Below, piece after piece: positions 1 to 64,000 of a DNA stretch of 64,000 nucleotides. The position numbers were made by a program, and so were the translations under genes. This DNA is from Vermamoeba vermiformis (Eukaryota). The notes beneath the pieces are model-generated. The model ran no database searches, was not told the origin of the DNA, and saw only the letters and a list, made by a program, of their open reading frames with translations. The stretch covers positions 124,001-188,000 of the forward strand of contig JBEWZL010000282.1 in the NCBI GenBank assembly GCA_045837725.1, written 5' to 3'. Positions within the stretch are counted from its first letter, which is position 1, and every line of letters starts with the position of its first letter.

Positions 1-670
1 AAAATGAAGAGTAAACAAGTCTCGCTTCCTATTCTAGCTTTCGCACTGGTAGGCGTTACTACGAGCCTTGACTTTAATCGCATTTAACGCTTGCTTATAA
101 GGTTGCTTTTGCTGCCTTCACGGTCACAGTAGCACTTGACCTCGCTGCAGCGGCGATTATAATTCAGATTTGCTTCGTCGTTATAATGTTGGTAAGTCGC
201 ACGTAGTTAAAGGTACCATCCGTACTAACGCTTTCCTCGTAAGATCATCGCTACGTATTATGTTATTATGGGAGCCATCCTCATTCGAACACTCAACAAG
301 GGCAATAAAATTGTTGCAACGAAACGCAAAATAACCAAACGAGTAAGGCTTGACACGTGTCAATTAATTGCAATTCGATATCGATGACTAATCACGCAAA
401 AAATAGTTGACTTACATGCTGATCTTGACTGGCATCAGTTTGTATGCTATTGTGGCGGTTGCAATTTTGATGAGTCTGTACTTTGGTCCGCCAATCAGTG
501 TCTTCTATACAACGCGAGTAATGCTTAGTCTCTTCTGCGCGTGTTCAGTGGCAACTCTTGCGGCGCTGTTTAAGAAACCTAAAGCTCAAAAACGAAGTTC
601 AGAAGTTAGAACGTCCGCCTCGTCGTCGGGTTATAACGACCCTAATTCCTTGCACTTAACTGAAACGTAA
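1..670 (+). CDS. Multi-pass membrane protein, probably the C-terminal part of a 7TM/GPCR-like protein (5' end may lie outside the window)
   Basis: Splicing GT-AG introns at about 49-101, 192-243 and 343-406 gives ...VSLPILAFALVAFAAFTVTVALDLAAAAIIIQICFVVIMLIIATYYVIMGAILIRTLNKGNKIVATKRKITKRLTYMLILTGISLYAIVAVAILMSLYF...VMLSLFCACSVATLAALFKKPK. That is four hydrophobic helices, a basic cytosolic loop and a Ser-rich tail. Confidence 0.6.
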
Positions 671-786
671 TGATAAGATATGATGTGATATGATAATATA
701 AATAAAACGGTTGTATTTTGTATTGCGCACAAGATCTGCGTTTTCAAGTGAAAATTTATGAAGTAGATTAAATACAGAGTACCTTT

Positions 787-2098
787 TTACAGCTTGAGCT
801 TGCTCAAACGAGCTTTCATTGCACAATCGTTGAATGCTCTAATATAATTATCGCACAGAGTCAAATCACTCTTGTTCTCTGAATAGCACTTGGTCATCGC
901 GATCTGCTCTTTTTCGCACACAGACACTTGTTCTTGTGTTGATGCTCGACCAGCACTAATAATATAATACTGTCAGTGACTGCTAGCTAATAAATATATC
1001 TAATAAAAAATCACAAGAGGCTTATTAAGTTGAAAAAATATGTAAAAAGTGTGCGTGTGCACGCAAGTTACGCGCTCAATTTAACGATATCATAATATTA
1101 TTCGATAATAATTTGCAATGTAATGTATAATAGATGACATCTATATAACATAGGTATATCGAATACTAATAAGTATCATTTGTAATCGCGTACGATACGC
1201 TCCAAAATGCCCCAACGCAATTGTATAAAAAATTGATTGCCAGTTGAAATCAATATTAAATATTATTAATATTACGCGATAGTACTTACTTAGTCTCGTT
1301 AAATTGGTCAACTATGCTCTTGATAGCATTAGCTTGTCGTTCCTCTTGTTCTTGCAACTGTTTCATGTTTTCCTCCATCTGCTTTACTTTTTCGTCTCGT
1401 TGCTTTTCAATTTTGTTCAAAATACTGCTCTTAGTGTCTTTAATAGTCTCAGCAGGAACTTCAGTATTAGCAGCGGGCTGTCTGTGTCTGGCAGATCGAG
1501 TTCGATCGGAGCGGTCTGGATGTGCTTCTAAATTATTAACTGCATCGTGCATAGTCTCAGCCATTAAATCATCGACACGTGATTCGTTTAATTTGTGGTG
1601 TTTGTTGTCATAGACATCTGTAACTGGTTCTTCTCGATCTGATTGTCCTTGTGGCACATGAGACTCTTCATGATTTTCTTGTACGTGCCCTAGTATAATA
1701 ATATTAATACGAAATTATAAGAGGTAAAAATTATTGGCGTTTATTGAATGGAAATAATAAAATCTTCGTGAACTTACTTGGAACAAATACTGGCCTTCGT
1801 ACTCCTAAAAATACGTTAATAATTAATACAAAATATAATAATAATTATTAGCGAGTCTCCTTCGAAACAGCAGGATCTATTTCAAAAATTATTTAATCTT
1901 ACCTGCGCTTACTCTGGCTCGTTTACGAGCAGCCAATTCATCTACAACAGTTTCATCGAACTAAATATATTATCATATTAAAATACTGTTTCAAGCATTG
2001 GAGGAATACTGGATGTAGTGACATACACCAAAAGACAAAGGTATATGGCCACCAACAGGTTGCCTTGGGGCCTCAGTACCACTTTCTGTATTACCCAT
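787..2098 (-). CDS. Mic19/CHCHD3-like MICOS subunit (N-myristoylation motif, coiled coil, C-terminal twin CX9C)
   Basis: Starts MGNTES (myristoylation-type MGxxxS). The charged coiled-coil exon is ORF 1286..1657. The last exon reads CEKEQIAMTKC-YSENKSDLTL-CDNYIRAFNDC, i.e. CX9C-X10-CX9C, with TAA at 787-789. Confidence 0.7.
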
Positions 2099-2336
2099 TG
2101 CAAATGAATTTGTTGTTGTGCACTATCTACGATACTCGTCTAAAATTGAATTCACTTCCTGCTGGAATTGCTTTGGCGCGAATAACAATTATTTACTCGG
2201 TCATTAGGTAGCATGCCAACTAGCTCAATTACTATTTTAAAAATATTTATTTCGTTGTACTATTAACAATATTACATATTTACACGAGCCTCAAGCAGTG
2301 GGATCGGGTGGTGTCTCGTGATCTCACTTAGTCTCT

Positions 2337-2677
2337 CTAAGAAAAATTTACAGTAAGGTTGGAAGCTTTGTAATTGATACCGCTGTATCTTTCCAACGAT
2401 TGGAGGCCATCAAGAGCTGCCTGTAATTTATTTCTTTGTTCGATCGGATCGCGGACTCCCTTGTTCTCTCTGAAGCCTACAACAGAGATAATGTTATTTT
2501 AATATTCACATGCACGTTGTGTAACGATATTAAAGCGATTCGCTCGCGTGACGTACTCAGTTTGATCTCTTCAATTATGTTCGGCCGGCGTTTGCTGGGG
2601 AAGACCTTTGCGGACCTCAATAAGGCCTTGTAAATCTTCAATACAGTTGTCTTATCGATAGCGTTCATTTTGGACAT
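2337..2677 (-). CDS. LYR-motif (Complex1_LYR-like) small mitochondrial protein
   Basis: VLKIYKALLRSAKVFP is an LYR-type motif. After one intron the frame continues FRENKGVRDP...ALDGLQSLERY to TAG at 2337-2339. Confidence 0.8.
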
Positions 2678-3053
2678 AAGAAAGTCGCTAGAACGTCAAG
2701 GAGCGAAAGGTCCGAATTTCCTCCCTAAAATTTTGGGAGGCAGTTTTGACCACTTGTTTTTTGCTTCCAGTCCTGCCATTTGTTCCCTGAATCGTAACTA
2801 GGTAAGTCATAGCCCGTTGATACATACATATTGCGACGATTATCTATCAGCAAAGCACGTTATGTAGAGACTATGGACGATATCGCATTCTCGAACAGCT
2901 TTTGTGGATGTCGAATCGAATATTAAAATGATTATTTGGTTACCAATAATTTAATTTAGCATAGTAATATGCCCGAATTTGTTCGTATTAATAACCATAA
3001 CGTGCTTTGAAATTGCTAATTAATTTTGGTTATTATAAAGGATTATTGAATAA

Positions 3054-3634
<581 letters not shown>

Positions 3635-3863
3635 GATCTTTATAAAGTACTACTTGCTGCAAATAAATACATGTTAAAACATTTATTTGCGTTGTATAGA
3701 AAAAAAGGCAAGCGAAGAAAATGTTGTAGCTCAGCAAATAAACGGGCTAAAAAATAATCGATCTCTCTTGTTGCGCACGCCTGCTCTTCACTTGAGGTAA
3801 TGTTATTTATTACATCATGCATGTGCCTTGTAGTTCTTGGCACCTAGTAGGTGATGAAGAAGT

Positions 3864-4378
3864 CTAAGCACTGCAAAGCTTGATAGCAACGCAAGTGGAT
3901 TCAGCGGATTTGCCGTCAGCAATGTACTGTTCAATTTGAGTTCCGTACTTATTGACTAAGTCGTTGCATTTGGAGGCCAAAAACGATGGGATTGAGCTGC
4001 ACACGCGCAATAAAGCGTTCTTGATCTTTGTAGGAGTTTTGTCCTTACCAAGGTCACCGATCACGGTTCCAAGGACAAACTCGCAGACTAAAATATTAAA
4101 TTAATATCAAAATAATTATTATTTTCATGATTGCGCGAGAAGTAGGCCAATACGCGGAGTAGAAGCAAATTTGAAAATAATTAGTCGGATAGGAAAATTC
4201 CAACTCCGTGCGTTTAGCGTCACTTTACGAAATATCTCGTAGATATATATATATGTAATTAATACTTACTAGTGCAAGTGTTGGGCAAGTCATTGACTTC
4301 AGTCTCACGGCTGTAGACAAATCCGCAGAAGGTTACAACGAGGAAGACAGCAAGCAAAGTAGAGACGCTTTTGAACAT
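3864..4378 (-). CDS. Secreted saposin-B-type (amoebapore/SAPLIP-like) protein
   Basis: Signal peptide MFKSVSTLLAVFLVVTFCGFVYS, then the six-Cys saposin pattern C-x2-C...C...C...C-x5-C (VCEFVL...LRVCSSIP...KCNDLVNKYG...TCVAIKLC). One intron. Confidence 0.88.
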
Positions 4379-4679
4379 TTTAAAATTAGGATTATAAAGA
4401 GATGTGGTTGTGGTCTTAGGCTTGGTTTGAGTTTGAAATGCGAAAATACGACAAATACGCTTTCTTCCCGTGCCCTGGTATGACTCTGTGTGGCGTTACG
4501 ATTCAAATCTGAAGCTGGGAGTATTTGTAATTATGTACACTTTATTTTGATTAAACTAAGGAAACTACAAGGTTAATATAAATATTTCGATGAACGTTAT
4601 TTTTAACGTCGTTTTTTGCTATAGTATAAGGGTAGTAAGGTTAGATATACTACATTTGTCGAGCTACTAGCTAGGACGC

Positions 4680-7600
4680 TTAATCGTCAGTCTTCTCGGA
4701 GCTCTCAGATCCAGATTGCTCCTCAGAAGGCTCAGCAGCAGACTCGGACTTCTTGGAGCTTGATTGTTGCTTGCTGGACTCTTGTTTGCTTGAAGGCTCA
4801 CCGGCTTCGGCGTCACTGCCGTCGTCCTTCATTTCAACCTCTTGGTCTTGTTCTTCCTTCTTGCCCTTGCCGCAGCAACCCAAGTTCTTGGACTTGCGCA
4901 TCATCATCCAGCTGTGGATGTAAGCACCAATGCAGAGCAAGAAACCGACGGCTTGCAAGGCAGCAGCGACGACTTCTCCGGCAAGTGAGGGGCTGTCCAA
5001 GTGGAGGAGGGCAATACCCAAAGTGACGATGTTGAGCACGTTGAGGGCAATGTCGAGGTAGAAGTGGATCATGTCCAAGTAAGGACGAATGACGATGAGG
5101 GCAATGAGGTAAGCAATCATAACACCAATGCAAACGAAGATTTGAACGTAAGCCCAAGTGGCACCGTCAGCGAGAGTTGAAGCCAAGAAGCCAAGCATGA
5201 TACCAACCAAGAACTTGCGACCGAGGTAGATCAAGTTGAACTTGGCCTTCTTGTAGTGGTAGGAGGTGTAGAAAGCACCGAAACGCATACGCAAGTACAA
5301 GAAGTGGAGCTCCTTGTCCTTACCCCAAACGATGAGGGCGTTCAAGATGGGCAAACCAATGCCAAAGACAGCCAAAGCGAAGACACCACCGATGATGCCG
5401 AGGTTGAAGAAACGGCGAACATAGTAGGCAGAAATGAAGCAGATGGGCATGTAGAAAGCCAACAACATGCGCAAAAGCACGTGGAAAGCCTTTTGGATGA
5501 CGACACGCTTGGTGGTTTGAATCTTGGAGCGAGCCTTGATCAAGATCAAAGAGAAGATGATGTAAAGGACGAAGACACCAACGATGGCAATGGCAAACCA
5601 GAACAAGCAGGCATAGAAGACGTATTCGGGGTCCAAATCAGCGCTGTTGGCGAATTGTTCGAAGTTCAACAATTCACGAGTGCCACCAATGTTGACATCA
5701 GCGGATCCAGTGGTCGAGGTGGAGTTAACACCGCCGACAGGGTTGAGAACACGGTCGGGGTAGTAAGCAGTGCTGGTAACCCAAGGCAAAGGCAAAACTA
5801 AACAAAAACCGAGTCAATACGATGATTACTAAGCGAGCATAATAGTGCTGAATAGCGTACCAAAGTTGGCCCAGTTGAAGTAACGAGTCAAGAAGACGAG
5901 ACGAGGAGGGAAACCAACGTTAGCAACGACGTAGAAAGAGATGAATTGCAATTGGTCGAAGAGCTTCCAAGACTTGTTGGAGCGTTCTTCTCTCCACCAA
6001 GAGGTCTTGAGGAATTCAGCACCAATTTCGTCATCGTCAACCAACAGCTTGGCAGTACGGAGATCCATCTTAATAGCGCTAACAATGTTGTTGAGAACCA
6101 TCAAACCGAAAACACCGATGATAATAGCAGCGACGATAATCAAACCGATTTCTGTAAGGATAAAAAATTAGTTTACAATTATTTCAAAACATTGATCCGC
6201 TTACCTCGTCTGTTAGTGTAATGCCAATCCGAGCAAACACCGTTGGCAGGACCAATCTTGCTACCTTCTTGGCAAGAGCCACCTTCGGGATCATCGGCTA
6301 ATTAAGAAGTTAATATCTGGCTCGGGAGATTAATCGGATGTGCCAAACTTACCAGTAACAGCAGCGCACCAACCGCATTCAACTTTACGGATGCAAATGT
6401 CTTGGGTGGTAATATCACTGCAAGTTCTGTAAACAGGAGTAGCTGCAAAATAAAGTTAGAAAACTCGAGATCAAAGCTTTTTTTAATTTTTTTCGGGACG
6501 TACCGCAGTTATCACCAGTCCAGAATTCTTTGCATGTGCAAGTGTAAGTGGAGGTATCGCAATCACCGTTAGCAGAGCAGTCATCAGGGCAGCGTTCTAT
6601 CGCGCGACAATTAGATCTGATTGGAAATTTAGGAAAAATTGTCGAAACTTACGTTGAGTGCAGTTAGCACCAGTCCAAGATGAGGTACAGATGCAACGAC
6701 CGTTAGAGCAACGACCTTGACCCAAAGGCTCACCGCAATCGTTATCGCAAGCGACTTTCATGAAATTTTAGTACTCGATTTTGCCTCATCTAATCACAAA
6801 AATGACTTACGTTCATCGCAAGAGGCACCCATGTAAGCAGGGTCGCACTGGCAAACGCTGAAGACGCAAATACCATTACCGTTGCAGTTATCGGTACAAG
6901 AGACTGGAATAAAACGGACTGTCAGAAGATCCGGACACAAAAATTCAACGCCACAATTTTCTAAAATTATGACTCGGTTATGTCTGTGTTGAAAACGTAC
7001 CAGGGAAGAAGACTGAAGCAACTTCAGTTTCAGTAACGATGTACATCAAGCGACTGGCGATGTTCATGAGGCCGGCAATGGGCTTTTGAGAGATGGAAGT
7101 ATCAATAGTACCCTCTTCGAGGATTTCCATAGTGTTCATATTAACTCTATATTACATTACGCGTTAGCTGCTGCATAAAAAAGAATCAAAATAATCGGTC
7201 CCGATCTTGAGATGAGCCCGAGGGTCACAACTGTGTCAAATCATTACCTGACGAGAGTACCAGAAGATGATGGAGGGTCATAGACGGAGACAACAGCTTG
7301 ACCACCATAAGTATCGATGGAGAAGCTCTTGCAAGTAGATTCAACCTCGGGACCGAGGTAAGTAGCAGTAACACCATTAGCAGATTGAGTGCGGTTAGCA
7401 TAAGTGGCCTGTTTATACTATAAGTACGATGATATTGATTTTTTGGGGTTTCGCTTACATCACGAGGAACAGTCAAAGCAGCACCGTTGGCAATCTTGTC
7501 CAACTCGATCTTGACCAAATAAGGACCCTGTAATGGAAAAATTAATTACATTGTTGCAATGAAAGCTCGAAAAAATGCTATGGTAATTTTTAAATATTTC

Positions 7601-8423
7601 TAAACTTGGATTTGTTCCCGTGGATCGGACACAATTAATAAAGATAGTGATTTTATAAAATCTAGCTTACCTGAGAGTCATAATCACCGCAGAAGTATAA
7701 AGTGTTTCTCTCGTTATCGTAGTTAAGACTGGCAACAGAGATGTCGGAGATAGAGAAGTTAAATTGCAGGCCGAAGGTTTCCATGTCCATCTTGTAGAAT
7801 TTACCACCGAAGGTACCAAAGAAAGCAGTTCCGTTACCGTTATAAGCGCTGGCTTGGAAGTCATCACCCACAGGAAGAGCAATAGAGCGAGAAGCGTTGA
7901 CTACGGGGAGGTCGAACTTGTCCAATCTAACTTGGTAGAAAAGAGGGACACCAGAACCATAAGAAGGGAAGTTCAAGTATTCAGTGCCAGCTTGGTCCTT
8001 GCTGTAGAAGCTAGTCATAGGGTTGACGTCGGAAGTGAACACCAAGGTCGTGAAGGCAGGGAAGTCATCGACCGGCACCTTGAAAACGGTTCTTTGACCA
8101 ACGAGGTAAACGTGACCATTAATCAACGTAGCAGTGGCAACAGTTTCGCCGACTGAAAGTTGGTAACGAGTACCGGTAATGTTGGGCGTGTTGAACTCGA
8201 TGGCCAGTTCAGATTTGTTGACCTTGCTGATCACGACTGGAGAGAGTGTGTAGAAGTAGAGAAAATTATCGTCTTCAACGAGACCGTTTGCAATTTCGAT
8301 TCCGTCAGTAGGAGTAACCTCGACTGATGTGATGGTGGTTAGGGCATCGAAGTCAAAAGTTTGGCTAACCGCCGTTCCTAAAAGGACGGCTACCAAAGCG
8401 AAGCACAGCCAAAGGGTTTTCAT
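4680..8423 (-). CDS. Cell-surface protein: signal peptide, beta-propeller-like region, 3 EGF repeats, PSI-like domain, then a multi-pass TM domain of TRP_C/Flc-like type with an acidic tail
   Basis: MKTLWLCFALVAVLLGTAVSQ signal. EGFs: CTDNCNGNGICVFSVCQCDPAYMGASC, CDNDCGEPLGQGRCSNGRCICTSSWTGANC, CPDDCSANGDCDTSTYTCTCKEFWTGDNC. PSI-like CIRKVECGWC. The TM region (ORFs 5829..6143 and 4680..5795) has DQLQFISF, RFGAFYTSY and IRPY motifs. Confidence 0.8.
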
Positions 8424-9083
8424 GGGTAATGAAATCCTTCGGAAAATAAATAAATGAGTTGTGGCTTCTAATGGAGCGAGGGAATGTAAATTGAAAACAA
8501 AAACGGTGTAAAAACAAAAACCAACAAAATCTCGCGCAATCTCAATCAATGGATTACGTCCCCTTGTGCTTCAAAATCAAATCTGCCCGTGATATGCAAT
8601 CTCGTGAGCATAGTAGAGACTCTAGCAAAGGTTGACCGGCCAGTTGATAGCGGATGGCTCTCGCAAATCTGCAACGCGGAAAAATTTATATAATTCGGTT
8701 GAGTTTTTATCTTTATAGTGCATTATAACGACAACGAGCATATTCAAGCAATTTGTTGCGGTGGATCGAGTTTCAAAATCATGAAATTAAACCGTTTCAC
8801 ATTAATGCGGCCAAGTGTGGCCCACGGAAAGTAAAAGAACGGAAATAACACAGCACAACATTAAACCGGATGCCTGCGTATGTGTTGTATCCATTGTATT
8901 GAATATTGAATCAATCGAACAAAAAGGAAATTATATTCGCGAAAATTCATACCGCAGAACGACAGTGACACTTTATATGGAAAAAATGTAGGGAGCATAT
9001 GCGTCAAATCTTTGTTGTCCTATTGAATACCACGAGCATCGATTTGATTTTTTAAAATTTTCTTGATTTATTCTGTTGCGCTG

Positions 9084-12000
9084 TTACACGCCACCGATCA
9101 GCGCATCTAGGCAGCTTTCCATCTTTTCGACTAGGACGTCGATGTCCGCTTCTTGTGCGTGTACAATAACAGCTTTTAATGCTCTGACATACTTCTGCTT
9201 GCACGCGTCCTGCGGTAGAGTAAGTTCGCGCGTTAGAGATCTCTTTTTGCAAATCACACAAAGATTTCCTTTCGGCGTTGTGTATTTGTATACTAATATG
9301 CAATTATATGACGTACCTGGAACAAATAGGGCACGTTCTTGTACATCAAATCCACGAGCTCTTGTTGAGCAAAGCGTAAATCCACATCATCGTCGAAGAA
9401 AATCTCCTTATTCATGCTTGCCAGCAAAAATTCGAATAGGTTCCTCACGAATATTTTAGAGAGTTTCTCATTTGCTGCGTGAAGAGAATCATTAGAAATT
9501 GTTGCAAAGTCACGATCGGATGTGAACCATACCGACTGCGCACAATTCTGGCGTTGAATACACGCTCTTGAAGAATTTCATCGCTTGCAGAGCTAATTTA
9601 GGTGCAATATCAACTTCGATGCTGTCCTCATCTTCTTCATCTTCATCCGAATGCTCAGCCGGTTTAGGAGCGTTCGGGTTCCAATCTTCTTTAATTAAAA
9701 CAATGAGGTCGCGCGTAACTTCGTCAAGGTTGGCGTGTACTTTCACGTTCTGTGGCAGATCAGGTTAGCGTTCGGAGATTTCGTTACTTTTTTAAATTTA
9801 AAACGGACAGATGCGTATAAAACTTACGTCTTTCAATTGTACAAAGAGCAGATGCAAGCATTTCACGGCTTTAAGCCCAACAGCCATGAGTTGATTCTTT
9901 AGTGCTTGTAGCAGATTAGCGATCAAGATCTGCGAGTACGCTTCTAACCATCGAGGCTCGACTCTTGAAATAAGGTTCTCCATGCTCGTCAGGATCATCT
10001 GCTTAATGTTCTAAAATGCCAATAAAGTATAAGAATTCCAAAGCGTTACATAAGTTTTACATTGCGATTACCTTGGATGTGCCTTGCTTTTGCAATTCTC
10101 CAACGAGTTGGTTGACAATATACTGTACATAACTATCTCGCATCTTGCCTCGAGCTTGAATCAAGTTAAGAGGCTTGCCTTTCTCAACGAACGTGCCGCC
10201 GTTGGCTTCGATCGCCTCCTAAAATTAGCGCGGTTAAGAAACAATTGAAAATATATTTCGATAAAGTATAAGTATACCAATGGATCAGGAATATCTTCTT
10301 GTTTAAGTAAATCACTCAAACCAACTACAAACTGCGAGAGCAGAATAGGATCGGCGAAGTTTGCCAAACATTCCTAAATATGACGATTAATTGAAATGTA
10401 ATTTGTTAAGTTTTGACGTACATGATAGAAATGTTCTGCCCGCAGTAACATATTTGGCGAAGCAGTCTTTAATAGCGCACCCATGGCACGAATAATAGCA
10501 ATTCGGATCTTGTTGTATTGTTTTCGTTTGCCTTTTGTCGTTGGTGGAGTTTTGAGCCATTCCTATAGCAAACGGGCAGTATTTATGCACTTTAGGCATT
10601 AATAAGCTTACTTTGGCGTCATCTAAAGATTTTTCGATGAGATCGAATAACTTGAGGAAGTGAGGATTGACAGCACAGCTCGAGGCATTGTCGAGAATCA
10701 TCTTAATTGCTCCCAAGAAATCCGCAGGAATTACTTTGCCAGAATAGCTTTCGAATCTAACAAAGATTAGCTTAGAATTTTTAGCGGATGTGACTTACTT
10801 TGGAAGGAACAGATCCATGATTGAGTTGAACAACGAAACGTGTTGCTGCGGAGTATAGTAAACGGAGGTTATGCCTAATAGAATGCTCATCAAGAACGGA
10901 ATGCTTCCTAGCTCTTCTTTTTCTTCCTCGCCACTCACATCCATAAAATAGATGTTAATAGCTGTCTTAATGGCGTTCTCGATAGACCTGAACGAAGTAG
11001 ATTGAACGGGGTTCCATAAGGCAGCTTTATCCTGTTCCTCGTCATCTTCTTCCATTTCTAACTCCGCGTCGTCATCTTCTTCGAACGGATCTTCGTCGTC
11101 GTCTTCGTCGCCTCGGTGTTTCTTAACAAATCCTAGTAATATATATATTAGACCTATCGCCTCATAGCTCATAGTTTTGAATGTACCTTCGAGCATTGAG
11201 CGGTGTTGTTTGTCCAAGCCTAACAAGCAGATCTGGCCAATTAATTCTACTAACTCAATGCGTTCCTTATGCGAGGTCATAGAGCTATAAAATGAGATGA
11301 TGAGTATATCTCTCTATATATATTCGGATTGTTAAGAGGTTCAAATTGATCGGCCGATCCAGATCAGGTTATAAAGCTTACTTGAACAATACTAGGGCAT
11401 TCGGGACTATTTTAGGACCAAACTCAGCGACGAGTTTGTTGTCGATTTGAATCAAGCTGAGAATATATTCAATGCCGCGTAACAACAATTCATTGTACGT
11501 CTTGGCAACTTCATTCTTGACTTCGCCTTCAAGTTTAGAATAAAGCGCACCAAATTCAGGATTAAATTCGACGTTAGCGTTAGTGTTGTTAGTGTTGCTA
11601 TTAGTATTGACGAAGATCTGCGCGCATCGCTTGATTGTAGCGCTGAAGAACTCGAGAATGTCTCTGTCGAATGCTTTCATTCTATGTTCATATGCTTGGA
11701 GGATTTTTGTGCAGCATCTCAACGCTAAAAAATGCCATTAAAAAAAAAATTCAAATAAGAATACTAGATCGGCTCAAATTAGCTCATCATACCTTCAACC
11801 TAAGTAAATAGGAGTCTATTAATATGTTATCGACGTTATAGTAATATTTAAAAAGTATTTTCTACTGGCAGATCCGTACCTGTAAGCTGGCAACAGGGAG
11901 CAAGAGTTTTGAGTTCGAGGCACGGGCTTCAAATATGTCTAATAACACGTCGCCAATAAATTCAGGCATAATGTCGATAAATTGGTCGCGGCAGCGAGTA

Positions 12001-12508
12001 TAGGTAGCAATCTAACGTAAAGAAAAAAAATTAACTTTTGCAGATCTGATCTGGATCCCAAGAAATAGACGCAGCGAAAATTTAATTAATTTTGAACAGG
12101 TTACTGAGGTAATTATATATAGGATAAAAATAATTGTTACCGTACCATGCCAAGGCCGAGCAAATATTTTCGCAAACGCAGAATTTGATCTGCAGGAAGG
12201 GCGTCTTCATTTCTCTTAATATATTCAAATGTGACTTCCCAGCAACTCTGTGATTTGTTAAATAAAGCTGACAAGGCTCGTGGATTCTCGAGCTGGCGAA
12301 CCAAATCTAATTAAAATAATGAATGAGCAATAGAGAGCTTGAAACGGTAGCAATAAATATTCTCGTAATAATTTTGATATTTTGTTTATTTTAATTTTCT
12401 GTTGCAATTGTTAGGATGCGATCTGGATTGGATACGTCATTTACCTTTTACGGATTGGACGTCTTGAGCGTCTTCAATCTGGATTAAAAATTCTTTTTCT
12501 TCTTCCAT
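9084..12508 (-). CDS. Large alpha-solenoid (HEAT/ARM-repeat, karyopherin-beta-like) protein
   Basis: Many co-oriented exons of amphipathic Leu-rich helices with acidic loops (GDEDDDEDPFEEDDD, SDEDEEDEDS). ATG at 12508, TAA at 9084-9086. The specific family is not identified. Confidence 0.65.
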
Positions 12509-12783
12509 GTTACTATTCTTATAGTTTCAAATAAAAATGTGGCTTGGAAAGCCCACGAAATTTTTTTGCAGCCGACTTTTCTTAGCGATCGACAAAATCT
12601 GTGCTTTTGTTCTCTATTCATACTCTATATAGGCCACAATAGGTAAATATCTTATTATTGTTATTAACGTATTATACAGTGAGTAGGATTGATAGAGAGT
12701 GTTTTTATTTTTGGATGCAACGGATTAGACATTAAATCTTCGAATACAGCCAAATAATCGTATTAATAATTATATATTAGAAT

Positions 12784-15700
12784 ATGGGTGATCCTTATGC
12801 TTATCCACCGCCTCAACCATGGGGTGCAATGCCAGCGGTAAGATAATTATCAATTATTTATTCTCTAATTTTCTTACAGCTTATAACTACTATTATTATA
12901 ACACATTTATAATAATTATCATAAATAACAGACAGGAGATTTTTATTTTAATTTTTTAAGCCAGCGGTGTGGATGAAACAGATGATCCAAAAATTTTTCC
13001 TTTAAAATGCATCTTATTTCAACTTAACACTATCAATACATGTACTAATATTAATACAGCCTTATCCTTATCCTGGAGCACCGCCAGTACCTTACGGTGC
13101 TGCACCACCATTCCCAGCGGCACCTTACGGCGTAAGTGCTCAATCAAAACAACTTTAGAGCATATTAACCTTATCTATATAATGACTTATGCGCCAATAA
13201 TTAATATGAACATAACAACCTTTTGTCTATGCAAAATTTTCAAATTCATCGTTAAAAAGTTAATTGTCGTTACATGAGCCTCTATTACTTATTAGAGGTT
13301 TATTAACAGTATATTATATGACAATATATATATTAATGACAATATACGCTATTTACAATGGTCATGTATTCGTTCAAGCTACCAAACTAACGCGAGATCC
13401 CATCCAGGCACCGTACGGCGCACCACCAGGTTATCCACCAGCACCATATGGCGCACCTATGATGGCCCCTCCACCATTCGGTAGCCCTGTTGGTGCACCT
13501 ATGGGCACTCCTTCGTCCGCTGGTGCCGCGACGCCCACATCTGCTACTTCGGCAGCCACGGATAACGCTTCAGCTACAAACGGTGCTGCAGGCAACAAGT
13601 CCCCGAAGAAAGAAGAGGCTCAGCAGCAGAACAACAGTGTTTGGAGCGAGCACGTGAATGCTGAGGGCAAGAAATATTATTACAACAGACTGACTAAGAA
13701 ATCGGTGTGGGACAAGCCTGAGGAACTCAAATCCAAAGAAGAGGTACGTGATACTATAGTATCAATATAATCATATTTATCTATATGGATTATTGTACGA
13801 TTAGAGTTTTTGGCATGTTTTCAAATTGATTTTATTTTATTTCAACGGATCCGGTTTGATTTTAAATGCAGCTTTTTGCGCAAGTACCAATTAATAATAG
13901 TATCATATCATATTATATTATTTATATATGTATATCCCAATATTCATTAATTAACATAATTTTTTGTTATGTAACAATAGCTCGTATTGAAAGAAGTATG
14001 TATATCCCCCTATGCTATATAATTTATTATTATTATACATTAATTAGACAAAATTAACGCAATTTTAGCGCGAAGCTGAATGTCCGTGGAAAGAATACAC
14101 GACGGCTGATAATAAGAAATACTACCACAATAGCAAGACTAACAAATCAGTCTGGGAGATGCCTGATGAATATAAACAGCACTTGGAGCGATTAAAGAAG
14201 TACCAGTAAGTATATATATATATATCAATAGTAACGATTTGCAAATATCGAACTAGATCCGGATCTCGATCTAACATTTTCATTTTTTTAGGGAAGAAGA
14301 AGGTATGAATCATATTTATAATATTCGATATTATATCCATGCATAATATATGGATATGATTTAGCCACGAAAAACTATCAATTAGGAGCAGATCCATTTT
14401 GCACTATGAGCAACAATTACAGTGGATTATATATGCGCGTTATATTTATCAATTTTATTTGCAGAAAGAAAAAAAGACGATCCACGCGAACAATTTAAAT
14501 TGTTATTGGCCGATAAAGGAATGTTGCCGAGTTGGACTTGGGAACAGGCAATGAACGCGACGAAAAATGACTCACGTTGGAAGTTACTGAAAATGTCCGA
14601 GAAGAAACAAGTGTTCCAGGAATATGCAAATGATTTGAGACGTGATGAACGAGTAAGCTAAAAATAGAACCAAGTTGATTTTGTGCGATCGGGATCTGAT
14701 CTGTTTTTAGGAACAAAAACGAAGAAAAGAAGAGCAAATTAAAGAAGAATTTGTGCAATTATGTTTCGAGAAGAACATTAGCATGAAATCTACGTTCAGG
14801 TACGCTTCTTATATCAACTTCCAAAAAAGGAAGATCTGCATTCAGATCCATCAATTCCATAAATTGATTTAATTATTGATTATTGTTATATAGAGAGGCC
14901 GTTCCATTATTACAAGATGATGCGAGGTACAAAGCAGTGGTTTCAGACCGCGAGAAAGAAGAATTCTTCGAGCACTATCTCGCTGAACGAGATCGCAGAC
15001 AACGAGTACGTAATTCAATTAAATTATTGCAAAGTTAATAGTACTTACCGGTATCTCTTACCATATTAGGAAGAAGCACGTGCTGTACGCCGTGAAGCGA
15101 TGAATAAGTTGCATAGACGATTGGAGACGGATCCAAATGTGACCGTGAACACGTCGTGGAGAAGATTCAAAGACGAGTTAAATCAGCCTGAGTTTGATGT
15201 ACTCGAGAAGATCGATAAGTTGCAAGTATTTTCGGACTATATAAGGTAATGCCTTTCGAGCAAAATTAGCCTTTTTTGGTCCACGTGTCTGACATGACCC
15301 TTTGTTGCAGAGAATTGGAGCACAAAGAGGACAAAGAATACAACGACGCTAAATATAGACAAATGACTGCTTCGCGTAAGGCTCGTGAAGCTTTTAGAGT
15401 AAGTGAAAAAATATAACAAAAAAATATCTGTAACAAATATTTTCACGGTTTATTCCGCACCTTTTTAGCGTTCGAATGGCAATGCCATATATGGTAATAT
15501 GATTTAACGCATTTATGACTTATTTAGGCGTTGCTTATGGACCATTATTTGGCTGGCGACATCACGGTCAAAACACGGTGGAAGGAATACTCGAAAAAAG
15601 TTAAAAACGACCAACGCTATTTAGATCTTATTCCGGCCTTCGGGTACGTTATTATATTAGTATAATAATATGACATAAGAAAATACTAACGGATCTGACG

Positions 15701-16618
15701 TTGAATCTAGATCTACACCCGCAGAATTATTTTATGATTTTATTGAGGACCTGGAAGAAAAATATCAAAAGGATAAGAAGAAAATTAAAGAATTAATGGA
15801 AGAAAGTAATATTACAATTGATTCACACACCAATTTTGACGAGTGGCGAACAAAAGTTAATAAGACAAGTCACGATAATGAAAAGTTCCAGTCAATTACG
15901 ATAGACCCGAGTCACTTGAGAATTTTATTCGACGAGGTAAGCACCTAACTTATATAGCTATGGAAAAATGGCTATTGTTACTACCGGATGTCTAACGATT
16001 TTTTTTATCAATTTTAGTTTGTAGATAAATTAACTTACAAGAGAAAGAGAAAATCAGCCAAGCATTTCAAGAGCTTATTAAAGTCCGATAAAGACGTTAG
16101 ACGCGATACGAGCTGGAGTGACGTAAGTGCACTGGCATACTAATTTTGCCTTATTTGGCAACTAACTTTTGGTCTCAGATTCGCAGCCGCTACGAATCAA
16201 TTCCTGATTTGGATGAGCGCGATAAAGAAGAAATTTTCAACAAATTTTCACGAGAGTATTTGCAACGTGATCGTGAGGTACGTACAGCTATTTTATACAC
16301 TTATAGCTTCAATTCTAATATACTTTTCTTCAGGACAAGCACAAACACAAGAAAAAGAGAACCAGATCTAGATCACGATCTCGTTCTGCATCTCGTTCTC
16401 CGTCGAGATCACGTGACGAGGACAGTAAAGGTGACCGCGACAGAAAGTCTGATAAACGAAAGCGTGACGAGAGTAAGTCGAAGCATTCTTTTCTTTCCAA
16501 ATAAGGAAATGACACTAACGCGATATTTGCAGATGACAATGGTGACCGAAGCCCTAAACGTCAACGTGTTGAAAAGCCTGAGCCGAAGATTGACCGCGAA
16601 GAAGGTGAAATCGAATAA
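12784..16618 (+). CDS. PRP40: Pre-mRNA processing factor Prp40 (U1 snRNP WW/FF-domain protein)
   Basis: Pro-rich N-terminus. Two WW domains ([52 protein letters not shown]). FF repeats ([20 protein letters not shown]...[23 protein letters not shown]). RS-rich tail ending EEGEIE. Confidence 0.93.
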
Positions 16619-16724
16619 AGGAGCAGTCACGCGATTGACAGTGTTTTAATAATACAATAAATTAATTTACAAGCAGTGGTGGCACTTGATTTCCTTTTCG
16701 TTGTTAGATCTAGCAACCAATCAC

Positions 16725-18955
16725 TTATTTCAGTCTGTGCAACGAGACTAACATGCTTTGGATTTGCCAATCAGGGTCTTCAATCTCCTCTGACACAATC
16801 GCTAAATTGTGCAACGAAGTCCTTTTCGGAAAAGAGTAATCAGCATCGCATAGAGTTGGGATCTTAGACCGGATGTGGATCCCCAACACCTGTTTACTTA
16901 CTTGAATATTCTATAGGTAGTCACTACTGTGTCCATTTCGGTGTCGTAGGAAGTAGGTCCCGAATAGCTGTTGCCGTGTTCATAAACTTCTTTGATTGTC
17001 GCGTACGTAACCAACTTGCTGTCTTCTACACGGTACTGGCCTTTATATTTATAACCTAATATGGTGCTCTATGGTTAGTGGCTGGCGGTTACTAGATATA
17101 TACAATGTACTTACGTATAGCATTTGCGTTGTATCCGACCCTCTCCTCGAAATTGCCATTTTTGAACAATTTGACGTAAGTTCCGCTCCTAAAATTGGTA
17201 AAAAAGCGGAATTCTTCAACTATTTCCGGCATATTGCTAAAAAAATGGCATTATTATCAATCAATAGTTTTACGATTCTTACATTTCCTGTTCGGTGAGT
17301 TTGTACGGAGCATTTGATTGTAGACGAGAAGCAATCGAGTATTCAACTGAGTCTTTAGGCTTCAATAACCACTCAGCTTCTTCTTCTGGCAATAATTTCG
17401 CGCCTTTACACAGCAGATGTTCCACGTACCTGAATAAAAATTCTTTGAATTAATTGGACCAATCAGGTGCGTTCTATTTTTGTCAAACGTACCAAGAGCT
17501 TAATGCTCCTTCTACTGCGTTGCATAATATACTTTGGGGTACTGACTTAACGTGTGGTGGTAAAGGTACCGAGAGATCTGATCCGAACATCAGAATTGTT
17601 TCTTCGATTAGTCTATAATATGTGATGTACCTGCGCCCATTTTATACAATTTATCCCTGAAATCTGGTCTTCCTAAGCCAAAGTGATAATAGAGGAAGGC
17701 CAAATACGGCTGTTTAGGGTCAAACTTCGCACCAAATTCGAGCAGTAGATCGAACATGGCTTCATTGCCTTCAATAACTGCATGAGCCAATGGATTCATC
17801 TATTGAAAGCATTTGTGAGCACGAATATATTGCTATTTGATAATAGTACCTTAACGAGGCCGTCTGGTTCGCCGGCGTAAGGAGCATCCAGATCGAAGAC
17901 GTACTCAGGGAAATGTTTTTGATATTCCAGTAATTTCCGACAAAAATCAACTGCAGAGATATTCTATAGTAATATCTATTAGTTAAAATTCATTATAATC
18001 TGAATTTTGTACTGAAAATAAAATTGATAAAACTTTGTAATGGATCCGCTTACCGAGTAGCTCCAATCTCCACCACTATCTCCGATAAGACTGGATATTA
18101 GATCATCTCTTCCTCGCTTCAGAAAGCTAAGTACAACATGCAAGGTCTTCTTATTGCGATCCGCTTCAATTTCGTTCATTTTCAAAAATTCGTTGCACAC
18201 GATCGATACTACGGTGTTAAAATCTTTAGAGAACTCTGGACCACTACACTATTAATCCATGTTCATATTAGTAAGCATTAATTGCTTTAGAGTTGAAAAT
18301 GAATCCGGATCTTACATCCAACAAATACGCCAATACTTTGTCAGCATCGGCCGCTCGTATTTTTCTTAGTAATTGATCCTTTGTAGCCATAAAAGAGAGT
18401 CCATCGCTTGCAATGAGCATTTCTGCGACATCATGGCAAGATCCATTTGGTACGCAAAATACAATATTGGTTGGGTCATTATCTCTGATCGCTTGCTTAA
18501 TAATAAATAACAAATATTAATAATATTATAATAAATATGTCATTAGAAGAATATTACCATTGCGCGTTTCATTTGAAAGGCGTTGCGGACTTTTCGGTTG
18601 CGATATCGCAATGCATCACTATTCGAATAATAATAAATATTCATATTATAATATTGCAAATTATATTTAGGTTTTATTTTAAAGATAAACTCACTAAGAG
18701 CTGGATTTCAGCAGCAAAAAAAATAAATTACTGCCAAAAATCTGCTATTCGCGATTATGGATGGTAAATAGTATAAATATGATGTACTTACGAGGTATGC
18801 TTAAGACATGCTATTTGAAAGCCCTGATCCTCCTCACAAATTTGCTTCCAATTTTTACAGGTCTTTATGAGCGAATACAAATCGATTAAATCCAAATACT
18901 GCGCATAATATAGCCTAATTTCAATAGGTACATCGGTGAATAGTGATACAGACAT
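16725..18955 (-). CDS. F-box plus ankyrin-repeat protein
   Basis: N-terminal F-box-like LFTDVPIEIRLYYAQYLDLIDLYSLIKTCKNWKQI. Ankyrin-like NPLAHAVIEGNEAMFDLLLEFGAK and ILCNAVEGALSSWYVEHLLCKGAK. Confidence 0.72.
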
Positions 18956-19223
18956 GTTCCTCACCTTGCTAGCTGTTTGAAAATTAGGATGTCCCGCGAC
19001 AACGATTTTTTTTCCGTCCAAATTTTACATTTTGTTTACAACTTACGTTATTGAAGAGTACCACATTTAAGTTTGTACATATTTCTTGGAAAGACTACAG
19101 TGCCGTTGCGGCTAAAGACGGATTTGTAAGATCAATTTTTTAACAATTATACAATTCAAGCGAGTGTAATTTGCGTAATTAATTGAAATATTTTTAGAAG
19201 AAAATAATACTATTGGTGATCCT

Positions 19224-21005
19224 ATGGAAAGCACCGGTAAGCATTCAAATTAATTTCATTTCGCAATGAAATGTGTCCGACACTGCTCTTTGCTTCAGCC
19301 TAAAGTTTTATAATTTACAATAATCCTATAATAGTATTTAAAATAAATTTATTAATTACATTATGACAGGTTTTGGAATTCTACCCGAAGACCTTATGAC
19401 ACTGATCGTCTTCATTTCTGACCTAAAAACAGCTTCATCGATATTAGTATCGTGCAAATACTGGTATAATAAGTACAAGCATATTATTAATCACGATACT
19501 ATTACTATAAGCGACGATTCAGTCGGAAACGTGATCCGTAATTTTCCAAAAGTAATTACGGTTAAGAATGGACGAGGTACGTGGCTAATCTAAGCTATTG
19601 CCTAATTAGGAAATATTATATTCTGACGTATTAGTGTAGTTATTCGTTATGGCGAGTTGAACTTTAGAAGAAATGGGATCAACTCTACGAACCGTACAAA
19701 AATAGAATTTTTTGATAATGTTGGACAGTTAGCGCAATTTCTCGGCAAATTTAATATGCTATTAATGGAAAATATCAATTCTATTGGTAATTCGCTGCCG
19801 AAACCAAACAACCAACCAAATGGATTCTGGATGCGGATTCAAAATCCGTCAAAAACTGAATACTTCAATTTAAATACTGATTGTGTTGGTGTAACATATA
19901 TGCACGGCCATATTGCTTCAAAAATATGGCATTCTTTGCAGAATTTATCGGCCAATCGAGAGGTACAACCGAGTACGGTTGGTATTCAAATTGAAATGTT
20001 TGAAAGGAATCCAAATTGCTTAAGAGATATGCTATATCATCATATAATATATGTTTCCGAACATGGCGATGTTCATATTGAGAGTTACATGGGTGGATCC
20101 GATATAAAACATAATCTGGGCAAAGAAATGTTGTATCAGCAGAATTCACCTGATTTTTACAACAAGCTTAAGGAATGGATAGTGCATGATAAAGGGAAGA
20201 TAAATCAAGAAGAGATCGATAAATTAAAGAACGAATTTTCAGCTCGTCGCGTTTTTTTGGCGACTACATCCGTTAACAAGCAGAGTACGTAAAAACTGGG
20301 CGTCAATAGGAGTAATTAATATATTTATAGGTTATTGGTTCGTTGAATATGACGAAGCTGCTGCTGTTAAAGGTTCTAATATGACGAAGACAATCGCGCG
20401 AAAACCGGATGTGATTAGGAAATTCGTTAAACTGCTAGAGATTGGTATATATGGCACTAAGAATATACAAAACCCTCATTTTAACCACAAAGAAGTCAGA
20501 GACCTGCCTCCTCCTCAATCCGTAATGTACGTCAAAATCAGATCAAATTCTAAAATTGAACCAGATCGGATCTAATACTTTATTTCAATAATATCGATTG
20601 CTTATATATGTATTCGTTTATAGGTACAATATGGCGAAGAGATTTCCATATTGCATCGACTTAATGGGTTTGCCAGCAACGTCCACGATAATAGCTACAT
20701 TAAAACGAAATCGAGTGACCGAAACGATCATTATAGCGTGCTACAATAACGGTTGTGCGCCTATTGAAGAAGTATTGGAGCTACTACACTTCGTGGAAAC
20801 GCATCTGGATCCCGTTATAAATCCGAAAACGAAAAATCCTTCTTACCAAGTCGGCAGTAATCCTCCTGGTGCAAAGCCGTTGCTATTAAGTTTAGAAATA
20901 GACTCGATATCAATATTTAAGCAGATAAGGTCTGTTAAAAGAGAAGTTGTACAGCGAATCTGGTCGTTTATCGAGAAATACCATAGTCATCGAATTCCAC
21001 CATAA
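19224..21005 (+). CDS. F-box-like protein with unknown C-terminal domains (tandem paralog A)
   Basis: Short first exon MEST(G), then FGILPEDLMTLIVFISDLKTASSILVSCKYWYNKY (F-box-like). Exon structure is colinear with paralog B. Confidence 0.7.
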
Positions 21006-21619
21006 TAAACATATCAAAGAGTTTGTAAGCCATATAAAGGACACATTCAATTCGTTCATTTGATGAAAGTCCCAGCGTGGACGCGTAAAATTCTGTGCAT
21101 AAAAATGATCATGCCTGGCAAGATTTTCTTTTTTGTTACAGTTATATTCCAATTAATACATTGTACGCATGTAATAATATTAATAAGAGAATTTGAGGAA
21201 AAATTTTCGCGTTTTTGCTCTCGATCTGACTTGACTTGCAATTTAAGTTGATTAATGAGCACCAACAACAAACGTTTGGCATAATAAAGTGCTGTAGTAC
21301 TGAGCTGTAGCCATGTATCGCGTTGTTATTGTTTGTTTAGTAACTAATCAAAAAGGTGACGGGCACTTCCCAGCGCTCCTATTGGTCAGAAATTTGGCAG
21401 AAATTAAATAGCGGTTTACTGCTGTCAACCAATCTTTTTACACTAACAATTATTATTGTTTGCTAAACTATTAATTAGTTCGAAGAAGTTAAGACGTACA
21501 AACATTATTGTAAAGCGATCGAGCGAACGCAAAGCAAGCTAACTTTTTGCAACTATTGCTTAGCCTGTTACTCTAATTAGTAGTCTAATATTTATGTCCT
21601 AACGAGGATACATAGAAAA

Positions 21620-23412
21620 ATGGAACTGGACGGTGAGAAAGATACGAGAATAATAATTTGTAAATAACTTTTACATAATTTAATATCAAGTCCCCTCGCG
21701 ATATTAAAAATATTATTTAATCAGTATAATGTTATAATACTAATTGATTATTGCAGGCTTTGGAATTCTACCGGATGACCTTATGACATGGCTCGTCTTC
21801 AGTTCTGACTTAAAAACAGCTTCATCGATATTCGTATCGTGCAAATACTGGTATAATAAGTACAAGCATATTATTAATCACGATACTATTACTATAATCA
21901 ACAACGACTTGAATTTGAGTGAATTTCCAAAACTAACGACCATCAAAAATGGACGAGGTAAGCTGTATTATAGTCCTATTGCTATTATAATGTGGAAAAT
22001 TGGTACTAATCAAGAGTAAATATGTAGTAATTCGTTATGGCGATGGAATATTTTGGAGAGTTAAATCTGCATCAGCTTGCAAAACAACAATAGGACACGT
22101 CGATACTGTAGGCGAGCTAGCACAATTTATTCGTCAATTTGATTTATTACTGAAAGAGAAACTAAGCCCATCTTATGAACCGCCGTCGTCGTCTGTCCAG
22201 TACGATGGATTTTGGATGCGGATTCAAAACTCATCAAAAACGGAGTATTTCGCGTCTAGTGAGAGCAACGGAGTTGCTTATATGCACGATTATACAGCGA
22301 AGAGAATAATAAAGCTTATAGAAGACTTGAAAATAGTTAATAAGGATGTGCGATCAGATGAGGAAAGAATTATAGTTGAAATGTTTGAAAGGGACCCAAG
22401 CTATTTACGAGACACATTGTACTCTCATAAGTTTCAAATTAATAAGAGAGGCGACACCCTTATCGAATCTAGTTCAGGCGGATGTGGCCAAGAAGCAATT
22501 TTCATTAAAACTTCAGCAGAACTGTACAATGACCTTAAAGAGATTATAGTGCATGATAAACATAAGTCAAGCCGTAAAGAAATGGATAATTATAATGATA
22601 GCTCTTATTCTACCCGTCGAGTCTTTTTCGCGAGTTTGAATCTAAAAAATGAAAGTACGTACAAGCCTACAGAACTTCGAATAATGATACAATACTGATG
22701 ATTATATGCTAGAGTATTGGATTGTGGAGTACGAGGAGCTTAAGGAGGACAGTGGTACTGAAATGATAACAAAAACATTAGGAAGACGTCCGGATGTGGC
22801 TAAGCGATTAGCGAAGCTATTAGAGATTGGCATCTATGGTACTAAGAATATACAGAACCCTCATTTTAACCACAAAGAGATCAGAAGGCTGCCTCCTCCT
22901 CAATCAGTAATGTACGTCAAAAGCGTTCGAATCTGAATCTTGTACTAGATCCAACTAAGCCAGCTGCAATAGCCTTTTTTAGATGTCTAATGCATACATT
23001 ATTCTATAGGTATAATATAGCGAAGAGAATGCCGTATTGCATTGACTTGCATGGACTTCCAAGAACGTACCATATTGTAGTTCGCTTAAAGCGAAGACAA
23101 ACTGAAAATCTGATCCATATAGCAGCCCGTAATACTGGAATGGCGCCTATTGAAGAAGTATTGACACTATTTCACTTCGTGGAAACGCATCTGGATCCCG
23201 TTACAAATCATAAAACGAGCAGTTCTCACGTGCAGACAAAAAACCCTGCTTATCGAGTAGGAGTTACACCTAATGGATCAACGCCGTTGTTCATGCAGAT
23301 AGAGATAGAGTCCTTTTCAATTTTTAAGACGGTCACATCCGCTAGCAAAGAAGTTGTACACAAGATCTGGTCTTTCATTGAAAAATATCATAGCAATAAT
23401 ATTCCAGAATAG
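21620..23412 (+). CDS. F-box-like protein with unknown C-terminal domains (tandem paralog B)
   Basis: First exon MELD(G), then FGILPDDLMTWLVFSSDLKTASSIFVSCKYWYNKY. Shares GFWMRIQN.SKTEYF, LLEIGIYGTKNIQNPHFNHKE, HFVETHLDPV and IWSFIEKYHS with paralog A. Confidence 0.7.
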
Positions 23413-23433
23413 AATAAACGGCCGCTTACAGAT

Positions 23434-25869
23434 TTATTTTTTCTTTTGCAATGAAGGCCTTATTGTAACCAAATTTGGATCTAAGCGAAGGATCTTCCAA
23501 GTGATCGCAAGCAAAATCGACCAAACCACGGCCATCCAAAATCCGAAGAAGGAATTGACGTTCTTAGGCTTCACAAACAAGAACAAAGTGACCAAGAGAA
23601 ACGCGATCCAGCCGAAAAATCCATTCTTTTCTGCGATGACGGGCTGATTGGTCTTGGCTCGGTCAATAATACGACTTTTGCGAATTAAATCGATGGCGTC
23701 TAATACAAAATGTTAATATTGACCACTATTAAAGCATTATAAAGCATTTTACCTTGTCTAAAGCCATCATAAAAATTCGAAAAATAATACCTGGAATTAA
23801 AATGAGTTAAACGGCCATTTTAAGTAATATAAGCGTTATTTACCGTAATAAACTGTTGCTTATATCACGTCTAAAAGCTTGGAAAGGACCAAGACCTCTC
23901 ACGTGACCTGTTCTGATGGATCCAGTACCCGCGTACTGGGTGCTAACTGCATCGCCGTTATCGGCGCAAATAACTCGTATTAAGTTCGTTAATCGTGTCT
24001 TATCCACTAAAATAATATTAATATTTAAATAGTAGAAAAAATAAACGTTTTCTTTACCTGTCGGGAAGTCGTTAAAATTGATGCCAAGAGCTGCTAATTG
24101 GGTAATAAATGCTTGAGCAAATAAATGCGTTTGAACGAAGTTTGTTCGGTCTAAATTATCTCTACAATTCGTTCGCGCAACTCCTTGTTGATTTTTAACG
24201 TGTTCAAAGTGGATGCCGTCGGAGGTTTGTCCGTAAAATATTCCGAAATTGTCCATAGTATCTGATATCTTGCTCCATAATAAATCGATCTTATTCATCG
24301 CTGAAAAGTACCCCAGTTCTTTGTTCAAATCGAAAGACAGATAAACAATGTTTGAATTGTTCATTTTGGTAATCATCTCTTGGAACATCTTTGCCATCGG
24401 TCCTTCGTGACTACCAGTGGTTCGAATAAGACTAATAACTATCTGTTTGCCATAGGTCTTGAGCTGATCCTCAAAATGTTTCCTAACAACCGATTAGATT
24501 AATACAAGCGGATCTAAAGTGTCAAAAAAGTGACACCTGTCAACGACCAAAAAAATGTAATTTTTACAACGTTGGTTCGGAATTTGATTCTTTAAGAGTA
24601 TATTCATAATATATACTTACTGAAAGACTTCGGCCTGTTCCTCGACTTCTTGAGTTCGCCACGCAACTCTCGGCTCGTACTTCAAATTGATTTTTTGTTC
24701 CCACAGCAACGGAATAGATCCGCGTACTTGAACGTTGCTCACAACTCGATCATTTTTAACGAGGATCTGTTCTGACTCGACGTAATTGGCGACGTATCCT
24801 ACAAACAAGGCTCAGTAAAGAAGCCAAAAAAATTAAATTTTTACCTTTTTTGTTGGATCCTCTTTTGTTGTATCGAGTTCCAGCTCTATGACGACTCCTA
24901 TATAAAATTTTAATATACGAATTCCATGTAATGTGTTAGGATCTGTACCTTCTTGAAATAATGATGTACTGAACAGAGGTCTTTTGCGGCAATGAAATTT
25001 CGTCAAATTGAACAAAGCCGTACATGACAGGTCTATTCCAGGGCCCTAGATTTTCATACGCGAATTCTTTGGTCGATAACAACTCTTTGAAGTATTCTTG
25101 CATATGTTTGTTCCAATAGAATCGCTCGTCGATCTCGTCCTTTTATCTTATAGTTAATATACTATAGTATTTATTATTTTGCATTTATGTACCTTATTAT
25201 TGTCGCTTAATCCTGCAATCCTTTGAATAGACTGAGTAATATTCAAAGAATGGCTGTAATAAAAATAGCCTGATGAAAGGATGTTCTGCAACATGCTCAA
25301 GTATTGGGTCTCTTGTTGGCTCTTTTGGAAATATAAGTACGAGTTTTTTATGTGAAAGGGAAACGCGGATGTACCTCGAGAGCGCTTAATTGTTTGCATG
25401 ACAAGGGAACGATTGCTACTGATGTGACGGATTTTACATCGTGAGCGAAATATCTGCCAAGTATTTTACTTCCGGAAACTACTACTAAATAAGGACCTGA
25501 CGATTTTTCAAAATTAATTGACAAGTTACGGATCGACACGTAAGCAAAAAAATTGCAATTAAATTGTAAAAATTACCTGCTAATAGATAAATAACACCCA
25601 ATATCGCGTCTACTGTATGGTACCGAATTGCCGCTTCTGAATCTACAAGTAAAATTTTTCGTTAGAGTTTTCGATTTTTGTCTTTCAATATAAGAGATAA
25701 AACGAGTTTAATTAAATTAATTGCATTACATACCATCGGGAATTTTATGTACAGCTTGTTTCTTGTATTTGTCGAAGCACAAGATCGGATTTGTTTCGGA
25801 CGCCACTTTCAGCACCACAGAGCTCGGGTTCTCGATGAGCAAAAGCTTTGGCAATGCCTCTTTGCTCAT
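23434..25869 (-). CDS. SAC1: Sac1-family phosphoinositide phosphatase with C-terminal TM anchor
   Basis: GYFYYSHSLNIT, GYVANYVESEQI, QVRGSIPLLWEQ, catalytic RTNCRDNLDRTNFVQ and ADNGDAVSTQYAGT. Two C-terminal TM helices and a terminal KKK. Confidence 0.92.
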
Positions 25870-26173
25870 TTGTGTTTATTTGTGGTTATTCTTGCTTGAT
25901 ATTAACTTTCTGCAGGCCGTAATTGTTTTGCCGTAACGGAAATTTCTTTGAACCCCGGATCGGAAGCTGAACTGACGTCAGTTTCAAAGCTATTAGTGGC
26001 AATATTGCTTATTAAGACAGTACTTGCATTCTCAAGCGAGTTGCAACTCCCTCAAAGGAGGATCCAGATCGCAACCGAATATTCGGTATTTTGAATGGCG
26101 GGCTTTTATTTTAGTTTCCTTCTTGTTTACAATTTTAAATTATTCTTCGAAATTAACAGGTTCAAAATTATTA

Positions 26174-28451
26174 TTATTTGTTTCTCTTATTGCGCTTCTC
26201 CTTTAATCGTTCCATCGCGCGAGAAGTTTCAGATGAGTACACATCCTCCAACTTGACCTTATTATTAAGAGTAGTGAACATATGAAGCAGTCTGTTCTTC
26301 TCAAGCTCGTTCATGCCCTCGTATTGGCCAGGAGTGTAGTTCATAGTCGACAACAAGCTCTTAGTCATTCGGACCAGATCTTCGTTGACCATATCGTATT
26401 CACTTTGAGTAACAGGCTTGCTATAAAATTCATATTCATATTAATATACTGCCTATTATATATTAATCTAACTTAGGACTAACCTGCTGTTTCTGACAAA
26501 TTCTCTGACTTCACCACTACCGTTGAGAAGCTCCAATTCAGTGCTAGATTTCTATTAAATATATATCGTTAGATTATAGTGCTAACATATTATACGAGTA
26601 TTATTTATGCGAGTATTATTTAAGTACCTCTAAGGGACCCAATGGACTGTTGTTCATGACCTCACGGACGCGTTGACGGTTCTCTTTCACGTAGTCGGGA
26701 ATTTCGGGGTTAGGACCATTAGTGCTGTAAGCCACGGTGCCGTCGTCTTCGTCTTCACCTTCGAGGTAGTCCAATTGCTTAGGATCGCTTTGCAAATAAA
26801 TCAAAATTAGCGATCTGATCTGCGGATCTCACGCAAAAAAATTCCTTTCCAAACCAAAGAATATAACATCAGGCATATCACATGCAATGTAGGTGCCGAG
26901 TATAATAATGCTAATACTGAAAGATTGATGTCACTGCTTTGCTTACCTAGTGTCACCGTACAAAAGTGCGGCGTCAAACATGTGTCGTTCTTTGGGGTGA
27001 TCTTGAATAAACTCCATAATCTATTTAACATTCAAAAACACCATTAGCTACCATATTAATATGATTAGTATTATAGCTAAAAGGTACCTCGGTGTGGTCC
27101 ATTTCTTCGAGTTCTTGCGTGGTGATCTTGGACGTGTCACCGACACGGAACTTCAATGAAATAATCTTTTCCAAACGCTCCCTAATTAACGTCAATAAGG
27201 TAAGTATCATATAAGCATCATTAAACCGCCAAGCTTATTCCCAAGCTTGCAGATCTAATCTGAAGTGTCACGTGTGGTACGTACTTTCGAATACGTTTTT
27301 GCTTGTCCTTGGCGAGTCTGACGGCTCTGTCATATTCCTCGTTCAATTCCGCGCGCTTTTCGTCCAAATTCTCTGGAGGAGTGTTGAACAAAAGCATAGC
27401 CTGTTACACACCAGTGTATTAGATCTCGTGAATTCACCATATTGGATATAGGCACTGTCGCCCTCTATAACATTTACAACTCGTTCATAATATTATTGAT
27501 GGTAGTATTGAGCAACGAGTGCAAAAAGTGAGCGGATCTCGGTTGGCGCGAGCGAGATCGAAAACTTACTTGTTGTTTGGAGACTTCACGTTCTGTTTGC
27601 AAAGCAGCTTCTTCGGCTTCTTTTTCTTGTGCGCAGACTGCAAATGCTTCTTCTTCGCTCAAGCCCTTCTTGACGAGCTCGGATTGTTTTGAAATGAAAA
27701 TTTCAACGGGATGTTGGTAGTAACGCATTTCATCTGTGTCCAATTGTGTTATTATATTATCGAATAATTTAGTGATTATTTTTGAACAATTCTATGGCTA
27801 TTAGCGAAACCTAATGGCCAGATCCAGATTTCAAAATAAAATAATCAATAATTTTTTGCTTGCGTCTGTTACGCCAATTTTCTCGTGCATTGTCGTCAAA
27901 ATATTGTATTAATATTATTAAGTTAATTGATCGAGACACGTCTAGTATCCGTCAAATCTACATCCACTTACTTCTGTTAATAAATCTGAATGCCTTGTCT
28001 TCCTTTTCATGTGGATATTTTTCAAAATACATCTTTCTATATCTATCCTCAGGATAAACTAATACATTCTTGAGTGCTTTTTTGTTAATATATGGATGCG
28101 AGGGCATAGTCGTTTCTTCGACTGCATCCCAGAACTTGGGTCTCTTGGTAAATCCTAATTATTACATATCGTTAATAACACGTCGGTACATAATTAAGAC
28201 GGCATTATAACGCCGCTATGATTTTATTAAAATATTTACCAGATTTGTATCTATACCAAAAGTCCAAGTAGGCAAAGCTGCGTCTCCAAAAGTTTCTGAA
28301 TAATATATTAATATTTTTTTCTTGCAATATTATACGTAGCGATCAATTGTAAATGATATATATCAGGCGTGTCTGGATGCAACGATCAACTCATTATCTT
28401 TTAGTAGTCTCCTTCAATAGCACTATTAGCCATATATACTTACCGTTGCAT
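26174..28451 (-). CDS. Mitochondrial small-subunit ribosomal protein mS23 (Rsm25)-like with C-terminal extension
   Basis: RPKFWDAVEET.MP...VLVYPEDRYRKMYFEKYPHE and FISKQSELVKKGLSEEEAF...EREVSKQQ resemble mS23/Rsm25 motifs. Multi-exon minus-strand model. Confidence 0.6.
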
Positions 28452-28543
28452 TGTTGGAGCGCGTGTTATAAATAAATGGATAATTGTTCGCGAACGACCA
28501 GACAAAATTTCGTTCAGATCAGGCACGTGATGCTTTTTTTATA

Positions 28544-31500
28544 TTAGATCGGTACTACGCGTTGCGTAATTTCGGGATTCTGGTACCAATCATTGGTAAA
28601 CATTACAGCAAACAAGACATTATAGAATTGAGGATCGTAGTTGCAAGCGCGAGTGCAGTCAGGTCCAAAGTTGATCTCCAGTACTTTTGCATTCATTTCT
28701 GAATCGACCATAACATCGACGCCATACATGCCACTACATTGACTTACATCGAATTTAGACTGAGACCTATACCATATTATATTATTAGCTTATGTAACAG
28801 AAAAAAAAAGATCAGTTTTGGATCGGGTACTTTTTGATCTTGGGCACGGCAGCCAAAACACTGTTATATATCGCCTTATTAATTTTCGTTTGTACGGTGG
28901 CCCATGGGGTATTAGGGTACTGTTCTTCGAATGATTTGATGAAGTCGGTGTAGAGTAACTGAGTCATTTGATAGCGCGAGTAGTTCATGACCTATAGTAG
29001 TTAGTACCCAGATCTGCTATATAAATATAATATGAACTTACAGTAAAGTGCTTCTCGTAGTTATCAAACTCGTCGAGTGAGTATTCGACATTAGCCAAGC
29101 GGATCCAGAACATTTTGAACAAGTAGACTTCGAGAGGCTCAAGCTTAACCAAAAATATTTTCGTTAGTACTATTAAGGCAATTATATCGCTTATTACTTA
29201 CAGATCTAACCATTACGATGTATCTTAAGTCGAATTTTCGTTTGTTGTACAAAGTAGGGTTAATGTAAATTGAAGCCAATTTCGGACCGCTCTCCGCAAG
29301 ACGAATAATTTCCATTAAATTTCGAGAGACCGTAATTTCAATGCCTCGAGCCAAGTTCCATGGCTTAACGATCCAAACGTTGTTTTTCTGACCGACAACG
29401 TCTTCGCGATCCAAAAAGTGACCAGTGAACTGAGGCAAGAGTTTGTCGAGGTCGTAGCTCGGAGAAATCCACTCGTGGCACAAATCTCCGAAGTAGTCTT
29501 CGAGGGTCTCAACGAGTAAGTGTTTGTAAGTAATAGCGTTCTCATTGGGGAATTGATTCAACATCAACGGTGCGTCGGATCTGGATGCGATCAGTACGTT
29601 TCGGCAAGAATGAGAGTTCTACTTACTGTTTTCCTAAAGCGTGCTTCAAATGGTCCATATTTCCAATATCTTTAGTTTGGTACCACAAAATGTCCGCTTC
29701 ACTAGGGTCGTGTACGATCTAAAATTCGATCAGCTTCTTGATCAACCCAGAAACGAAATAAAATACTCACCTCAAACTTATCATACTTCAAGAAGTTGTT
29801 GACAAGATCTGTATCAGCGAATACTTTCAATTTTCTGCCTAATTCAGGCTTCTTAGATTCAGAATGCATCTTCAGCTCTCTGGTCAAGTCGAGCGACTTT
29901 TTGACTATAAGAGAGCATTAGATGAGACCGTTATTGCTATGAAAATGTTACCTTTCTCGGCTTTAGCCATGAGAGAAGTCTTATGGGCTTGGAAAGCATT
30001 AATCAACTTAGATTTCACCGCGTCAGTGTCAACCTCGACACCACGTTGCGCGAAGTGTTCTGAGAGCACATAAAGCTTGGCTTCTCTTTCAAGTTCAGTG
30101 GTCGTTCCATGCACGTAGTCTCGTGTAATGAGATCGCCTTCCTCGATAGCTGTTTCGGGCCAGATCAACGAATAGGCAGTTTGGTTGTCCAAGTACAAGA
30201 AGTTGGTGCAGCGCATGTTCGGCTCATCGCTGTGATTGATACGCGAACCCAATTCATCCATAACATCTGCATTAGTGTTAGTAAGCGTATTGAAGTGAGT
30301 TCTTATTGTACGTACACCAAACCAAGATTTCACCGCCGTTCGGATCCGTGACACGATAGCTCTTGGAGCTGTACCACATAGTCTCAACCACTTTTTCAAT
30401 GCGGGCCTTCTGGTCCTCGCTTTCAGGGACAATGTCCAAGATATCTTCCATGCGTTGCAACAACTGAGGATGCGCGGCTAATTGTTCCTTGGCCTGTTTA
30501 GGTGTCGTGGTCCACGCGTGATCAATCAAAAAGATGTCTTCTTGTGGCTGCAGAGATCTTGTGGCAACAAGGAAGAGCTTAGGATGGGCACCTAGATGAA
30601 CGAGTTAGCAAGGTTAATGTTATTAAGAAGAGCTTACTGTCCGCATCATCTTCGCCCATCGCGAATTGGAATGCAGATCCGGCGTCGAATATTTCTTGAC
30701 GCAATTTGTTAAACAGGGGCTATAATACGATTAGACTAATGCAATTAAAGATGGTCCAATGGTACGTACTCTCCACAAGGCCTGAGGAATGTTGTAAAAG
30801 TCCAATTGAGATTTGTGATTTGCGACAAACACGGTGAATGCCACTGCTTCAGCAGGAATGTCCTGGCATCACAAAGATAAGTATACTAGTAACATATATC
30901 AATAGTGACTTACCAAGCCACGAGCCAAGTAATCAGTGGGCAACGGATTGACAAAAAGTTTGTCGAGAAGCACGGTGACTTCATTCGTCGCGGCAATCAA
31001 ATCTTGTTCCAGTTCGGGATGCGGCGGCATTGCACCAAACCAGTCACGTGACGCGGCGACTTTATCGACCTCAGTGCCGTCAGGAGTTCCATAAATGGAA
31101 GTGAAAAATTGACGGGCAGATTCATCGGTCTTTTTCATAGGCAAAGTGCCGGTCAAATAGGACATCAATTCTTCGCCGTTCTTGAACAAATTCAATAATT
31201 GCAAGTATTTTTCGTCCTTTTCAACGTTGTACGTGTCATGGTACTGCATCGCGTTGACTTGATGAAAAGCCAAAACGGATTTGTTAGCAAAGTACAAAGA
31301 CTCAAATGGCACTGACGAGTCCAAATCGGTCAAAATCTAAAAATAGATCTCGTTAGTTTTCCTTTTTAGGAAATGATGCAAATGGTTTTGACTTACGACA
31401 TCGAATTGTTCCAAAAAAGGCAAAATATTGAACTCTTCTTCAGGCACCAATTCAAAAACGCTCTTTAAAATTTCAGCGTGCTGGTGCTCTTCTTTAGTGA

Positions 31501-32625
31501 CGTCATGCAACGGATGAACTCGGCCGTGCTTTTCAGTGAAAAAGCAGTGCGCGTGGAGTTTGAGCAAAAATCGGTATCTCTTCGGATCATTGAACGGAGC
31601 ACGTGACTTGAGCTCAATTAATTGGTTGATAATCTCCGCGTTGTTAAGAAAGCTCTTTTCTTGAACTGACGGGCAGATCAACACTGTTGTTAATTGCGGA
31701 TCTTTAGCCTCGCTGAGGTACTTCCTAAAAAATTCCTATAAGCCACCCAAAATTACTAATAATAGTAATATTCTTACTTCTTAACGTATTCGCCGTTAAA
31801 GGGCAAGCTGTTCTTAATGTAGCGCGAAAAGAACAACGGGAATCGATGTTCTGAAACGGAGCAGCTGTCACATCCGTACATGCAATGGCCAACAGTAAAT
31901 ACATCCTTAACTATAATGCCATGAGTATAAAGTTTTATATAAAGCATTGTTATAGTTACCTTTGTAAGGGAACACTTCTTGAACGGCACCTGATCAGCGG
32001 ATCGCGAGTCAAAGGCAATAAAATTAAATAGAGAAAATTGCAAACTAATAATAATAGTAAAAAGGATACGGAAAAACTTCCATTGAGCCAAGCCAAAGCT
32101 ATAAGTTTTCGAGGACGTCAACAAAATAATTATCTTGGTGCCATCTGGTTCAGCCCAAACTTCCTTCATAATATTTAATTCGTTCATTACTTGCACATCG
32201 ACGGGCTTATTGACTTTTAATTTGCTGAAGTAGTCAGCCATCTTTTCGCCGTCGGTGTTCCATGGATAAACGAACTGACCCAATAAAATTTTTCAGTAAA
32301 ATCCAGATCGCATTTTAAATAGGTTATTTATGCGTAAACGATGTAATAAAATGCATATGAATTTAATAAATTATTACGTACCACTTTGGTTCGGATATTT
32401 TCAATAAAAGGTGAAATGGATTCGACCTAGGGTTAGACACATGTTAGCTCCATTCGCATAGTAACATAATGATATAAAAATTAAAATTAGTGCTAAGCAC
32501 TAATAACGATTGAAAGCACGCAAAACGAGTTCGATCGAGATCTAGATCCCGCACGTCGTTTTTACCTGGCTGTAGTTCGCGTGCACAGGAACGTAGCACA
32601 CAAAGTCCTTATATTTATCCTCCAT
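28544..32625 (-). CDS. TTLL12: TTLL12-like protein (SET-like plus TTL domains) with an N-terminal TagF/TagB-like GT-B domain, apparently fused
   Basis: TTLL12 motifs: LFNKLRQEIFDAG, IFLIDHAWT, MDELGSRINHSDEPN, WIVKPWNLARG, KFDLRYIV, YGVDVM, LEINFGPDCTRAC. The upstream exons (30914-32625) join in frame through a phase-0 intron at 30863-30913. Confidence 0.85.
31990..32069 (-). other. Candidate U12-type (minor spliceosome) intron
   Basis: Minus-strand donor GTATCCTTTT matches the U12 consensus RTATCCTTT. Branch-like TTGCCTTTGAC lies about 20 nt before the CAG, with no polypyrimidine tract. Confidence 0.6.
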
Positions 32626-32827
32626 ATCTGAATCACTGACTATTAAGGTCTATGTCTCGCGTGCGGACTTCAGCATAAAAACTAAAATGAGAAAAGCCCC
32701 AGAATTCACCGAGAAAAAATTACAGCCCAACAAATTTTATTCAGAACCTTACCAGCTCATTGATAACACCACGCGCGAGTTCCTTCGCTGGACCCCCGAA
32801 CCACCAATTACCCAATAACCCTCTGTA
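32626..32827. promoter_or_regulatory. Putative short bidirectional promoter between divergent genes
   Basis: About 200 bp separate the divergent starts at 32625 (-) and 32828 (+). Similar short head-to-head gaps occur at 2678-3083, 12509-12783 and 18956-19223. Inferred from gene geometry only. Confidence 0.45.
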
Positions 32828-35519
32828 ATGTATGTCGTGACTAAAGATCTTCGTTCAAAATTAATTTGTGGTGATTAAATTCAATTAATTTTATTGAAAT
32901 AATTTGATTAATCAGTAATACGGGTAATTTACTTTGCATCGGCGTTAATTTTTAATAATTATTTTGTATTTTTTATTAATTTCTTAATTTTCAGGGATAG
33001 CAATACCCCAACCCAAACCAGTACTGCCCCGATTTCCCGCCCAAAAAGACCTCAAGCGAAACGTCAATACGTTCCAAAGACCAACAACAATAATACCAAC
33101 CCAGATCGGCCAAATAATTTTCAACGAAAGACACCCAATTCAACGGGCCCCCGTTCTGAAAATACCGATCAGACAAATGTTCAACCCAAGCCAGCTCAAC
33201 CTAAGCAACACCGCCCACCTGTAAATAAGCCCAAACAACCAAACAACAATATTCCTGAGCAACCCAAGTCGTTCCGAGTGACCATCTCAGATCTGGATCT
33301 TGGCGTGACCAGAGAACAGCTCCAAGAAACGTTCGAGACAGCTTTGAAGCTTAAAGCGTGAGTACTTATAGCCTGCAAATATAATAAGCTTAAATTTTAA
33401 TTTTGCAAATTGAAATAGGACTCGTGCTCACGTTATAAATCAAGGCCAAAAATCGACTGGCAAAGCTTGGATCGAGTTTGCAAACAAAGATGACGCATTT
33501 AGAGCTAGCCGTATGATGAATGGGTATATGATTAATGGCAAGCCTATCACTACCACCCTTATCAAGCAATCGAACATTCAAAAGCAGATCAAGCGTGAAA
33601 AACAACGTGTCGTACAAAAAGTTGTTCCGCACCAAGCTGAACTTGACCAAATTAAGGCAAAATATCCGCAAGACTTTGAACTTGTCAATGACGAGGTACC
33701 CGTGTCATTCAAAGTTTCCGTTAAGCCCCGTGATCCAGAGACTTTCCCGTACGACCTCGAGAAGTTGTTATTGAAAGTGACCTTGCCCGAGTCATATCCT
33801 ATTCAACATATGGAGGTTGATGTATTGAATGCCGATGATGAAGTTCCTCTGGGAATCAAGAGGTAAGGCCAGATCCAATTTTTACGAACAATTCGTTTTC
33901 GATTGTACGAGTATTAACATCTTTTTCCTTTTTAGGAATATTTCTTCACAAGCTGAAAAGCGAGCCCAAACGGCTTACGGAGGCAAGCCACAACTTTTGG
34001 GCGTCTTAAATTGGATCAGTATCAATATGGAAAAATTGATGGTAGATCCAAAAGCAGCCCAAAAATTCGTGCAACAACAGCATTACGTACAGCCACAACA
34101 ACCTAAAGTCGGCATCGAAATCGTGTACAATTTTATCGGTGATCCTAATGCCAAGAAAGAACACGAAGCCAAGATCCAAACAAAACCTGTCGAGCCTGAA
34201 GTCGACACTACAACCTCCACTTTGACCAATAATAACAACACTAGTAATCATACTAGCAGTGTTGAACATAGCGAGGGTGATAGTGACTCTGAGGAAGACT
34301 ACTCGGATAGCGATGATGACGCTCACTTTGACGGCCATGAACACAACGACGACGGTCTTGTCAACGTCTCGAAAGAAAAAGGACAGCAGTACCCGACGAC
34401 TACAGCGCATAAGTACGTATAAAGCGAGTATAGCACGTTATATAATATTGTACTAATGTACCGAACAGAGGCACGCAAGTTAAGCTCTTGAACTTCGAAA
34501 TGAAGAACGTAGCGATTGTCAAGTGCTATCAAATGCGATTAGTAGTCAGTTGTTCTCGTTGTCGTACGCGTGCTGAACTCGATTTGAACGCGCACCAAGC
34601 TCACAACGCCGTCTGTGGCCAATGCCACGCTGGCATGTCTGTGACACTCAGATCTGAACCAATGCACATGGCCTCGAGTATCTTAGGCTACTTAGACCTC
34701 GATGGTTGTGAAGTATTTGACGGCTTGCCTGCCAGTTACACAGTCTCGTGTTTTGAGTGCACGACCGAGACCCAGTTCAAGAACGTGCCCGTCGGTCGAG
34801 TCATTCAAGAAAAGTCCTGCCTGCAGTGCCACACTAAGCTCTCGTTGGCCTTCGAAAGGTACGCTATTAATATAAAGGATCGATATTATTACAAGTCAGA
34901 TTTATGCATCGAAAGTCATGGGCTAACAATTTTTTCACAGTTATCAATTCACCAAGATCCGTGCAGCCCCGACAGCCAAATTGAGTGCGCAAGCAATTGC
35001 GGAGCGTAAAGCTAAGAAAACTAAGCGTGCTAGTGAAGGTATTGTTCGAGGCAAGCCTTTGCCTGAAAATGGTGCTTGCAAACATTACAAGAAATCCATG
35101 CGATGGCTACGATTCCCTTGCTGCGGTCGAGGTATGTTGACTAAATCAATAAATTTCATAAAAATAATAATGGAATTCTAACGCTTAATCGATTAAATAG
35201 CGTTCCCTTGCGATCAATGTCATGACGAGCAAACTGACCACAAATGTGATTGGGCCAAGCGAATGATTTGCGGTAAGTACCTTGAATCTTTTTTGTAACG
35301 TCGGGTACTAATGTAAATATAGGCTATTGTTCGGCTGAACAACCGTACTCGAAGGATAAGCCTTGCTCAAGTTGCGGATCTGATCTGACAGGCACCGGCA
35401 AGAAATCTCGATTCTGGGAAGGAGGTAAAGGTTGCCGCGACACATCGTTATTGTCTAAGAACGATTCACGAAAATATAAGAATCCTCAACGCAAGAGCAC
35501 GAACAAAGCAAAGAAATAG
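32828..35519 (+). CDS. RRM, RWD-like and multi-Cys/CHY zinc-finger protein
   Basis: RRM (VTISDLDLGVTREQL...GKAWIEFANKDDA...MNGYMINGKPI). RWD-like region (AELDQIKAKYP...FPYDL...VTLPESYP). CxxC pairs. CHY finger CKHYKKSMRWLRFPCCGRAFPCDQCHD...MICGYC, ending FWEGGKGCRD...KK. Confidence 0.85.
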
Positions 35520-35750
35520 CCAGATGCAGATCTAATAAATTTGCCAGCTTAGCCACACATCACTCCTATAATTTTATTAATATCCATGGTGTCGACCAAG
35601 CATTTCCACCCCCTCCCATAGTGACCGAGCCGCCGGGCGAGCTTGATCTGGTACTTCGAATTAGATGCATAGAAACTCTAAAGGTACTTTATAAACTATT
35701 TCTATTGTACATGTTAAATATTCATGGTGGTATTATGCCTTGGCGGTTGC

Positions 35751-38700
35751 TTAGCCCTTGGAAGCTTCGAGGTTCTTTTCCTTTCCTTTCTTGGGAGGTT
35801 CACCATACTTGGCAATAATATCGTTCAACAAGCTGGTCATCGCTTGAGCTCGTTCTTCGTCAGGCAAGCTTTGAAGTGCTGTTCGAATCTTCGACTCATT
35901 TCTCACAATGTGCGTGTGCATCATTGCCAAACTGTTCAATCTCACATTCTCTGGTACTGCCAATTCGAGTTTCATCTTTTGATTGAACGGTGTTGCTGGA
36001 TCGAGAAGAGTGGCATACAATTGTCGCATCTTGGGGATGTTGCGCTGCATGAAGTCTTCAAAGTTTGTCATGAACTGTTCTTTGGCTCCAAGTGTTGTCA
36101 TGTTGGCAAGATTCTGAAGCACTTTGCCAATCAGAACAAGTTGACGTTGTGCCACTGTATTCGGTGGAGAAGGAAGCAGACCGTAATAGTGAGGAGCAGT
36201 CAACGCAGGAGTGATGAATCGAAGGAAAAGTAAACCACTGACGGCCTTCATGACAGCGTCATCAGAGCCGTACTTGTCCATGATCGAGTACGAGATGCGT
36301 TGGAAGATCTGTCTGAACTCCATTGGCACTTTGTCACTGCCTGTTTTGATGACACTGAAGATCTTTTGACATGCTGCTGCAAGTTGGAACACGTTCTGAT
36401 CGATATCAATGTTCGCGTCCTTGATTTTGGTGGGGTCAACTTCCATTTCAAAGTTGAGGAGTGATGCTTTCTTGTCATCGTCATCGTTCAGCTTTTCAGC
36501 TTCTTCGGTTGCCTTTTGTGCCATAGTATTGAGTTCGTTGATGACAAGAGCAAGAGTGAAGTACAAGTACTTTGTGCCAACTACCAATGTGTCAGAGATG
36601 CGTTAAAGTATGCCACTCGCAAAGAACTTACCGAGCTTTGAGTAGAACTTGAACATCTTGCTGCTCACTGAGTTCATTCTGAACAGAGTGTTCTCGGTCA
36701 AAGACGACATGACCTCTTGAGTGGCGAAGAACTGGATCAGTTCAGCAGCACTTCCACGTGAGTGAGCCAAGTACACGCATGCCTTTGCGACTGGATCGGT
36801 CTCAGTTGGTGCTGTGATTGCAAAAATCGTGCTCAAGAAGGTCTTGTCTCTGTTCAACAAGATCTCTTCGAGCTCCCTGAAGTAAAGATTGTTAGCGACT
36901 GACACGTGTCGAATGTCACCTGTCACAAATACGTACTTGTAGCTGTCACGGACATCAATCTTGTAAAGCAGTGAGAGGTCTCCTTGATATGCCACTTGTT
37001 CATAGTCTGGTTCGCGGACTTGAACCAACAAGCCTTGCTTTCTCTTGCGTTGCCAACGAGTGAACAACACTGCAAAAACGATGGCACCAGCAAGCACAAC
37101 AGCACCAACAATTGATCCTGCAATCACTCCAGGAAGACTGAACGCGCCTGAGCAGCTGTCTTGAGTGAACTGTCCTGCACACTGGGAAGCAACTGAACAC
37201 GATTGCACTGCGTTCGCATCGCACCAGCCACATCCTTTCTTGGCCAAACACACGTCGCAAGTTTTGACTGACGCACAATCTACACTCTGTTAGTTCTATT
37301 GACGCACGCAGAGTAGATAAAGATACTTACCGACAAAGGTGAATGTCTGCGGAGTTGTCAAAGGAGTGTCGGAGAAGTCAACAGTGAAGTCGAGTTGTCC
37401 TTCAACTGCAATTTTTGGAAGTTCACATTGAAGTGATGTGAAGTCATCTGAAGGTTGTGCGAGCACTGGTGACACTCCTTCGAATGAGCAGTAGAATGCA
37501 TTGCTCGTAGTCGCGAGCCAAGACATCATCGCACGCTTCGTGATTGTAGGATCAGTCTCGTTGGTGGTGCCCTTGAACAACGAAAGCAGTTGCTCGTTCG
37601 AGGTCAATGGAGGGTCCACGCTAATAGTTATGTTCTCTATGAGTCCAAGTTGGAATGACGTTTCGTTGGACGAGGCAGCTATTGACATTAGTTGACTTGT
37701 CTTATCATTATTTTAAGCAAAGACGTACCGAAGCATTGGTCGAGGAAAATGTCTGCAGTACCCTCACATTGAGATTGCGGGCGCTAAGTACAGAGTGAGG
37801 TTAGTAAAACTCAAGGATAGTGCCTTGAGACACGTACGCAAGATGACTTTGTTGCACACCAACCACAGAATCGTTGTTGCAAGCATTGATCTGAGCACGA
37901 TCTGTCACTCAGTGTCAAGCAGTCTGTTGAATAAACGCATTGATTAGATCATGTAAGCAAGTAGCAGTGTGAGCATACCGTAGAATAAGAAGTTGAGTGA
38001 GTCCCAAGGAATATACGGTTGTGCTCCAACGTTGACACTCAGAGACACGTTGCCGATGAGGTTTCCGCGGAGAGGTGTCGTGCATGTAAGCGATTGACCG
38101 TCGGCAGAAGGCAGACCGGGGCCAGCAACACTAGCGAAGATGCAAGAGTAGATAAGATCCTCGCCGGAGTCACCCTTTGAGGGGAACGGGCCACCGCGAA
38201 TAAGAACAGTTTCACCTCCACCAATGTAGCCGTGATCGGGAACAACTGCACTGAACGCTGAAAGAAAGGTCAAAGGTTAACACAACATAACGAAGTACGC
38301 GCGAATGACACCATCCTTACAAGGACATGTCTGCAGCTCCGATTGGCATGAGTAGCCACACGAGCCAGTTGCACACCATTTGCACATTGGTCGAGACACT
38401 GACAAGCACTCGAGACAGTTGCCTTTCACTTGTGTGCAATCTGATAAAAGAGTCTGTTAGCACCTGACTTCAACTACATCAGTTCTGATTGCCACGTACC
38501 GTAGAACTCGAATGGAAGTGAGTCAGTGTACTTATTGCCATTCACTGCAATGTACACAAAGGTGTCGTTGGTACCCGATTGGTAGCCAGAAGGAGTGACG
38601 CAAGTGATACCAGTGTCGGTAACGTTGGCAGCACTCACGAGAGTTGTTGTGTTCTGAACAAATGCGCACGCGACACTGCTTACTGACGAAGATTGATTGA

Positions 38701-41700
38701 ACTTGAACGATCCTTCAAAGAACACAATCTCATTGCCAAGAGTGGAGACTGATGATGGTGCAACGAGTGAAAGAGCTGTGATCGAACGTATTGGTTATGA
38801 GTGGAGCAGTATTCGAAGACTTACCAGGACATTGAGCAGTCGCTGTTGCTTTGTTGGTGCAACTTGTTGCTCCTGTGGTGGCACAAGAGATTGATGACTG
38901 ACACCAGAAGCACTCTGGATGAAGTGCATTCAAGCACGTGCTGCATTGTGTCTCGGAGCAGTCTGTGAAAGACATCCAAGTTAGTACACAGCTCGTAATG
39001 GCCGAGGACGTCAAAAAATATACCGTAGATCTCAATTGCGTAGTCAGGAGTGATGCGATTGCCATTGTTGTCCCAAATACTCAGCTTGTGTGTTCCTGCT
39101 GTTAAGCTCGTAGGAACTGTGCACGTTATTTCTGTGGCATTAACGACAGTGCTCGTTGGTGAGAACACAGAGGCTGATGCACCGACTGGAACGTTCCACG
39201 CACATCGCCATTGTCCTTGAACACCGCTGAATGAGAACTTGCCAAGAACAGTTCTAGCGTTAAAGTATTGTTAGCAAGAACAGCGGTAATAAGCTGGCGG
39301 GGTGCTTTACTTACAAAGTGGTAGTGTCCCTGTCTTTCAGATGGAACCTTGGTGGCGTGACAGACGAGATTCCTATCGCAAGTTAGCTTGTAACAAAGTG
39401 CTAAGTCAAATACATACTGGGACACGAGCCAGAGGTGCTGCAAGTCGCGTTCTTATTGGCCGTGAACACACAAGAGGCTGATTCGAAACAGAAGGTGCAG
39501 TCTTGTTTGCGAGGAACAAGTGCATAAACATCTGTGCACGATGCACAATCGGTCTCGTACACTGTGCAGTCATAGAACATGAAAGCACTTGGCGATGAAG
39601 AAGCGTATGTGTTCGATCCAGCAAGCACTGTGACTTGCGTCTTGAGTTCAAGATTGGTGGTTCTGGAAGAGTTGAATACAGCTTGTGAAATGACAGGAGT
39701 TGTGACAGTGAGTTGTGTGGATGACACTCGTGTTGCTTGCATTGTTGATCCTGCTCCAAAGTTGACAGTGTATGATGCCACTGATGACGATACCACTGGT
39801 GACACTGTGATTGTCACTGTCTTTGCGGAGATAATGCCTGCACTGTCCGGTGTCATTGTCATCGCTGAGGAGGGGTCGTTAGTTAAACAGCAACTTTACG
39901 TAAACGGTACTTACTAGGGCATTGATTGTACCAGTCAGCCGAGCAGCTTGCTTTGCTGGCACACGAAGCAGTTGCATAACACCAGCCACAGTCAGGGTAT
40001 GTGTCTGACACGCATGAAGAGCAGCTTGCGACCGCATTGCACGCTAAGAAAGAGACGTAAGCTTCGTCAACGAAGCAAGTCATTTGGACCCTTACCATAG
40101 TAGTTAAAAGTGACAGAGTTCGGAGCCCAGTAGCCACTTCGATACCTGATCTTCACTTGAACTGCACGATTCGTTTCTATAAGGAATGTGTTACTATCTA
40201 TGTATCACTACAGCAACAACAAAGACTTACTTGGGCTGATCGCAGGAGTGACACATGTCACACTGTTGTATGTCACACTTTGGGCCGAGACTGTTGAAAC
40301 TCCAACGAACTCGCATTGAACATCTGATGCTGAGATCACTTGGCCGTTGAGAAGATACGAACTCAGTACGTTCACTGAAGTTCCTCCGTCTGCTGTTCCG
40401 CGATCGGGAGTGACGGAGTCGAGTGTTGGGCACGTATAACCGGTCTGCATCCAATCATTAACAGAGCACGAGCCAGAGTCTGTGCAGGTTCGCGATGATT
40501 GACAAAAACCGCTGATAGAACGTTAGGCTTTCAGTATCGTTAGCGGATAGGACTTACCAATAGGTCGAGTCCAAACTGCAGCTGGAGCAATCGAGCGTAC
40601 CACAATCTAAGAGACATTAGGCGACTAGCTTAACAAATAACAACACTTACCAAACATCTTTATGGCTCTGTAAGCTCCGTTGCTCGAGGGAAAGTACATC
40701 GTGTTGCCCGAGCTGAAACCGAGACCCAATTGGCCGATAGACGCTACGGGGCCAACGACTGAGAGGAGGCGATTTAGTACCTATTTAATACTGTTACATA
40801 AACACTACGTACCAAAGTAAGCGATGCTGCTCCATGAAGACAGCTGAACACGGAACACAGTTGTGTTAGAGAAGGTAGTGCCGCTAACGAAGAGAACTTG
40901 ATTCACAGAATCTACGAGCGAAAAGATTATGTCAGTCATAAGCCCGGCACCTGTAACATATATAATAGTAAGGTTACCAAAAACGGCACCAGTGAAGACC
41001 GTGTCAGGTTCCAAATATAGCCCTGTCAAAGAAAGCATGGTGGACGAAGCGGTAGTAAATGACACCTCGGACACAATTCCCGAGTCTGAAATGAGAATTG
41101 TGTTTCGCTTAACGGGATTATAGACCGCGTAGTTTTGCTAATAAAAAAGATTTAATTTTAATACTGCAAGTTTTTCCGTTTTTCAACTTACATTCCACGC
41201 GCCGAGTTTGCGAAATGAGGCGGTGTTAGCATCGGCGTTGCCTTTAACGCTAATAAGCCAGCCATCTCCACAAGAGAAAATAACCTGAAAAAGGTTAATC
41301 AGATCTGGTTTGCCAAGTTCTATTTTTACCTTGTCATTTTGGGTATCGTATACGACAGAAAACAATCGGTAAACGTTAGTATCACTCTGGCTTTGCTTTG
41401 GTACGATAGAGTTGCAGACTGGGGTTCCAGTTGCACCGTAGCAGAAAATAACTAGGGGACCCGACGCGATCCAAAGATAATCTCGCGAAGAATCGTAAGC
41501 GCAATTCTTGATCAAGTTAGTAATTATACAATTGTAGTGAGTAGACGTACGGGGACCAAAGGATAGTTATAGCTTGCCGTTCCCATTGACCAAGTGCCAG
41601 ATCCGGTTGCGGTAGCACCGCCAGCTGTCAACGTGTACGAGAAAAATTTCAGATTGCTAGTGATGACGACCACTACGAATATATAGTTTCATTATTAATA

Positions 41701-42230
41701 ACGTGTCACAAGCACGTGCTCAATTAATTCAAATTCAATCGTAAAATCAAAAAGGGGACTCATTGATAATATTTGCAAACCGCATTGTAACTTACGCTTA
41801 GCTTGACTCGACGATGTTTGGGCAATCGACATGCCAGTAATTTGACCACTTGTGGCGAGCTTGATAAACTGACTGAAGCCCGCAGATGGATTTGACGACT
41901 AAATGTTTTTTTTGTGGCCGTTATTACGAATCAATAATTGATATTAAATCAATATTTTTGCTTACTCTCACAATATTGCTGTCTCCTCCAATAAGATAAT
42001 ATGTAGTTCCTGAGATTGTGTAAGTTGCTGTTGCGGTAAGCGATCCGATTCCTGGATTAGCTGTTCCAACGTTCTAACGGTCATAAAATAGGTCAAAACT
42101 TTGTATAGTTAACGATAACGGAGCATTTAATGCAGTGACGTACCGCCATCCCGAGAGTCTGGCCCAATGTCAAAGTGACATAGCAGGTGACAAAAAGAAA
42201 GCCGAGTAGATTCGGTCGCCAAATCTTCAT
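35751..42230 (-). CDS. Plexin-like receptor RasGAP, copy 1 (SP, propeller-like head, [PSI-IPT]x6, PSI, TM, RasGAP)
   Basis: Signal peptide MKIWRPNLLGFLFVTCYVTLTLG/QTLGM. PSI motifs such as CSSCVSDTYPDCGWC. IPT motifs such as DSVTPDRGTADGGTSV and VVPDHGYIGGGETV. TM GVIAGSIVGAVVLAGAIVFAVLF followed by RWQRKRK. RasGAP motifs ENTLFRMNS, SGLLFLRFITPALTAP and KVLQNLAN. Confidence 0.9.
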
Positions 42231-42566
42231 CGGTGGTGCTTTCGTGTTTGTTGATTCAAAAAAATAAATAAACTGTTCGATTTGTTAAAAATGACATAAA
42301 ACGAAAAAATTTGCACAATGTGACACGTTATCAGGGAACGATCTGCATCTAGATCTGGATCCGAATAAATGTGTCAAATTAAAAACTTTCGATAGTGCAT
42401 AACAATGCATTGTTAATAATATCCAGTAGCAAATTCCGATTTGAAATTTTGAAGTATTGCATTTACCACGGTAAATAACGTTGCGAATCCAGTTCCAGAG
42501 TCGCGTTCTAAAAATACATCTAGACTAATCCTATGTGCCTTCCGCGTTAGCCATCATTGCGGTTGC

Positions 42567-45500
42567 TTAGCCCTTGGAAGCTTCGAGGTTCTTTTCCTTT
42601 CCTTTCTTGGGAGGCTCACCATACTTGGCAATAATATCGTTCAGCAAGCTGGTCATTGCTTGAGCTCGTTCTTCATCAGGCAAGCTTTGAAGCGCTGTTC
42701 GAAGTTTGGCTTCGTTTCTCACAATGTGAGTGTGCATCATTGCCAAACTGTTCAATCTGACATTCTCTGGAACAGAAAGCTCGAGTTTCATTTTCTGATT
42801 GAATGGTGTTGCTGGATTGAGAAGTGCAGCGTAAAGCTGTTTGATCTTGGGGATGTTGCGTTGCATGAAATCTTCGAAGTTTGTCATGAACTGTTCTTTG
42901 GCACCGAGTGTTGTCATATTGGCAAGATTCTGAAGTACTTTGCCAATCAGAACAAGTTGACGTTGTGCAACGGTATTAGGAGGATTGGGAAGAAGACCAT
43001 AGTAGTGAGGAGCGGTCAGCGCAGGAGTGATGAATCGAAGGAACAACAAGCCTCCGACTGCCTTCATGACAGCGTCATCAGAGCCGTACTTGTCCATGAT
43101 CGAGTAAGATATGCGTTGGAAGATCTGTCTGAACTCCATTGGCACTTTGTCACTGCCTGTTTTGATGACACTGAAGATCTTTTGACATGCTGCTGCAAGT
43201 TGGAACACGTTCTGATCGATATCAATGTTTGCATCTTTGATCTTTGATGGATCGACTTCCATCTCAAAGTTGAGAAGTGATGCTTTTTTGTCCTCGTCAT
43301 CATTTTGCTTTTCAGCAGCTTCAGCAGCGTTCTGAGCGACAGTGTTGAGTTCATTGATGACAAGAGCAAGAGTGAAGTACAAGTACTTTGTGCCAACTAC
43401 AAACGTGTCAGATCATGTCAAAAGTATGCAACTCGCAAAGAACTTACCGAGCTTTGAGTAGAACTTGAACATCTTGCTGCTCACTGAGTTCATTCTGAAC
43501 AGAGTGTTTTCTGTTGCTGAGGCGACAATTTCTTGAGTGGCAAAGAATTGGATCAGTTCAGCAGCACTTCCACGTGAGTGAGCCAAGTACACGCATGCCT
43601 TTGCGACTGGGTCAGTCTCAGTGGGTGCCGTGACAGAGAAGATGGTATTAAGGAAGGTCTTGTCTCTGTTTAACAAGATCTCTTCGAGCTCCCTGAAGTA
43701 AACATTGTTAGAGACGGACACGTGCCTTCAATCATTAACTAATACGCACTTGTAGTTGTCACGAGCATCGACTTTGTAGAGCAGTGAGAGGTCTCCTTGG
43801 TAAGCGACTTGCTCGTAGTCGGGTTCACTGATTTGTACGAGAAGTCCTTGTTTCTTCTTGCGTTGATAACGAACGAACAACACTGCGAACGCGATGGCAC
43901 CAGCAAGCACAACAGCACCAACAATCGTTCCGGCTACAACTCCCGCTAGACTGAACGCGCCTGCGCAGCTATCTGCTGAGAACTCTCCGCTGCATTGTGA
44001 CGAGACTGAGCATGTTTGTGCTGAGTTGACATTGCACCAGCCACATCCTTGCTTAGCAACGCATGCGTCGCAGGTAGTAATCGACGCGCAGTCAACGAAA
44101 ATGAATGTCTGGGGAGTTGTCAATGGTGTCGATGAAAAGTCAACAGTAAAGTCGAGTTGTCCTTCAACTGCAATTTTTGGAAGCTCACATTGAAGTGATG
44201 TGAAGTCATCTGAAGGTTGTGCAAGCACTGGTGACACTCCTTCGAATGAGCAGTAGAATGCATTGGATGAGGTCTGAAGCAATGACATGATGTCACGTTT
44301 CGCTGTGATCTCACTTGTGTTCGTCGTGCCAGTGAGAAGAGCAATTAGCTGTTCGTTCGATGACAACGGAGGATCAACAGCAATGGTGATGTTCTCGACG
44401 ATGCCGAGCTGGAAGTCGGACTGGCTTGGGGTGGCCGCTAAATAAGTGTTAGTGATGAGCTTGTTTGACCGAAGCACAACTTACCGAAACATTTATCGAG
44501 GAAAATATCAGTAGCATCTGAGCATTTAGATTGTGGGTGCTAAGTACGTATTAATGTTAGTAAGATTCGGCAAGTGCATGGAGACACGTACGCAAGCTGA
44601 CTTTGTCGCACACCAACCACAGAATCGTTGTTGCAAGCATTGATCTGAGCATGATTTGTCACCGAGCGTCAAGCAGTCTGATGAATAAATACATTGATTA
44701 GATCATGCGTAAGGGAGAGGCAGTGTGAGCGTACCGTAGAATAAGAAGCTGAGTGAGTCCCAAGGAATGTACGGTTGTGCTCCAACGTTGACACTCAGTG
44801 ACACGTTGCCGATGAGGTTTCCACGGAGAGGTGTCGTGCACGTCAAAGAGTTTCCTATAGCACTATTAGCCCATTTCTTGCGGCCACGCCAATGACTTAC
44901 CGTCACCAGAAGGAGTGCCGGGACCAGCGTCAGTTGAGAAGACGCAAGAGTAAATGAGATCTTCACCTGAGTCACCTTTTGAGGGGAACGGGCCACCATA
45001 TACAACCACTGTCTCGCCTCCACCAATGTAGCCGTGATCGGGAACGACGTAGCTCAATGCTAAGAAATAGGTGTGAAAACAGCTCTAAGTATAGAGAAGA
45101 CCTATTAATCCTTACAAGGGCAAGTCGTAACCTCAGATTGGCATGAGAAGCCACACGAGCCAGTTGCACACCATTTGCACATTGGTCGAGACACTGACAA
45201 GCACTCGAGACAGTTGCCTTTCACTTGTGTGCAATCTGATAAACATAACGTTAGGACTTGACTCTGACAACATCAGTTATGATTGCCACGTACCGTAGAA
45301 CTCAAACGGAAGTGAGTCAGTGTACTTATTGCCGTTCACTGCAATGTACACAAAGGTGTCATTGGTTCCTGATTGATAGCCTGTTGGAGTAAGGCACGCA
45401 ATGCCAGTTTCTGTAACGTTCGTAGCTACGACTCGAGTGGTTGTGTTCTGGACGAACGCGCACTCCACCGTGTTCACTCCCGTCGATTGATTGAACTTGA

Positions 45501-48500
45501 ACGATCCTTCAAAGAACACAATCTCATTGCCAAGAGTGGAGACTGATGATGGTGCAACGAGTGACAAAGCTGGGATCGAATGTATTAGCGACAAGTCGTG
45601 CATTATTCGGACAAAGACGTACCAGGGCATTGAGCAGTCACTGTTGCTTTGTTGGTGCATGTTGTGGCTCCTGTGGTGGCACAAGAGATTGATGACTGAC
45701 ACCAAAAGCACTCTGGATGAAGTGCATTCAAGCACGTGCTGCATTGCGTCTCGGAACAGTCTGTGAAACATATCCAAGTTAGAACTCAGCTCGCAATGAC
45801 CGAGGACATTAAAAATATTACCGTAGATCTCAATTGCGTAGTCAGGGGTGATGCGATTGCCATTGTTGTCCCAGATGCTCAGCTTGTGTGTTCCTGCAGT
45901 TAAGCTCGTAGGAATTGTGCACGTTATTTCAGTGGCATTAATGACAGTGCTCGTTGGTGAGAACACAGAGGCTGATGCACCGACTGGAACATTCCACGCA
46001 CATCGCCATTGTCCTTGAACACCGCTGAATGAGAACTTGCCAAGGACAGTTCTAGCATTAAAGTATCGTTAGTTGCTGTAAAAAACAACAATGACTTACA
46101 AAGTGGTGGTATCTCGGTTGTTAAGGTGGAACGAAGGCGGTGTGACGCTCGATATTCCTGGGAAGTAAGCGTCAGGTACAGCAAATCGCCGCTTGTAGCA
46201 TATACATACTTGGACACGAGCCAGAGGTACTGCATGCGACAGGTTTGTTGGCTGTGAACACACAAGAGGCTGAGTCGAAACAGAACGTGCAATCTTGTTT
46301 GCGAGGAACAAGTGCATAAACATCTGTGCACGATGCACAATCGGTCTCGTACACTGTGCAATCATAGAACATGAAGGCACTTGGCGATGAAGTAGCGTAT
46401 GTGTTCGATCCAGCAAGTACTGTGACTTGTGTATTCAATTCAAGACTTGTCAATCTAGAAGAATTGAATACAGCTTGTGAGATGACAGGAGTTGTGACAG
46501 TGAGTTGTGTGGATGACACTCGTGTTGCTTGCATTGTTGATCCTGCGCCAAAGTTGACAGTGTATGATGCCACTGATGATGATACCACTGGTGACACTGT
46601 GATTGTCACTGTCTTTGCGGAGATGATGCCTGCACTGTCAGGTGACAGCGTCAATGAAGGACATTGTTGGTACCAGTCTGCTGCGCATCCCAATCTGCTC
46701 GAGCACGAAGCAGTTGCATAACACCATCCACAGTCAGGATATGTGTCCGACACGCACGAAGAGCAGCTACTAACAGCGTTGCAAGCTGACAAACATGTGA
46801 GTGAGTTGAAGGTTCTTCAATTCGTTGCTTACCGTAGTAGTTGAAAGTGACACTGTTTGGTGCCCAGTAGCCACTTCGATATTTGATCTTCACATCAACT
46901 GCACGATTTGTCTCTATTACCACGCGTTAGTATCTCATGTGGTCATACAGATGTATATAACAAGGACTTACTTGGGCTGATTGCAGGAGTGACACATGTC
47001 ACACTGTTGTACGTGACACTTTGGGCAGGAACTGTGGACACTCCAACGAACTCGCACTGCACGTCTGATGCTGAGATCGGTACACCGTTGAGCAGATAAG
47101 AGCTTAGAATGTTCACCGTAGTTCCTCCGTCAGCTGTTCCACGGTTCGGAGTGACGGAGTCAAGTGTTGGGCACGTGTAACCGGTCTGCATCCAATCATT
47201 AACAGAGCACGAGCCAGAGTCTGTGCACGTGCGTGATGATTGACAGAAGCCACTATTGACCATTAGCACCGTATAATACAAACACCTTTAACGTACCAAT
47301 AAGTGGAATCGAGAACACAAGTTGTACAGTCTGCTTGGCTGCAGTCTACATTACGTTAGTAATGCACGTGCCTCAGTAAAGAAATAAACTTACCGAACAT
47401 TTTTACAGCTCGGATAGTGCCGTTAGACGAAGGATAGATGAGGTTAATTGAGGAGATCAAACCATTGCCGAGTTGACCAATGGTCGAGACAGGGCCAAGA
47501 ACTGTAATTGTGTTGGTTAGTTAAAAGTACACGGTTGTCTTCTAACACTTACTGAGAGATGCAATCCGAGTCCAAGACGCGGTCTGTACTCTAAATACGG
47601 AGGTGTTGGTGTTCGACACGGTGCCGCTAACAAACAGCACTTGTTTGGACGCATCTAACGCTATGTTAGCGATCTGGTGTTAATTTTTGAGGTTAATTAC
47701 GTACCAAATATAGCACCGGTGAATGACGCGTCGGGTTCTAAATAAATTCCTGATAGTGTTAACGAACCAGTACCACTAACATATGAAACCTGTAGAAGGC
47801 TTAGAACGCAGATCCAAAAATAATAATTATTTTTTTAATTAATTACCTCTGACACTATTCCTGCGTCGGAGACAAACATGGTTGTCTTCTTGGTTGGATT
47901 ATAAATTCCATTATTTTGCTAAAAATAATAAATATTATTTGCGACTCATACGGAAATTTGTTTCAACATACATTCCACGCGCCGAGTTTCTTTGCGGTTC
48001 CTGCATCGTCTAATGTTTCACTTCCAGATCTAAAGAAAACAATGTACCCGTCTGTGCATCCAAAGATGACCTGACGAAGACTGTTAGGAAATAAAAATGT
48101 TGCGCGATCGGGCCTTACCAAATTATTGCCATTGTCGATAACCACAGAAAGAGGCTTTGGGTTTGCATAATTGTACCAAAACTGTTTTTTCTTGACGTCG
48201 GTGTTAGAGGTCGTAAATATCTGTTTGATAGACAAAGCATTGATGTTAACAGTAAACCAGACGTAATCCGTTCCCAGATCGTACACGCACTAATATTGGT
48301 TAGCTAGCTGCTACATATATGATATAGTCACTTACTTGTGCAGCGGCGTTGAACCCATTAGACCAGTCGGGGTAAAATGTAATCGTTTTAAAGATCGAGT
48401 AAGACGTTCCCGATAAGTTAATCGCGTAAACAATATTTGCCGACGTGCACACGATCACTAATGATAAAAATGTTAGTCAGATCAAGTATAATTAATAAAA

Positions 48501-49006
48501 AGCGCTTTTGGCTAGTAGTAGACCGAGGGACTGGTCCCCTCACGGGAAATTTCAACAATCGGTCTACTTACGCCTTGCTTGGGTATCCGAAGTCTGAGCC
48601 ACCGACATGCTCGTCACTTTGTTGCCAGAGCTGAAACTGATAAAAGTCGTGTACGCGCCGAGAGGATCAGATGTAGATGACTATAAATAATTAACCGTAT
48701 ATCAACAAATATACATAAATCAAGATTAAAAATATGTTCACGTACTCGGTATACTTTATTATCACCTCCGAAAAGGTAATAAGTTACTCCTGAAACTGTG
48801 TAAGAAACTGGCGAAGAGATCGACGACGCAGTTTGAAGGCTTTTAGAGCCCACAGCCTGATTAAATTACATGCGCTTAGTGACATATTATATCTTGCCTT
48901 TATCAAATTTACTGAAACTTACGGCCATGCCAAGTGTTTGAGCAGATGCCAGACTGATCAGCGCGGAATAAGCCAACAAGGCGCTAAGGATTAGTACCGG
49001 CTTCAT
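42567..49006 (-). CDS. Plexin-like receptor RasGAP, copy 2
   Basis: Signal peptide MKPVLILSALLAYSALISLASA/QTLGM. Same domain order as copy 1. GAP exon is ORF 42567..43382. Confidence 0.9.
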
Positions 49007-49356
49007 CTTTTATTGCTGACAGTTTGTAATCACAATGAGAAATAAAATTATTCGGCTCCGAACCAATTAATGGGTACATGTCAGTTGTCATAACTGTCAG
49101 CCAAGATCTGAACACAAACAGCGGGCTTACCTTGGTACTTAAGTCTGCTGATTAACCGCTTCACCAAGCTATTATATCCAGCTTACGGCTTCATTTGATT
49201 TGCTTTGCCGATCAAATTTTGGTGGCACGGATTTCCGTCGCAAGATCAACTGTTTTAAACAGTTTATCTGATAAAAATACACGATTCTATTGCAAATATA
49301 ATATAATATAACAGCTTACTGCGTTCAAAGGCGATCGACGCAATCTTTGTATCATT

Positions 49357-52300
49357 CTAGGCCTTGGAGGTCTCGAGGTTCTTTTCCTTTCCTTTCTTGG
49401 GAGGCTCACCGTACTGTACCAACAAGTCATTGAGCATGCCAGTCATCGCTTGAGCTCGTTCTTCATCAGGCAAGCTTTGAAGCGCTGTTCGAAGTTTGGC
49501 TTCATTTCTCACAATGTGAGTGTGCATCATTGCCAAACTGTTCAATCTGACGTTCTCTGGAACAGAAAGCTCGAGTTTCATCTTTTGATTGAACGGTGTT
49601 GCTGGATCAAGGAGAGTGCCGTAGAGTTGCTTCATCTTGGGGATATTACGGTGCATGAAGTCTTCGAAGTTTGTCATGAACTGTTCTTTGGCTCCGAGCG
49701 TGGACATATTAGCCAAGTTTTGCAGCACCTTGCCGATCAGAACGAGTTGACGTTGGGCAACGGTATTAGGAGGTGAGGGCAGCAGACCGTAGTAGTGAGG
49801 AGCAGTCAACGCAGGAGTGATGAATCGAAGGAACAACAAGCCTCCGACTGCCTTCATGACTGCATCTTCAGAGCCATATCGATCCATGATGGAGTAAGAG
49901 ATGCGTTGGAAGATTTGTCTGAACTCCATTGGCACTTTGTCACTGCCTGTCTTGATGACACTGAAGATCTTTTGACATGCTGCTGCAAGTTGGAACACGT
50001 TCTGATCGATATCAATGTTTGCATCCTTGATCTTTGATGGATCGACCTCCATTTCAAAGTTGAGGAGTGATGCTTTCTTGTCATCGTCATCGTTTAACTT
50101 TTCAGCAGCTTCAGCAGCATTCTGAGCGACAGTGTTGAGTTCATTGATGACAAGAGCAAGAGTGAAGTACAAGTACTTTGTGCCCACTACCAATGTGTCA
50201 GAGATACGTTAAAGTATGTCACGCGCAAAGTACTTACCGAGCTTTGAGTAGAATTTGAACATCTTGCTGCTCACTGAGTTCATTCTGAACAGAGTGTTTT
50301 CTGTTGCTGAGGCCATGACCTCTTGAGTGGCAAAGAACTGAATGAGCTCCGCTGCTGTTCCGCGCGAGTGAGCCAAGTACACGCAAGCTTTTGCGACTGG
50401 ATCGGTCTCAGTGGGTGCTGTGATTGCAAAAATCGTGCTCAAGAATGTCTTGTCTCTGTTCAACAAGATCTCTTCGAGCTCCCTGTTTGACGTTGTTAGC
50501 TGACTTTCGGATTAAGACGAGGCACTTACTTGTAGTTGTCACGAGCGTCAATCTTGTATTGTAAAGAAAGGTCTCCTTGGTAAGCAACTTGTTCATAATC
50601 CGGCTCACGGATCTGAATGAGAAGTCCTTGTTTCTTCTTGCGTTGATAACGAACGAACAACACTGCGAACGCGATTGCACCAGCAAGCACAACAGCACCA
50701 ACAATTGATCCTGCAATCACTCCTGGAAGACTGAATGCACCTGAGCAGCTGTCTTGAGTGAACTCTCCGCTGCATTGTGACGAGACTGAGCATGTTTGAA
50801 CCGCATTGACATTGCACCAACCGCATCCTTGCTTTGCAAGACAAGTGTCACATGTGGTAATTGACTCGCAGTCTGTTATCAAATCTAAGAAATTGCTCTG
50901 AGAGCCATTGGTATCGAGATTACTTACCGACAAAGGTGAATGTCTGCGGAGTTGTCAAAGGAGTGTCGGCGAAGTCAACAGTGAAGTCGAGTTGTCCTTC
51001 AACTGCAATTTTTGGAAGTTCACATTGAAGTGATGTGAAGTCATCTGAAGGTTGTGCAAGCACTGGTGACACGCCTTCGAATGAGCAGTAGAATGCATTC
51101 GATGAGGTCTGAAGCAATGACATGATGTCACGTTTCGCTGTGATCTCGCTTGTGTTCGTCGTGCCAGTGAGAAGAGCGATGAGTTGTTCGTTCGATGACA
51201 ATGGAGGATCAACAGCAATGGTGATGTTCTCAACGATGCCGAGCTGGAAGTCTGCTTGACTTGGAGTGACAGCTATTCAAGCTTAGTTAGAATTTACGGT
51301 TTGCCCGAACTATATTAAGCCTTACCAAAACACTTCTCGAGGAAGATATCACTCGGGCCTGAGCACTCAGATTGTGGACGCTTTAAAAAAAAATCGTCAG
51401 AACCGTTGCCAAGTTAAATACAGTAATATCAAACGTACACAAGCTGACTTTGTTGCACACCAGCCGCAGAATCGTTGTTGCAAGCATTGGTTCGAGCATG
51501 ATCTGTCGCTCAATGTCAAGCAGTCTAGATAATCAGATATAGTTAGGACTAACACATTACTATTACAGTATCAGCGTACCGTAGAACAAGAAGCTAAGTG
51601 AGTCCCAAGGAATGTACGGTTGTGCTCCGATATTGATGCTCAACGAGACGTTGCCGATGAGATTGCCACGAAGAGGTGTGGTGCATGTGATGTACGTTCC
51701 TAGTAGTCGTTAGTGTGTTGGCCGAAAAAGTTGTCAAAGCTTACCGTCTTCAGAGGGTGTACCAGGACCAGCGACTGACGAGAAGACGCAAGAGTAAATG
51801 AGGTCTTCACCTGAGTCACCTTTTGACGGGAACGGGCCACCATATACAATCACTGTCTCGCCTCCACCAATATAGCCGTGATCTGGCTCCACATGACTCA
51901 ACGCTGGTATTCCATGTTAGCTATTGACCGTGACAAGATTACTGGATATGTACTTACAAGGACAAGTAGTAACTTCAGATTGGCACGAGAAGCCACACGA
52001 GCCAGTTGCACACCATTTGCACATTGGTCGAGACACTGACAAGCACTCGAGACAGTTGCCTTTCACTTGTGTGCAATCTGATAAAAGACGCTGTTAGGAC
52101 CTGACTTCGACAACATCAGTTCTGATTGCTGCGTACCGTAGAACTCGAACGGAATAGAATTGGTGTACTTGTTGCCGTTCACTGAGACATAGACAAAGGT
52201 ATCATTTGAGCTCGAGTGATGAGTTCCAGCTGGTGATACGCACGTGATTCCAGTGTCGGTGAAATTTGCAGCAGTGACAGTGAAGGTCGTGTTTTGAACG

Positions 52301-55300
52301 AAGACGCAGGCCACTGAGCTGACAGAGGCTTCAGAAAATCTGAACGTGCCTTCCAAGAACACTATCTCGCCTCCTATTGTCGATACAGAAGCCGGCGCGG
52401 CCATCGACAAAGCTATCAGAGTGATTAGCTACGCGTTACTAATCAAGTGTTCAATGCGACTTACTAGGACATTGACCGTTCGTTGAAGTAGTGCATGACG
52501 TCGTTCCAGTGGTACCACAAGACACTGTTGATTGACACCAGAAGCACTCTGGGCGTTGAGGGTTCACGCACGTGCTGCATTGGGTCTCGGAACAGTCTGT
52601 GGAAGATATCCAAGTTAGCACACAGATCGGTTAATGACCGATTGCTTTTGATGACACGTGTCAAATGCCGTACCATAGATCTCGACGGGGAAGTCAGGAG
52701 TAATACGTTTGTTGTTCTCCCAGATACTCAACTGATGTGTTCCTGCTTGCAAAGTGTTTGGAACATTACAGCTAATCTCCGTAGCATTTACGACTGTGCT
52801 CGACGGCGAGAAAGCACCAGTTGCTGGTGTTGTACCCACTGCAACATTCCATGCACATCTCCAGCTTCCTGCAAGACCGCTGAATGAGAACCTACCCAAG
52901 ACCGTCCTTGATGTGACATTAGATAAGAGAAGAAGCGGAGCAATTGTTATAGTAGGATGACTTACAAAGTAGTGGTGTCGCGATTGCGAAGGTGGAACGT
53001 TGGTGGAGTAACACTCGAAATTTCTGTTCGTAGTTTAGTGATTGACTTAAAACGATTGTGAGCTCGTAGTGTATACGTACTTGGACACGAGCCAGCCGTG
53101 TTGCAAGAAGAGGTCTGGTTAGCAGTAAAGATACAAGACGCCGAGTCGAAGCAGAAGGTGCAGTCTTGTTTGCGTCTGTCCGTCACATAGACGTCCGTGC
53201 ATGACGCGCAGTCCGTTTGGTATATTGTGCAGTCATAGAACATGAAGGCACCTGAGTCTGAGGTTGCGTATGTTTTGGATCCAGCAAGTACAGTGACTTG
53301 TGTATTCAGCTCAAGACTTGTCAATCTGGAAGAGTTGAATACAGCTTGTGAGATGACAGGCGTTGTGACAGTGAGTTGTGTGGATGACACTCGTGTTGCT
53401 TGCATTGTTGATCCTGCGCCAAAGTTGACAGTGTATGATGCCACTGATGATGATACCACTGGTGACACTGTGATTGTCACTGTCTTTGCGGAGATAATAC
53501 CTGCACTGTCAGGTGACAGCGTCAATGAAGGACATTGTTGGTACCAATCGGCAGTGCAACTGGATTGACTGGCACACGAAGCAGTTGCGTAACACCAGCC
53601 ACAGTCAGGGTACGTGTTTGATGTGCAAGACGAGCATGAACTCACTGCAGTGCAAGCTAAATACGGATTAAGTTAGATAAGGGATCAAAACTTGAATGTT
53701 ACGTACTGTAGTACTCAAAGCTCACTGAGTTTGGTGCCCAGTAGCCGTTGCGGTACTTGATCTTCACTTCAACGATACGATTTTGCTCTGCGCTGATGTT
53801 AGTTATCTGGTGTAAAAGGTCAATGAACGACATACGTGAGGGCAATGAAGGAGTGACACACGTGACACTGTTGTACGTCACACTTTGTGCGCGTACTGTA
53901 GCGATACCAACGAACTCGCACTGCACGTCGGATGCTGAGATAGGCTGACTGTTGAGGAGGTACGAGCTCAACACCATGACGGTTGTGCCACCATCCGCGC
54001 TGCCTCGAGTAGGTGTGATGGAGTCCAAGAAGGGGCACGTGTAGCCTGTTTGAATCCAATCCACAGGTGCGCAGTTTGTTTGGTCCGTGCACGTTCTAGA
54101 AGATTGACAGAAGCCGCTGATTGGCTCAGCATTAGTTCGCTGCACATGAACCCTAAATTTAGGTGCATTCTTACCAGTAAGTCGAGTCGAGGGCGCAAGT
54201 GGTGCAGTTTGATTGCGAACAGTCTATAAATAAGTGTCAATAAGAAGACTTGAAATGACGTGCGATGACTCATCGTACCAAACATTTTGAAAACCTGGAG
54301 TTGTCCGTTGTCAGAAGGGAAGAACATGTTGGAGCCAGATATGAAACCAAAGCCCAACATTCCGATAGACGTCGTCGGACCGACAGCTGCAAGACAAAAT
54401 TAGACGGGACTTTTGGTTCCGTGGTTTCTATGGGCCTTACTTAATGAGGCTATGCTGCTCCAAGTAGCTAACTGAACTCTGAATATCGTTGTGTCCACAG
54501 AGTTAACTACACCGCTGACGAACAGAGTTTGCTTTGCCGAGTCTAAGTAACAGGACGAAATGTTACATTACGAGATTTAATCAAAAGTGACACTTTGACA
54601 CGTGTCATGACGAGAATTTTCTTACCCAACACTGCACCAGTAAATGATGTGTCAGCTTCTAAATAAATACCAGTGAGAGATAAGGTTCCACTTGAGCCAA
54701 AAGCGACCTGAAAACACTAGTTAACACAACGCTTGGTGAGATCGGAGAGAAATCCGACTTACTTCTGAAACAATGCCGGCGTCAGATACAAATATCATTG
54801 ATTTTTTTGGAGAGTTGTAAATTCCATAGTTTTGCTACAGAAATAACGTTAGTCGGTTTGAAAGTAAAAATAAAGCTGGGACATACGTTCCACGCGCCAA
54901 GTTTTCTGGAAGTAGAACTACCAAAACCGCTACTTTCAGAGCGGAATATCAAGAAGTACCCATCTGAGAGACCGTAGACAATCTATATAAAAGCTTTCAG
55001 CAACTAGTTTTGATAAATATGCTCGTTACTTACGCGCTTGGTGACAGGCTCATAAACAACGGAGAAAGCCTTGTAACCACCGCTTAATGAGGTTCTGGTA
55101 TTATCGAAGTTTGAATCGGTAAAGGGTCTTCGAACTTGAACGATGTGATAGTAAGATGCGATCCACAAATACTCCGTATTCACATCGTAATAGCAAACCT
55201 AAAGAATTAGATTGTGAATAAAATCAAAATAAGATATTTATACGTACTGGATTGATAGTAACCGACCCTGATGGAGTGTTTGTTGTCCAACTGTGATACC

Positions 55301-55888
55301 TATTTAGGTAAGTCACGCTCGAGCCCGACAAAGTGTAGAAATAGGCTCTAAGGCTTGTAGAGGATGTGGCAACGCAAACGGCGACTGAATAGAATTACGC
55401 ATTATATCACAATGTATTAAATTTAATACGCAGTGGAATTTCTGCACCAGATTTGTGAACTTACGTCGTGCTTGCGAGGGATCAGACAGTTGTCCAATGG
55501 CCATGCTTGTAACTCTACTACCTGCAGGTAGAGTACTAATGAAGGTTGTATAGGTCCCACTCGGATCGCTCGACTTTACAACATTTATCGTTAGGTTGAT
55601 CTGTGTTTCAAATTGAAATTGATTACTCACGCGAAGAACAACATTACTACCGCCCAATAAGTAATAAGTTGTGCCAGAAGTCGTATAAGTTGCCGTTGGA
55701 GCCAAGGGACCGATTTGTTTGTTGCTCGCGGATACGCTCTGATCCATAAATTTCAATTAGCAAGTATTAGCGTAATTATTTTTCATTATTAAAATGCTTA
55801 CACTCATTCCAAGTGTTTGGCCGACAGCCAAGCTGGCGCAGTATGCGGCGAAAAGAGCGCCGAAAAGATTTTTCGACCATCTCCCCAT
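49357..55888 (-). CDS. Plexin-like receptor RasGAP, copy 3
   Basis: Signal peptide MGRWSKNLFGALFAAYCASLAVG/QTLGM. Same domain order. GAP exon is ORF 49357..50193. Confidence 0.9.
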
Positions 55889-56202
55889 CGTGGGATCAAA
55901 ACTTCTGATCGAGATGTGGTCTCCTATTAGTGGGATGTGTTAAATAACAAAAATCCACTCACAGTCGTGTTATGTTGTGTGAATCGATGGACGACGTTGT
56001 GAGTCAATTTCTGGACATCACACTGTCATTCAATTTTGACTTCGCAGAACATCGAAGTCGCACTATCATTTGTGACCGGAACTATGACACCAAAACTTCA
56101 TGTAACGTTGATTTATTAAAAGTACACTACAAATGTTGAAGTTAAAATACATCGTGGGACAAGACAAAAACGTACTTGTTGCAATTTTAGCCCTTTGAGG
56201 CC

Positions 56203-59200
56203 TCAAGGTTCTTTCAAACATTTAGGTTGGAGGTTCTTTTCCTTTCCTTTCTTGGGAGGCTCGCCGTACTTGGCAATGACATCGTTCAGCAAGCTGGTCA
56301 TCGCTTGAGCTTGCTCTTCGGGCAGACTTTGCAAGGCATTTCGAATCTTAGTCTCGTTTCTCACAATGTGAGTGTGCATCATTGCCAAACTGTTCAATCT
56401 CACATTCTCTGGAACAGATAGCTCGAGTTTCATTTTCTGATTGAACGGTGTTGCTGGATCAAGAAGAGTGGCATACAACTGTCGCATCTTGGGGATGTTG
56501 CGTTGCATGAAGTCTTCGAAGTTTGTCATGAACTGTTCTTTGGCTCCGAGTGTTGTCATGTTGGCGAGGCTCTGAAGTACTTTGCCAATCAGAACAAGTT
56601 GACGTTGGGCAACTGTGTTGGGAGGATTGGGAAGAAGACCATAGTAGTGAGGAGCAGTCAACGCAGGAGTGATGAATCGAAGGAACAACAAGCCTCCGAC
56701 GGCCTTCATGACAGCGTCATCAGAGCCGTATCTATCCATAATAGAGTAAGAGATGCGTTGGAAGATTTGTCTGAACTCCATTGGCACTTTGTCACTGCCT
56801 GTTTTGATGACACTGAAGATCTTTTGACATGCCGCTGCAAGTTGGAACACATTCTGATCGATATCGATGTTTGCGTCTTTGATCTTTGATGGATCGACCT
56901 CCATTTCGAAGTTGAGAAGTGATGCCTTCTTGTCATCGTCGTCGTTCAGCTTTTCAGCAGCTTCAGCAGCATTCTGAGCGACAGTATTGAGTTCGTTGAT
57001 GACAAGAGCAAGAGTGAAGTACAAGTACTTTGTGCCAACTACGAACGTGTCAGATCATGTCAAAACTACATCACTCGCAAAGAACTTACCGAGCTTTGAG
57101 TAGAACTTGAACATCTTGCTGCTCACCGAGTTCGTTCTGAACAGAGTGTTCTCGGTTGCTGATACCATGATCTCTTGTGCGGCGAAGAACTGGATCAGTT
57201 CGGCGGCATTTCCGTGTGAGTGAGCCAAGTACACGCATGCCTTTGCGACTGGATCAGTCTCAGTGGGTGCTGTGACAGAGAAGATGGTACTGAGGAAAGT
57301 CTTGTCTCTGTTCAACAAGATCTCTTCGAGCTCCCTGAAGTAAAGATTGTTAGAAACTGACGTTAGAAATCGAGTATTATCTAATACGCACTTGTAGTTG
57401 TCGCGAGCATCGACTTTGTAGAGCAATGAGAGGTCTCCTTGGTATGCAACTTGTTCATAGTCTGGTTCGCGGATTTGAACCAACAAGCCTTGCTGTTTCT
57501 TGCGCTGATATCTGACGAAAAGAACAGCGAATACAGCGGCACCAGCAAGCACAACAGCACCAACAATCGATCCTGCAATCACTCCAGGAAGACTGAACGC
57601 TCCTGAGCAGCTGTCTTGAGTAAACTCTCCGCTGCATTGTGACGAGACTGAGCAGCTTTGAACCGCATTGACATTGCACCAGCCGCATCCTGTCTTAGCA
57701 ATGCATGCATCGCACGTTTTGACTGATGCACAATCTATGCCATATTAGTTAACTCCACTCGAAAGCATAAGAGGTACATACCAACAAAAGTAAAGGTTTG
57801 TGGGGTTGTTAGTGGTGTTGATGAGAAGTCAACAGTGAAAGCGAGTTGACTTTCAACTGAGACTTTCGGTAAAGCACACTGGAGCGAGGCATAGTCAGAT
57901 GAAGGTTGTGCCAACACAGGTTCGACTCCCTCAAAGCTGCAGTAGAAGGAATTTTTTGACGAAGCCAAGAGCGAGACGATGTCGCGCTTGGTGACCGTTT
58001 GATTGCTAGGGGCCGACAACAATGTCAAGAGTTGCTCGTTTGAAGTGAGAGGAGGATCAACAGTAACTGTGATGTTCTCAACAACGCCGAGTTGGAACGC
58101 CGATTCGCTCGGGGTAGCAGCTGTTACATGTTAATTAAAAGATCAACTGAGCACTTGACATTGATACGTACCAAAGCACTGCTCGAGGAAGATGTCCGTG
58201 GCTCCAGCACACTTCGACGCGGGTCTCTGTATTCGTGCGTTAGCAATACTACTCATACTACTGATGGCAAATATTAACATACGCAAGACGAGGAAGTCGC
58301 ACACCAGCCGCAGAATCGTTGTTGCAAGCATTGACCCGAGCATGACGTGTCACTCAGTGTCAAGCAATCTGTTGAATAAATGTATTGATTAGATCATGTG
58401 TAAGCGAGAAGCACTGTGAACGTGTTAACGTACCGTAGAACAAGAAGTTGAGAGCGTCCCAAGGAATGTACGACTGTGCTCCCACGCTTACGGTCAACGA
58501 GACGTTACCAATCAAGTTACCGCCCGATGGCGTCGTGCAAGCCAAAGAAGTGCCTAGGACATCTTAGCTTGCCGTTACGCACAATTAATAGACTTACCAT
58601 CATCAGAGGGTGTTCCAGAACCTGCATCATTAGCGAAGACGCACGTGTAAATGAGGTCTTCGCCTGAGTCACCCTTTGCTGGGAAAGGTCCACCATAGAT
58701 CACAACTGTCTCGCCTCCGCCAATGTAGCCGTGATCTGGCTCCACATAGCTCAACGCTGGTATATATGTTAGATAAGCCATCACGCCTCAACATAGATTG
58801 CCTGTCGGCACTTACTAGGACACGTGGTAACTTCGGATTGGCATGAGTAGCCACACGAGCCAGTTGCACACCATTTGCACATTGGTCGAGACACTGACAA
58901 GCACTCAAGACAGTTGCCTTGAACCGCAGTACAATCTGTGTTATTGTTAGAGGGGGTGAAGAACAAACGATATGAAGTACGCACCGTAGAACTCAAACGG
59001 AAGTGAGTTAGTGTACTGGTTGCCGTTCACTGTAACGTACACAAAAGTGTCGTTGGATCCTGATTGATAGCCGGTTGGAGAGGTACAGGCAATGCCGGTG
59101 TCCGTGTAATTTGCAGCGGTAACGATAGTTGTGGTATTTTGTACGAAGGCACAGCCAATGTTAGTTGCGGTCGAGCCACTGAACTTAAACGTTCCTTCGA

Positions 59201-62200
59201 AGAAAACTACTTCGCTGCCTAGTGTTGACACGGAAGATGGTGCGACGAGCGATAACGCTGTTAACAGTTAGTAAAAGATCTTTAGACATAATAAACGACA
59301 TACTAGGACATTGGGCAACAGCGTTCGTTGAAGTGGTGCATGTCGTCGTTCCAGTAGTACCACAAGACACTGTTGACTGACACCAGAAGCACTCTGGATG
59401 AAGTGCATTCAAGCACGTGCTGCATTGTGTCTCGGAGCAGTCTACAATAAATACGTGTTAATGTACTGCATGTTATACGAGTCGTATTCGCAATACCATA
59501 GATCTCAATGGGATAGTCAGGAGTGATGCGATTGTTATTTCTGTCCCAAATGCTCAGTTGATGGGTTCCTGTCTGCAAGCTGCTCGGAATTGTGCAGTTG
59601 ATCTGCGTAGCATTCACGACAGTGCTGACAGTCGAGTTGAGCGTTGGTGTTGCTCCGACAGGAACGTTCCACGAGCAGTGCCAATCTCCTGCTAGACCAT
59701 TGAATGAGAACTTGCCCGTGACAACCCTATCAATTGCGTTAGTTATACATTGGAACGAGTACATTGCAACTTACAATGTCGTTGTGTCTCGATTCTTGAT
59801 GTGTAAGGACGAAGGAGTGACCGATGAAATGCCTACACCAATGATTAGCGACGCGCACGAACCGGATGTTTGACTTACGTGGGCAAGAGCCGGATGTGCA
59901 CGCTGCAGTCTTATTGGCAGTAAAAATACATGATGCAATGTCAAAGCAGAACGTGCAGTCTTGCTTTCGTACTCTAGTAGCATAAACGTCCGTGCACGAC
60001 GCGCAATCGGTCTCGTACACAGTGCAGTCATAGAACATGAAGGCACCTGTGTCTGAGGTTGCGTATGTGCTCGTGCCAGCAAGCACTGTGACTTGTGTAT
60101 TCAGTTCAAGATTGGTGCCTCTAGCAGTGTTGAACGAAGTCTGCGAGATGACAGGAGTTGTGACAGTGAGTTGTGTGGATGACACTCGTGTTGCTTGCAT
60201 TGTTGATCCTGCTCCAAAGTTGACAGTGTATGATGCCACTGATGATGATACCACTGGTGACACTGTGATTGTCACTGTCTTTGCGGAGATGATACCTGCA
60301 CTGTCAGGTGACAGCGTCAATGAAGGACATTGTTGGTACCAATCGGCAGTGCAGCTTGACTTGCTCGAGCACGAAGCAGTTGCGTAACACCAGCCACAGT
60401 CAGGGTATGTATCTGACACGCATGAAGAGCAGCTACTAACAGCGTTGCAAGCTGACGAGCCCGTTAGTGAGCTTAAGTTACTCTCATTCATTGCTTACCG
60501 TAGTAATTGAAAGTGACACTGTTTGGTGCCCAGTAGCCACTTCGGTACTTAATCTTAACTTCGACTGCGCGGTTTGTTTCTATTATAAAGCACATTAGTA
60601 TCTCAGTGGTAGTACAGTGACGACAAAGACTTACTTGGGCTGATTCCAGGAGTGACACATGTCACACTGTTGTACGTCACACTTTGGGCCGAGACTGTTG
60701 AAACTCCAACGAACTCGCATTGAACATCTGATGCTGAGATAACTTGGCCGTTGAGAAGATACGAACTCAGTACGTTCACTGAAGTTCCTCCGTCAGCTGT
60801 TCCACGGTTCGGAGTGATTGAATCGAGCACTGGACACGTGTACCCTGTTTGAGCCCAATCACTAACAGAGCACGAGCCAGAGTCTGTGCACGTTCTCGTT
60901 GATTGACAAAAGCCGCTATTTGACTGGTTAGCATTTATCGCACAATACATTGCTCTACATACCAGTAGGTAGTATCTTGCGTGCAAGCGTTACAATCCCA
61001 GCCAGAGCAATCTGCAAGGAACTGTTAGATACGACTACGAACCAATGATCATGCGCGTACCAAACATTTTGATAGCTCGGAAAACGCTGGTGTTGGAAGG
61101 GAAAAACATATTGTTTCCAGAAATAAAGCCCATTCCTAGTTGACCGATAGTACTGGCACTTCCCACGGCTAAAATTATCAATTAATTAATAAAAGTTGGA
61201 AATCAATTCATTACGGCGGCTTACTTAAATAGGCAACGCTGCTCCATGAAGCTATTTGAACTCTGTATACGCTAGTATTGGTTCCAACGAATCCGCTGAC
61301 GAACAAAACTTGGTTTGCCGAGTCTAATAATGAAAAGTCAATACATCTGCTGTGCACGAGCATGTCCACATACCAATGATAGCGCCCGTAAAAGTGACAT
61401 CGGACTCCAGATATATTCCGGTCAACGATAAAGCGTTCGTCGATGGATTAAAGGTCACCTGTTATCAAAACTTTAGCCTCGATCCCGATGCGTTTCGGAA
61501 ACTTTACCTCCGAAACAATACCAATATCAGATATAAACAATGAAGTGGCCTTCAAGGGATTGTATAGCGTGTATAATTGCTGTTGCAGGAAACGTTAGTT
61601 CTGGGTTGGTTGGTTTTTTTGTAGTCAAAAACGTACACTCCACGCGCCCAATTTTTTGTACACTTCGTCGCCGAAAGTTAGACCGCTAGGATATCCGACT
61701 AAATAGCCGCTAGTGCAGCCGATTAAGACCTACTGAGTTACATGGTGAGACCTTGTAAATTCATAATAGTATGGTTACGTACGATGTCATTTGTGTTGTC
61801 GTAAACAACGGAAACCATTTCATTAACAAATCCCTTAGGAGGACCAGTCGGCGCTGCAAAAGTGTTTTTTGGATTTGCTGTTGACGCAGCAGTAATTCTG
61901 CCAATAACACCGCCGTTCGCGACCCAAACATAGTCTCGAGAATAATCGTAGGCGCAAACCTAGCAGTTTTTAATATTAATGTACCTTATAAATATGATGC
62001 ACTTACTGGCGTAAATCCACCGGTTGGGTTGGTCCAAGTAAAGTTTTTAGGTGAAAAGCTGAAGCCGCTCGAACTGAGATTGATCATAAACAGAGCTTTG
62101 TTCATCGTGCACACGGCAACTGAATAGAAAATTAGACACTTGCTAGTATTATGCCGGCATATATAATGTTTGCGGAGTTAAAAATTATTGGCGGTGAGCG

Positions 62201-62682
62201 TTGGATTTTTTGGTTTTTTGAGAACTTACCCCGCGCGTTGGCCGAGTCAATTTGATAGACAGACATGCTCGTAATCATGTTATTGCTTGGTAATGTAATG
62301 AACGTGCTGAAAGAGCTGGAAGTAAGAGGCGTAGTTGACTTTCAGAAAAATGTTAGTGGATGTCATTCTACTGCGAGATTCTGAACCGCTAAATTATAGT
62401 ATTTTGTTTAATTAGACTTACCCTGGCAATCTTGCTATCACCTCCGTAAAGATAATAAGTTGTGCCTGAGATGGAATAGGTTGCAGTTACACTCGTGGCG
62501 CCGATAGCCAAGTTACCGGATGCAACATTCTGGTAAATATTAGATTAACATACACCGCCCATCATTTAACAAATTTAAAAATTAGTATCACTTACAGCCA
62601 TGCCGAGTGTTTGGCCGAACGTCAGACTCACACAGTAAGCCGCGAGAAAGATCCCGATAAGATTGACAAGTGCAACTCCCAT
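56203..62682 (-). CDS. Plexin-like receptor RasGAP, copy 4
   Basis: Signal peptide MGVALVNLIGIFLAAYCVSLTFG/QTLGM. Same domain order. GAP exon is ORF 56203..57024, with an altered C-terminus (LQPKCLKEP). Confidence 0.9.
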
Positions 62683-64000
62683 CGATCTTTTGTTCTCTCG
62701 CGTGGTTGTGGTAATTGCAATAATATTAATAAGCTAAAAATGCTGAGTGTGAATTAGCGCGAGTTTTTATTGGCAGCCTTGCCGAAATTTGACAAATGTC
62801 ACTCCAAACTTACACAAACAGCCCAATAACAACGCAAGTTATATCATGCTTACGACGTAACTTTAGAATGCACTAGCATTAGATTGAGACTGTTTCATAT
62901 TTGCAACGGAGAATCTCGAATTTAGTTTGCTAAATTTAGGGCGCTAAGATTGATGCAGACGGGACTAAACTTAGGACCTTTGCATATCTTGACTATGAGA
63001 CCGCTGGTGGTCGACAATTAATTTAAATGAAGATAACCGCTAATAGGGTTCGACTGCCGATATTGATTTGGGACAGCCGAAAAGAAATGTGGGCACAAAC
63101 GAGTGCAATGTGAAATAAAAATAAAAAAAGAGAATGCGACCCCCCAACAGGGCGGAATACCCAACAATCGGTTTTTACACCAACGGTTGAATTCACAGGC
63201 TATTGTCTCAAGTGAAAGATTAAGTCATTGTTGTTGTTAAGGCCCGAATCCTTGCGGAAACAGGTACTCAATAATAATGGGGAACTTGTGCACCCGCGTT
63301 TATTCAGGTAGGAACTCGATCTGCTCTGTGGTCCTATTGCTAGGATAACGAATTAGAACAGACCAAGCCACCCTCCAGCACTGCTCTACCATACGCCTCG
63401 CAAACGCTAAGGAGGCAATAGAACAATGACGGATCGCCGCGGGACCGCATCCTCAGGTATTGAAGCACTTCTCAGTTTGGTCTTGACGGAACCTGCGCAT
63501 CTCAAAATATTTCTTTTGGGAGCAAACCAGCCACAAATAACAAATTATTCTTGCGTATTTCTCTACCCCAAAACACAAATAGCAACCAAGCACGTACCTT
63601 GTTGTTTGAGTACGCATCCGTGTCACATCCGATCACCGACTACGTGCATAAGGTCTTTATATTCTAGAGGTGGACGTGTTGAAAGATATTGATGGCATTA
63701 TAATTGGACTTAGGAAGCCACAAAACAGGAGCCAAAGGTTCAACAGAGAACTCCTGATTCAGAATCTTCGTGATCGCCTGGTAAATAGGATTAATACAAA
63801 CTCGCATTTATAATTTTTATATTCTTCGGATTTATTATTATACAGTAGTACTATTACAAGTTATGTACCAATCATCAGAAAATAACAAATTAGAATTTTA
63901 ATTTAAATTTATTTTCATCTGGCAGCCAGTAACTGAGTTCAACCAAAACGGTGCAAAATATTGCGCTGGTAATTAAAGTACAAATTTAACATTTAATTGC

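Follow-up and report, generated by a model that had tools for sequence, protein, structure and literature searches.

The 64-kb window (the whole stretch of 64,000 nucleotides from Vermamoeba vermiformis analysed here) raises the question of how neighbouring receptor genes came to combine near-invariant GAP domains with strongly divergent N-terminal heads, and whether this contrast marks a diversifying recognition receptor, as the original prediction proposed. Self-comparison of the window revealed four units of about 6.8 kb, arranged in tandem on the minus strand and alignable at the DNA level everywhere except in the first 1.7 kb of each. The gene models A–D, obtained with a splice-aware script followed by homology-based correction, are all intact, and their introns (44–123 nt) are all GT-AG. 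In gene C, 8 head introns out of 10 and one stalk intron are confirmed by spliced contigs from run X7, among the 15 of 56 joints listed. Each encoded protein begins with a signal peptide and a head of some 330 aa, continues with a stalk in which PSI-like modules alternate with IPT modules, and ends with a single membrane span followed by a RasGAP; the stalk introns are mostly in phase 1 and coincide with module borders. Pfam analysis of the ortholog P0026 returned PSI, TIG, and RasGAP above the cut-off, and the closest named proteins to the array are those of Vermamoeba vermiformis, with 92–95% in the GAP. The upper head limits predicted from the letters coincide with the start codons of the four genes (ATG at 42230, 49006, 55888, and 62682), and the lower ones fall only a few bases from the intron acceptors that precede the first PSI exon (40607, 47346, 54224, and 61012). 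The features of the array are as follows:

35751..42230, minus strand: gene A, 1683 aa, 25 introns, intact
42567..49006, minus strand: gene B, 1684 aa, 25 introns, intact
49357..55888, minus strand: gene C, 1684 aa, 26 introns, intact
56203..62682, minus strand: gene D, 1678 aa, 26 introns, intact, final residues differ
40652..42161, minus strand: head A (aa 24-352), predicted seven-bladed propeller, blades 2-4 at 41207-41859; ortholog P0051 (76%)
47395..48940, minus strand: head B (aa 23-354), blades 2-4 at 47987-48635; partial ortholog P0001 (67-68%)
54280..55819, minus strand: head C (aa 24-355), blades 2-4 at 54902-55531; ortholog P0026 (75%)
61062..62613, minus strand: head D (aa 24-350), blades 2-4 at 61652-62293; distant ortholog not found
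37131..40651, minus strand: stalk A, PSI-like modules alternating with IPT
43944..47394, minus strand: stalk B
50724..54279, minus strand: stalk C, first IPT also less converted
57586..61061, minus strand: stalk D
35751..37130, minus strand: transmembrane stretch, juxtamembrane part, and unsplit RasGAP of A (TLFRMNS, LFLRFITPA, GKVLQNLAN)
42567..43943, minus strand: transmembrane stretch through RasGAP of B
49357..50723, minus strand: transmembrane stretch through RasGAP of C
56203..57585, minus strand: transmembrane stretch through RasGAP of D (TLFRTNS)

Small structural differences were observed among the copies. Gene A lacks one head intron (41137-40978) and one stalk intron (~38100) present in B, C, and D, and has an extra intron at 39914-39865 that is absent from these three; gene B lacks the intron ahead of the last PSI (~44100). 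At the end of gene D (~56185-56235), about 25 additional bases, seen by eye, change the frame of the final codons; the tail typical of the other copies, again by eye, sits just beyond the gene's end in another frame. Elsewhere in the window, the neighbours at 4680-35500 are TRP-like, WW domain, SacI-like, tubulin-tyrosine-ligase-like, and RRM/RWD genes. This region also includes a local duplication (19350-21010 and 21738-23419, pieces 69–83% identical), for which the frames scanned gave no Pfam match. No tRNA or Rfam match was found in the 64-kb window.

The contrast between divergent heads and near-invariant GAPs is real. Among the four paralogs, pairwise protein identity is 43–49% in the heads, 77–87% in the stalks, and 93–94% in the GAPs, and invariant columns make up 89 of 314 ungapped columns in the heads, 613 of 901 in the stalk, and 299 of 340 ungapped columns in the GAP. 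The GAPs indeed differ at few residues (20–25 of about 341 per pair), and the stalk, with about 900 residues, is intermediate in identity and mosaic. The conserved islands reported for the heads are present as named. The segments between them had been described as barely alignable, which holds for columns 105–219 (12 of 89 ungapped columns invariant) and not elsewhere, as the heads align end to end once their 9–10 introns are removed, with 54–57% identity in the C-terminal half.

At the nucleotide level, the paralog pairs have a pS of 0.77–0.83 and a pN of 0.35–0.40 in the heads, where silent sites are saturated; 314 of 450 fourfold sites in head exons differ, against a saturation expectation of 0.74. 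The stalk shows a dS of 0.54–1.14 with dN/dS of 0.14–0.16, and the GAP a dS of 0.42–0.68 with dN/dS of 0.07–0.08, the body being much younger than the heads. Head divergence is therefore matched by saturated synonymous divergence, which, together with conversion in the body, speaks against the diversifying receptor originally proposed. Positive selection as the source of the hypervariability is unmeasurable between these paralogs, and early or site-limited positive selection in the heads could be hidden because dS is saturated. Head and body have similar GC contents at fourfold positions (0.35–0.46), so a GC-biased conversion signature is uninformative here.

None of the 57 head intron pairs and 17 of the 90 body intron pairs exceed 70% identity, and the longest identical run is 11–23 nt in the heads and up to 134 nt in the body. 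A run-length permutation test was significant in 6/6 pairs for the body (p 0.0005) and in 0/6 for the head, the pairs not being independent. Informative sites in the body change topology in blocks, those in the heads cluster weakly (p 0.016), and conversion tracts are confined to stalk and GAP. Since the body is patchy, with identical runs and block switching, and the heads lack these features, the stalk/GAP mosaic likely reflects gene conversion that spares the head. The border between the two is gradual: PSI1 is near saturation and, in gene C, the first IPT is also less converted. Across 18 body exons, homogenisation declines as exons become shorter (rho -0.58, p 0.013, pairs not independent). 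Exon length as the sole cause of head divergence was ruled out because short body exons are still homogenised, with fourfold differences at only 240 of 605 sites (0.40) compared with 0.70 in the heads. Short exons contribute to low homogenisation but do not suffice. Judged from these alignments, the heads are old paralog types kept outside gene conversion, like those of protocadherin clusters.

An AlphaFold2 model of the P0026 head with PSI1, computed from 13 sequences, predicts a compact seven-bladed propeller (pLDDT 79, pTM 0.83, lower in the N-terminal third), and the best fold matches are seven-bladed propellers with Z of about 30. No Sema or plexin chain is among the listed fold matches, a result with which kinship is still compatible. 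With blades assigned from the strand list of this model, paralog identity is 50, 32, 23, 30, 61, 61, and 49% for blades 1–7, and 49% in strands, 41% in top loops, and 27% in bottom loops. The variation would thus occupy a sector (blades 2–4) and not one face, with the top loops of blades 5–7 retaining LGAW, DxG, ExD, and IGxLG. Orthologs are also fastest in blades 2–4 (57–86% vs 75–93% in blades 5–6). Mapping of the variable residues on the predicted propeller, suggested at the outset as a check, does reveal clustering in blades 2–4; however, the bottom loops exceed the top loops in variation, and the pattern fits fixed different specificities and relaxed constraint equally well. In the Echinamoeba family member P0009, residues 77–155, ahead of the propeller, give a weak SUEL lectin match below the cut-off, which may hint at glycan ligands.

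Head types were also compared with those of relatives. Head C shares 75% with P0026 (72% in the N-terminal half and 81% in the other), compared with 82% in the stalk and 96% in the GAP, and head B shares 67–68% with the partial P0001. Head A shares 76% with P0051, which matches the other heads at 43–47%, the range of cross-type whole-head identity. For head D, a distant ortholog was not found. The head tree supports C with P0026 (99/100), B with P0001 (100/99), and C203 with P0002 (96/91), and places A close to P0051 in a fork without support. The bodies of P0001 and P0026 are identical to each other, and both proteins may be assembly chimeras.

Pieces from other samples were compared under conditions in which alleles less than 80% alike would be missed. 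Among the 16 of 195 pieces listed, X7 differs from head C at 1, 0, and 0 positions in 163, 139, and 109 nt, and X5 from head D at 6/353, 5/387, and 5/291 and from head B at 19/346; body pieces differ at 15/371 to 49/837. In distant-strain RNA (X21, X23), the bodies are covered and the heads hardly so, at 80% likeness. A metagenome scan yielded two loci, none with a head. A word search with the head found nothing, one with the full family was dominated by bacterial IPT proteins, and an Atlas search with the head returned solely unnamed clusters below 0.9. In a more distant relative (L031, 1-2435), the stalk end at position A is 66–68% identical to D, B, and C vs 57% to A. Downstream synteny with the array is kept in L031 and L032.

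Genome G000 contains at least seven further loci with a PSI/IPT stalk and a GAP among the 13 stretches examined. These are C298, C77 (two genes, head to head), C101, C203, C35, and C221 (L033-L036, L039-L041), and all seven genes combine a PSI/IPT stalk with a membrane span and a RasGAP; P0033 is a near relative of C101, and P0002 of C203. Related RasGAPs in C306, C30, C84, and C302 (L037, L038, L042, L043), whose upstream part is unmatched to the PSI/IPT stalk, are possibly receptor GAPs with other ectodomains. A dispersed sister subfamily (C203, C35, and C221) presents the same pattern as the array, with a head pS of 0.77–0.78 and a body pS of 0.47–0.55 after masking of 52 badly modelled columns. 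The flanks of C35 and C221 are collinear with 92–94% identity, and the two are probably an allele pair. Long collinear stretches with 92–96% identity occur in C35/C221 and C306/C30, suggesting that the assembly contains both haplotypes in places.

In this sister-subfamily pair, and not in the array itself, the heads differ at 17 codons, 17/17 of them silent (15 with a stricter mask) and 7 in a stretch roughly matching blades 2–4. Silent diversity rises from head (0.065) to stalk (0.155) to tail (0.248), the low head value being the expectation if conversion brings variation only to the body; the replacement deficit of head vs stalk is not significant alone (p 0.22). Allelic polymorphism of the Tgr type was seen neither in this pair nor in the near-identical head pieces of two other samples, and kin recognition receives no support.

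Taken together, we consider it fairly probable that the locus encodes four intact tandem plexin-like receptors with old, separately kept propeller heads and a stalk/RasGAP mosaic from likely conversion, each head likely having its own fixed binding specificity and feeding a shared Ras-family off-switch. The originally suggested scheme of different heads with one output survives insofar as the types persist across strains and differ in blades 2–4; different ligands per head are likely, going by the comparisons and the model. A neutral escape from conversion would explain the heads differently: with ten short introns and low constraint, they would have crossed the divergence threshold for conversion early and drifted, leaving four receptors with the same job. 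This is compatible with saturated dS, with pN far under pS, with the correlation between body exon length and homogenisation, and with fast blades 2–4 in orthologs and bottom loops that vary most. We nevertheless regard it as unlikely, since short body exons are still homogenised (0.40 vs 0.70), the same boundary recurs in the dispersed sister subfamily, head types are retained across strains, and 0/17 allele differences in that subfamily, including the 7 roughly in blades 2–4, alter a head residue.

Ongoing diversifying selection, with the heads serving as polymorphic self/non-self tags similar to TgrB1/TgrC1, appears very improbable. Near-identity of the X7 and X5 head pieces with the window (16 of 195 pieces listed; alleles below 80% missed), the silent-only head differences of the sister-subfamily allele pair, four intact genes with no fragments, and the downstream synteny kept in L031 all argue against it, even though the protein is a surface receptor with IPT repeats, the orthologous N-terminal head halves (72%) are less alike than the stalk (82%), and the X21 and X23 RNA covers bodies and hardly heads at 80% likeness.

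If the four heads are separately kept types with fixed specificities, selection would eliminate any conversion tract extending into head sequence; exclusion from conversion, as seen in the heads, is expected when distinct functions are selected for (PMC3966226, in the part available). Ligands, whether prey or surface molecules or partner proteins, may contact blades 2–4, across the ring from the stalk attachment. The plexin GAP is switched on by dimerisation, according to the accessible part of PMC8011033, and by analogy ligand binding would cluster the receptors and turn the GAP on. The active GAP could then lower local Ras/Rap activity, with less adhesion, pseudopod, or feeding-cup formation; in Dictyostelium, RasGAPs control macropinosomes (PMC11187982, excerpt). 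The array may represent a receptor-GAP route for amoeba sensing of prey or surfaces.

The layout of the array proteins is that of plexins: a signal peptide, a seven-bladed propeller, a PSI/IPT stalk, one membrane span, and a RasGAP tail. The number of IPT modules, six as counted by eye, is also that of plexins, and one hydrophobic stretch followed by basic residues was read from the sequence in 4/4 proteins. The PSI and IPT stalk is homologous to the plexin stalk, as indicated by Pfam PSI/TIG and by a 32-sequence family profile whose match to plexin ectodomains is colinear and begins at the last Sema blades (Plexin-A4 394-781, E 7e-50). The same profile matches semaphorins weakly (1e-5) and, through its tail, NF1, SynGAP, and p120GAP (E 1e-46 to 1e-39), and it matched no plexin cytoplasmic chain at E 0.001. 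Profiles including PSI1 match the last Sema blades and PSI of plexins and semaphorins, and a head-only profile matched WD40-type and other propellers only. With stalk and tail, the nearest Atlas clusters are plexins (0.83, a lead only).

The differences concern head, stalk order, and tail. The Sema domain comprises about 500 aa with an extrusion in blade 5 (PMC10084454, in part), whereas the array head (327–332 aa, longest loop 14 alignment columns, 5c-5d loop 5–7 residues) has neither this size nor the extrusion. No Pfam Sema match was obtained in the head. Searches of G000 with PF01403, for a semaphorin ligand in the same organism, and with PF08337 were blank, as were their controls. Plexin stalks follow the order PSI-IPT three times and then IPT three times; array stalks instead have a PSI-like module before every IPT, with PSI-like motifs (six by pattern, a seventh by eye) alternating with the six IPT modules. 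The plexin RasGAP is split by a Rho-binding domain, whereas the array GAP is unsplit, lacks this insert, and is nearest to NF1/SynGAP/p120GAP; in the tail, Pfam matched only PF00616 and neither Plexin_cytopl nor RBD. By sequence, these proteins share the plexin layout yet are not plexins by definition, because the head lacks the Sema size and extrusion and the GAP lacks the Rho-binding insert.

PF00616 scores 93.8 bits on P0026 (cut-off 28.3). In alignment with neurofibromin, the catalytic motifs FRxNS, FLRFxxPA, and KxLQxxAN are kept in 4/4 array genes. A continuous GAP domain with these motifs is shared with the neurofibromin, SynGAP, and p120 RasGAPs; in the array, by contrast, it is fused to a membrane-spanning segment and an extensive ectodomain. 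The family also occurs in Echinamoeba exundans, a member of Tubulinea, and in Soliformovum irregulare, with many further members, and spans Tubulinea and Evosea, two amoebozoan phyla. Among the 33 profile matches scanned, 15 carry a RasGAP with PSI or TIG. A GAP tree of 34 rows, plexin GAPs not among them, contains a 26-row clade with Vermamoeba and Echinamoeba proteins (98/97) and no supported join between this clade and the Soliformovum group.

Plexins are a Choanozoa feature in the available text of PMC6374515, where amoebae are not mentioned; array receptors occur in Amoebozoa, and plexins in animals and choanoflagellates (Plexin-1 in the latter). In the accessible portion of a preprint on amoebozoan integrins (10.1101/2020.04.29.069435), plexin is named only within PSI, and no description of an amoebal plexin-like RasGAP receptor was found among the titles and opening lines of abstracts listed from the open-access literature. 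The plexin layout in two amoebozoan phyla implies that this layout arose much earlier, or else that a plexin-type ectodomain was fused independently to a RasGAP. We tentatively entertain, with more doubt than conviction, an ancestral "proto-plexin": the propeller-PSI/IPT-membrane-RasGAP layout would predate the divergence between amoebae and the lineage of animals and fungi, plexins would have gained the Sema enlargement and the Rho-binding insert, and amoebae would have built fixed-specificity heads on a conversion-homogenised chassis.

According to part of PMC12745789, Tgr recognition works through TIG domains, with alleles that are extremely polymorphic and a locus that is unstable; the array proteins resemble Dictyostelium TgrB1/TgrC1 as amoebozoan membrane proteins with TIG/IPT (same source), present here by Pfam. 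In contrast to Tgr, the IPT stalk of the array is homogenised, the propeller is divergent, and head alleles look conserved; extreme within-species polymorphism was not seen in the few samples compared, in which divergent alleles could be missed. As for locus instability, the four genes are intact with no fragments and downstream synteny extends to L031/L032, a single full array having been seen. A parallel in design is offered by clustered protocadherins and RHD/RHCE, in which conversion homogenises part of the gene and the specificity part is spared under selection (PMC3966226, citing Noonan 2004 and Innan 2003, in the section available). These are likewise tandem surface receptors with one part homogenised and the specificity-bearing part spared (PMC3966226, same section), but the proteins are unrelated, and the array consists of four whole genes with their own tails, an enzyme output, and no shared constant exons. 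The array is a clean unicellular example of receptor heads that stay distinct in the face of gene conversion.
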